A stretch of 64,000 nt of DNA from Takakia lepidozioides (GCA_030704615.1 CM060731.1:54560001-54624000); one strand, 5' to 3'. Positions 1-64,000 are shown, counted from the stretch's first letter. The notes: generated from the sequence alone by a model not told the origin. A program made the numbers and translations.

Positions 1-578
1 GACCTTGTGGTGGGAGTCGTGGGGAGTCTTGGGACTCATCACAGTCCAATGGGACCGTGGTGGGTGGGCCAAGACTCACCGCGACTCATCACCGGGAATC
101 GAGGGTTTTCGTGGTAGTTCGCCATAAAATGGCATGGTTGTTTGTGAAACCCCCGCGGACAGTCACAGAAGTATATATAGGGAGTAGTAATCTCGAGAAC
201 GGTGCAAGCCCGTTGGTGCCCAAAAACTAATGAGTAAGCGTGCGAGCCGGAAAGCGACCAAGGTGTGGGGAGCTATTCCGGACTGCCATCGACCAAAGGG
301 AATTTCCACTAGGCCCAAATTGGGAGAGGGTCTTGTGGAGGAGTAAAAGGGGACCGTTATGTCCCGGTGAGCAACCGAAGCTCCGAGTTGGCCCGGCGGC
401 CAGTTAGGGAGTTAGGTGCGCGCATCAAAGCGAGTAACTATGACTTGAAGGGGAGCTTATCGAAGTGAGGTGCACGACACAGATCATATGGAATACTGTG
501 GAGACTAATGAATCAATCGAAAATGTACATATATTAAAGACTTCACCATCTAGATTTGTAGTTGTATACCTTCCTACA
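1..578 (+). mobile_element. Partial LTR (3' part, runs off window start) of the chromovirus-type Ty3/gypsy family also present at 59453-61326
   Basis: About 11-480 is the reverse-complement homolog of about 59740-60206 (e.g. GTGGGAGTCGTGGGGAGTCTTGGGACTCATCAC and the TATA-like AGAAGTATATATAGGGAGTAGTAA). It ends ...TATACCTTCCTACA at 578, like the ...TATACCTCCTACA end at 59453. Confidence 0.8.
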
Positions 579-1178
579 CCCAACTTGACTGGCTTATGGC
601 CTGTGGACCACTGAGATCTAGCTATGAAACACTTACCAGACGAGAAATAACCTCAATTCGCATTGCTTATATATTGCTATCCAAACGTGATCAGGCCTTA
701 TCTTGTTCAAAGGCGAAGTATATCAAAGTCACTTGGAACCCACATTTGAATTTAGCAGTTAGAGATACATACTTTATTTTATATTTAATTGATGCATTCC
801 TGCATTCAAGCACTTTACATCTCTGATTTGTTCATCGGTCTGATGGGAACAGATTTCACCACCACAACATGCATTAAGTCCCTGCCTATTGAAGAGCTTT
901 TAAAGGAGAAATTCAGATTGGAGAGAGGAGAAGGACATGAAAGATATTGGAGCGAAGACGACTGGTAGAAGGTAACTCAGATCCGCTTTCAGATGGGAGC
1001 TTACGGTCTGTGAGAAGACGGGCGCGAGGAAGGAGGTAGAACGAGGGAGTGTTGGAATTTTATTTTCCATATGCTGCCCTGCGTGGTTAAAGTTAGTTGT
1101 GGGGGTGGGTAGGGGTTATCTCGTCGGACAAATACTGGGGGGTAGTTAGTGATGATTAGCGCTGACTAACTTTAACAG

Positions 1179-1261
1179 TGGCTAAATCGTCCAGTGCGGC
1201 ATACATAAACTTAGCCATGGCTAAACCTGACTTAGCCATGGCTAAATCGTCCGGTGCCTTA
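1179..1261. repeat. Cluster of palindromes and direct repeats, possible end of a decayed PIF/Harbinger-like element
   Basis: Two copies of the 14-bp palindrome TTAGCCATGGCTAA and two copies of GGCTAAATCGTCC(A/G)GTGC. Ends ...GGTGCC followed by TTA. No convincing partner end found. Confidence 0.35.
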
Positions 1262-4200
1262 GTGAGAGAGATAGCTGGCCAGCACTACAGCCCTTAGGCT
1301 AGCTAATAATTCCACGTCTGTCTCCACGGCTAGTTCCACCCTGGCTTGAGTTTCACAGTGCTGACATGGCATTCTCCAATACAGGCATGGAGGACTGACT
1401 TGAGAAATGGACCTGAGAAGAGTAGACGAGAGTGCAGAGAGGTTGGAAAGCTGGTCAGTGTTCACTACTTTTGGCGCATCACAACTTGTGACTGTGCGGG
1501 AGAGTTGATTTGAATATAAGTCCAGGAGGAGGGGCAGTGACAGGATTAGCGTGGATTCATCACCTTGTACGCTACTCGCTTTCCTCCCTGCATTATGCAT
1601 ACGCCTTGAAAGGGCACACATCCCAACCAAACCAAACCGAGTAACGTCCACTGTACGAGGGGACCATTTCATTACTCTCTCTTGCTTTTACTCGCACCCA
1701 GGGACTCAAGGGATGTGTCAGTGCCCAGATCTAGTTTGTTTTGGCTAAGTTAGGCCCCATGGCTTCATCACTTTCAATTCCCACGCCCCCTGGCAAAGCA
1801 GAGTTCTGACTTCTGACCATTGCGGACCAGATGTCCTTCAGTCCACATATGAACGTTACGTTCGCCGGTAAGTATTCTAACGCGGTTCTCCAGACTTTGG
1901 CCAACAATCACGTACAATATTTAGTACAAGCAATTGGTCCCTGGATGACATGTGCATTTTGATCTGTAAATTTTCTGTTCTGTCTGCTCATTGCGAGGAA
2001 TTCTACTGTCTACAGTGTATAGGGCATAGGGCACACAGATGCCAAAAGATGAACAAATGTGAAAATCACAACCTGGGAGACAGCGATAAAATTCTTTCTT
2101 TAATCACATAGTATTGAAAGACTTCATCTTCTATGGATGGGATATCTAAACGCACCCAATGAGCTGAAAGCGAGAATTCTGGGCATACGAAGAAAGAAGA
2201 CAAGACTAACTACGAGTCCAAATTTGGGGCATCTTCCACCCCTGGTTAGGGAACAGTGAGCTTTGATAGCTTTGATAACAGGGTAGAAAAAGGTTGATGC
2301 AATAAAGGTGGAGAGGTGGGCACATTTCCCACAGTCAATGGATGGATAATTTGTTGAGAGGCCACGAGCCCCGGTGTGAGTATGGTATGGGCGTGTGGGC
2401 TTTCTCAGGTGCAATAATACAAAGAGACGATGAAGGGGTGGTGGACCCTTGTGGAGGGGAGCTTAAAGGCGCCGTCGCACTCTGCCGAGTATTATTGAAT
2501 GTTACAATATAATATCGGATGAATGAACTGTTTTCTCGATGGAGCCAGCTAGTGCGCACAGTCTGTCGCTTGCAGACGAGCAGGCCTGCATCCCATACCC
2601 GCAGGTAGAGGGCTCTTGTAAACACTTGGACCAACAACAACCGTGAGAAAAGAAAAGAGAACAGAGATGATTACTTAGCACACTGAAGGCTTCCACAGGG
2701 TTACAAGTTAGAACGTTGTTAAGAACTTACAACTCCAGCGTATGGCGATTGTCAACTTTGATCTCCCGACAAGCATGAGAACAGAAAATAGAATAGTGTA
2801 GCGCTGATTAGCGTAAATTGTAAATTCTTTATGAAAACAAAATTTTTAATTGCATGCCAGATGTTAAAGTTCAAAACTTAAAGTTTGTTGGCTCTCTTGT
2901 AGAGAGAGACTACGCATCATGTTGATATCAACGGAGGTCAAAGGATCTTACCCCGTGTCAAGGCTCCGATTGGTGTGTGGTGCTGAGTCATGCTCCATAG
3001 TCTTCAGTTCGCAGCGCCAGAGCCAGGGGCCAATGGAGGGGTGAAGGCACATGTGGAAGGATGGAACCGAGGAGCATCAGAAGGAGACTGGTGAATATAT
3101 ATTATTGATGAGATGGGCTGCCGATTGACAGTTGTAGCGTGACGCAAGACCCAACATTCACATATGCCAAAATTTGGGTCCAACTATAGCAGTTGACTGG
3201 CGACGATCATGGCGTGTGTCAGTACGCCGCCAGGTGATGGCCATCGCTTGATTGGCGGATGGAAACTTGAATGTTTCATGTCGAACTCCAATCAATGTTT
3301 GTGGGTTAAGTATACAAAATGACAATTGTAGCTTTCTGAATCACGCCTCAGGAATCTCAGAGCTCCAAGTTCACGTCCAAGCGTAAGGTAAGAATGACGG
3401 CGCACACCCTTCAATTTACTTAAAACAGATCACAGTATGCACAATACGGAGTTTCAAGCTGGGCTTTGAGGAAACGGTTGTACAAGTTCTAACTTGTGGG
3501 CCATGCACTTAACATGCAGAGACGTATGAAAAATAGTGAGAACTGCACTCCCAAGAGGGCCCACGAATTGAAGAGATGCCCGCAGTTCCAAAATGTTCAA
3601 CTGGACAGGGAGGCAAAGTACAGATCAGTTGATTATGAGCTGATGCAGCCAACCACCCAAGCTATCACCTCCAGTAGGCTACACGACCATGGGACTACCT
3701 ATTCTGGAGGCCAAAAAGGCTCTCTCCAACCAACGTGGAGGCCAGGCTACAGCAACTTGTAGGAGTCTCCACTCAAGATTTGCCAGTTGAAAGACCTCGG
3801 ATTGTTAACTTGTTATCATAAAGTGTACTTACCCGCCAACGAAACCAAACTATTTCAAGCAGCCACGATTCACGGTGGTGAGTCGCTCCTCCTCAACGTG
3901 TCACTGCTCTTCCCAGTTCCTGTCCGACGGTGCTGTCAGATCCCAACGGAGGTCGAACATTTCACGATCGACCGGCGTGGCTTGGAGAGATGGAGATGAT
4001 GGTCAAGTAGAGGCTGCCAGTTCCAGTACTCACTGGTTGCTAAGTATAGGCCTCGCCTGCATCATCGTATCAACGACCTTGTTACTACATAATACCGTCT
4101 GCAAAATTGATCATAATTCCCAAATAGCCCCCGACAGATTAGTACGGCACAGTATTGTCCAAAAACGGCAGTGATCGTATTTAGAAATTTATCATTCATG

Positions 4201-5705
4201 GTGAGCCCTGAGCCTATCATTTCAACATATTTTTACTTGTACATGGTGTTTCCGAGTTAGTAGGCCTAACGTGCTCCATCACTCACCGACCAGCCTCTTC
4301 TTCAACCCTCTTCATCTGCCCGGACATTTCTGGCCCCTGGGCAGATTTGCACGGGGTTTGTCAAAAATCAGTCCATGGGGCAGCCCTCCAGTACCTCTGC
4401 ATTGCAGGATTTGGGAAACAGAATACAAAGTGCATTTTTTGGAAAGTGATTCATGGAATTTGAAGTCCATGATCGAAATTACAATCAGACCACCTGATTG
4501 TTTTTTTTCACAACTTGGCCGGTGCCACTTAAATCATATTGATAAAGGGGAATAGATAAAACACACAGAATATTGAGAAGGAGTCACAATATGAAATGAC
4601 GGAAACATGAAGACCACAACCCTCTCTGGACCTCAATTCATGACTTTCCTAGTCATCCGTCCATGCCCTTACATGAGGGCCCAAGTTCAGTGTTTAGGCC
4701 TAACTGTAAGCCCGAACGAGGGGCCAAAACCTAAAACAAGATCCTGGCGTTTGCCCTCGCATGCTCTGCTCTGCCCCGCCTTCTGCTCATTTCAACACGG
4801 ACCAAACACCTCGTCTCAAACTCTAGCAACTCTCAAACTGACCCCAGAGTGTGCTTACAAATGGTGGATTAGTAGCGATCTTGTCATTGGCATGGCTAGG
4901 GCCCAACACTATAAGTCTCGGCTACGTCAGCGCCAAGTAGGATTACAATCGCATTGGCCCTTTGACAGCTTTCGAACTTGTGAGTTTCTGCTGCAAGAGC
5001 TTCAATGCCTACTTGCGCTTTCTGTTCCATACTGTTGACTTTATCCACCTCACTGCGGCTTTCAATCACCTGCACACTAGTGCTCTCTGTCGAGCAGCGA
5101 GCTTTGCAAACCATCCTCTGCGCAGGTAGGTATCTCCAGACTGGCGGCCACAAAGATACCCTCTATAATGTCCTCTCGCTCTCAGGCACCTCATCGCCTC
5201 TCTCTCGTCCCCCTTTTGCCATCAAAGTGCCAAGCAAGTGCAAGCGTCCTCCCTGCTTCAAACTTCAAAGCTGACAGCCCAAAACCGTTGGAGTCAAAAG
5301 CCGGTCAAGCGCAGCCTGCAGCCGCGGCAAGCAACCGCGACATGTGCCCGCCCTGCCCCCCCCTCCCTTTCTTATTCCCCCCTCCTGCACCCGGGCCCGC
5401 ATCAAATCGCGTTCCGCGATTCGGGCGACCCGCCCCAGGTGCTTCGCCTTTTACTTTACCGCTCACTGCCAGATGACCCACTTTTACCGCTGACCCGCTG
5501 TTTCACCGACAAGAGATGGGGCCAGCCCCACGCTCCACGGCTTGTCACCCTCTGTCCTCTTCTGTTAGCCTAACCGACCCTCCCTTAACCGCCTGCGGTT
5601 GTCCTGCCCGGTTGGACATCTCTTAAGGAAGAGGAGAGGCGAGTAATAGTAGTAACAATGTAATTTCAGACCAATAATGATGTGTCAAATATCCCGACGA
5701 GGCAG

Positions 5706-5731
5706 ATAATAATAATAATAATAATAATAAT
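5706..5731. repeat. (ATA)n microsatellite
   Basis: Direct reading of the sequence. Confidence 0.95.
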
Positions 5732-6441
5732 CCGGGGTGATGGGGCATTGGAGAGTGTGCCATTAAATAGGGGATGGATGTGGCAGGCAGCAGGAATTGA
5801 TGGACAGCGCGTGGTAAGAGGGCACGAGAGGGTTCGAACCCGCGGCTGCAGGCACGGGTTCCGTGAGACAGGCCGGGCGGCGGGGCACAGTTGTCGAGGG
5901 ATGGATCTCGCACATTCGGCGCCACGCCATCCATCCATCCGCCCATCCATCCAGTGCACTTTACTGTCCGTCGCTCGTGCGGCTGCAGTGCACGCCTCAA
6001 CCCGCCGTTTCGGCCGACCCGGTCACCGCATTGAAGGACCCTATCCCCGTCGCCCCCCTCACGTCCTCGTCCACGTCCTCGCCCCCTCAGCGTCTCGTCC
6101 GTATTCTGTCCGTCCCGTCCTGTCAACGTCCAAGATCTTGGCACAAAAAGTTCTAGGAAGGTAGGTGGGTAAGTGTGGAGACAGTGAACTCGGGATTAGT
6201 GAGGCGCGCAGATGCAGGTTAGTAGTTAGTGGGTGGGTTAGAGGGGCGGGTAGTTGCTGGGGCCCATGGGCTGGTGGGGTTTGAGTGGGGGCATTTATGA
6301 AGCTCCACTCCCACTTACACAACCTCGCTTACTTTACACTAAGTTATTCATAAACAATTGCGCACCTTCAACTAGTCACTCTGACTCCACCATTTGGAGA
6401 TTCCGTCCTGACGTCGTTGTTGCATCCCTCACTTCCTCGCT

Positions 6442-6970
6442 TTCTTACTCGCTTCCTTCTTTGTTGTGTTGAGCAGTAGGCTCTGTAAATTCAATGGACG
6501 TTAAAGAATCTTTATCTTTATCTTTATCTTATCTTTGTTGGATAATTTTCTTACTCGCTTCCTTCTTTGTTGTGTTTAGCTGTAGGCTCTGTAAATTCAC
6601 TGGACGTTAAAGAATCTTTATCTTTATCTTTATCCTATCTTTGTTGGATAATTTTCTTACTCGCTTCCTTCTTTGTTGTGTTGAGCAGTAGGCTCTGTAA
6701 ATTCACTGGACGTTAAAGAATCTTTATCTTTATCTTTATCTTATCTTTGTTGGATAATTTTCTTACTCGCTTCCTTCTTTGTTGTGTTGAGCAGTAGGCT
6801 CTGTAAATTCACTGGACGTTAAAGAATCTTTATCTTTATCTTTATCTTATCTTTGTTGGATAATTTTCTCACTCGCTTCCTTCTTTGTTGGATAATTCTC
6901 TTACTCGCTTCTTTCTTTGTTGGATAATTTTCTTACTCGCTTCCTTCTTTGTCGGATAATTTTCTTACTC
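6442..6970. repeat. Tandem repeat: 4 x ~106 bp followed by ~3 x 32 bp, upstream of the EMS1-like gene
   Basis: Unit TTCTTACTCGCTTCCTTCTTTGTTGTGTTGAGCAGTAGGCTCTGTAAATTCA...TTATCTTTGTTGGATAATT recurs at ~6442, 6548, 6654 and 6760. Short units TTCTTACTCGCTTCCTTCTTTGTTGGATAATT follow. Confidence 0.95.
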
Positions 6971-7262
6971 CTCCTTTTAGGCTGTCAGGCCCGAAATCAA
7001 AGCGAGGAAAAAATAAGATATACATGCAGCAGTTGCTTGCTGGCATGTTTGCTTGTGTGGGGCCGGGGATAGTGACAAGGGAAGGGAGGGTAGCAGCGAC
7101 ATAAGAGTAGCGCAGAGGGTCGGACAGAAAACATGATTAATGTATACTATATTGCGGCTCACACTCCTGATTATGGTAACCATGATTAGTGATTGTGGTA
7201 ACCATGATTAGGGATGATTGCGGTGTGGGGTTATTATTGTAGTGAGCCGGGAAGGTGCTGCG

Positions 7263-7289
7263 ATTATTATTATTATTATTATTGTTATT
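7263..7289. repeat. (ATT)n microsatellite
   Basis: Direct reading. Confidence 0.9.
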
Positions 7290-7607
7290 CGATGGGATGC
7301 TGTTTGGTTGGCTGTGAGAGAAAAGGCTGGGGGTCATAATGAGGGCGGCAACAGAGCGGGGTAAAAGGGTGAGGAGTCAAAAGGAGGTGCATGTAGGTAA
7401 AAGAATAGCAGGATTCGTTGGGTTAGTAAGTTAGTAAGTTAGAAAGTAGTACGAGGGTGCAGAGGAAATAGAAGGAAGGGTGGCAGAGGGTGATATCGAC
7501 ATGGCGACTGCGGATTTGAAGCCTGCTTTTCAAACTGAGCAGAGCGGCAGGCACCCCACTGGGGCTGCAGTAGTGCAGTGCAGGTCAAGTCGAGTGATAA
7601 GCTGCGC

Positions 7608-7631
7608 GAGAGAGAGAGAGAGAGAGAGAGA
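7608..7631. repeat. (GA)n microsatellite in the presumed 5' UTR of the EMS1-like gene
   Basis: Direct reading; about 45 bp upstream of the ATG at 7677. Confidence 0.9.
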
Positions 7632-7676
7632 AGGAAGGGGATTAGTGGTAGAGCTACACATGCATGTGTGAGTGAG

Positions 7677-10600
7677 ATGATGATGGTTCCTAGGATGAGG
7701 AGGCCGTGTGCTAGGGTCGTCTGGCACGTCCCAGTGCTGCTCTTGTTCTTGTGTTGTGGGGGTTTGTGGGGTAGTGTGAGAGGGCAGCTGAGCTCAGATA
7801 TGGCAGCCTTGTTGGCCTTCAAGAAGGAGCTAACAGGGCTGAGCCAGGGAGCTGATCCGCTTTCGAATTGGCTCGCGACCGATGGCTCACCTTGCAACTG
7901 GACGGGAGTGGGTTGCGATGTTTCCAGTAGAGTGGTAAACATTTCTATTTATGGCCAGGGAATCTCAGGCTCGATCTCTTCCCAGTTGGCGTCCTTGTCT
8001 AGTTTGCAATATGTGGACCTGAGTGGCAACGCTCTCACTGGTAGCATTCCCGCGGAGTTTGGAAACCTTGTCAACCTGCAGCATCTTGACCTCAACTCAA
8101 ACTATTTTCTCTCTGGCACCATACCTCTGCAGTTATTTACCCTGAACAATCTGCAGTACCTTGATTTGAGTTACAACATCCTTTCGGGAAGCATTTCTAC
8201 TGACCTAGGTAGGCTAGTGAACTTGGAGACGCTGATCTTAGCCGGCAACTCTTTCACAGGAACCATTCCCCCGCAAATAGGAAGTCTCCTTAAGTTAGGA
8301 TATCTTGATCTAACTGGTAACTGTTTCTCCGGCATCGTGCCACCGCAGTTTGAGCACTTAGTGAACCTGCAGTTTGTCGCTCTTAGTAGCAATTCTCTCT
8401 CTGGTGCCCTCCCACAACTTCAAGCCATGACACACCTCTACCAAATTGATTTCAGTAGCAATTTCTTCTCTGGGTTTATCTCTCCGCTCCTGGCCACTCT
8501 CTCCGGTGTGCTCTATCTGGACCTAAGCAACAACTCTTTGTCGGGCCCCATACCCATAGAGATTTGGAGTATGACAGCATTGACGGAGCTTGACCTCGGG
8601 AACAATGCCTTGACGGGTAGTATTCCTAAGGACGTGGGTAATCTGGTAAACATAAGGAGTTTGTTTCTTGGGAGCAGTCGGTTGACTGGGCCCATCCCTC
8701 CAGAGCTATCCAAGTGTAGCAGTTTGCAGAAGCTAGATCTTGGTGGTAATTTCTTTTCAGGCACCGTTCCAGATTCACTCGGCGATCTGAAAAATCTGAT
8801 AACTCTGAATCTGCCAAGCGTGCAAGTGAACGGCTCCATTCCTGCCTCCCTCGGCAACTGCAGCAACTTGGAGGTTAGTAAGTCTCTAGTTCTATGAACG
8901 TCCTTCCTGGAAAGATAGAGTCGTGTGAGAGATAGCTGTGGCCCGTTCTCTGCAAATATTCGGCATGGTTCAACTTACAATCTAAATGTCGTTCGAGACA
9001 CCCTGTATATCTTTCTATTGCCATGTGCGGGTTGAATATATAGTAGGCTCCAATTTGTCTAGTTATAAGTAAGAGCTCGTGCAGGTGATCAGGACCAAGC
9101 GCTTTCTCCTTTGACGTGTTTCCAGGCTCCCTACATAATTTATCTGATCACCATGTGGCTACTAAGTATTGTCAAAATCAGGCTACTAGTTTTCTTCCCT
9201 CGCTCTACGTCATAACAACGAATGTGAGAAGCTAGGTATGCCAGTGTCAAAGTTATGGCTGAACATTGAGGTCATCTATAATTTGTCATGGTTCTGTGTG
9301 CCCGTACATCGTTGACTGCGGTGAATGTCTCTAGCACCTCCTTTGTTGACATTTGTTAACTCTTTTGAGATAGTCCTCCAGGCCCAGAAGGGAAACTTCT
9401 CGTTACTGTACTGTAGTGTTGCGAGCAAGTGAGCCACGAAACCAGTGGTGGAACTTTCCAAGTACGCCAGAGATGTGGTCGTTACAAGGGCCAGAAAATC
9501 TCTTGTGCACCGCTGCCCTCACAATAGCATGAGATCTCAACTTTCGTTTGTAACTGTTTTTCAATGGCAGGTACTTGATCTTGCATTCAATGCCCTGAGT
9601 GGTCCAATGCCACCCGAGCTGGCCGCGCTTAGAAACCTCATCTCCTTCTCAGTGGAGGGAAATTTGCTTTCGGGTCCTATACCTTCATGGCTCAGTAGCT
9701 GGCCACGCGTGGGCACACTTCTGCTATCAGTCAACCAGTTCACTGGCAGCATCCCTCCAGAGCTTGGCTACTGCCCACGACTAAAACTTCTGGCCCTCGA
9801 CAACAATCTGCTTTCCGGCTCCATTCCCCCAGAGATCTGTAATGCCATCTCTCTGGATACCTTGACAATCAACAAGAATCACCTCACTGGCAACTTGGCT
9901 GATACTTTTCAGAGGTGCACCAACTTGTCTCAGATAGACCTGACGTCAAATCACCTTTCCGGCCCTATTCCTTCATATCTAGCTGAGCTTCCCAACTTGC
10001 TGATCATTTCTCTTGGTGGAAACAATTTCTCTGGAAGTCTGCCAGATTCTTTATGGAACTCAAACACCTTACTGGAAATCCAGTTGGATAACAACAACCT
10101 GAGTGGGACTCTCTCTCCAGCGGTTGGAAATCTCTCCTCTCTCCAGTATCTGGTTCTCGACAGCAACAACATTGAGGGCCCCATTCCTGTGGAGATTGGG
10201 AAGCTTGCAAATCTGACGGTGCTTTCCATCCAAGGAAACAATTTGAGAGGGAATATTCCCGTCGAGATATGTAAGTGTGTCCGACTGACCACTCTCAATC
10301 TGGGAAACAACTCTCTAACCGGATCCATTCCACATCAGATTGGGGAGCTGATAAACCTCGACTACCTGGTGCTGTCGCACAACAGTCTCACTGGGGTGAT
10401 TCCTGGTGAGATCTCTGCTGACTTCCAGGTGGTTGCTGTTCCAGAGTCGAGCTTTCTGCAGCATCATGGTACTCTGGATCTTTCATGGAATCAGCTTTCA
10501 GGTACTATTCCACCAGAGATGGGCGACTGTGCGGTGCTGGTCGAGCTCCTACTGGCGGGTAACCAGCTCACAGGAGTTATTCCTCCACAGCTGGCCAGGC

Positions 10601-12501
10601 TTACTAATTTGACTACGCTGGACTTGTCTTGCAATGAGCTCAGTGGAACCATCCCTCCACAGCTGGGAGAGTCCAGCAAGCTGCAGGGGCTCAACTTGGC
10701 CTACAACAACTTGACAGGACCGATTCCACCAGAGTTGGGAGATGGTATGAGTCTGACTAAGCTCAATCTGTCAGGCAATCTGCTGTCAGGGTCCATCCCT
10801 GACAGACTGGGTAACTTGACAGGCCTGTCTCACTTGGACGTCAGTGGCAATGAACTAAGCGGAGAGATCCCCTCGTCTCTGTCGAACCTGGTCTCTGCTG
10901 TGGGCTTGAATTTACAGAAGAATCAGCTCACGGGGAGCATTGCCGCCCTTTTGTCTGAAAGTACAGTTTGGCATCAAATGCAATCTCTCAATCTGAGCCA
11001 CAATCTATTCTCTGGTGCCATCCCCAATGACATCGGGAATCTTTCGGGTCTCTCTTACCTGGATCTGGGAAGCAACCAATTCACAGGGTCAATCCCTGAC
11101 GAGTTGGCCGGTTTGGCGCAGCTGATATATCTGGACCTGTCCGAGAACCACCTCAGTGGAGATCTTCCACTGGATATCTGCGACCTCATGGATCTCACCT
11201 TTCTGAATGTCTCCAACAATCGAATAGTGGGACCCATTCCAGAAAGGGGCATTTGCCAGTCGTTCACTGCCTCCTCGTTCCTTGGAAATCCAGGTCTCTG
11301 TGGCAGTGTTGTTCATAGGGACTGCAGAGCATGGGGCTACACCGCTCCTAATGCTGCACTGAGCACTGGGGCTATTTTGGGTATCACTCTTGGAAGCACC
11401 ATTGCTCTTCTTAGTGTGGTGTTTGTGGGACTCAGATTGAGGATGCTCAGGCAAGGAATGGAGGCAAAGGATCTTGAGACGGCAAAGCTTAACATGTTGA
11501 TTGAACCCGGGGAGTGCATGACATTGAGCAAGATGAAGGAACCTTTAAGTATCAATGTGGCCATGTTTGAGCGACCCCTGCTGCGGCTGACCCTTGCAGA
11601 TGTTTTGCAAGCCACAAATGGCTTCTGCAAAACTAATATCATTGGAGACGGAGGATTTGGTACAGTCTACAAGGCTGTCCTCCCCGATGGAAGGATTGTG
11701 GCCGTCAAGAAACTTGGACAGGCCCGCTCTCAAGGCAATCGAGAGTTTCTTGCTGAGATGGAGACCTTGGGAAAGGTGAAGCACCGCAACCTTGTTCCTT
11801 TGTTGGGTTACTGTTCCTTTGGAGAGGAGAAGCTGTTGGTGTATGAGTATATGGTGAATGGAAGTCTTGATTTGTGGCTTCGTAACCGAGCTGACGCCCT
11901 GGAAGTCCTGGACTGGCCCAAGCGCCTCGGGATTGCCATGGGGTCCGCCCGGGGTCTTTGCTTCCTTCATCATGGTTTCATCCCCCACATCATCCACCGG
12001 GACATGAAAGCAAGCAATATTCTCTTGGATGCAAATTTCGAGCCTCGGGTGGCAGACTTTGGGCTGGCCCGCCTCATCAGTGCCTACGACACCCATGTCA
12101 GCACAGACATTGCAGGCACATTCGGCTACATCCCTCCTGAATACGGGCAGAGCTGGCGATCCACCACCAGAGGCGATGTGTATAGCTTTGGGGTGATCTT
12201 GCTGGAGCTTCTAACTGGCAAGGAGCCGACTGGAGCGGACTTCAAGGATATCGAAGGTGGCAACCTGGTCGGGTGGGTGCGCCAGATGATAAAGAAAGGC
12301 GAGGCCCCTGAGGCTCTTGATCCCGAGGTTTCCAATGGGCCGTGGAGGATCAAGATGCTGAAAGTGCTGCACATCGCCAACTTGTGTACATCTGAGGACC
12401 CAGTGAGGCGACCCACTATGCTTCAGGTGGTCAAGTTTCTCAAGGACGTTGAGGAATCTCCACAGCTTCCCAATCTCGACCAAAAGAGCTCTCCTCTTTA
12501 A
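7677..12501 (+). CDS. EMS1: LRR receptor-like kinase, EMS1/EXS-like (LRR-X); exons 7677-8873 and 9571-12501, ~1375 aa
   Basis: Signal peptide, LRR N-cap (PCNWTGVGC), many plant LRRs, EMS1-type island (PESSFLQHHGTLDLSWNQL) and a TM helix. Juxtamembrane KEPLSINVAMFERPLLRLTL precedes a complete RD kinase (GDGGFG, VAVKKL, HRDMKASN, DFG, GYIPPE). A phase-0 intron GAG|GTTAGT...TGGCAG|GTA joins the two ORFs in frame. Confidence 0.92.
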
Positions 12502-13769
12502 CTTTGGTGCGTGTCTCCCAGACCTACTTTGATGTCCGCTTCGAGAACAGAATGGATAGCTCTTGTTTGCTTCCATTTGCAAGTCTCTCAAATCTCTCAT
12601 GGGTTGCTCAATTGTCTTGAACTTGCAGCTTCAGGATGTGAACTTTTGGCCAGTGTGTGCTGCAAGTCTAATAGGATTGAATTGCTTTTTCTTCCTTCAC
12701 AGTAACACAGGAGTTCACACAACCTGGTTGATCAGTTCTGCTCGGCTGCATCTTACTAAAACATACCTATGTGCTTAGCACTCAAGTCAGGCAAGAAGTT
12801 ACCTACTGCTGCCATTCGATGCAAGCTTGGGGTTGGACGGAGACCATGGATATGGAGCTCCATGATTATGGTATTCTCATCAGAACCTCAACCTGAGTAA
12901 CCTCGAAATGTTCTGTTCAATGATTGTTAATGTGTCGCGAGGCTGTCATTGTTAGAAGCCTCCACTTGGTTTATAATATGTACAGGTTGTGTATGTGTTT
13001 TTATGCTCAAGATGTCTACTGTCAGAACTAGAAAGGGTATGGTGCTTTTCCACTCTCCAGATACTACATGACCTGAATTGCTGTGAGATTTTTTTATGTG
13101 TCCCTCCTAAATTTTGCAGTATATTTTACTACGGGTTTTCATTTTGGTCCTGTGTTTTCTTCGTGAAGGAAATTTTCCAAGGCTTGGGATCTTCAGAAGC
13201 TCAAAGATTGTTCATCGACACGTGGTACTCTTACTGTGAGGCGAGCTCCAGCCTCAGGCAGGAAGCGTCCACTTCCAGATGTTAGATATCAATACAGCAG
13301 TACATTATGTACATATACAAATGTAACTACGTTAGGACTTCAGAAGTGTAGGACAATGAAGGGAAATGGAAAGGCACTTGAAGATTGCTTCCACAAAGTG
13401 CCATACCCTGCAGTGATTTACATTTGTTTCCATCTCTATATGTGAGACCATTGAATGTGCAGATGGAAAGCTATCAATGCACACAATAAAACTGTCCATT
13501 CTTTGCAAGTCCCCTGTGTTTCACATTCGCTGTTTCCTTGCTTCCCAGATTGTGAGAGCACTCAATTGAAGCCCACAAATTCCCTATTGCATAAAAGCTT
13601 GCCGCACAAGTTGGGATGCTTGTACCTCCTTCTCAATTTCAGGAAATTGTGTTGTCAGTGTTTTCCTATTGTTATGTACTTACTGTTTATGCTTGAGAAG
13701 CAGATCGGTAAAGTCTCAGTTGGGATTCCTCAAGAATTACTATTCTGTGCCATGGATCTGCTATGAAAA

Positions 13770-14636
13770 GATCCAAGTGTTTGACAATATGGCTTATCGA
13801 ATTGTAGTCTCATGGAGTGTCATTATTGCAGGCTCGCCCTCCAACTATTTGAACAAATGCAACTGAAAAGCTTGAAGCCAGACCAGTATTACCTTTATAT
13901 CTCTACTGTCTGCTTGTAGCCATGAGGCCTTGTGGATGAAGCCTGTCACTACTTTTGAGTCCACATCATGGCCTCACTCCTACAGAGCATTTTGGCTGCA
14001 TGGTGGACCTTGGTCGCACAGGGCAATTGGATAAGCCAGAGAACTTCATTAACAGGATGCCGATCAAAGCAGATGCTGAGGTGTGGAGGGCCTTGGTGCC
14101 TGCCCAATTCATGTTGATGTGGAAGTGGCAGAATGTGCCGCCAAATAAATTCTTCAGTGATTCCAAAGCACATTGCAGCCTTTCTGCTCCAATTAAACAT
14201 TCATGCTGCAGCTGCAGGTGGGAGAAATAAGCAAATGTGAGAGAAATGGTGGAGGATGTCAGAGGTGTCAGGAAGGAGCCAGGGTGCAGCTGCATTGAGG
14301 TAGAAAACCAGGTGTATGCATTTTCTGTAATAGACAATTTGGTCGGCTAATTGATGAACATGCTTAGCTGAAGATTTGTCTGGGCTGATTGACAGGCTTG
14401 GTCAGTACCTCGCACCTTTTTTGTTCTCCATGATTTTACGGTTGATGAGGAATTCTGTCTTTGCCACTAAGAGTATTGTTGTTGGACTCACCAACTTAGC
14501 TCATCGGATGCCTGTCCATACCATCAAGAATGTATGGGGGTGGGTGACTGCCATAGTCACTCAAACATTGGTGGGTGGATGGTGGTTGTACAGGATGCCA
14601 GTTCCAAGATGGGGGTTTGTTCTTGTGAGGAGTACA
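13770..14636 (+). pseudogene. Decayed PLS-class PPR gene fragment with E/E+/DYW C-terminus
   Basis: Frame-shifted motifs VFDNM...[32 protein letters not shown]...[41 protein letters not shown] and a terminal GVCSCEEY (degenerate G-C-S-C-x-DYW). Multiple stops and frameshifts. Confidence 0.85.
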
Positions 14637-16024
14637 GGTGAAACAAGCAACATGAACTTGCACCACTTCAAAAGAGGAGGGAATCTGTGACTACTTAACA
14701 TTCAACACCCATTCAGCTAAAAACTGGTAAACATTTTCCTAAGAGGTGATACAATGAGTAAAGTTGGAAGATGCCAAGATGCCATGTGTCATTGAATTGG
14801 AAATTGCGGGTACTACAGCTGCCCATAGTGATCTAATCACAATCATACATGATGGAACAACAGCAGCAAAACACCAGAGAGCCTTGTGGCTGAGGAGTTG
14901 TTGCAGGGAAAAGCAAGTAAGCAGTAAGTCCTGTCGTCATGGGGTTGAAGGTTTTTGTGAGGACTGATATTTGGAGGGTGACTGGGGGCTCACCACTAGA
15001 TTATCTTGATCAAATTTCCTCCACCTGCGTTAAGAGCTGGAGAGATTTGGAAATTGATTGCCATTTAATTCATATTCTCCTGGAAGTCCAATTGATCATA
15101 TGAGTTTGTTTCTCAAGTCCTTCTGCAAAATTTACCTGATGGAGACTTGGGAATTGCATCAACAAAGTAAACTGAATGCAACTTCTTGTAGAACACAAGC
15201 TGCATCATCATTTAAATCAAATTTGAACATGACAAGGGTCCACTGCCAGTATTCATAGAATCTTCTAGGGTAAATCTTCTCAATCATTTTCGTATGGGAA
15301 TCATCAGCTGATCGCATTAGCACATTTTCTGAAGTGCGTTAATCAACTCATGATCTGCGAGCAAAATACACGTGTTGTATTTCTCACCCATTCAATTTGC
15401 TAAGTTCATTGAGAAAATGCACAAGCCATGAAGCCAAACATTTGGTTCTTAGTGAGTTTGAAGGCCACACAGCTGAATGTCCATAGAAGCATAGAGGGGA
15501 ACAGAGATGTACCTGCTTTACAACGAAGGTTTCACTTCCTCTTCACGTCCTCTTCACTTCGTCTTTGACTACTTGATATGGGAAAAAGAGTTGAGAGAAG
15601 GGAAAGATCCTGGAGCCTGTAGAGGATAACATATAATAGATATCACCTTCTCTGGTCAAATTTAAGGTTTTGCTCTCATACAAGATGCGTTCATTGTCCC
15701 TGTTGGTGAATGTAGTTCCAGACCCAATGAACCGTCCTTGGTGTTCAAAAGACATTCAGTTTTCCAACACACCTACCTACACTGGCGAGGAAAGGAAAAT
15801 TCACAGTTGGTGACAGCACTGCTATGCGACGGGTGTGTGCATTTGAGGCAAGGAAGACGAGATCGTTTGAAACAGTCAGAGACTGAGAATTTGGAGCAAG
15901 GGATTTGAGACAACATATTAGAGGCTGGATTTACAGATTGGAAGAGCAGCTGTTGTCATCAACATCAAGCCGTAAAAAGTAACAATGAAAAATAGCAGTA
16001 TGAAGGGAGGATAGGATATCTATA

Positions 16025-16096
16025 AGGAGGCAACCGGGGTCGAACCGGTGACCTATCGGACTGCAGCCGATTGCTCTACCACTGAGCTATACCTCC
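16025..16096 (-). tRNA. tRNA-Cys (GCA)
   Basis: Minus strand GGAGGTATAGCTCAGTGGTAGAGCAATCGGCTGCAGTCCGATAGGTCACCGGTTCGACCCCGGTTGCCTCCT. It has a 7-bp acceptor stem, D arm, ATCGG/CCGAT anticodon stem with GCA, a TTCGA T-loop and a U73 discriminator, with a T-run ~30 nt downstream. Confidence 0.95.
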
Positions 16097-17449
16097 GCAC
16101 ACTGAACAGAGCTTGAAAGAACTATATCTATATCTTAAGAAAGGGACATTCCTGTGCCGTTTTATGACAGCAGGATGCTTCACCAAGTCCACTTTTGATG
16201 CTCAGCTACTCGAGCACAACTGTGCTCATCCATATTGACAAAACATCCATCCATCCATGTCCTGTGCCCGCACGAAAATTTGGGCCAAGGCCAAAACGCT
16301 GCCCGTTTGCCTTCCAGCACAGGAGCAGAGCCTTAAGAGCTTTACGGGCAGCGAGAAAGGGACTGCACACGTTTGCCCGTTTAGTTAAGAGCTTTGCGGA
16401 GCTTGCCGCGTCCATTCTCGTGAGCACGCCCGCTTAGCTACTCACATTCACGAAGGTCGGTTGTCCATGTGTGCCTGCTGTCTACAATGCTTCAAGAATG
16501 CGTTCTTTGCTGATCTTATAAACATAGTCCATGCATCACACATTCAGGCTAACACAATGTATCAAGCATTAATACTACTCGAGATCAACATTCACAGATC
16601 TTTCGCTTGTCATGCATCCACAATGCAGGTCCTGGATTTTCACAGGGCTAGTGTCACGTCAACTGAAAGCTCCTCGCAGTGTTGGATGCATGGCTCTCCT
16701 TCTCAGGGGTAGATGCAAGTCGATCTGCGGTGACCCGACGCTGCGTGCACCCAACAACATGCCAACTACACTCTGACCGGGACCAAGGCTCAGATTGCTA
16801 CAGCGCCATCAATTTCGAAACACACATATATATGTATCTACATACGAGCAAAGGGACTGCACACGGGCTGCACACATTCATTCACTCAGAAAGCCCTCAT
16901 GGGTACCTATAACCTTCGCCAAAGCACATAGACAATGACGTTTCTTACATTCAAATCTCTCTGAGCTTTCACAACAATACTGGGCATATCACAGACTGCA
17001 CTAGTCAGTTGGTCAATCTAAATAACGATACGTGAAGATCTGATCAACAGACCTTTTAGTACAAATTATGAATTGACCTCCCGTTTAGGTGTGAAAACTC
17101 AGTCATATCTCACGTGGATCATATAGGACGAAACATGGACTTGCACGATTATTGAGTAGTATATTGGCATATTTGCTTGATATAAAATTGACATAATTGT
17201 GTTAGCCCGAAGGCTTTTCATGTCATTGAGGTGACCCTTGAGTGGAGGGTGTGACTCTTCTGTTAACCCAATTGGACCTACTTAACTTTACTCCAACTAT
17301 AGGAACATGCATGCAGGCTTCACATTCGGATGAGGGGTTTATAAACACTGATCATATGTGGGTGCAGTGATGTACACCTTCAATGTACTTCAGGAACTGT
17401 AACTGGCACTAGATTGTCCCTGTACTATAGACCTTGCTTAGAGAGCTAC

Positions 17450-19407
17450 TTAGGGAGCTGTAATGAGTCTAATGGGCCGCATCATATCATTGTCTTCATG
17501 ATCAAGGAGGTGACAATGCCAAACATAGCCAGGCCCCGCCGTTGCATCAAATGGAAAATCTCGTCCACCGTCTTGAGAAATCCATTGCATCACTAACCTT
17601 GTGGCAACGCCAGGCAGGGTCACCACTGTATCTTTCCATCCGATTTGATTCGGGGTGGGGCTTCTCGGTTCCTCTGTGTAACAACTTTTAGGATCTGGGT
17701 ACGGTAACGTGAAAGAACATGAGGCATTGCTGAAATAACGGTCCCAACTGAAAGACTGCTGGTTTACGACAAGAAATTGGACAAGGTGGATGTGCATCGG
17801 GTGTGCGTCCGGCGTGAGGTTGATGAACTCCCAAACCTCGGTGCTCCCCTTGACAGGCATCTCCGTGACTGGATCGATCCAAGAGCGGTTTGACAGGAGG
17901 AGCGATATTGGGTTACCCTTCTTGTTGTCCCATTCTTGCATGTGTAGGATTCGGACCACTGCATTCTCCGTGCTAATCACCGGAGCTGTCGCTGTAAGTG
18001 TTTTGGGTATAGCATCAACATCTTTACGATCATTTTTGCTTGTATGTTGTTTTACTTTGAATTTCAGCACCGCCCTAGTACTCGGCGGGCTAAATGCAGG
18101 ATCTCCTAGAGGAAAGGGGGCTGGACCCGAATTGTTCATGACCACTTCACTGCCAGCAACCAGGGAAAAATCGATGATGACGTCTATCCGTTCAGCGGGA
18201 GCCATCATCACCGTTGGTAGTTCCTGTGGTTGATGCAGTAAGCCACCATCTGTACCAATTTGCAGAAAGGACACTCGTTGGTCGCTCAGTGAGAGCACAA
18301 AGAACCGCGCATTGGCCCCGTTCAGAATGCGGAATCTATATTTGCGAGGTTGGACATACATGTAGGGCCACACTTTTCCATTGACAAGGATTGTATCTCC
18401 AAAGTACTCTGGGCACCAGCTGGGATGGGCCTTGGGAGCCATTCCAATGTTTGGGAAGTTGATAGAACCATTTTGGAAGAACTGTTTGTCCTGCAAGAGA
18501 AGGGGAACGTCGAATTTTCCCATGGGCATCCATGATGGACGCTTTTCATTGGGCCTTATGATGTAGAGTCCGGCCATGCCGGCTACAACATTCAGCCGTG
18601 TCATTCCGATAGCGTGGTCATGATACCATAGCATAGCGGGTCTCTGAGAGTTAGCATAGGTGTAATTCTGTGTCGTATATGAGTGTCCGTACTCACCATC
18701 TGCAGTATACCATGCATCTGGATGACCATCAGACCCACTCTCTGCCTCAGCACCATGGAGGTGTACAACAAGGGGTACCCCTCCGCGTTTGCCTGGGTTC
18801 GCCCACATAAGGCTTGTGTCCACAGTGAGAAAGTGATGGTCATCGTGGATGTGATTTTCCCACCGGACACGAGCTTCAACTCCCGCTGTTGCTATGAGAG
18901 TTGGGCCTGGATACGCCGCTGTCTCCTCACTCTTGCCAAATGCATACAGCGTTGTCTCTGGCAGATCCCTGTGCAGCTTCTGCTCATCACAGACAGTTGA
19001 CATCACCAGTTACAGTACACCGGTCAGTTAATTAATAATCTAGATCTAAAATTTAGATCTTTCACACGCCCGGACAAAATATGTCACCCTGTCATCGAAA
19101 CTATCAGGTATATGAATTTATTAAGTACTGTAAACTTGTCATGTGCAGTGCGGAGGATCACCTGAGTAATTTTATAAGCGCCCAGAGTGACCTGCTTACT
19201 GTCGACAAAAATCCGTTGCGGTGTGGGCAGCTGATCGACAAACTGCGGCAGCAGTGGCGACGGGTCCAAGTTTTGGCACCGAGAAACCTCGCTAACATTA
19301 CTGGATCCATGTGTGCACTCGGGAAGCTGGGAGCACACCAAAGCAATTAGCAGGGTCACTGCTAATCTGAAGAGTTTGAGTAGGCGACCGTGCTGCACTA
19401 TTGACAT
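17450..19407 (-). CDS. Multicopper oxidase, LPR1/LPR2 (CotA/bilirubin oxidase-like) family; exons 19407-19162 and 18979-17450, ~591 aa
   Basis: Signal peptide; PQFVDQLP...IT Q|KLHRDLPETTLYAFG; copper motifs HLHG, WYHDH, HPMHIHL and WHCHLLDHEDNDMM; phase-0 intron CAG|GTGATC...GAGCAG|AAG. Confidence 0.92.
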
Positions 19408-21050
19408 CCTTGGTGTTTGCCCTCCAACTATATCTCTGCCTGTAGAACATCATTTGGCAGGTCCAACAATGTCAATTCAATTTTCACAATGTGGTGGGAC
19501 ACACACGCGACTCACGATCGAAGAATTGGAAGGTTCAATATCAGAATCTCGCTCATTCGTACGTAAATTGAGATATAAGTGGGGTCTAATGTGTGGTTCG
19601 AGGAATTCAGAGAAGTCGTACGGTGGCCTTGGAGTTAGACCGTCGGACGTGCAATGGAATCCCCTTAGGTGAACAGAAAGGTCCCTGCGCCGTAGCTCTA
19701 GATCAGTCATACCTTAGACCTCTCTACCTGACTAGAGCTACAGTGCTCATTCGACGATATGAACTCTCAAACAGATGCGAGGAAATATGGGAGCAAGCTG
19801 TGAGAGTGGAATATCTCGGACCATCCCTAACATCAACGATTCAATGGTTAGAAACAAGTGTCAACTTCTAGTAGGGAACAGCAAAGAAAGGTCTGGACAA
19901 TTTAAAGGTCAAATTCATGAATGAGGTCTACCCCAGGCTAGCTGTGATCAGTACCTGTTAAGTCTACAGAACTGGGGCCGCTCTCGCTACCTAGTACTCA
20001 ATCGCTGAACAGAACGAGCAGTCTGTGAAACTCCTGTACGACAAAAACTGATATGGAAGGTTTGGCGGGACACACTGCAATCAGATTCAACTTAGAACGA
20101 TTGTTCAAGAGAGACCGCGTCAAGATGAGACCGCTTGACAGTCTAGCTGAGTCCCGCAGCCTGAAGAGAAAGTCGTGGGAAAAAACCCGTCAACCCTGTC
20201 GGTCTGTCAGAAACACAGGAAGACGACAACACTTATTCTCTACGGCAGAACTGTGCGGGAGAAGATCAGTGCAAAGAGCCTGCAATATTAACCAGTTGTG
20301 ACTGGGAAAACCAAACTACGGGTGTGTACAACAGTTGGGGGGAGAGCAACTGGAAATGGGAGACAGCTGATCTACAACAATAAGGAAACACCCAGTATAT
20401 ATAGCTATGAAAAAGCCCTACAGCGCGTGTCCGCAGCGTGGAGATGGAGAGAAAACCGAGACTCCGGTGATAAAAACGAACTGGCTGCGTGCCCACAAGC
20501 CTCGGACCCATAGCAGGGTGGGACAGACAACGTGGTACCTACTTTTGTCTTGCCAAGCGTTTCTGCTTTTCGTTGCTCCCTGACCAATTGGATCCTCCAA
20601 GCTTCGATAGAGACAATACAGTTTACATCATGGTTTACTTCGGTGAACATCTTCAATCTCCTACTTATAAGAAAGGTCCAAATCCGTGCCCAAATCAAAA
20701 TGTGACGTGCATAATTTGCTCCATGAAAACCAGACCTGTAGTTTCATCAACTACAAGTAACCTGACTGGATGCCCTGGGATTTGCACATGACAAGCTACT
20801 TGTTCAGGAATTCATGAATGATTCATCTTACGATTTAAGTGGCAGGTCTACAGAAAACAGTCCAGGGAAGCTGTTCTGGCACCATGTGTCATAGCAGTGG
20901 AATCTTCAAGCACGCGTGACTTTGAGAACATTTTCTTTCATGTCATTTGAAGCACTCATTGAATTAAGCCTGTCCGAAGTAGATCTGAATCAATATTCCT
21001 AAGTTCCATATTAATCTTTTCCTTTTCACATTATCGATACGGTGGTGATG

Positions 21051-21170
21051 ACACGCCAGTGTGTTAAGCCCAATGTTGTGATGATTGTAGGACTGCTTGG
21101 GGCCAATGCATGTACTCCATCTACCATATCACCCAGCGCTGAGCTGCTTGTATTTGGGCAAGAGATGCAG
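21051..21170 (+). pseudogene. Short PPR-motif fragment
   Basis: MTRQCVKPNVVMIVGLLGANAC...LVFGQEM resembles the M..GVKPN.VT...LL.AC...L..G.E PLS-type PPR pattern; isolated. Confidence 0.4.
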
Positions 21171-21765
21171 TGTACTAGATGCGTAGAGACGGCTTCGTCT
21201 TCACCGGCTCGCTGCAACGTCCTCAACTAGTTTCCCGATGTTGCATGAGCTCCCGATGGCGTGCGTCCAGAATTAAGAAATACTCCCACTCTGCTTCGCA
21301 ATACACACTTGTTATAAATAGCGCTGTCTGTATATACGGTATAAACATAGTTTGCAGCTGCCCAAAACTAAATGAGGGGCCCCTACTCGCTGTGCATTTA
21401 TTTCTATTTCACCTCAGTAAAAAACTTGTAAAGATAAAGATAGGGTTTGTTTAACGCAGTGCGGGGCAGTTGAGAGTTCCAAAAACTCCTTGACGGAAAA
21501 ATGGAGCAACGAACAGAGCGCAGTGGTTGGGCCCGCCATCCAAACATTTTACATCCGTCCATGGCCAGCAACGTCCCCATTGGTGGCTGCCTTGTGCGAT
21601 GGCTGGCAGGCGGCCGGCCTCCTCGTGGAATCCGGTTGTCGGAAAATCATGCTAGAAGCCCCACACGTGTCAACCACAGAAACCCCTACTCCCACCAGTT
21701 GACACCTGTACAGTAGCCAGCCCCAAAAAAGAATCCCTAGTCTCACCCCCATTCCAAGCATGCCA

Positions 21766-24700
21766 TGTTGGAATTCGATTTTATTTTTTTCCACACAATT
21801 TTGGAATAAATGCAATATTTTTATTTTTATTTTAAATCGACAAAAAATAGAGATAAAAGATTACTGAGAATTCTCCACCCAACCATAGGACCACAACAAG
21901 CTGTGTCCACCCTCCGAGCTCTCCCTATTTATACTCAAAGTCTAATCCAGAAATAGTTGAGATAACTATAGCATAATTCCATGCTTTTACTTAAGTTATC
22001 TCCACATGCTATTCTGATACAATGACTTGAGTCACTAATAACTGAAGCTAACTTTAGCTATCTTTTAGCTAATTGAGGCTTATCTTTATTGTTAACTGTG
22101 ATTTATCAGCACTGCTATTATGGAAGTCTATCTTGTCATCACAGTAACTCTAGATAGTAGTAACTTGGTCAGGAGTTGTTTTCCAACACCCCCACTCAAC
22201 GAGTTACCAAGTTAAGCACTTGACTACTCCCATTAAGCCTCGAAAGCGTTCAAGCTTTTCAGCACTAAGCTCTTTTGTCAGTATGTCTACAACCATGTTG
22301 TTGGTGTTGCAATATACAAGCTTGACAACTCCTGCTTCAGTTTTCTCTCGTACCAAATGATGATGAATCTCAATATGCTTTGTGCGAGCATGAAACATTG
22401 GATTCTTTGAGAGAGCAATACACCCTTGGTTGTTATCATGCATACATGAGACTTCCCACAACACTTTGATAGGGAACATCTCTCATTGTCTCCAAGTCTG
22501 CAGCACTCTTATGACTCATCTCCTTTGAGAGTTTGCAATTTGGGACAAACGGGGTATTTACCAGCATACTTTCAGCCATACCAAAGTGCCTTAAGATATC
22601 TTCAAGATATTTACGTTGGTTCAGGTAAATCGCTCGGTCTTGTCGAACACGAGTTACCGATACCCCCAAGCAGTACTGGATCTCTTTCAAATCCACCATC
22701 TTAAACTTCATTGAGATATCGCTCTTTGTCTTTTTCAACAGAGCCTGATCAACACATGATCACATGATCTCTTTCAGATCCACCATCTCAAACCTCTTTG
22801 AGATTGTCTTTTTCAACAAAGCCTGATCAACACATGATCACATGATCTTTTTCAAATCCACTATCTCAAACTCCTTTGAGATATTACTCTGTATGTGTTT
22901 CAACAGAGCCAAGTCATTAGAGACCAAAATCAGATCATCAACGTACAGTGTTATGATCACAAAAGAGTTTCCATGAGCCCTCTTATAGTAAAAACTATAA
23001 TCAGCAGAGCTCCTCTCAAACTCTTCAGCCATGAAATATACATCAATCTTAGCATTCCATGCCCTAAGGGATTGCTTCAAACCATACAAGGACTTCATGA
23101 ACTTACACACCATCATCTCCTTCTCTTTTACAGCAAATCCCTCCAGCTGGTCCATGTATATTTCTTCCATAAGATCTCCATTGAGAAAGACTGTACATAC
23201 ATCTATCTGATGTACCTCAAGATTTTCAACAGCTGCAAACGCTAGAATCACTCGAATTGACTCCATCCATGCAACAGGGGAGAAGGTTTCATTGTAATCA
23301 ATACCTTCAATTTGCGAAAACCCCTTTGCAACCAAGCGTGCTTTGTACCTTGCTACAGAACCATCTGCATTGTACTTAACCTTGAAAATCCATTTGCAGC
23401 CAACAGACTGCCGTCCAGATGGAAGTTGAACAAGACTCCAAGTCTTATTATCCTGAAGACACTTAAACCCAGATGCCATAGCTTCCTTCCAGTGTGAAGA
23501 GTTCCCATTCCTCATTGCATCTGACACACTTTGAGGTTCATCACTGTTAATGAAATAGGCAGAAGATACCTTTGAGGGTTTTTCAATCATAGTAGATTGT
23601 ACCTCCTCCATTTGAACCTCAACTATCTCTTCAACAATCTTCTCTTCCATTTTATCTTCTTAGTCAGAGCCAAGTTCTCTTTTTTATGGTCCAAACTTGG
23701 AACTACTGTTTTCTAATGAAAGTTCCTGGACTCATTGAATATTCATCACGACTGATGATCACATACTTGCTCTCAGGGTTATACAACTTATACCCTTTGG
23801 TTTCTTCTCAATAACCAATGAAGATACACTTGATTGCTTTTGCATCCAATTTCTTCCTTACTTCCTTTGGAACATGGGTAAATGCAACACACCCAAAGAT
23901 GTGCAAATGATCAACTGAAGGTTTCTCACCCTTCCTCTTTGTAGAGATTGCCTTAGTAGGAAGTCGATTCTGGAGGCATGTTGCAGTCGCCACTGCTTCT
24001 GCCCAGAAACGGTGGTCCAACCTCATGTGTTGCAACATACACCTCACACTCTCAACAAATGTTCGATTCTTCTTCTCTGCAACTATATTCTGTTCTAGCG
24101 TATATGGTGTGGTTGATTGTTTCACAATACCATCCTCCCTGCAGAACTGGTTAAAGTTATTTGAGATGTACTCACCACCACCATCACACCGAAGAGCTTT
24201 GATCTTTTCTCCAGTTTGATTCTCCACCAAAGCTTTGAATGCCTTGAACCTATCAAGAACTCCAAACTTGTTTTGCATCGTGTAGAGAAATGTTTTCCTG
24301 GAAAAATCATCAATGAAGGTCAAGAAATACTTTGCACCTCCATGAGATTCAGTTGACATAGGACCGCATAGATCTGTATAAACCAACTCAAGAACCTTAT
24401 TTGTTCGAGAACCTCCATCCTTTGGAAATGAGTTGCGATGGTGTTTACCGTACACACATCCGTCACAAAAACTCAAGATTCGATCTCAAGTAAGATCCAT
24501 GCCCTTAACAGATTGTTAGCTGGCATGCATGCCAAACTTTGCATTGAGACATGTCCAAGTCTCTGATGCCAGAGGTCACTCTGCTTGAGAGTAGTAGTAC
24601 ACTCCGCATGTAAAACCTGGAGAACCCCAACCAGCTTGTACAATCTTGCATCTTTCACTGCCTCAGCCATCACTTCGCTGCCAAACTTCATCCAGCAATG

Positions 24701-25699
24701 ATTGGTAGAATATTCAACCGTAAGACCTTGCTCAATTAGCTGACTAACTGACAATAGGTTCTTTGTCAGTCCAAGAACAAAGAGGACTCCTCCGATCTCC
24801 TTCGATACTCCAGATGATAATTGAAACACAACAGTACATTTTCCATGGATATCAAGACTTGTACTGCTGTCAAGATACACCTTGTGTCCCACATAGAGTT
24901 CCTTGAAGGTTGAGAATGCTTCCTTCTGGAACGTCATGTGCTGAGATGCCCCTGAATCAATGAACCACACATCTCTGCAACTCGTAGAGATTGACAAAGC
25001 TACAACAAGAAGTTCAGTTCTTTCAGCCAATGCTGAAACCTCATTTTGAAACCTCTTCATTTCTCATCGTCTAGCCTTTTCTTGAAGCAGTCACGTGCAT
25101 ATAAGTGACCATCTAACTTCTCCACTCGGGTATGATCAGCAGAAGGTGCCATGATACTAGCCATGATACTAGTTTGATGTTTTGCCAACTATAAAACACC
25201 CTCAAACTTTCAGATCTAACTCCAAGCACTCAAGCTTTCAGATCTAAACCCAAGCACTAAAGCCTATTGGTTGTAAATAAAATACTCATCTCCTTCTATC
25301 TCTCAGACAGAACCTTGCTTTGATACCATGTTGGAATTCGACAGAGAATAGAGATAAAAGATGAACTGATTACTGAGAACTCTCCACCCAACCATAGGAC
25401 CACAACAAGCTGTATGTCCACCCTCCGAGCTCTCCCTATTTATACTCAAAGTCTAATCCAGAAATAGCTGAGATAACTATAGCATAACTCCATGCTTTTA
25501 CTTAAGTTATCTACACATGCTATTCTGATACAATGGCTTGAGTCACTAATAACTGAAGCTAACTTTAGCTATCTTTTAGCTAACTGAGGCTTATCTCTAT
25601 TATTAACTGTGACTTGTCAGCACTGCTATTATGGAAGCCTGACTTGTCATCACAGTAACTCTAGGTAGTAGTAACTTGGTTAGGAGTTGATTTCCAACA
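21766..25699 (-). mobile_element. Non-autonomous Ty1/copia LTR retrotransposon (3.9 kb) with 5-bp TSD TGCCA
   Basis: LTRs at 21766-22188 and 25329-25699 (TGTTGGAA...TTCCAACA); TSD TGCCA at 21761-21765 and 25700-25704; PBS TGGTATCAAAGC (minus, 25317-25328); purine-rich PPT next to 22188. Most of gag is deleted. Confidence 0.95.
22204..25100 (-). pseudogene. Copia pol remnant (protease, GAG-pre-integrase, integrase, RT, RNase H C-terminus)
   Basis: WFIDSGASQHM; LWHQRLGH; VYTDLCGP...FIDDFSR...RCDGGGEY; YKARLVAKGFSQ...SLYGLKQ...LYVDDL; DNNQGCIAL...HARTKHI. Frameshifts and deletions present. Confidence 0.92.
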
Positions 25700-26308
25700 T
25701 GCCATTGGTTGCTCCCACGCACTCAAGTAATTCCTTCGGCTTTTACCCTTCCCAAAGTAACTATTACTATGGACTGGGGTAGTTATTACGCTGTAAAAAT
25801 GGCGAAGGAATTCACGGATTGTGAGTGTGGTGGTGAGTCATGCAAGTCTGAAAGTTTGGAGGGTGTTCAAACAGTGTGCAGATGCCTTGCCACCTTTGCA
25901 AGTTAGTATGCACAACACGTGTTTACCGCTCTTGGTTTGGTATGTAGGGTTTCCTCTTAGATAGTACCAACCCACGGTATCAACAGTGGTATGGAAGAAG
26001 CAAAGCAGGTGGTATGAAGAGTTGCAACACGTACATGACAAACCTCTCGGGCTACTATAATTGCAGACGAAAATATTCTAACACCCAGCCAATACCAGGT
26101 TGATTTGATACCAGTTGAGTTTGCCTCGGTATTGAGATTTGACCCAGATACAACCCACTTACTATCTAAATCATAATTTTCTTTTTTAAATACTTAAATC
26201 TGGCTGGTATAAAAAAAAACTTTCAAAAAATACTTAGACTCGCCGGCTGGTATGTGAAAACTTATGTAAGACCAGAACAACACTTCGAAAGCCAACAATC
26301 ATTAATAA

Positions 26309-26343
26309 GCCTCTCATTTTACAATAATAGGGTCATGAATGCA
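26309..26343 (+). repeat. Terminal inverted repeat-like end of the same family as the MITE at 48167-48709
   Basis: GCCTCTCATTTTACAATAATAGGGTCATGAATGCA matches GCCTCTCATTTTAGATTAATAGCATCTTGAATGCA (48167) at 30/35 positions; both are followed by GTGGG(G)CCC. Confidence 0.75.
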
Positions 26344-26751
26344 AGCGTGCGAGAAGGACGGTGGGCCCATCGTCCAGACGAGGGGCACCCCCCTACCCGC
26401 GCCCACCCACCCGCTGCTGCCAGCGGTCGCCCACGCCCGCCCCTGCTGCCGCGGTTGCACCAGCCGCGGCTGGCCCGCCCGGGGTCCGTCCACCGGCCGC
26501 TCCGTTGCGGCCTGTCCGCTGCGGCAGGTCCGCTCCCGCTAGTCTGCCCGCCTGCAAGATTTGGGCCATCCAGGACGAATCCCATCGCAGCCCTCTAATT
26601 TAGGGCCATATCTCGCCACGCCTTATCTTTGCCGCCTGCCATCTGCCACGAGCTATAAACATGGGTCATGTTTCTCCGTGCACGTTCTCTATCGTATCCT
26701 ACGGCGCTTTCGTTGCAGGTTCTGGAGCGTGTGTTCTGCACTGTACATGGC

Positions 26752-27074
26752 ATGGAAGTAGGAGCAGAAGCCGACGACATGCAGCAATTTGAGAGCCGGC
26801 TTATACGCCCTCTTCGACAAAGTTTGCAAACACCAAAACCAAGACCTTTCAACAATAAGGACCTTCATTGGAAGTGTGAAACGCAATATGGGTTTAGGGG
26901 GATGCAAGTGCGTGTTAAAAATGCCTGTATACCTTGGGATAGAGTTGCGGACTTCGTCCATAGAGAGGAGAGTGTGGAGGACTGCCCCACTCAATATTGG
27001 GTATATGTGCACAGTAAAGTGGACGCCGGAGTGCGGAAAGCTCCCAGAGGGAACACCTTCTTGAGCAGTATCAT
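26752..27074 (+). pseudogene. N-terminal exon of a MULE-type transposase related to the plant SWIM-finger family (recalled as AT1G60560/AT4G13970)
   Basis: FNNKDLHW...ACIPWDRVADFVHREESVEDCPTQY matches the recalled DLVW...ALIPF.RV.DFV.GES...CPT.F N-terminus. It lies ~440 bp inside the TIR at 26309. Confidence 0.65.
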
Positions 27075-27281
27075 GTGTGCACCATCCTCATTGTGGTTTA
27101 GGGATGTCACTGCATTGTTGTTGTGATTTGTATTTGTCTCTGACTGTGGCTTCCATAAGTCCATAGGTTGAGATTTTGAATTCCATTTGACAGGATTGAA
27201 AGTACTATTCAGCTACCTGGCAAGTATTGGCATCTTCAAACATTTTATTAATGAACTTAGCCAGGATATCATCGAGCTGGA

Positions 27282-27380
27282 GATTGAACCCAAGATCTCA
27301 TGGCGCTGAAGCATTGAACATAGAATCTCATGGCCTTCAAGCATTGAACCCAGGATCTCAGGAGCTTGAGAGCATTAAAG
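27282..27380. repeat. Three ~30-bp tandem repeats
   Basis: (GC)ATTGAAC(C/A)(C/T)A..ATCTCA(T/G)G at ~27282, 27311 and 27341. Confidence 0.7.
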
Positions 27381-27439
27381 AAGTTTTGCCCTGGGCCCAC
27401 CAGCTCTCTAGTGTTATGCCATGTTATGCCAAGGCCCAC

Positions 27440-27681
27440 CAAGGGTTCAAGAACCGGAACCTGTTTCTATCCCCGTGCGCCCCGGTTCTCCGGTTCTTAC
27501 ACCCAGCAAGAACCGCCGGTTCGGTTCTACGCCGATCCCCATTGGCAGGTTCCGGTTCCGTGGCAGGTTCCGGTTCCGGGTCAGGTTCTGTAGGAATGGG
27601 TCCGGTTCCGGTCCGGTTCCGGTTAACCTGAACCTGAACCGGCGGTTAACCTGGGTCCCGGCGGGTAACCGCCCAACACTG
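27440..27681. mobile_element. hAT-like MITE or fused hAT ends with AACCGG subterminal repeats
   Basis: Ends CAAGGGTT... and ...AACACTG (CAGTGTT on minus); dense (G)AACCGG/CCGGTT(C) repeats in both orientations. No TSD seen. Confidence 0.55.
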
Positions 27682-30072
27682 GTATGAACCCATGCATCTT
27701 CAAATGAATTGCGTACCAGTAGTGTGTGAGCACACGGCCCGTGAGTTCCCATATTAGCCAATCGACTCTTCGACCAGTCATTTTGCCTTTCCCCATCCTC
27801 AGTCTAGCCTTCAAGTTTCCATGGTATGCCTCAATGCTAGCATTTGTGTCTTGACTGGCATGTGGAACATGGCGAGCAGCAGTACACCACATCAATTGCT
27901 ATTTTAGGAGACCATTCCTTGTCGATGTACTTTAAAAATTCCCGAGCATTGCGATATTTCTTTCTCATGTCCCTGATTGTTTTGGCAACCCAGAGAAGTG
28001 TTTTTTTGGGATCGCTTGGTCCACCTCTACAATACATGAGGTCTCTCATATCCTTCAACACGTTTGCTGCAGTGACGGGATCTTTGGTCTTCTGGCATGA
28101 TTGCTTTAGCCATGCCTTGCGGACATGCCAAAGGCACAGGAAAATAAGGACTCCTTTGAAAGCAACCTTGCACATAACACATCCACATCAGGCACTTCAG
28201 AGGGAATCCCCCCATTGTCGGTGGACACCAACCGAGTGTGCTGGAGACCTCCAACAGACTCCACACCAACCCCTAAACAGACTGGGTGGTAAGACACTGC
28301 CTGCGGGTCTGGTGGGCCGACTTCCCCTCCCAAGTCTGCTAGCAGACCCATGAAGCGTGCCAGCGGACTCGCCCCTGTGAGTCTTGTGGCGGACCGTCCG
28401 ACGAGTCTGCCAGCGGACTCGGCCCGTTGAGTGTACCAGCGGACTCGCCCATGCAAGTCTGCCAGCGGACTTGGTCCGTTGACTGCAAGCGAACTCGCCC
28501 ACACAAGTGTGCAGCGGACTCTCCAAGTCGAGTCTGCCAGCGGAATCGCGTATGCAAGTCTGCCAGGGTACTGGCGCAGGCGTGTCTGCCAGCTGAGTAG
28601 CCCAAAGCAGACTCCACACCTGCAACCCCTAAACAAACTTGGTCGCAAGACACTGCCTGCGGGTCTGGCGGGCCGACTTCCCCTCCCAAGTCTACCAGCA
28701 GACCCATGAAGCGTGCCAGTGGACTCGCCCCAGCGAGTCTTCTGGCGGACTCGGGCCATTGACTGTGCCAGCGGACTCGCCCACGCGAGTCTGCCAGCGG
28801 ACTCGGCCGGGCAAGTTTGCCAGTGGATTTGATCGGGCGAGTCGGGCTTGCCCACGCGAGTGTGCAACTGGACTCGCCCACACGTGTGTGCAGCGGACTT
28901 GGTCCAAGTCCAGTCTGCCAGCGGACTCGCGCATGCGTGTCTCTCAAGGAACTGTCGCAGGTGACTCTGCCAGAGACTCTGCCAAAGCAGACTATGACGA
29001 CAATTGCATGCCAGCGGACTTCGACAGTGGGTGTCTGTTGGGGTATAGAAGACTCACCTAATAGCGTTTATTTCAGCATCCGCATCATCGACAATGAAGG
29101 CATTGGGTCGCCAGGTCGGCATATCTGCGTGGAGTCGGTCATGCAAGGCTGTCATCCACGGCACCAGGTCTGTTGTCCTATTCCTGGCGGATATGATGTA
29201 TGCAACTGGTATACCGTTCAGCCACTCGTCAAAAACCATCATCATGTACAATGGGAACTGTTCAGATGCACTATGTCACTATGTCAGTTGGTTCCAATGT
29301 GCAACATCCTACGAACAATTGATGCGCAGAAATGGTAAGAGGGATGAATCGTACCTTGTGGTGATTTGTCCCGAAGGTTGCATCGCATGCAACAATACGC
29401 GCATGTCCAACTGAAGCATTCTCTGCTTCTGCCACTCAGTTTGAATGCCAATAGTGAGTGTCAAATCTCCATCATAATGCGCGAAGGTTGGCGCCAGTAT
29501 TTCTTCTCGATAGAAGAAGACTGATGCGGGGTTCAGGTCTTTCCATATACGGACGCTGTCGGCATCGTTGGCATGCTTTTTGAACATTTGCCATGCCCGT
29601 TTCTCAGCCAAGTTGCGGACATCTTGCTCGAGGAGGAAATCATCACGTGTCCATGCATCTCCCAAACCTATGTTGTTCATGACGTGCTCCTTGTGTTCCA
29701 TCATGATTTGTGCGACCGTGAGGCCTCGGTACAAACACTCAACGACCAAGGTTTTCAATTCCTCGCTAATGCAGGGTGCATAGGCCGCTCATGTGTTCCT
29801 GAACTCTGCGGTCTTGCCATGGGAGGGTTTCCCTAGGGCATCCACGTGCTCCATGTTGTTGTAGTATGTGAGGACACAAATGTCCGGGGCAAGATTGCTG
29901 CACTTTGAAACAACAAAGGCACCCGCGCTTGTACGACTCTCCGTAGTCCGACTTCTTCCTTCTTGGGCCTTTATGCGGGTGTTTAGTGCCAGCACCCACA
30001 TCCGGACCTCCACGCGTTTGTTTTGGATCCTCGACAGTTGCATTGACCGTGCGCTTGTCGTCGGGTCCGTAG
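27682..30072 (-). pseudogene. MULE-superfamily DDE transposase core (SWIM-finger family-like), intron-containing, frameshifted
   Basis: YGPDD...KRGCLCCF...HVDALGKPSHG...YAPCISEEL...IGIQTEWQ; D1 ACDATFGTN (after a frameshift); D2 NGIPVAYII...FIVDDADAE; CxxH (CLWHVRKAW); E in DTNASIEAYHGNLK; RVDWLI. Confidence 0.85.
28255..29025. repeat. Intronic repeat block: ~125-bp direct duplication plus many GTCTGCCAGCGGACTCG-type motifs
   Basis: About 28255-28377 is repeated at about 28608-28710+; CAGCGGACT/CAGTGGACT recurs well over ten times. Confidence 0.85.
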
Positions 30073-33000
30073 ACCAGAGTGGTCTAGAACCAGTGGATCT
30101 TGACTCAGCAGTGGTTAAAGACATGACGTGTCCGAAGTGGTTAAAGATAGTGGTTACGATACTTGCCTCCGAGTCCAGCTGTTCGCTTACATGTCACAGT
30201 GGTAAACTAACCACTTCAGAATATAGACCACTTCCACCGTATGTGACGTGGACGCAGCAACTCCGTCGATCATACTTAGCAATGGACGGACACGTGTCCG
30301 TATCCATATGGACACGTAGACGAATCCGGTTACACGGTTATGTTGACCATGATCTGAACACGTGGCGATATTGCAAATTAGCACGTGCCCTATTTTAGGG
30401 ATGCGCTAAAAAATGCAATGACTACACAAACAACTCTGTGAGTGAACATTGAATAACAAGAATAGTCATGAAACGAGAATAAACAATGTATATTATCACT
30501 TATTGAGTGGTTCTACCAGTATTGCAATAGTGGTTAGGATGTGTGGTAAAACCACTTTCTGAGTGGTTCTAACAGTATTGAGGTAGTGGTTAGGTTGTGT
30601 GATAAGACCACCTACTGAGTGGTTGTAGCATTATTGCAGTAGTGGTTACTTTGTGTGCTAAAACCATGGACTGAGTGGTTGTACCAGTATTGATGTAGTG
30701 GTTAGGTTGTGTGCTAAAACCACTCACTGTGTCCGTAAGGGACCATATATTGGAATTATTACTGCCAGAGTGGTATGTTAGTGGTTAGGGTTGCATCTGG
30801 AGGTGTACAACCACTCGTGCCTACTGTGACAGTCTCACATATACCACTAACAGAGTGGTGTGCAAGTGATTCATACATTCTCATACAATTCCCATACATT
30901 CCAAGCGAATATGCATACCCAAATACTCTTGAAGATTCACCATTCAAAAAACACAATAGAATCCAAGAGAGAAAGTGCTGGAACAGAGTCAACAGAATCC
31001 AACCATGATAAAGGGTGACATACTACATCTACACTACGTCTCCGCAAGCATGTTAAAAGCCATGAACTACTTTCCTGCCTTTTCCTCACTGCCATCAATG
31101 TTTATGCCCGGGCGAACCATAATTCTAACCCCTCCTCAGGTTCTTCTCTGGCCAAAGGGTGTTCCTACCAAGGACGTGGTCCAACTCGGTTTGCGGTGGG
31201 TCATCTTCCTCATTAGGATGAGGCAACACACAATGTGAAACATGGACATACTCGACCTCAACACAGTACATGCCTTCAGGAATAACTCGACAGTGATATG
31301 TGTCTTTGCCAGGCACACCAGTGACAACTCCAGTGCCGACCCTAGGATCATACAGGTGGACTTTGTCCTTCATCTTAAACTGCACCCAACACCCACCACA
31401 AAATGCATATGAATCAACCCATGAAGACATACATGTACTGATGGTATTGAAAGCTAGAGAATGAGGAACGCCAACTACAATTAAAAACTGAAAGAGTACA
31501 GTACTTTTGGTAGCATAAGTGGATCTGTGAGAGTGGCGGGGGGTTGAATTGTGGGGGTTGGCTTTGATGCAGGCGCAATTGGTGCAGTGCATGTGGAAGT
31601 ATGAAGAGCAGTTTTCTCAGCCTGCAAACATCACCCCCCAACACCCCTTAGAACTCTAAAGTCTTGTAAATGTCACAGCCATGTACCCAACATGGCTAAA
31701 TGACCACATTGTACAACAAACGTAGCCAACATGGAAGGCTTATAGGTGCTCACCTCTAGTACGGGGATTACAGCAGGACCAGGTGCCTCCTCAAGGCCCA
31801 CCTGATCCTTACTCCCGCTAGATACTGGTGTTATGTCGCCAATTGCATCAGCCATTTTGAAACTGTCTTTGGCAGCAGTGGCTCTGGTCACACGTTCAGC
31901 TTTTCGTGTTTGTTTCTTTTCAGCTCCATTCACGACGGCTGGGGCAGGCTCCTCAGCTTTTCTCCTCTATTTACATGCCAGAAACAACATGGTATAGTAG
32001 GAGGTACCTCTTTCTGTGGGGAAGTTGCCTGGTGAGGAATTGGTACATTCTTGTCTGCCAACACCCTACTGTCACCCTTACCAGCACTGTCAATGGAGCA
32101 GACGTAATCACCAGCAGCTAGTGCTATCCCACCTCCACCGCCCTTCTTGCGTGGCAATTTTTCAGGAGCCCCCTTGCGCCCCACCCGTACAGTAGTGATT
32201 ACAGGGTCCTCAACCGCTGAATGTGGCTTTTCCCCAACTTGTGGAGCTTCTTTCTACACCTGAGCAAAACACGACAACTCATCTCAAACTCAAGAAACAC
32301 TTTAGAGACGCCAAAAAAAAAACGTGGGGTGAAGAATAATGTAACCCACCTCTTGCACAAAAGTATTGCCTTCCAAGCCTGCATCATCATCCACTGGTGC
32401 AATTAAAGGACATGTTGGGATAGCAATTGGAGGAGGGGTGGGCGTTGATATTCCCACCATCAATGCCATCAATGCATCTAGTTTTCTGGCATTATCTTGG
32501 AAGCCTTAGCCACTTCAGCTTTTATAGTGGCCAATGCGCCCTCAATCGTGGGGATCTGGGTTTTTGACAAGGCAACCACACTACCCTCAAGATGGGATAG
32601 TCAAGCCTGCATCGCACTCCCTCCTCCCTACAGACCCAAACAACATAGAGATAATGAGTTTGTATGGTCTGTCTGCTGATGCAAGAAATCTAAGTAGTGA
32701 CAAAGTAAGGCCGCACGACATTTACCTCTAGGTCATGACATGACTGGAAGCCATATCCTTTGTGCCAGCTCAGTCAAGCTTGGACTGCTTGCTCGGTCTT
32801 TCTTCTGCCAGTGCCACAACAAAAACAAGTAAGCCCCTACTCATGAAATCATTTCCAAGTTTATAGAGTCAAGACTGTACCACCACTTTGCAACAAACTC
32901 ACAGGGCGCCTTTACTGTCCTACTCCATGCACATAGACCATGTAAATATGCATACACATATACATATACTAATACATGTGGTGCAAGTATTCATATTACC

Positions 33001-34540
33001 AAGCGCCTTGCCTGTCCAGCCATCCCTGCTCTTCCAACCCTCGATGGGTTGGTAACACTGGATCGTGCTCTCTTCATGTTCTCACTCTCTTTCTGCCCCT
33101 TGGGGGACTCCCAATACTTCACCAATGCATCCCAATGGGTGGACTCTACACTCGGAGGGCATGAACCTCCAGCCTTCCACCCCAACCTCAGTTTTTGGCG
33201 GTACACTTTTACAATCCTCCCACATGCTGCATGGAACTTGGATACGCTCATAGGTTCAGGATTGTACTCAAAATCCTTGTCCATGGCTTCCTTAACCTTG
33301 GCCATGTCACTGGGTTCTTGCTTGTCTGCTAGCAAAATGCTAGGATCAAGATATCTGATGCGCAGTCCCCGCAAGGAGCTCTGCCAGTAATCCTTTCCCT
33401 CACACCCCTGGTCTACTGCCCCCTTAGAGTTTAGTTGTACCTTGTGCGCCTTCAGCCCAACGGCCTTTCGGGATTTGGCATTAGTTTCTTGTGCCTTTGA
33501 AGCTTGCCTCTTTGCACGTTTTTTGTCTGCAGCCTCAGGATGCACATCCCCTTGTTGTGTGGAATCGTGATCATCACCATGAGGGGGTGTGAATGGAGGA
33601 GGACCACCATTAAAAGGGGGGCCTGCCACCACCAGCAGTGGGACAAGGAGGTGCCCAAGTTTGGGCAGCTCCTTGTACCCATGCTCCATTACCTCCGGAA
33701 TTGGACCCACCTGGTATCCATGACCATGAATTGGTTGTGGGTAGTGGGGCCATGGGCTGCTGCCAGGTAGGTGGTCCTTGCTGCAGCCACGTTTGCCCGC
33801 CTGTGGACTGTACCCATGGCCCATTCAGGGCTTGTTGCACCCATGTCGTAGGTGGACCAGCAGCAGTAGCCACAGCCTGAGGTCCCCCTTCCTTTGCACG
33901 CTTTGATGCAGCCTAACACAAGCCCCTCCACCCCACAAAGTTGGAACTTAAGGAAAAAAAAAAATGGCGTGGCAAAAGTTGAACCTGCATGCTAGCAATG
34001 AACGCATACAGACCTTGGCCCAAAGTGCCTTAAAATGTTTGGCATCCGATGTTGTGAATGCATGGAACGTCATGCTCTGGCAACCTTGCAATGACCCACA
34101 TCCATTTCCATATTAAAAAATGTACACTGCCTGGTCCAAAATACCTTCCCTCATGCATTCAGGGCTGATGAGAGGGAAAAGTAGCCTGAATTTAAACTCG
34201 GTGGGGGTAAGCCTATGTGTATCCACTGTCGTAATTGAAAAACCCTTGACAAAACCAAGCTATATTGCAGCTGACTCCCTCCCTCTCTCTGAAAATCTAA
34301 ATTGTCCGGGGTTTTCTAAGCAGACAGACCCTCTCGTCAAATCTACCAAGGGAATTATGCCTGTACCTTTGTTGACCAAACAATGTGGGCGCGGGTCGAT
34401 GGGCACGACAAACAATGGCAAACAACATCTTGGGAGTACACTCATTCTTACAGGTACAATTTCATGTTGATAGATCTGAGAAGAAAGTCTCGTTGCTTAG
34501 AAAAACCCCTTTCACTGAACCTTCACTGAATCAATAAGTT

Positions 34541-36150
34541 GAAGAAGAAGGTGCCATCACCACCACCCAACCTGCTAACTTCCAAAAATTCGACATACAG
34601 TTGACAGGGCTGAGTCTGATGAGAGGGCAAAACAGGCTCCAATACGTCAAAGAAGAAGGTGCCCTCACCACCACCCAACCTGCTTACTTACAGAATTCAA
34701 CATGCATTCAGGGCCGAGTCTCATGACAGGGCAAAACAGACGGCAATAGGTAGAAGAAGAAGGTGCCCTCACCACCACCCAACCAGCTACCTTATAGAAT
34801 TCAACATGCATTCAGGGCCGAGTCTGATGACAGGGCAAAACAAGCTGCAATATGTCAAGGAAGAAGGTACCACCACCCAACCAGCTAACTTACAGAATTC
34901 AACATGCATTCAGGGCCGAGTCTGATGACAGGGCAAAACAGGCTTCAATAGGTCAAAGAAGAAGGTGCCCTCACCACCACCCAGCCAGCTAACTTGCAGA
35001 ATTCAACATGCATTTGACAGGGCCGAGTTTGATGAGAGGGCAAAACATAACGAGAATACGTCAAAGAAGAAGGTGCCCTCACCACCACCCAACCAGCTTA
35101 CTTCAGAATTCAACATGCATTCAAGGCTGAGTCTGATGAGAGGGCAAACCATGCAACAGTAGGTCAAAGAAGAAGGTGCCCTCACCACCATGGAACCAGC
35201 TAACTTCAGAATGGCAACATGCATTCAGGGCCGAGTCTGATGAGAGGGCAAAATAGGCTACAATAAGTTAAAGAAGAAGTTGCCCCCACCACCACCCAAC
35301 CTGCTAACTTACAGAATTCAACATGCACTCAAGGTTGAGTCTGATGAGAGGGAAAAACAGGCAACAGTATGTCAAAGAAGAAGGTGCCCTCACCACCACC
35401 CAGAATGCTAACTTCAGAAAATTCAACATGCATTCAGGGCCGAGTCTTATGAGAGGGAAAAATAGGCTGTAATATGTCAAAGAAGAAGCTGCCCTCACCA
35501 CCACCCAACCAGCCAGCCTCAGAATTCAACATGCATTCAGGGCCGAGTCTGATGACAGGGCAAAACATGCTGCTATAGATCAAAGAAGAAGGTGCCCTCA
35601 CCACCACCCAACCACCTAACTTCAGAATTCATCATGCGTTCAGAGTCGAGTCTGATGAGAGGGCAAAACAGGCTGCAATAGGTTGAAGAAGAAGGTGCCC
35701 TCACCACCACTCAACCAGCTAACTTACAGAATTCAACATGCATTCAGGGACAAGTCTGATAACAGGGCAAAAAGGTTGCAATAGGTCAAAGAAGAAGGTG
35801 CCCTCACCACCACCCAACCAGCTAACTTTAGGGTTTAACATGCATTCAGGGCTGAGTCTGATGAGAGGGCAAAATAGGCTGCAATAGGTTGAAGAAGAAG
35901 GTGCCCTCACCACCACTCAACCAGCTAACTTACAGAATTCAACATGCATTCAGGGACAAGTCTGATGACAGGGCAAAACAGGTTGCAATAGGTCAAAGAA
36001 GAAGGTGCCCTCACCACCACCCAACCAACTAACTTTAGGGTTTAACATGCATTCAGGGCTGAGTCTGATGAGAGGGCAAAACAGCCTGCAATAGGTTGAA
36101 GAAGAAGGTGCCCTCACCACCACCCAACTAGCGTACTTACATAATTAAAC
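34541..36150. repeat. Tandem array, ~104-bp unit, ~15 copies, inside the CACTA element (intron of ORF2)
   Basis: Unit AAGAAGAAGGTGCCCTCACCACCACCCAACCAGCTAACTTACAGAATTCAACATGCATTCAGGGCCGAGTCTGATGAGAGGGCAAAACAGGCTGCAATAGGTCA recurs every ~104 bp. Confidence 0.95.
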
Positions 36151-36203
36151 ATGATAAAAAACTAGGTTTGTAAGACTCGTAGGAAAGGTAATGTGACTTA
36201 CCT

Positions 36204-36205
<2 letters not shown>

Positions 36206-36248
<43 letters not shown>

Positions 36249-36304
36249 GAGAGAGAAAGAGAGAAAGAGAGAGAGGGAGAGAGAGAGAGAGAGAGAAGAG
36301 AGAG
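36206..36304. repeat. Long imperfect (GA)n microsatellite
   Basis: Direct reading; ~100 bp. Confidence 0.95.
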
Positions 36305-37847
36305 GTCTTAGGGATCCCACCGCCATCTTGTTAGCCTCCTTAGTGGGGGTGGTAGTCCTAGCAGGCCGCTTGGCAGGAGTCATTTGTGGACGAGCTGGCT
36401 CAAGCTTGTTAGCATTGTCCACGTCCTCCTCCTCCGCGCTCTCGCTCTCTGGTGAGTAGTCTGCACTATGAGTCGCAGCACTATCCTCCTTTGAGTTCTT
36501 CTCCAAGTCACTCGACTCCTTCTCCCCCACACCCATGTGAACAGGAGTATTTGCACTCAAACGACTACTTCTTTGCAATGGGCCATTCCACACATAACGG
36601 GCTTTTCGCGAGGCGCACTCTTTCTCTCCACAATAGGAACTCGGAGAACAATCGCGAGAGGGAGTTAGTAGTGTGTAAAAGCGACTTATGCAAAAAACCT
36701 GAGAGACTGTGTGTCTGAGTAGAGAAAAAGTGAGAGACATGTCGCGATGTTGTCCATGTCCCGGGTTGCATCGGACGGTCCACGTCCATCCAGTGGCGGA
36801 GATGGGATGTGGACATGTCGTTTTTTTTCAAAATAAAAACTAGGGTATAAAGTAACCACTACCTTAGTGTCCATAACAACTGCTGATTGCTGACATGGCA
36901 GTCAATGAGGGGCTATTGTAATCTAGGGACGTCGTTTATGTAACACCAGCGAGTTTGGCCCATCGCAACGCAGGGGAGGTTACGTTGGGCCAGGAACGAG
37001 GGGGAGCGCAATGCAAGTGTTACTTGAGCAAATGAGGAGTTGAGAATGTGAGCCAAACAATGAAGGAGGAGGGGAGCACTGCATGTAGAGTAGTGGAGCA
37101 TGGAGACTGCATTGACTTACCCAGGACTGCCCTTCTGTTGCCATTGTAACAACCAGGCTTTGTTCTCGGCTATTCTTTGGGCACAGAAGGCTTCGTATGC
37201 GAGCATCCCATCCTCTTCTCCTGGGGTAAGTGACTCATCTTCTCCCCCACCATTAGCTTCAGCAACGTCTCTTGCCAAATTGCCTCCAGTGTAATTGTTA
37301 TTCTTGTGTTTTGGGCTGCGTTCATTATCTGTCATAGAAGGATTCTCGGCCTTTTGCAAAATTGGGAAGAGAGAGTATAGTACTACACCCTACAATGTCA
37401 ACATTCACATTGATTGATGGCTTAGGCTGTAGATACAAGCACATGACAACAAATTGGCTGACGCTTGATGCCAAGAAGAGATGCAACGAATGGGCTGGGC
37501 TGCTGCTCACCACCTTAAAGATATCCAATCTTAAAGCACTATACCTTGTAGCTAGAAGTAGGGTCTGCTAGCTCATTAAATGAGTGGTTAAATCCGCTCC
37601 AAATATTACTAGGAAGGTGGTTTATGGATGACAACAGTCATGTTTTTCCATTTTTTGCACTGTCATAGTCATACTCACTCTTTGTGTAGTTGTAAAGTAG
37701 AATGATGACCTCTGAAACAATCACTCACAAAGTGGTTTTTTACAAGTCTGTGAGTAGTGACAGTAGGTTGTTGTAAGTCCTTCTTAGGGACTTAGTCTAT
37801 TAATCCTGATTCTCCTCCTCATACCAGGCAAGGAATTCCTTAGCATC

Positions 37848-40800
37848 ATGGAGCCTGACAGAGCGGCTGCCCACCTGCTCCGGTGTTGAGAGCGTGACGA
37901 TGCTCTTTGGCAACGTGAAGAGGCCTGCTGTCGAGAGTGTGGTATCAACAAGTGCACATGCCCTTGCAGGAAGTGTAAGGGTGGAGGACGACCTGTCGCG
38001 TTAGACAGAGTGAGAAAACATCTAATGGAGATTGGCAGATCCCCTACGTTCAGATCCTAGAGAGGAGCAAGGAGGCATGCTTCTGACAATGAATGGGAAA
38101 AGGAGACGGTACCATGGACGTCGGTCAAGACGTAGCTTCAGCAAATGGAGGGATTAATCGAGATCGTGTTGCTGGAATCGTAGGACAGCCTCACCGGACA
38201 CATGGAGAACTGGACATGAATGTTGAGGTGCAGCGCATGATCCAAGAGACTTTCAGATCATAGACACACCTGAAATTGCAAATGGGGCAGAAGTGGAGTT
38301 AGATGATATAGATATTCAATGTACAAACACCCCACCAGAAGCCCATGACCCGGTTGCGGGTGGGGACTCTCATACTGATGATCCCATCTCATTGGAAGAG
38401 GCATGTCTACCTTTATATGAAGGCTATAAATCCTCTAAGCTTGCAGCCACCATGCTTATAATGAATCTATGCGCAACACACGGGGTTACAAATGGCTTTG
38501 CGGATGAAATGTTCTCTTTGCTGCAGAAAACCTTGTTGCCACAACCAAACGTACTACCCACATCTTTCTACCATGCATAGACCATGGTGAGCAAGCTTGG
38601 GCTTGCTTATGAGAAGATCGATGCTTGCCCAAAGGGGTGTGTGTTGTTTAGGGGAACTTGAAAACTTCAGAGAGGTGCCCCGAGTGTCAAAGCGCTCGAT
38701 TAAAAAATGTGGGGAAATCCAAGGTACCTGTTAAGGTGCTTCGACATTTTCCATTGATACCACGCCTTTTGCGTATGTATAGATGCTCTTCTATTGCAAA
38801 ATTAATGACTAGCACAGTCGGAATGCAAGCAACAATGGCCTTGTGCACAATGCAACTGATTCAAAGGCTTGGAAATACATTGATGCTACTTGGCCCGACT
38901 TTGCAGCAGAGCCTCTCAATGTAAGGCTTGGTTTTTCCTTCGATGGAGTCAACCCGTTTGGTGATAAGAACAATTGCTGGTCAACATGGCCAGTGTTGAC
39001 GCTGGTATACAACCTACCTCCGTGGCTCACTACAAAGAAGTTCTTTGTCATGCTTACTCTCTTGATTCCAGGAAAGCAATCAGTTACAAGTGAGCACATA
39101 GATGTGTACTTAGCACCATTGATGGAGGAGTTACTTGTTTTGTGGAGGGGGGTTCGGGCATATGACATATGCAAACCTGTTGGTGCGAGAACCTTCATAC
39201 TACGCGCCATACTACTGTGGAGCATCCACGATTTTCCTGCTTATGGCCTACTTGCAGGATGTGTCACAAAAGGCTATAAAGGGTGTCCACTATGCGGTCC
39301 TCATATAAATGCAAGACACTCTAAAGTTCAGGGCAAAACTATCTATCAAGGTCACCGCAGGCTCCTCCCTTAGGCCCATCCATACCGCAGGAACCGCATA
39401 CACTTCAATGAACAGGTGGAGATGCGTGTGAAGCCACCTCCATTCACACCGGTTGAACAAGATGCCGCTGGGGTTGAGGCTGAAGGTTATGACCTTGACC
39501 CCCGTGCTTTTCTTGATGCTGAAGTTCATCCAACCAAGGTTCATGGTATCAAAAGGCGCAGCTGCCTATGGGATTTACCATACTGGAAGGTACCCCCTGC
39601 ACTTGTACTTGTTTGAGTTCAATGTTCTTTGTAAATGGAAAAGGTAGTGCCCCTGTAGTGGTTACTTCTTACTTTCCGAATGGTAAAGTAGCAGTACTGC
39701 ATGTAATTTGGACTTCACATTAATAACTCGTGGAATGGTAAGAGGTACTATCCATAATGCTTAGGAAGTTGTTGACATCACTTGAGAGGCTAATAATGCA
39801 CTAAATGAGTTGTTTGAACCACTGAGGAGGACTGTCATGCATCACAACCACTTTAGACATGGAAGTATATAATGTTCATAAAAGAATTTGATTTGTATAG
39901 GACTGCAATCTGTCGGAATGTTCCTGAAATGGTGTCACCAATTGCAGGATCTGTTGCAACGCTACTTACTGGATCCCATGAATTGCGAAAAGATTTTTTG
40001 TGAAAACTTGTTGAAGACGATTTTCGGACGGAAGGACATGGTGAAGGTAAGGAATGACATGGAGGTAATCGGCATCAGATGTTACTTGTACCTTTGGCCT
40101 GATCCACAGAACCCTTCACGTATCATGAAACCAGCAGCACCGTATGTTCTCACTCCCGCTGAAATCACGATATTTCTTGATATTTTGGGGGCAATCAAAA
40201 GTCCTTCGGGATTTGCAGGTGCATTTCAGAAACACATACACCTGTCTAAGAAACGTTTGACGAGTATGAAGTCCCATGATTATCACATTTTAATGCAACA
40301 GATTTTACCTATGTGTATTCGCCATTGCATGGCTCCAGGCCCACGTGGGGTCATTATGCGTGTGAGTCGCATTTTCCATCGGATTTGTGCCAAAGTATGG
40401 GACCCTAATGAAATAGATTCATTGTGTGAGGATGTTGCTATAACCTTGTGTCTGTTAGAGAAAGAGTTCCCCCCTTCTTTCTTTGATGTCATGACCCATT
40501 TGCTAGTTCATCTCGTAGATGAACTAGACACATGTGGTCCGGTGTCTTCACGGTGGATGTATCCCATGGAGCGTTACATGAAAGATCTCAAGGGATACGT
40601 TAGGAATTACGCAAAGCCAGAAGGGAGTATGGCTGCAGGGTATGTTCTTGATGAGTCTATGGGGTTCATGAGTGAGTATATGCAATCATTTGATGCAACT
40701 CAACGGCGGATTTGGGATGCAAATGCGGATGAAGGGGTTGAGAACGAGGTCTTGGAAGGTGTCGGTAAAAAGCGGGACATGAGTGGAGCTGAGAGAGATG

Positions 40801-42050
40801 CAGCACATTTGTATGTGCTGAACAATACCAATGTGATGGTTCCTTGGGTGTAGTGAGTTCTTCTTTTCATTACACCTTATTAATATCAAGTTCAATTGCA
40901 ATTGTGACTGTCCCAGTGTAATAAAACCACCCACAAAGTCACAAATGTCAGTGGTTCATCGGGATTATAACCACTTCTGTAGTAACTGAATGTCTAAGTG
41001 AGTGACTATTTGGAAGAGCATGTTCATTTACAAGTCATTTTGCTCACTCATCCAGTGGTTTTCAAAGTATCATTCATGCTAGATATTTTTTGTAAAGTAA
41101 TGCAACACTTCATTGCTAACATGTGTCATTCTTGTTGTCATTTTGTGACAGAAAGTATGCAACAGAGAAGGCACAGTTCACTACAGACAGAGAGGCATAT
41201 GCTCGTGAGTGACGTGCCAATCGTCGACGTCACCGCAGCCTTCCGGTGCCATACCCTCCCCATTTGTTGGAGTTTCCACCCCTACCAGTATGGATACGCT
41301 GTGTAGTCCAGGCCCATGTCTCTGAGCTTAGTGTTGAGGATACGGATGTAATTCATTTGTCTACTCCCCCCTCATTGAGATCAGCTTCATTTCGTGGCAT
41401 GAAGGCATATGGAAATCATTATCGAGTGGATGACACGGAGAGTCATCTTCTTGTCTCTTTTGATTCCGGAGTTGCATCCGTCTTCCAGCAACAGAGTAGA
41501 AATAGTGTGCGTGATAGAAATCCAGTCATGTCACCATTAGAGTACGTTGGGGTCATCAAAGAGATATTGAAATTGGATTATGGACGAGTGCACCCCATTG
41601 TATTTTGTTGTGCTTGGGTGAGGGCCAACCTTGTTGGGCGAAATGCTACAATGAAGTGGGATTTGTATGGTTTTCTACTTGCGAATTTTGGGAGGATGTT
41701 ACCCGCCAATGATCAGCCGTTCATCTTTCCATCTCAAGTTGAACAGATGTTCTTTTCGGATGAGTCCCCAAGTTCGGAGTGGAAGGTAGTCCTTCGGAAG
41801 GATCCAAGAGCAAAAAAAATTGTGGTGGACATAGATCAATGTGACATTGGAGAAAATGCAGATTTCGATGGCCTTCAGGCACCGTCTACCTTATCAGATC
41901 AGCCAATACCTAGGTCATTAGATGGTGCCACGGCTCTAAATAAAGAAGACCTGGCTATGTTGGCTACCATTCAAGTGGGGCATTTGTGCAACCAACCGCT
42001 ATTCCAGTTGAGCAAAGTGATTCAGAGGGTGACGAATATGTTTCAGATTC
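37848..42050 (+). pseudogene. CACTA TnpD/Tnp2 transposase (transposase-associated, Tnp2 core, DUF4218- and DUF4216-like regions), disrupted
   Basis: CTCPCRKC...VRKHL; IDACPKGCVLF; NVRLGFSFDGVNPFG...STWPV...YNLPPW...HDFPAYG; MKSHDYHILMQQILP...FFDVMTHLLVHL...GPV..RWMYPMERYM...PEGS; YVGVIKEILKLDY...QPFIFPSQV. Several stops and frameshifts. Confidence 0.92.
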
Positions 42051-42719
42051 AGAATAAAGTTTATTGTTGGAACCATTTGTTCAATAGCATCATCCTACAA
42101 TGGTCTGGACACTTGTCTGTTTTCAAAGTCTGTCACAGCTACACAAACCACTTAAAGTTTTTCATGTATCACCAAAAAAATGGTACTAATCACTGTTGTG
42201 TAGGCAACCACTCATGAGCAACCACTAGAATAGTGGTTCCAATTACTGCAGTATCTTTCACCACCCATTCTCCACCACTGTCAAAGTGATACAAATCAAT
42301 GAGGTGTCTTTAACCACTCAAGATCAACGTGCACGTCCCCGTCCACATGGAATATTATATTATATTAATTAAAATATATTTCCAAATCATAAATCATAAA
42401 TAAATTTTGAATTATTACACGTGGAGTAGCAAGTGGTTTCAACCACTTCCCATCACTGAGGTGTCTATAACCACTCACAATGTACCACTACACTGGAATA
42501 TTATATTTTATTAATTAAAATATATTACCATATAAATAATAATAAATTATTACACGTGGACTACTGAGTGGTTGAAACCACTTCCAACCACTGTCTGTGA
42601 TGCCACCGTGGCATTTCATTGGGATTAATCACTGGCAAGTGGTTAATAGTGGTTTATAGAGTGGAAAAAGACAATAGTGGTTAAAGGGCCAGTGGTTATT
42701 CTGCGTTTTTCTTCTAGTG

Positions 42720-44522
42720 TGCAAAGCACCCTGCATGCACCTTCCGAATCCAACCAAGGAGCTGTATGCAAGTATGCAGTTTCCTTCGGGAGTTCAAGTG
42801 GGTATAGGCGCATTTCCTTAGGTCGATGATAATGACGCTCCAGTGCCCCCTTCAATGTAAAAATGAACATGCCCGACAATTTCATTAGTCCCAAACCCAA
42901 CAGACTCTACAGACCAACAGACCAACATACTCGGCTGTCCAAATGGCCAACTGCCCAACAGACTAAGCACTCCAACAGATCCAACGGACTAGCAGTCCAG
43001 CAGACCAGCAGTCCAAGAGTGCAGGAGTCCAACAAACCATGACATCGAACACACACAGAAGACCCAATATTCAGCAGACTCCAAAATGTGCAACAAGTCT
43101 GTTGGGTCTTACCCTTGCAAGACCGGCACCAATATATGAGTGCAGTCTTTAATGTCTTTGCCAAGTCGCGCATGAGTCAAGGCACCATCAAGGTTTGCCA
43201 CCAAAGTTTCGCATGGGGCTGTGTCAAAAGTTTGGAAAACAGACCACACCGACGTTGGCAAAAGAACGACAGTGCCATACGTCCTCGAGTCTAGGGAGTT
43301 CTCGAAAAAACAACACCAGACATCCAAAAGTCTGTCCGAGCACTCCGACTCAACCACGTTTAGTGCTTTCATGTCTTCTGGCGCAATGCCACATCGGAAC
43401 CGTGAGTCTCCTTCGAAAAAATACACCATGTTATTCCCAGCGGCTATATGTACGGACATCAATCGCCGGAAACGACTTTCAATCCTGTACATACAGGCAG
43501 ACCCACCAAGACACCACTCATTCCACAAAGTCCAAAAACAGAAATCTGTTGCACAGTCTTAGTAGACTGATGAGAGGACCTGAATTACCAGAAAGTCCAA
43601 AAACCGAAGTCTGCTGCAGAGTCTTAGCAGACCGACCAACAGACCCAACATTCCACAAAGTCCACAAACGGACAGTGGACTGCAGAGTCATAGCAGACCC
43701 AACAACAGACCTAACATTCAACAAAGTTGACAAACATAAGTGTGGGGCACAATCAAAGCAGACCTAGTAGAGTCCTCACAAGACTGCAGACAAGGAGTCA
43801 GTAGACTGCCAGAAGATACGACAGACCTGCAAAGGCAACTTCAAAACAACACGACCGAGCAACAGACACATATGACTTACTTCTTTGACTTAAGTAGCTC
43901 TGTCACCTCCTTGTCCATGTCCAAACACAATCGGCGGTCTTTGTTCATAAACACATCAAACTTGCCTTTCCTAGCTGGTCTCTTTTGAACATGACCCTCC
44001 CCAGTCTCCTTGACCGTCTCAACGACCGGGCGTTTTTTGGCTTTTTCTCTTTCTGCTGGAACGGAGGTGCTCTCCACCGCAATGCCTGGGACAACTTGCC
44101 CAGACTGCTGCAATATTGCAGCTCTACTGCGCAGCAGAAGACTGTCAGTCGGTTTGTTGACACTTGCCGGTCTAGTCCTCGCAGCCTCATGGATGGCCTG
44201 CGTTGAACTAACACGAGAATCGGGTGGTGTGAGCAAACCGCCTGTCTTTGTTGTTGACCCAACATTAGCAGGAGCAGGAGCAGACAGAGACGGCGAAGGC
44301 AAAATCTGCTTGCAGACGTCCTCAACTGTCGCCTCATGGAAAGTCTCCTGGGCACACACCTGGGCGGGCTCTACAACAGTCTACTGGAACGACTATTGAG
44401 CAGCTAGCCGCCTTGGATGGGTCAACTGCAGTCTCCCCAATAGGGTGCATACTCTGAAGATGTCTCATGGGAAAACTCAAGTGCAGTCTTCTGTTTAGTC
44501 TGCTGGGGAGGGTTGGCGTCCA
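42720..44522 (-). pseudogene. Ulp1/C48 SUMO-protease-like TE gene, truncated by the CACTA insertion
   Basis: ECSDRLLDVW...VVLLPTSVW...KDCTHILVPVLQ|intron|GHWSVIIIDLRKCAYTHLNS gives the catalytic His region. The Cys-containing part is missing beyond 42719. Introns are CAGAC-rich. Confidence 0.7.
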
Positions 44523-44638
44523 TGCCACGTCAGGAATCTCCTTTGCAAGTGCGTGAGGTGCGGCTTGAAGTGTAGCGGGTTCGCGAGTATATTTTGATGA
44601 AATATCCCAGATCAGCAGCCGCCATAGACAAACTTGAC

Positions 44639-46085
44639 ATGGAGTCGGCAGGTCGTCTCCAGCAGACCACTGACTTCATCATTCCTCAAGAGACCCCAAC
44701 AGACCTCATCGCATCAAACCACAATGAAGCAGACGCCATCAATCATGAGTAGAACTCCTCGCACCTGGGTAGATTGAAGCACGCCTTAGCAGACCTGATA
44801 CCTGAGACTGGGCCAATTGGAGAGGGTGAAGACTATGCCCATTTCCCCTACACTGTGGGCATTTTTGGGGTGTGGAGATCACCGTTACCGGTGGCGCCGA
44901 AGAGCACAAAGGATCCTACACTTCCCCGCTTCAGGATTGGTGACACAAGTGCCCATCTGGACTGGTACAATGACTTGCACCACATTGTAACGGGCCGGAG
45001 GTGGCTCTTTGTCCTTTTTCTCTATTCCATGGAGTATACTACGGAAGAAGCCAACCATTTTCTAGAGCAAGCAGGGAAGGTTGTTGTTTCTTCTTTGAGT
45101 GAAGGAAATGAACCGCAACTCCTTGTTCAGCTCCTCCTTATGGATGACCCTCGCCCGGAGGAGGTGCGGCATATGGCTATGGCACACCCAACGTTCGGTG
45201 TCCGCAAAAAGCACTTGTCCGCAGTGAGTGCGGTCCATTTCGACCCGATGGCATCATCGTTCCTGCAGCATCAGTGGATGCAATTTGGAAATTTCACATC
45301 ATACAAGAAGTTGCTGAAGGACTTGCCCACTCTTCGGCAAGACTTCCTACATGGATCACAGGCAGGAGAGTCTGTTACAAATGGATCACAAGCACGAGAG
45401 TCTGTTGTAGATGAGGCGTTGTTGTGGTTCTCGTATGTAATGGAGCGTGCTGTGTTTGACATTGTCTTGCGCAAACCAGACGTGTTCAGAGTATTGTGGT
45501 CTGGAACGCCACATCACGACCGCAGTTCCGCGATTGCCCACCTTGATTCCGCACTGCTCGACCGCCAAATTAAGGACATCGGACTCGTTGGAAATCTGCT
45601 GGAAGGTACTCATTCACTGCCCCCCCCCCCCCCCGGCCAATCCTCCACCGCATGTGTTTATATCGTTTTTTGTGTTCCATGCAGGGCGGATAGCGGGACT
45701 TGGAAATCACATGTTGAGTGCTTTCGACTCCCTTGCCAGGGCTGCTAGAGAGGTTGTCCTGGTTGTGCAGGGTCATGAAAACCAGGGGACTGTCCGTAAG
45801 GCTGGCCAGGTCCGGCAGGCTGGGGGGAGGTCTCAGGAAACTGCCGTGGAGTTTCAGCGAACTGTTATGCAGTCTCAGCAGACTAGTTTGGAGTCTCAGC
45901 AGACTGGCATGGAAATTGAGCAGACAAGACATGTAATGGAGCAGACTGCCTTGGGAAATCAGCAGACTACCGTGGCGTCTCGAGACGCCTGTGACCAGGA
46001 GACTCGCAAACAGACTGAACAGCAGACTCGGGATGACACTGAAAAAGACACTCCCATTGTGAACCAGCATTGCCAAAAGACCTAG
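44639..46085 (+). pseudogene. Unknown two-exon TE-associated ORF with Q/T-rich heptad-like C-terminus
   Basis: ATG at 44639 is in frame with the 324-aa ORF 44774-45748, with one TAG at ~44750. Intron GAAG|GTACT...CCATGCAG|GG (45607-45683) joins it in frame to the 45447-46085 ORF. No recognisable family. Confidence 0.5.
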
Positions 46086-46523
46086 AAGACCTCGCAGTAG
46101 ACCTCAGTGGAGTCTGCTGAACAATACCCTCCACACAGTGTCCTCCACGACTTGCCCACAACATTTGCTACTGAGTCTGTTATAACGGGACAGTGGCACA
46201 TTCAACGGCCTGACCAACAGTGGATATCTGAGCATCTGACCCAATTTAAATGGACATCATCTGCCCAACCAACTTTTTAATGTCTGTCAACCCTTTGTCA
46301 ACGGTGCCAGAATCGACTTTCCCCCGCCGGATAAATTCACTCACACACTTTGGCCCACATGATGTAACTGTGACCTCGGTAAATCCCCAGTATCCATCAC
46401 CCCGTAGCGTGCCAAGTATGACGACTCATGTGCAGTCTGGTGGGCAGAGTCTGCTGCAGTCTTCCGGACAGACTCACTGCAGACCATTGTCTTTAGCAGA
46501 CTCTAGAGACTAGGGCAGACTAA

Positions 46524-48162
46524 CTAAGAGACCGAACTATGGACGTAGTTCAGCAGACTGATCGACAATAGTCTCAAAAAATTGCAGGAATGGTTTGATA
46601 GCATTACCTCGTCAAGTATGTAGCCCGCATCGTCATCACGCATGGCATTCAACCACTTTTCTTCGGCTTCCCGAGTACTTGACGTTATCCGTCCTGTCTG
46701 CACATATTTGAAGAAAAAGGGGAAGAACTGCGGATCGTCTTGGGGTGGGCAGACCGGTGGGAGAACGCCAAACGGAAGTAGGTGCAACGTTCCCAGGCAG
46801 GCTGGACTAGCAGACTTCTGTGGGTTCTCTTTAGGTCCCATATCTTCGGTCTGCCTAAACCGCAGATCGGGTTGGGTCTCCTGGGCAGTGTGGGCAAGAG
46901 AGGTGTTGTCGTCGAGGCTGTCTATGAGCATGTCTAAGTTTGTCCTCTCAGATAAGGCAATATCCACTGCACTGGACAGTGGACCTTGCCTTTCGAAGTC
47001 ATTATTTTGGATGATGTTGTTGGAACGCTCGGCAGACCTGCGGAGGAGAACATCAGCAGACTCAGACTCACTGGAGGAACTGATGGGTATAGTCTGCCGG
47101 GACTTTCTGGTCTGGCACGCATCAGGCGGACTCCCCTGTAGGCCCGCAATGCTTGCATCCCAAGTAGAGCTTGCCTTACGCGCTTCGGACGGACCCCCCT
47201 GCAGGACTGACATGTTTGCATCGCGAGCAAACCTTGCCGCTTTCGCTCCCGCTTTTTTTTTTCGCCCCATCACTGAGTTTTCGCTTGCGGGGAGGCACAG
47301 GCACTTCCTCCAAGCTGGGTCGCTGCATCCTTCCAGCAGCCCGCCAGTACCGTTGGCGCAATTCTTCTGTACTTCGCGGAATTGGGTTTGCCCGGCTATT
47401 GAAAACATCCTCATCTTTAGTGTGATACCGGTATGGGCCACGGCTTGAAATTCGGTGGAATGGTATGCCCTTGCAACCTATGTCCACACAATGGCGGTTC
47501 AACTGGATTTTGTCCATTATGGTTTCCTCACAGAAAGGACACCTGAGCCTATCTTTCTTCCATTCCGGGTTCTCCTCCTTGGCTACACGGAGATCAATAC
47601 ATGCTTCCACTATTTTGTGATCGTACTCCTTTGGGGAGTACCAACATCTTTGCAGCTTCTTCAAACGCGTGACGTGCACAAACTCGATCCAATCGGGTCC
47701 GCCCTTCGCCCACCGGTGGGGAGCAATCCACCTGCAAGCACCCCCTCTTCTTGAACGCTCTACACATGCCTCAATAAAAGGCACTTGATGTACCCACATA
47801 CAGAGCCACCGGTGGGGATGGTCTAAGGTAATGGAGTGTTGGGAATGGAACCTGAGGCCCTTCTGAGCAGGGCGCCACCAATGTGGGAAGGCACCATGAG
47901 AGAAAAAAAAGAAAAGAAATAACGTTATACTGACGTCACCCTTTGCCTTGTTGGATCTTAGCAACCAATCCCTGTTGTTGAAACTGGGTCCCACCAAGGA
48001 GCCAACAACAAAGGATAGGGCTTGTGTGGCCACTCCCCTTGCAATGTTGGGAAGACGCCGTTCTTCGACGTGCGTCCCGCCAACGGAGGCAAATGGTATG
48101 TGTGGCCTAGCTATCAACCCAAATGTTGTCAATGAAGATCGCATAGCGGTTAGAAATTGCAA
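46524..48162 (-). pseudogene. Unknown TE-associated ORF with C2H2-like zinc finger and NLS-like basic patch
   Basis: Overlapping 328-aa and 305-aa ORFs, probably joined across a poly-A frameshift at ~47255; CPFCEETIMDKIQLNRHC; PPRKRK. Confidence 0.4.
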
Positions 48163-48166
48163 TGTG

Positions 48167-48709
48167 GCCTCTCATTTTAGATTAATAGCATCTTGAATGC
48201 AGAAGCGTGTGGCTTGTGGGGCCCACCACATCCAAACAACGGGTCACCCACCATGGCAGGGTCCATGCCCTAGGGTCTACCGCTACTTATCAGGGCAGAC
48301 CCAGAGAGGGTCTGCTACCTTATCCCGGACTTCGAATGTTTTAGAGATTTTGTGAGTCTTTCCAAGTCCAAAAAGGATTGATAAAGCTCCATCTCATCAT
48401 ACCATAGTGTCATGACAGCTCCGAACCTAGAATTATATTTATAGGGATTGCACCTCACCACTAGGATACCTACCACTTTCTTCACAGCCTTTGACCTTGG
48501 AATAGCGTATGCACCTACGGAGAGCCCCTCCACGGGTGTGCCTGTCTGTGGGTCTGCAGGTGAGGCATGAGGAGACCCTCCATAGTGCATACCATCCCTC
48601 CAAGACCCATGGGCCGGGTGGGGTCGGGCTGACCCTCTCCTATTGGCGGGCCGCACAATGTGTGGGCCCCGCCATGCATTTAAGACGCTATTAATCTAAA
48701 ATGAGAGGC
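48167..48709. mobile_element. MITE with ~34-bp TIRs
   Basis: Left GCCTCTCATTTTAGATTAATAGCATCTTGAATGC; right GCATTTAAGACGCTATTAATCTAAAATGAGAGGC (near-perfect inverse). No clean TSD. Confidence 0.85.
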
Positions 48710-48957
48710 ATGTATGTGCATCCGCTTATCCATTTCACTTGCATTCAGAATTATATTTCACCTACGTTTTGTGAAGGTGTAGGGAAGGACGTTGTAGCCG
48801 AATAGTCGTTTCAGCGAGGACACGTTTGTGTATCGTAGAGAGCCCACCAAAGAATGTCCCACTATGAAACAAATAGTGAAAGGTTTCATTAATGTGTCAA
48901 CTGTGTGTATTTTATTTTAGGAAATAATTTTATTTATACGTAAACTGAACGGTTAAA

Positions 48958-48988
<31 letters not shown>
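48958..48988. repeat. (AAT)n microsatellite
   Basis: Direct reading. Confidence 0.95.
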
Positions 48989-48992
<4 letters not shown>

Positions 48993-49179
48993 CAGTTTTA
49001 CGTTAATTTGTAGTTGGTTGTATGACTTACCAAAAAAATATGGATGATCAAACGTGACCTGTCGTTCAAAGAAGGAAAAAATGAATTCAGATTTAAATTC
49101 AATTTGAAATTCAGATTTGAGCTACCGTCCCTTGACAACCGTTTAGCATTTTTGCGCCTAATAATAAAATCAATCAATC

Positions 49180-49242
49180 AGAAAATTAGGCATGTTTTGA
49201 AAACAATTTCTCAAATTAGGCATCTTTCATGCTATAATTTCT
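49180..49242 (-). repeat. Possible MULE-type terminus (AT-rich, repeated ATGCCTAATTT)
   Basis: Minus strand AGAAATTATAGCATGAAAGATGCCTAATTTGAGAAATTGTTTTCAAAACATGCCTAATTTT; no partner found. Confidence 0.3.
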
Positions 49243-49253
49243 TAGAATTAGGC

Positions 49254-49338
49254 TGTCGTGCGCATACATATCGCTACACAACTACATCGCTATCCAAACC
49301 ACACCACACATATATGCACAATAAAGTAGTCTGCCACA
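49254..49338 (-). repeat. Terminal partial LTR (segment A, 85 bp) of copy 1
   Basis: Reverse complement of 50856-50940 with one mismatch; ends ...GCGCACGACA at 49254. Confidence 0.9.
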
Positions 49339-49339
49339 A

Positions 49340-50837
49340 TAGTGCGGCATGCCCATGAGGAGTTGGGGCATTTTGGGGTGCGACGCACTCATAGTCTACT
49401 GCAGGGGCAGTATTGGTGGCGTGGTATGCACACAGAGGTGCAACAATTTGTGGCTAGGTGCATGGTGTATGACAGGGTGCGTGCTTCATTCATCGCCCCT
49501 ACTCCACAATTGCACCCTCTTCCGATCATGGGATTGGGCTACAGGTGGAGTCTTGACTTCGCAGGGCCGTTGCCACTGACCATGCGCCACAACAAGTACG
49601 TGTTGGTGATGGTGGAGCACTTCTCCAAGTGGATTGAATTGGTTCCATTGCCTGATAAGGCTAGTGAGGGAGCTGCGTATGCATTCTTGGATTGTGTGCT
49701 TAGCCGATTCGGTGCTCCAGCTGAGGTACTCACGGACCAAGGGAGAGAGTTCTTGGGGGAGTTTCAGGCTTTGTGTGACAAGGCCTTGATAGACCACTGC
49801 ACCACTTCTCGGGATCATCCTGAGGCCGATGGCTTGGCAGAGAGAGTTGTTCAGACAGTAAAGAGGGGTTTGCGCAAGTATGGCTTGCAGACGGGACACC
49901 TAGGAGATTGGGACCTTCAGTTACCCTGGTTAGCCATGGGTTACAGGTTCAGCAAGCAAGCATCACTTACCTCCTTCTCACCATACTTTCTTCTCTTTGG
50001 CCGAGAGCCGGATTTGCCTACATCCATTCGCAGAGAAGCTGCTACAGTTCTTAACCTTGACGATCCGGACGTGTGGGCACGTGCATGTGAGCAGCGTGCA
50101 GAGTTGTTCAAGAGAGTCATGCCCATGGCTTTCGAGAACCTTGCCATTGCACAACACCGTGATACGTTGAGGTATGCTACCATACGTGGTGGGGGCTATC
50201 GTCCTGGGGTTCGGAGATTCAACCCTGGTGACTATGTCTATCTGCAGCAGACTGCTCCTACGACCCTGGATGTGACTGCAGGACGTGTTATTTTGAGGGT
50301 TCGAGAGGTCTTGTCCTCAGGCGTCTTGGTCTTGGAGGGTCGGGATGGCATAACTTGGAAGGACCATGTGCGTAATTGTGCGCCATGTCACCTTCCGAAT
50401 GTCGATGGCAAGATTGACCCAAACCTGGCAGTGGTATCTGCAGGTTTGAGGTGCATGTTGTGTAAGTCTACTAAAGGGGCAGCCACCATGCTGGTGTGTG
50501 ATCGATGCTCTAGAGGTTGGCATATGGGATGCTTGACTCCACCTCTTGAGATGGTTCCAGATGGGGATTGGTTATGTCCACATTGCATTGGATAGTGGGA
50601 GTGGATACAACCATGGAAGGCTAACAAGAAACGCAAGGCCCAGCTACTATGAGACCTTGAACACACGAGATCCTGGCTCAAGTTCACAGATTGCAAGACG
50701 GCGACTAACGATGGGGCTACTCTTGTACCCGACCTCTTGGTCTATAGAGTTTGAGTACAATAGAAACAGTGATAGAGGACTTAGTACGGCTGTGGCTATT
50801 ACATCTTGTAGCTATCTGGAGGTAGAGGGACCTATCC
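49340..50837 (+). repeat. Inverted duplicate (1498 bp) of 51300-52797: integrase core, PHD and 3' UTR
   Basis: The 417-aa ORF 49342-50595 is identical in translation to the C-terminus of the 991-aa ORF. Three transitions noticed in the 3' UTR. Confidence 0.95.
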
Positions 50838-50840
50838 ACC

Positions 50841-51294
50841 AGCTAGGGGGGCGATTGTGGCAGACTACTTTATTGTGCATATATGTGTGGTGTGGTTTGG
50901 ACAGCGATGTAGTTGTGTAGCGATATGTATGCGCACGACAGCTGTCAAGTTAAATAAGCACAGTGTGAAAACAGCTAGAATAAAACTAGTTATTTATATT
51001 TAACACTTGGATTTAGGTCAAGTGTTAAATCAGGTGTCAAGTTTAGTTTGACACCTGGTCCGTCTTATCTTCACGAGAGCGGCAGTCGCGCAGCTCATCT
51101 CTCTGGAGTTGAGCCTGCGCGACCGAGCTCCTGCATGCGTTTAGATCTGAATGTACTCATGATGGGAGTGTAGGTTGTTGTGGGGTGGAGTCCCCATAGC
51201 TTGGGGTGCCCCTGGCTCGACTACTATTTCTAAGAGTGATGGTTTGGTTTTCATGTTTTGTGTCAACAGTGTGTTCTTGGGTTTTCTTATCACA
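50841..51294 (+). repeat. PPT (50841-50854) and complete LTR (50856-51294, TGTG...CACA) of the DNMT-gypsy
   Basis: AGCTAGGGGGGCG-AT-TGTGGCAG...CTTATCACA; internal palindrome GACAGCTGTC at 50937-50946; homologous to 62630-63156. Confidence 0.85.
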
Positions 51295-51541
51295 GATGCG
51301 GATAGGTCCCTCTACCTCCAGATAGCTACAAGATGTAATAGCCACAGCCGTACTAAGTCCTCTATCACTGTTTCTATTGTACTCAAACTCTATAGACCAA
51401 GAGGCCGGGTACAAGAGTAGCCCCATCGTTAGTCGCCGTCTTGCAATCTGTGAACTTGAGCCAGGATCTCGTGTGTTCAAGGTCTCATAATAGTTGGGCC
51501 TTGCGTTTCTTGTTAGCCTTCCATGGTTGTATCCACTCCCA

Positions 51542-54500
51542 CTATCCAATGCAATGTGGACATAACCAATCCCCATCTGGAACCATCTCAAGAGGTGGAG
51601 TCAAGCATCCCATATGCCAACCTCTAGAGCATCGATCACACACCAGCATGGTGGCTGCCCCTTTAGTAGACTTACACAACATGCACCTCAAACCTGCAGA
51701 TACCACTGCCAGGTTTGGGTCAATCTTGCCATCGACATTCGGAAGGTGACATGGCGCACAATTACGCACATGGTCCTTCCAAGTTATGCCATCCCGACCC
51801 TCCAAGACCAAGACGCCTGAGGACAAGACCTCTCGAACCCTCAAAATAACACGTCCTGCAGTCACATCCAGGGTCGTAGGAGCAGTCTGCTGCAGATAGA
51901 CATAGTCACCAGGGTTGAATCTCCGAACCCCAGGACGATAGCCCCCACCACGTATGGTAGCATACCTCAACGTATCACGGTGTTGTGCAATGGCAAGGTT
52001 CTCGAAAGCCATGGGCATGACTCTCTTGAACAACTCTGCACGCTGCTCACATGCACGTGCCCACACGTCCGGATCGTCAAGGTTAAGAACTGTAGCAGCT
52101 TCTCTGCGAATGGATGTAGGCAAATCCGGCTCTCGGCCAAAGAGAAGAAAGTATGGTGAGAAGGAGGTAAGTGATGCTTGCTTGCTGAACCTGTAACCCA
52201 TGGCTAACCAGGGTAACTGAAGGTCCCAATCTCCTAGGTGTCCCGTCTGCAAGCCATACTTGCGCAAACCCCTCTTTACTGTCTGAACAACTCTCTCTGC
52301 CAAGCCATCGGCCTCAGGATGATCCCGAGAAGTGGTGCAGTGGTCTATCAAGGCCTTGTCACACAAAGCCTGAAACTCCCCCAAGAACTCTCTCCCTTGG
52401 TCCGTGAGTACCTCAGCTGGAGCACCGAATCGGCTAAGCACACAATCCAAGAATGCATACGCAGCTCCCTCACTAGCCTTATCAGGCAATGGAACCAATT
52501 CAATCCACTTGGAGAAGTGCTCCACCATCACCAACACGTACTTGTTGTGGCGCATGGTCAGTGGCAACGGCCCTGCGAAGTCAAGACTCCACCTGTAGCC
52601 CAATCCCATGATCGGAAGAGGGTGCAATTGTGGAGTAGGGGCGATGAATGAAGCACGCACCCTGTCATACACCATGCACCTAGCCACAAATTGTTGCACC
52701 TCTGTGTGCATACCACGCCACCAATACTGCCCCTGCAGTAGACTATGAGTGCGTCGCACCCCAAAATGCCCCAACTCCTCATGGGCATGCCGCACTAACC
52801 GTGCCCGGTGTGTTGGGTGAGGCACAATCCTCACTCGACCATCCTCCCACACTCGGAGCAGGTGTGTCCCTTCCCACTTGAACCTTTTGGCTCGTTGTAG
52901 GATCCGATCCCTCTCCTTGGCAGTCACAGTGGCTGCAGTGTCTCCAGTGTGGACGTAGTCCAACACAACTGAATCCTCATGTATATCTTTGGCGCCACCT
53001 TGCTCCTTGTTGGCCTCAGGGTCCTCAGACACTTGATCTACAGTCATCCCTGTTGCAGGTCCAACCTGGCCTTCCGCTGCCAAGATACACAGAAATGCAG
53101 ATGCATGCCATCCGGGCACCATCTCCTGGTCCATCTCACCATGCCACCGAGCTCCAGTGTCATCCTGCTGGCTCGTGCATGGATTGCGACTCAACCCATC
53201 TGCATTGCGATTGACCAAACCCGGTCGATGCACCACCTGAAAGTCATACTCTTGAAGGATGAGTGCCCACCGTGCAAGCTTCCCTGTAAGCTTGTCTGAC
53301 TCCATCAACCACTTGAGTGGTTGGTGATCCGTGACAAGGGTGAAGAGATTGCCGTATAGATAGCACCTGAAGTATGCCACGGCCCACACTGCAGCTAAGC
53401 ATTCTCCCTCATATGAGCTATACTTAGACTCTCCAGCATTGTTCGAGCGGCTAGCATAAGCCACTACGAACTCTCTTCCCTCATCATCCACCTGTGTGAG
53501 CACCGCTCCAAGCCCCAACATGCTCCAATCTGTATGCAGCTGAAAAGGACGCCCCCTGATAGGTCGTCTCAAGATAGGCGCCGAGGTCAACCTCGCCTTG
53601 AGCTCTTGAAAAGCTCGTTCTTGCTCATCTTCCCACTGCCACTCCTGGTCCACCTTGGTCAGCTTGGTTAGAGCCTTTGCAATGGCACTAAATCCCTTAA
53701 CAAACCGTCTGTAATAGTTTGCTAGCCCCATGAAAGCTCGAACTCGGCTCACATCCGTGGGGCGTGGAACATGTGCAATGGACTCTACCTTAGTCTGTTG
53801 TACCCCCAATCCTCCAGGATATATCATGTGACCCAGATACTCAATCTGGTTGTGAAAAAACTTGCACTTGCCCGGATGTAACTTCAATCCGTGCGTCCTC
53901 AAGCGCTCAAATACCCCCTGAAGGTGTCTCTCATGCTCCTCCACCATAGCACTAAAGATGATGATGTCATCTATGTAGCACCGAGCAAAGTCCACCCCTG
54001 CTAGAATCCTATCCATGACTCTCTGAAACTCTGCAGGAGCATTCTTAAGCCCAAATGGTAAGAACCGCCACTGATATAGGCAATCCTTGCCGTGCTCATT
54101 GATCCCCCAGAATGCCGTCTTCTGCTTGTCCGCCTCCTTGATTGGCAACTGGTGATATCCGGATCGTAAATCCAAAGTGCTAAAGGCCTTCGCATGCCCG
54201 ATGGCATCAAAGATCTCCTCTGGTGTTGGCATGGCATACTTATCGGACTTGGTCTGACGATTTACAGGCCGGTAATCACCGCACATACGTCTCTCCGTCC
54301 AATTGCCATAGACATCCTTCTTGGCTGGCATCACTGTGGCTGAAGCATACTCTCCACCAGAGAGCTCCACCAAACCTGCCTCCCAGAGATCTTGAGTCCT
54401 CATCTGAATCAAAGACCTCTCCATGTCACTGTATCTATAGGGTCTCCGAAAGATTGGTGTGTCAGTGGCCAACTCAATACGGATCTCTTGACCCTTCAGT

Positions 54501-54676
54501 GCTCCCAAGTCCTTCAAACTGAAGGCAAAGCAATTCCTGTGAGCCCTCAGGAACCGCCGTATACGTCGTCTCTCTCCTCCGGTGACAATGGGTCCAATGT
54601 AAGGCTCCCAATTGTCCTCCGTAACTGCAACCTTAAGTCCAGTGGGCTTAGGGGTAGAGGACGCGTCCCGTGGTTG
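51542..54676 (-). CDS. Ty3/gypsy pol C-terminal part: RT - RNase H - integrase - PHD finger (uninterrupted frame)
   Basis: RMCGDYRPVN, LDLRSGYHQ, PFGLKNAP, YIDDIIIF; LHTDWS, ECLAAVWA, TDHQPL; HEELGH, WSLDF, TDQGREF, GLAER. C4HC3 PHD CMLC...CDRC...HMGC...WLCPHC. Confidence 0.93.
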   Translation of the reverse strand, partial: QPRDASSTPKPTGLKVAVTEDNWEPYIGPIVTGGERRRIRRFLRAHRNCFAFSLKDLGALKGQEIRIELATDTPIFRRPYRYSDMERSLIQMRTQDLWEAGLVELSGGEYASATVMPAKKDVYGNWTERRMCGDYRPVNRQTKSDKYAMPTPEEIFDAIGHAKAFSTLDLRSGYHQLPIKEADKQKTAFWGINEHGKDCLYQWRFLPFGLKNAPAEFQRVMDRILAGVDFARCYIDDIIIFSAMVEEHERHLQGVFERLRTHGLKLHPGKCKFFHNQIEYLGHMIYPGGLGVQQTKVESIAHVPRPTDVSRVRAFMGLANYYRRFVKGFSAIAKALTKLTKVDQEWQWEDEQERAFQELKARLTSAPILRRPIRGRPFQLHTDWSMLGLGAVLTQVDDEGREFVVAYASRSNNAGESKYSSYEGECLAAVWAVAYFRCYLYGNLFTLVTDHQPLKWLMESDKLTGKLARWALILQEYDFQVVHRPGLVNRNADGLSRNPCTSQQDDTGARWHGEMDQEMVPGWHASAFLCILAAEGQVGPATGMTVDQVSEDPEANKEQGGAKDIHEDSVVLDYVHTGDTAATVTAKERDRILQRAKRFKWEGTHLLRVWEDGRVRIVPHPTHRARLVRHAHEELGHFGVRRTHSLLQGQYWWRGMHTEVQQFVARCMVYDRVRASFIAPTPQLHPLPIMGLGYRWSLDFAGPLPLTMRHNKYVLVMVEHFSKWIELVPLPDKASEGAAYAFLDCVLSRFGAPAEVLTDQGREFLGEFQALCDKALIDHCTTSRDHPEADGLAERVVQTVKRGLRKYGLQTGHLGDWDLQLPWLAMGYRFSKQASLTSFSPYFLLFGREPDLPTSIRREAATVLNLDDPDVWARACEQRAELFKRVMPMAFENLAIAQHRDTLRYATIRGGGYRPGVRRFNPGDYVYLQQTAPTTLDVTAGRVILRVREVLSSGVLVLEGRDGITWKDHVRNCAPCHLPNVDGKIDPNLAVVSAGLRCMLCKSTKGAATMLVCDRCSRGWHMGCLTPPLEMVPDGDWLCPHCIG

Positions 54677-54974
54677 CTATGCTGCAACCTCTTGAGCAGT
54701 ACTTCCTTCCTGCTCAGTCAATGACAACGCCTCATCCTGCCCCATCATCTCATCATTGAGAACCTCCTCATCCCGAGAAGAATCCCCAACCTCATCCATC
54801 ACAGCTGCTTTGGCTGCCAACTCCCTCTGAACCTCGAGCACCCCCCACGTGTGCCATGGATGTCTACACCCCGTGGTCCTCACCGGCTCGCCCCCACTCG
54901 CTGCCTGTACCGTCTCGGTAGGCAGAGAGACCGTCAAGGGAAGTGCATTCCGCACTCTACGTTGCTCAGCCATA

Positions 54975-55926
54975 GCCAAGCTGATAATCCAAGTCAAGCG
55001 ATTGAGATCCATTGCTTGCCCCAACACCTGACGACATGATGCCTTAGAAAGAGAAGGCACCGCCGTGGTCCCAGTGGAAAACCCCATAGCCCGCTCTCGC
55101 TCGTCGGCATTAGGCTCCACTAACTGCTGCAACTGAGCATCCCACAGGAGGCCAGGTCCACCATCCCGAAAAGCATGGGATCCTGGGAAGCTGATTAGTG
55201 TAGGTAATGCTGCTTGTGGTTGACCCACCCTGTTGACCACTGCCAAAGGCGAACGGTCATCGTGTCTCACACGTTGAGACTGCCTCCCTGTGTCCAAAAT
55301 GCCATCCACGGTGAGGTGTGCTGACCGCTGCACCCCATCAAATGCACGCTTGAGCAGTGCGGGTGGCATCAAGTTAGTCCACCAAAGCCGTGGACGATGA
55401 GCCCGTGACCCCACTGTAGCTGCATCAGCAACGCTGCTGACCCAAGCCATGACCGGACTTGATGCACACTGGCCATCACCCTGGCCCGAGAATCACCCAT
55501 CAGTGGCACATTCTCCAAGATGTATGCTGGAGATACAGATTGATGAAGCTGCAAATGGCGCAAAACCCGCACCATCTCCCAAAACAGACCTGTCCTCAAG
55601 TCTCGCAATCCATTGCCATGCCCGGCTGATGAATGCCCTTGGCAGGGCCAACCTGCCACTACCAGATCAATGGAGCCAACCTGCTCCAAATCCGGCGCCC
55701 CCAGCAACGAAATGTCTGCTGGCAAGGCTTGTTGGTATCCACGAACTGCAGACACTGGCAACAAAGCAGGGTACTGCTGTACCAACTGAGCAACATGACG
55801 CAGTGAGACGCGTCGTGCAGTCTCATCCCTCTCCACATACAGGTAACGCCTTACTTGCACACCTGCCTGTAGCACAGCAGCCAATCCAGTGCTGATCCCG
55901 CCAAACAAGTCCAGAAGGCAAATGCC
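54975..55926 (-). pseudogene. DNMT3-like C5 cytosine methyltransferase domain within the gypsy polyprotein (one 1-nt frameshift at ~55426)
   Basis: Motif I LDLFGGISTGL; II RYLYVE; IV VVAGWPCQGHS (Cys codon 55642-55644); VI ILENV; VIII DAATVGSRAHRPRLWWTNL; IX/X ERERAMGF...RQVLGQAMD. Motif order is non-permuted. Confidence 0.92.
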
Positions 55927-56070
55927 TTCATTTGGATACTGCCACACAATAGGTGTGGTATCCAATGGTGACAACTGAGGTGGTCCTGGTGCAATACCCG
56001 CACTCTCCTTCTCTCCTGACGGTACAAAAGCCTCTACCCAGGCTTGTTGCACCCGTCGATCAGCATCCCG

Positions 56071-57144
56071 CTACAAATCCTTGCTCGTACCCCACAATGG
56101 AGTGTGAGCAACCAGGGCAGGCAACTCCGCCATACCATGCATGTCATCCTGCTCTGCTGGAGGTGGCACATCTTCTGCATGGGCATTGCTTTCCAGCAAC
56201 TCTCCAGGCCAACTAACTGCAGCTGTAAAGGCGGCTAGTGTTGGCATGTTGCCTCGCTGGGCAGCCGCAATACCCCCAATGAATGTCACAGGGAGCTGTG
56301 CACGACGACCATCCCCTGACTGCCATCCAGGCCTGTAGAATGCTGACTCCTCCCAAAAGTCCAGGGTGAAGCCCATGGGGTATAACACTGCCCCACCAAC
56401 GAGGACATCGTAAGAGACCGCGTCTGTCACAATGGCCTTGGCTCGCATGACTGAGCCATCGATAGGATGATCCGGCTGTAGTCTAATGGCCAACTGATGC
56501 CGTGTCATGCCCTGAGCCTGCTCTGATCCTCCCAGAGATGTCTGTATCTGGAAAGGAAAAGGCTCCATATCCGCCTCCATGAGGCCCAAACCTGCAATAG
56601 CAGCTCTGCCCAACATCAGTGGCTGAGCTCCCGAGTCCAACAAGACCCACAGTGGCCGGTACTTCTTGCCTGCCGGTCCACTCAAAGAGAAAATGCCATC
56701 CTGGTTGTCTAACAAGACAACTCCAGGTGTCACCATGGCGCGCTCAAAGGCTGGCCTAGCTGGCAGCTCCGTCAACCTGGCAGCTGCAGCTTGCCATGGC
56801 GCAGCCGTGGCAGTCTTGACCCTCAAATCCGAGGATCCCTCTGCCACTACACCTTCCAGTAACTCCGTAGAAGATGAAGTGACCTCCCCACTCTCACAGA
56901 GTGTTGCTGCTAGTCTGAACACTACAGCTGGTCTTTTCCCCGGCGTCGCAATCATGGTTGCCGAGAACAGTGGGGCTTGACACACAGAGGTGGCTGCCCC
57001 CAACAACACACCGGCTGCACTAGCCTTGGCAGCAGGTGTCAGTGCTGCACGTGTAGCTCTCCCCAATGGCATAGAAACCTCCGCCTCGGTAACAGTCGGG
57101 CGAGAACTAGGTGCCATGGATGGCGTTGACACTGTCTCCGCCAA
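56071..57144 (-). pseudogene. Gypsy aspartic protease region
   Basis: WVLLDSGAQPLMLG ... YDVLVG; the TAG at 56071-56073 is in frame with the downstream MTase ORF. Confidence 0.85.
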
Positions 57145-57329
57145 GGTGAATGACTGAGGCAGCCTCGCCTGACAGCTTGCCTCCCCACGTTGTGATCCAA
57201 CTCCACCTCTGCACCTTGTGGCTCAGGAACTCGTGCTGCTCCTCGAGTCACGGCTGCAGCAGACTCCACCTGCTCTAGTGGTAGTGCTGCTCCGCACATG
57301 AATCCCATGCCTCCCATATCTCCTCCTCG

Positions 57330-58866
57330 GGAGCAGGAGGTGGACCATCCCGCCTGGGAGCCGGTACCGCCTGAGCTATAGCCATTGCAGCGAGCCTCTG
57401 CTCTAGCTGCTGAAGCCGGTTGGCCATGCCTTGGTCAACACCCTGACCTCCGCGTCCGTGGCCATGTTGAGCTTGCCCTTGGCCTGCACCTCATGTCCGA
57501 TCACCTCGTCCTCTCTGGGCTGGTCCACCTCGCCCCCGGCCACCATTATTCCCTTGGAACTGGCCTGGGCGCAACTCAGGATGCAAGTCATAACACTGGG
57601 CATCTCCATGCCCATACTTGCCGCAATGCCCACACTGCAACTGTGCAGGCTGTGCTTGTACCGGCCTTTTGCCACTCTCTGGGCAATCTCTCTTGACATG
57701 GGGTCCTCCACATGTCCAACATATCACCCCTGGTTGTTGTTGGCCTGCAAAAGATGCCACGGGCCTCTGCACCTGAGGTCCCCTGTAAGCTCCATGGAAC
57801 TTGGGCTGGGCAACCTTGCCCCCCTGACCACGCTGTTGGGCAGTCCCTTGTGCCTGTGGGCTGATAGCTGTGCCCCGTGCAGGCATGTCCTTGCCAAATC
57901 CAATTGTAACAACTCGCTCCTCCACCATGTTGAGCTCAATCCGCTCAGCCAGCAGAAACACATCTGCTAATGTGGGTTGGGCTGCTTGTAACAAGGTTGC
58001 ATCTCGTACCCTTCTCTTGAGCTCCTTGTCCAGAATTCCATACCAAAACTGGACTGCCTGAGCTTCAGTAACCCCTTGGGTCACACTTATCAAGCGCCTC
58101 ATACGAGTGTACGCCTCTCGCAGGCTCTCACTGGGTTTGCGCTGGAAGTCTTGCAAACTTCGCAGCTTCTCTGTCTGTACACCTTGGTAGTTCCTCCGCA
58201 ACTCCTGGAAGAACTCCACCACCGGGTTGAATCTAGGCACATGTGTTGTAGTCGTGGCAGGAGGAGTAGTAGCACCTTTTGAACTGGTACCACCTGCAGA
58301 AGTACCGGCACTACTTGTTCCACTACTAGTGCTGGTAGTGGGAGATATTGATACTGATGCAGCTACTGGTCGCGTCGTGCCTCGAGTAATGGAGGCCTAG
58401 TCAGGTGACCAATACATCCTCCACTCCTCAATCTCCGCTTCATGTCCTCGCCTGAACTCGTGGTAATCGTCCATAGGCGGGCCTTCCAAATGCTGGAACA
58501 GTCCCTTCCACGCCATGAATGGAGTGAACAGTTGTGGATTGCGCATCTGCTGCAAATCACACCAGCTGTCGAACTCCTGGATAAAGTCATCCAGCTCAAT
58601 TGTGCCCACAGCTCCAGAGTACCTACGAGGCCCTTGGTAGCTCCATACATCTCCTCCATGTTGTCCCACAACAATGGCGAATGAAACTGCACACCTGTTG
58701 ATGAAGCCTCCGAGTCTGTGTCTGACTCTGCACTAGTTGAGGGTGGAGGTGAAGGTGGTCTGAAACGAACACCTCGTCTGGTGAACCCACTCTCACTGCT
58801 ACTGCCTGTAGCCGTACTCCTCTCAGAACCCCTGGGTAACTCCGTGATGACACTCACAATGTGCAC
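57330..58866 (-). pseudogene. Gypsy Gag with two zinc knuckles, disrupted
   Basis: LDDFIQEFDSWC; FQRKPSESLREAYTRM (Q...ES...Y..R homology region); CWTCGGPHVKRDC and CGHCGKYGHGDAQC; RGG-rich tail. Stops at 58397 and 57491. Confidence 0.85.
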
Positions 58867-59452
58867 CTCCCCCAGGTGACACTATAAGGCTCTATTACTA
58901 ATTCTAATAGTGACACGGATAGGCACCTGTTGCAGTTTAAGGGTCATATCCCAGTGGCTCAGGGCACTTGCACCTGCATCCACCGCAAGAACTCCTATGG
59001 TTGGCTGGTCATCAACCCAGCCTCACCATAGAAGAAACACTGGTGGTCTTGCTGGTCATCACTCCAGCCTCACCACCGACAACATACTCTAGGATTGACC
59101 GGTGATCAAATCCGGCCTAATCCCTATGAAAGCAAGCGCCCACACAAAACCAACATGGCGCACAGTCAAGCATGCAGGTGTTGGGGGGGATCCAAACACA
59201 AGAAATCAAAACATCAACACCCCCACACCAAAATCCAGCAGTAACGCTGATCCTGCAGAATATCCCAGCCCAAAACCCCGGACTGACTGGCCTCCACCAA
59301 GAGAGGCTTTGGCAACTACAAGTACAAGGTAATGAAAATAGTACAGAGATGGAGGGGAAGAATAGAAGCCCGACCCAGCAAGATCTAATCCTGATCTATG
59401 CTATCAACTGCCAGACTTCTCTCAAAGTGCCTCGCTCTGCATGATGGTAAGG

Positions 59453-62436
59453 TGTAGGAGGTATATCTATGTCCAGAAACCTGCCACTAACCTTGTCCCA
59501 AGCTACAGTAGCTCGCTCTAACCAACCCTCCTCCTCTTTTTGCCAAGTAGAGACAAAGCAACACTCTGCTATCTCCCGCTCACTGAACACTAAAGAAAAC
59601 AAAGGTGGGTCTGATAGTCTCTCAACTCGAAAGCTTTGAGACGGTTGCGGGGTGTCCTCATTGCGAATGACTGCATCTCCTTCAAACAGAACAAACTTGT
59701 CCTTGCTAATGAACCCCCGCTCGTGGTTGCCTTGTGCAGTGTCGCGCACCTCACTTCGGTAAGCTCCCCTTCAAGTCATAGTTACTCTGCTTTGATGCGC
59801 GCGCCTGACTCCCACCTGGACGCCGGGCCAACTCGGAGCTTCGGCTGCTCACTGGGACATAACGGTCCCCCCTTTGCTCTCCGAAGGACCCTCCACCTAT
59901 TTGGGCCTAGTGGAATTCCCTTTGGTAGATGGCAGTCCAGAACAGCTCCCCACTCTTTGGTCGCTTTCCGGCTCGCACGCTTACTCACTAGTTTTTGGTC
60001 ACCAACGGGCTTGTACCGTTCTCGGGGTTTACTACTCCCTATATATACTTCTGTAGCTGTCCGCGGGGGTTCACAACCAGCCATGCCATTTTATGGCGAA
60101 CCACCCGAAGACCCTCGATTCCCGGTGGTGAGTCGCGGTGAGTCTTGGCCCACTCACCGCGGCCCAAATGGACGTGATGAGTCCCAAGACTCCCCACGAC
60201 TCCCACCTCGAGGTCTCCACCCCATGGTGAGTCCTATGCCACCCCCACTAAGTCCCGCTAAGCTACCACCACCCCTTGTGGAGCCACCCGCACTGCAACC
60301 CGGTGTGCGGGGCTCCACCTAGTGAGCGCCTCCGCCTCCTTGAGTGCCTTGGGCACTCAAGGGTGCTTCAGCCCCGTACCTATCGCTGTTACTGCCCCCA
60401 CCACAGGGGCAGCCCCTCTTGTGTCCGAACCCCTGCCCTCAAGGCAAAGGGCCGCGACACACACCCCTACCAACAGGGAGTCGATGTCCTCATCGATTTG
60501 TCCATTTAGTGGAAACGAAACATCCAAGTTGTGGCGTCCCACATCAAGGAGTTTGTTTCCATACCATGGCGTCCATGGCAAAAGAACCAAACCCACACTT
60601 GACTCTACTCTCTACTAGCTAGTCGGCCGACTTCCTCCAAGTCCCGGCCAAGGGTGGAGCCTCTCCAGCTCTCCCAGTGCACTCTTCTTGGCCTACTTCA
60701 AGGCCAAGGAACGATCCTCCCCGAGGATCGAATCGCCTTACTGCAACAACATTGCTTGCGATTGCTCATGATGCGCTTTTGGCATCACATTGAGCAAGGG
60801 TTCCCTGGAACCCTCTTTGACTAGGAAGATAACCTTGAACCAACCGTGCGCCCCAATCACTACAATTGGGTCTGCCTTGGAATGCTGGCCTGAGGTACGG
60901 GAACACGCCGAAGCCGCACTACGACTTCGTCCGACGGCTACATGATTATGTACGTGAACGGAAGCACGTAGCTTCCGCGTTAGCCCGCACTACAAGGCAA
61001 CCCCTCGGTAGCGCAGAGTTATAGTACGCGCACGCGCCAGGTGCGCACTAGCACGTGAACTCCCAAAGAAGTCGCAAGTTTCCTTGCCCCTTGGATGGGG
61101 GTCACCCGATTTCGGCACTACGGAAACACACGATTAACCCAATTTACCTCTCCCACTTTATAAGCTAGCATGCATTCTACACACTAGCCAACCATACCAT
61201 GCATCACCATTCCAAACAAAATAGGACGCACAAACATTTGGAACCCATTTCCTTTATAACAAATTTTTGTACAATACAAGTTTTTGTAATGGATTCCTAA
61301 GCTAGCTAAGCCGGGCTAAGCATGCATTTCCTCCCCCACGCTCCAAGGTTGATGTCCCCATCAACGTCTTCCTCTTTTGAGGTCGCCCTTCGAAAGCTGC
61401 AACCGCCTCGGATGCGTTTCCCATTTCTGAGGCACGCACCCAAGATGCCTCCACATGATGATAGCCCTTCCATTTGACGAGATACTCCATTTCTCGGTTC
61501 CTGAACCTCCTCGACTTAAGTATTGCCTCCACCTCGTACTCAGGTTCATTTTCATGATCCAACAGCATAGGTGGCGGACGCACTTGATGCCGATTCGGAC
61601 GTGCTTCATCTTTGAAGTAAGGCTTCAAAGGGAGACATGGAATACTGGGTGCACCTGCTTTTGCCGGCAGCTCCCATTCATACACATCCTCATTCATAAC
61701 CTTCCGAATGAAAAAGGGTCCCGCATACGGAGGTACGAAATTCGGACTCACTTCGGAGGTAGTCGGAAATTCTGAGTTCAACCAGACCTCTGTGCCTGCC
61801 TCAAACTTCACTTCCCTCCCCTTCCGATTCGCCTGCCTTTCATACCGTTTCCTAGCTTGGCAATGTTGTACTTTGCGAGCTTCAACAAACGCTCGCGTTC
61901 TTCCAGTACCGCCGCTACGCCGGTTCTTCGACGTCCTGGGCGCCCAACTTGTCGGCACCAGAGGTGCTTTTCCATAGACCAATACGAAAAGGGAAACTCC
62001 CGCTGCGGAGTGTTTGTTCTGTGTTATATAACAGAACTCTGCCGCGTCTAAGGTTCCACCCAGTCTGTTTGGTCTGCCGACACGTAATTCCGCAAGATCT
62101 GCTTCACTATGGAATTCACCCTTTCTGTTTGGCCGTCGGTCGTAGGTCGGAAGGCGGTGCTCATCTTCAGCCTCGTCCCCATCTTCTTCCAAAGTGCTCT
62201 CCAGAATTTACTCGTAAACTTTGGATCGCGGTCCGAGACAATATCCTTCGGAACTCCATGATGCTTTAAGACGTGGGCGAAGTAAAGTCGCCCTGTCTCC
62301 TGCGCCGTTGCCGTCTCCTTGGTGGGGATGAAATGGCCCATTTTACTGAACCTATCTACCACCACCATGATTGCATCGAATCCTTTTGACAACGGCATAG
62401 CAGTCATGAAATCCATCGAGACGCTTTCCCAAGTCC
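59453..62436 (-). mobile_element. Chromovirus-type Ty3/gypsy fragment: integrase core, chromodomain, PPT and 3' LTR (59453-61326)
   Basis: WESVSMDF, VVVDRFSKM, SDRDPKF, DGQTERVN, PYAGPF; chromodomain EYEVEAIL...EYLVKWKGY...ASW. PPT GGGGGAGGAAA is followed by TG at 61326 and ...CCTACA at 59453. Frameshifted. Confidence 0.88.
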
Positions 62437-64000
62437 TGTCGTGCGCATCATACATATCGCTACACAACTACATCGCTGTCCAAAACCACACAACACATGT
62501 GCACACCCAACCACTAGTATACCACTAGTCTACCACTAGTCCAGCCACTAGTCCAACCACTAGGCTACAACTAGTCAGTCACTAGGCTGCCACTACGCTG
62601 CCCACTATGGCAGTCACTAGTCCACACAATGATAAAGAGGAAGAATACAAGCACGAGCTCATGCGAGCTCACAAAGCTGAAGCATAAACTCATGCATATA
62701 TATAACCTCATCACTCAAATACAAGTCAAGCCAAGTGCACCCCACGCCATGGGGAATCCACACTACGGCGCCATAGCTAGGCGCGGTGAGGCTCAACTCG
62801 AGAAAGATGAGCCTCCCGCGCTTGCCGTGAGTGAGATAACCACTCAGGGCCTAAAATCTGCCTTGACCCCTGGATTGACACGGGCCAATCCCAAATGTCA
62901 ATATGTAAAAGTAGCTATTTCTAGCAGTTTCCACTAGTGGTAAATAACTTGACAGCTGTCGTGCGCATACATATCGCTACACACACTACATCGCTGTCAA
63001 AACCACACAACACATGTGCACACCACACACTAGATACCACTAGTCTACCACTAGTCAGCCACTAGTCCAACCACTAGGATCAACTAGTCAGTCACTAGGC
63101 TGCCACTACGCTGCCCACTATGGCAGTCACTAGTCCACACAATCGCCCCCCTAGCTGGTGCTTAGGTCCCTCTAAGTCCAGGTAGCCACAAGATGTGATA
63201 GTGACCATAGCCTCACTAAGTCCTCCACCACTATCCCTACTACACTCAAACTCGATAGATCAAGAGGCCGGGTGCAAGAGTTGCCCAACGTTAGTCGCCG
63301 TCTTGCAACCTGTGAACTTGAGCTTGGGATCTCATGTATTGACTCCTATGAGCTTGGCCTCCCATGTCTTGTTAGCTGCCTCCAGTCATGTCCACTGCCA
63401 CTATCCCAAGCAGTGTGGACACAACCAATCTCCGTCAGGAACCTTCTCAAGAGGTGGTGTCAAGCATCCCATATGCCAACCCCTTGAGCACCGATCACAC
63501 ACCAGCATGGTGGCTGCCCTTTTGGCAGACAACAGAGCATGCACCTCAAACCTGCAGGTACCACTGCCAAGTTTGGGTCAACTCTGCCATCGACATTGGG
63601 AAGGTGACATGGCGCACAATTACGCACATGGTCCTTTCCAAGTATGCCATCCCGACCCTCTAAGATCAGGAACCCTGAGGGAACACCTCTCGAACCCTCA
63701 GAATAACACGCCCTGCAGTAAAATGTGAGTGCGTCGCACTCCAAAATGCCCCAATTCCTCATGGGCATGCCGCATAACCGTGCACGCTGTGTGGGGTGAG
63801 GCACAATCCTCACCCGACCACCCTCCCACACTCGAAGTAGGTGTATCCCTCCCACTTGAACCTCTGGGCTCGTTGCAGGATCCGATCCCTATCCCTGGCA
63901 GTCACAATGGCTGCCGTGTCTCCCGTGCGGAGGTGTCCAACACAGCTGAATCCTCATGTATATCTCTGGCACACCTAGCTCATCACTAGCCTCAGGGTCC
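62437..64000 (-). mobile_element. Second PHD-integrase gypsy (related subfamily), 3' end only, inserted into the chromovirus integrase
   Basis: Homologous to 51300-53020 (KDHVRNCAPCHLPNVDG, PHD remnants); same PPT CACCAGCTAGGGGGGCG-AT; end structure A(62957-63141)-B(62630-62954)-A(62437-62628). Integrase core deleted. Confidence 0.88.

Follow-up and report, generated by a model that had tools for sequence, protein, structure and literature searches.

A 64,000-nucleotide stretch of the genome of Takakia lepidozioides (GCA_030704615.1 CM060731.1:54560001-54624000), here called the window, contains on its minus strand a dead, decayed copy of a high-copy Ty3/Gypsy family with the order Gag, protease, DNMT3-like C5 cytosine methyltransferase, reverse transcriptase (RT), RNase H, integrase, and PHD finger. 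The first reading frame of this family, ORF1, codes for a Gag-protease-methyltransferase protein and ends at a conserved stop codon. It is considered probable that this stop is leaky and that the enzyme, as predicted, methylates newly made cDNA. The concept of a retrotransposon-borne DNMT3 has been known since 2018; for the bryophyte lineage and the readthrough layout, no report was found in the literature.

Organization and Decay of the Element

The assignment to Ty3/Gypsy is based on the presence of protease, RT (RVT_1-type), RNase H, and DDE integrase in that order. Pfam matches for RT, RNase H, integrase, and PHD were obtained within 51545-54676, with the RT motif YIDD at 53966-53977 and the PHD finger at about 51551-51685. 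Gag (Retrotrans_gag, E 0.002) and the protease stayed under the Pfam cut-off, and both align to relatives. The coordinates of all features are listed in Table 1.

Table 1: Features of the element and its surroundings, in window coordinates.
Feature	Position	Strand	Basis or remark
Terminal repeat B, outer copy	49252..49340	-	1 mismatch/89 to first B copy
Inverted duplicate of 51300-52797	49340..50837	+	3 mismatches/1498 nt
Polypurine-tract-like run ahead of repeat B	50838..50853	+	kept in L053, L060, and a third copy
Terminal repeat B, first copy	50854..50942	+	displaced by inversion
Terminal repeat A, putative 3' copy	50943..51299	+	position between B copies
3' untranslated part	51300..51541	-	reaches inversion breakpoint
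ORF2, unbroken, 1044 codons: RT, RNase H, integrase, C-terminal PHD finger	51542..54676	-	
Conserved stop and readthrough-type context, TAG CAA CCA	54671..54679	-	relatives; motif definition PMC3542737
Linker, weakly conserved, closes ORF1	54680..54979	-	
Methyltransferase domain (C5 cytosine, DNMT3-like) with ordered motifs I-X	54980..55938	-	
Premature TAG, private to this copy	56071..56073	-	sequencing runs
Linker and aspartic protease, DSG at 56629-56637	56074..57222	-	alignment to relatives
Gag, two CCHC knuckles (57683-57721, 57593-57634)	57368..58659	-	tblastn with P0006, 57%
Element 5' region	58660..59738	-	truncated at 59738 by nested insertion
Second family member, 3' end: integrase pieces, PHD	62436..64000	-	84-88% identical
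Repeats of second member: B, A-like spacer, B	62956-63143 (B), 62436-62630 (B)	-	

The outer copy of repeat B is likely the 3' end of the element, and sequencing run X1 shows a joint from 51278 to 50854. The 5' end of this copy lies beyond the window, a 5' copy of repeat A was not found inside the window, and similarity of the element's 5' region to the 5' regions of relatives was not found. In the relatives L053 and L060, split repeats of the order A-coding-B-A-B are present. This arrangement differs from two ordinary flanking LTRs with a tRNA primer site, and a TGG primer site after the 5' repeat A was seen in none of L053, L060, and L013. TG...CA ends with a 4-nt target-site duplication fit one of two relatives, L053, the case of L060 being ambiguous.

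Apart from the two TAG codons treated below, this copy carries a single frameshift near 55426 which breaks the methyltransferase. Gag is broken by one frameshift (near 58630) and by two stops (58397-58399, 57491-57493), and two further frameshifts lie near 57324 and 57200, just upstream of the linker and protease part. The earlier note on this DNA did not mention these upstream breaks, the PHD finger that follows the integrase, the split repeats, or the 3' end's near-perfect duplication in inverted orientation. The CpG depletion of the element is 0.50, inside the window's own range of 0.27-0.71; a CpG or CHG depletion signal specific to the element was not found.

The Methyltransferase Domain

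The motifs FGG (55905), GWPC (55653), ENV (55515), HRPR (55399), ERERAMG (55102), and LGQAMD (55024) were confirmed at their positions between protease and RT, where the earlier note had seen them. Their order is non-permuted, with motif I ahead of IV, VI, VIII, and X, and Pfam identified DNA_methylase (PF00145, E 6.9e-12) over 55372-56070. The DNMT3-like class, also proposed earlier, is borne out by profile comparison, in which DNMT3A reached 84 bits against 49 and 36 for DRM-type enzymes, 37 for M.HaeIII, and 28 for DNMT2; with a second profile, DNMT3A reached 87 bits. The predicted structure of the domain from the relative L048 (pLDDT 77) had DNMT3A/B in all of the top matches listed. A DRM-type identity was rejected, since the motif order is not permuted and DRM matches just the first half of the domain.

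Mammalian DNMT3A/B is the best solved match by profile and fold and shares the motif order. However, the identity is about 20%, insertions follow motif II and also lie in the target-recognition region, and the element is without the PWWP or ADD domain of DNMT3A/B, whose sequence preference is not transferable. The target-recognition residues of DNMT3A map ambiguously onto the retrotransposon domain.

It is also conceivable, though somewhat unlikely, that a plant host gene was not the source and that the domain, DNMT3-like by fold, goes back to a DNMT3-related group of bacterial or phage enzymes. Matches to phage methyltransferases extend over 98% of the L048 domain (89 bits), reach 66-72 bits on the same profiles, and tie with DNMT3A in a single-sequence search (35-36 bits); a phage protein was matched by Foldseek with E 1.9e-14, and in the Atlas phage clusters score equal to a streptophyte cluster. 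DNMT3A is nevertheless higher on both profiles, and in the 2018 tree the domains from Klebsormidium form a divergent clade grouped with Dnmt3 (PMC5890265). As phage enzymes come close to the scores of DNMT3A, a host DNMT3 is no more than a candidate source. This alternative bears solely on where the domain came from and leaves the favoured explanation intact.

The catalytic Cys is retained in 78/80 loci and the Glu of ENV in 77/80, while the arginines of motif VIII are retained in just 48/74 and 57/74 decayed loci. That Cys, ENV, and motif I are conserved favours a catalytic role. For the window against the loci, with synonymous sites saturated, the methyltransferase had a median pN/pS of 0.29 (n=80), compared to 0.40 for the protease (n=61), 0.36 for Gag (n=47), and 0.24 for RT (n=52). 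Between the window and L048, dN was 0.27 and dS 2.75; between lineages, the dN/dS of the methyltransferase is about 0.1. These substitution patterns show purifying selection on the methyltransferase, the outcome of the dN/dS comparison that the earlier note had suggested. Inside a Sphagnum-type family, the dN/dS values were 0.58 for the methyltransferase, 0.39 for RT, 0.62 for integrase, and 0.66 for protease; the value of 0.58 is attributed to decay after insertion and is not itself a sign of recent selection.

Proposed Role and Substrate of the Enzyme

Being encoded upstream of a probably leaky stop, the methyltransferase would be made in excess over RT and packed into particles at Gag-like amounts, and occasional readthrough of the ORF1 stop would append RT, RNase H, integrase, and the PHD finger. 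The protease would free the methyltransferase from the ORF1 product, after which it would act catalytically on freshly made element cDNA, and the PHD finger would guide the choice of the integration site. The benefit might be that a new copy arrives pre-marked, and is thereby shielded from treatment as foreign DNA or given a chromatin state.

We consider it unlikely that an active enzyme has a target other than particle cDNA, namely integrated copies in the nucleus or host chromatin, with self-limiting silencing as the result, or that the domain binds DNA without catalysis. Surplus ORF1 product would be expected to escape packaging in part, self-limitation is among the hypotheses given in the available text of the 2018 paper (PMC5890265), and a CpG depletion special to the element was not seen. 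However, the fusion to Gag and protease would tie the enzyme to particles, and the conserved Cys, ENV, and motif I speak against a noncatalytic role.

The Stop Codon at the End of ORF1

The earlier note had located the frameshift near 55426 and the two TAG codons correctly, and had taken both TAGs to interrupt one ancestral polyprotein. This holds for TAG 56071-56073, where a different letter was found in 536,834 of 538,301 depth (99.7%, run X1) and in 4/4 runs, whereas TAG 54677-54679 is conserved across relatives, and the ORF1 of the clade ends at it in a readthrough-type context. The window junction, TAG CAA CCA, matches exactly the motif UAG CAR YYA of tobamovirus-type (type I) readthrough (PMC3542737), as does that of L048.

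The junction is spanned by 54 of 82 sequences, 53 of which have a stop (34 TAG, 19 TAA) and one GAG, and the following codon is CAA in 54/54. After merging at 96% identity, a stop is present in 46 of 47 distinct copies, which represent just three deep lineages: the window, L048, and the Sphagnum-type family with 45 copies, mostly CAA CCC, one base off the CAR YYA consensus. The mean background stop frequency was 0.1-1.7% per codon over 1628 positions, with one Gag column reaching 0.62 in 16 copies, and CAR-YY followed decay stops in 14/1067 cases. Identity to L048 is highest at the stop (10-11 of 15 nt, versus 0-7 in the upstream linker). Intact ORF1 proteins from Marchantia, Calypogeia, Sphagnum, and further lineages terminate 94-114 residues past motif X. 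From this comparison of sequences, TAG 54677-54679 is native to the clade and not a product of decay. It is likely read through at a low rate, which would give plentiful Gag-protease-methyltransferase and scarce RT-integrase; for TMV, a readthrough efficiency of about 10% has been reported (PMC2754532). No stable RNA structure was identified 3' of the stop; in 4/4 cases the energy differed from that of plain shuffles by no more than about 2 SD. The junction stop is not among the 40 variants listed for the source species (of 40 + 207), a weak indication.

With the same anatomy, ORF2 might be expressed by splicing, using the TAG as 3' acceptor, from a separate transcript, or from an internal start, which appears quite improbable. 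The stop does end in AG, and in the Sphagnum-type family a T-rich run precedes it and an in-frame ATG follows two codons after; in the window and L048, however, neither the T-rich run nor the ATG is present at the junction. Named gene models of Marchantia and Sphagnum fuse the methyltransferase to RT through a shortened linker. The lengths that they omit nevertheless differ (40, 83, 105, and 116 residues, against 143-184 in the DNA), and thus resemble predicted introns dodging a stop. CAA CC is kept across lineages despite saturated synonymous sites, and a splice acceptor would not need it. The TAA copies form no replicating clade, which fits splicing. They are scattered over the tree (13 changes, shuffled mean 12.6), which points to decay and is compatible with the AG serving as a splice acceptor; as a discriminator between readthrough and splicing they failed. 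One contig of a presumed-RNA run crosses the junction gap-free, which has no bearing on expression or splicing.

The continuous Gag-to-integrase polyprotein with both TAGs as decay is almost certainly wrong for this clade: such a protein does occur in distant relatives (methyltransferase ahead of RT in one chain in 16/347 proteins, Closterium elements among them), the one GAG is found among the 47 copies, and in as many as 35% of copies a CAG-type codon has decayed to a stop, but a glutamine codon is present at the junction in 0 copies, all three deep lineages share the stop, and in other genera intact ORF1 proteins terminate at the same place.

Relatives and Spread of the Family

The methyltransferase is not a one-off insertion, in agreement with the earlier proposal. 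A protein search gave 60 matches, the top ones with 66-79% identity, with Marchantia polymorpha, Calypogeia fissa, and Sphagnum named, and among the best 80 of 243 metagenome stretches nearly all have protease and/or RT beside the methyltransferase. Intact annotated ORF1 genes are present in Marchantia polymorpha (Mp_4g09160, Mp_8g17980). The copy number in the source species is very high, as 35,872 contigs of run X1 map to 3.2 kb of the element. At E 1e-30 or better, 517 clusters were identified. Besides the named bryophyte relatives, hundreds of clusters occur in green algae, many with the methyltransferase after RNase H. Among 75 candidate viral contigs, one match was found, weak and unrelated.

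The trees are quick searches with SH-aLRT support only, for which the group with the methyltransferase after RNase H was randomly thinned (30 plus named rows, the matching subset, or 10). No named Klebsormidium methyltransferase was recovered; four retrieved Klebsormidium proteins are without a methyltransferase in the stretch examined, and three of them, included in the RT tree, fall outside the window's clade. A single origin of all methyltransferase-bearing elements is unsupported, as chromovirus and animal Gypsy rows are interspersed in the wider, midpoint-rooted RT tree.

As a tentative extension, an old Gypsy clade spread over the green plants, with a writer (methyltransferase) and a reader (PHD), may have reached land plants, where bryophyte members would have moved the methyltransferase before a programmed leaky stop, for loading at capsid level and methylation before integration. 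Such elements might be abundant enough to have shaped liverwort and peat-moss methylomes, with intact genes standing unrecognised in the Marchantia gene set.

Comparison to Known Systems

The earlier note had named retrotransposons bearing DNA methyltransferases as a precedent, correctly. In the available part of the 2018 publication (PMC5890265), KnitGypsy-Dnmt3 from Klebsormidium nitens is likewise a Gypsy element of a streptophyte; its Dnmt3-like domain is non-permuted and subject to purifying selection, and it has DIRS-like repeats of the order A-coding-B-A-B, seen here in relatives. There, the domain lies inside the Pol ORF with RT, whereas here it ends ORF1, in frame, before the conserved stop; a PHD finger is not mentioned in that text. 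The host here is a land plant with a very high copy number, that of KnitGypsy-Dnmt3 an alga, and direct descent is not implied. Methylation by the Klebsormidium domain in yeast was absent, a result called inconclusive by the authors. SymbioDIRS-Dnmt3, from the same source (PMC5890265), methylates CG de novo in yeast and shares the retrotransposon-borne Dnmt3 and split repeats, but is of the DIRS class, with a tyrosine recombinase, a dinoflagellate host, and the domain within Pol.

In plants, tobamovirus type I readthrough fixes how much short product is made relative to the long one, by the motif found exactly in the window and L048; the signal here would part Gag-protease-methyltransferase from RT-integrase. 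For SIRE1, stop suppression between pol and env is cited in the available text of PMC2829016. The DAM-LTR/EpiLTR elements, as described in the accessible part of the preprint (bioRxiv 10.64898/2026.05.21.726589), are also LTR elements with a DNA methyltransferase and a chromatin reader, but with an adenine methyltransferase, a DNMT4-related cytosine enzyme, and a chromodomain; they are reported absent from streptophytes, and bryophyte DNMT3 elements are unmentioned there.

Implications

What retrotransposons gain from a cytosine methyltransferase has been an open question since 2018, in part owing to hosts that are difficult to work with and to a Gypsy enzyme that showed no activity in yeast. 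The conserved stop offers a mechanistic clue, as it groups the enzyme with the capsid, the more abundant side of the expression ratio. With its 517 clusters, the family is far larger than the single alga described. One of its hosts, Marchantia polymorpha, is a genetic model for which methylomes, methyltransferase mutants, and intact ORF1 genes are available, so that activity, substrate, and effect become testable. Inventories of bryophyte DNA methyltransferases may omit or miscount such genes.

Anatomy of the Element and Its Family

The copy in the window is dead, with four frameshifts and three premature stops, and the last four domains are encoded in one unbroken frame (table). Two open reading frames are separated by a stop at 54677-54679, with Gag, protease and methyltransferase in ORF1 and reverse transcriptase (RT), RNase H, integrase and a PHD finger in ORF2.

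Features of the window copy, of its surroundings and of related loci on metagenome contigs
Feature	Position	Strand	Remark
Gag	58659-57368	minus	below Pfam cut-off; ~55% to relatives
Aspartic protease	DSG at 56637	minus	below Pfam cut-off; ~55% to relatives
C5 methyltransferase	55938-54980	minus	Pfam E 6.9e-12
RT, RNase H, integrase, PHD finger	54676-51542	minus	1044 codons; PHD Pfam E 2.8e-10
Frameshifts	near 58630, 57324, 57200, 55426	minus	
Premature stops	58397-58399, 57491-57493, 56071-56073	minus	
Frame of 124 codons, 5' region of element	59396-59770	minus	no Pfam hit, no match among relatives' loci
Chromodomain Gypsy element nested in 5' region	59739-62467	minus	LTR recurs at 1-480
Second family member	62436-64000		ends B-spacer-B
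Inverted duplication	49340-50837 vs 51300-52797		1498 nt, 3 mismatches
LRR frames, two, intron-poor	7539-12501		second with kinase domain (receptor-like kinase)
tRNA-Cys	16025-16096		
Multicopper oxidase	17450-19009		
Copia element and CACTA-type transposase pieces	21904-25699 and 32991-42217		285-nt LTRs (95% identical); 104-nt tandem repeats
Repeat A, locus L053	6141-6477, 14894-15230		
Repeat B, locus L053	14775-14889, 15230-15344		
More distant PHD-integrase Gypsy lineages, locus L060	3801-4693, 17717-18626		some with own methyltransferase
More distant PHD-integrase Gypsy lineages, locus L021	14859-16739		some with own methyltransferase

In the rest of the window, Pfam matches were identified in 9 of the 20 ORFs scanned, and its gene and transposon content is consistent with a land plant. 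The relatives of the element point to a bryophyte as the probable host.

With the first half of the methyltransferase as query, 60 matching proteins were identified among 4579 candidates, the best with 66-79% identity. Their named hosts are Marchantia polymorpha, Calypogeia fissa, Sphagnum troendelagicum and S. fallax; Riccia sorocarpa was added by a search with the RT frame and S. jensenii by cluster look-ups. Relatives are encoded in 243 of 447 candidate metagenome stretches, and in the best 80 of these 243 the order Gag, protease, methyltransferase, RT, RNase H, integrase, PHD is repeated as far as the contig extends. The methyltransferase, which the earlier note had described from a single copy, is a real, family-wide feature of the Gypsy element and no private insertion. 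The family is clearly very abundant in the source species, where 3.2 kb of the element is covered by 35,872 contigs of one sequencing run, evenly across protease, methyltransferase and RT, a depth which does not equal copy number. The more distant PHD-integrase lineages adjoin the main family within the same peat-moss-type contigs. Two members of the plant/algal retrotransposon family, P0467 and P0291, are deposited under bacterial names (Synechococcales and Minisyncoccia bins), probably by metagenome-bin contamination.

A Conserved Stop Codon ahead of RT

In Marchantia (P0006, P0007, P0010), Calypogeia (P0011), Sphagnum (P0555) and other lineages (P0023, P0570), intact ORF1 proteins end 94-114 residues past motif X with similar last residues; in the window, the junction stop lies 115 codons past this motif. 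The junction set comprised the window and 81 loci, 82 sequences in all; the junction is covered in 54 of them and missed in 28. The aligned codon is a stop in 53 of the 54 (34 TAG, 19 TAA) and GAG in one. It is followed by CAA in all 54, and the second codon after it is CCC in 50, CCA in three and CTC in one. When near-identical loci were merged into 47 copies, representing three deep lineages, a stop was present in 46. Background stops occur at a mean of 0.1-1.7% per codon over 1628 positions; at five positions the stop frequency exceeds 0.3, the highest being 0.62, in Gag, from 16 copies. CAR-YY follows only 14 of 1067 decay stops. Judged from these alignments, the junction stop is native to the element. 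For this clade, it overturns the proposal of the earlier note that the ancestral product was one polyprotein. Of the two TAGs bridged in that proposal, 56071-56073 has another letter in >99% of the depth in the source species, whereas 54677-54679 is the conserved stop at which intact ORF1 proteins end.

In the window and in L048, a deep lineage of its own, the junction reads TAG CAA CCA, matching the tobamovirus-type readthrough motif UAG CAR YYA (PMC3542737), at which readthrough in TMV is given as ~10% (PMC2754532). Readthrough at the junction stop is probable. A less probable alternative is that the junction stop serves as a splice acceptor, a role compatible with the TAA copies, which arose by decay and are scattered. 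In named bryophyte gene models which fuse the methyltransferase to RT, the linkers are shortened by differing lengths, which we read as predicted introns skipping the junction stop.

Class and Conservation of the Methyltransferase

The assignment to the DNMT3-like class agreed with the earlier note, and the Pfam match is to PF00145. A profile of 11 relatives compared to solved structures scored DNMT3A at 84 bits and DNMT3B at 75, followed by DRM-type enzymes (49 and 36), M.HaeIII (37) and DNMT2 (28). Against the same profiles, phage methyltransferases scored 66-72 bits, and in a single-sequence search they tied with DNMT3A; the domain may derive either from a host DNMT3 or from a phage enzyme. 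For the intact L048 domain, the predicted structure (pLDDT 77, pTM 0.82) had DNMT3A, B and C in all matches listed, the best at E 2.6e-15 and TM ~0.65. The motif I Phe is retained in 78/78 loci, the catalytic Cys in 78/80, the ENV Glu in 77/80, and the two motif VIII arginines in 48/74 and 57/74.

Neutral evolution, which the earlier note would count against the proposal, is not what the lineages display: with synonymous sites saturated, the between-lineage median pN/pS is 0.29 for the methyltransferase, 0.40 for protease, 0.36 for Gag and 0.24 for RT, the methyltransferase changing more slowly than protease or Gag. For the window versus L048, dN is 0.27 and dS 2.75. In the decayed Sphagnum-type family taken by itself, the methyltransferase has a dN/dS of 0.58, similar to other domains (0.39-0.66).

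Terminal Repeats and Priming

The repeat layout of L053 is also present in L060; in L013 the A pair is visible, and in L010 and L076 the B pair. A clear A/B-type pair was identified in 5 of 27 sequences screened, many of the remainder being incomplete or decayed. Between the window and the Sphagnum-type family, B has conserved ends. The inverted duplication at 49340-52797 has scrambled the 3' end of the window copy; its 462-nt loop contains the terminal repeats, and it arose either by rearrangement in the very recent past or as an artefact of assembly. An A-sized segment is flanked there by two copies of B, and a contig of run X1, from the source species, links this segment back to B. A 5' copy of A is absent from the window.

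The segment 59739-61300 is the LTR of the nested chromodomain element, because other copies run from 59738 into a primer-site motif which we take to be of the methionine-tRNA type. The integrase of this nested element is interrupted by a second copy of the methyltransferase family. No primer site of that type follows A in three relatives examined; priming of the methyltransferase family is therefore likely to be unusual.

The Wider Clade in Green Plants

When 1.84 billion representatives were searched with a profile, 517 clusters matched with E-values no worse than 1e-30. Among 347 proteins in a layout census, the methyltransferase follows RNase H in 194 and precedes RT in one chain in 16; 49 end after protease-methyltransferase, 67 consist of the methyltransferase only and 21 are without it. 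Named hosts of the after-RNase-H layout are chlorophytes (Haematococcus, Monoraphidium, Tetrabaena), and those of the fused before-RT layout are Closterium and Tetraselmis. The methyltransferase tree splits the two layouts (32 versus 45 rows, SH-aLRT 99), and the window falls into a group of 20 rows that includes Marchantia, Calypogeia and Sphagnum (SH-aLRT 99); two RT trees agree on this neighbourhood with support of 100 and 97.

P0464 (in one entry with P0456) is a Gypsy-PHD polyprotein carrying PF05869, presumably a phage-type adenine methylase; this relative would thus combine the PHD finger with another kind of methyltransferase. Some algal-type polyproteins (P0140, P0281, P0302) contain PF01585, which we take to be G-patch, besides methyltransferase and PHD.

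Proposed Mechanism and Relation to Known Elements

Domain order, conservation and junction stop are observed directly, and a chain of events may be built on them. The main product from the Gag start would be Gag-protease-methyltransferase, and a minor readthrough product would add RT, RNase H, integrase and PHD. Particles would take up the methyltransferase in capsid-like numbers, the protease would free it inside the particle, and the freed enzyme would methylate cDNA during synthesis, and the integrase-borne PHD finger would recognise the tails of histone H3 at the target site. The whole chain, from translation to cDNA methylation and PHD targeting, appears somewhat better than evenly probable to us.

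The precedent in Klebsormidium named in the earlier note exists: in De Mendoza et al. 2018, KnitGypsy-Dnmt3 has DIRS-like repeats, is under purifying selection and showed no activity in yeast, and the text and supplementary files searched make no mention of Marchantia or Sphagnum (PMC5890265). Two later papers of the same line refer to "streptophytes" with bryophytes unnamed, and their supplements may include land-plant sequences (PMC12344493; bioRxiv 10.64898/2026.05.21.726589). In the searches of the open literature, neither a bryophyte Gypsy-DNMT3 family nor a readthrough layout with the methyltransferase before the stop was found reported. What is new is a land-plant lineage and how abundant it is, the presence of a PHD finger and the breadth across green algae, together with a conserved leaky-type stop which places the methyltransferase on the Gag side.
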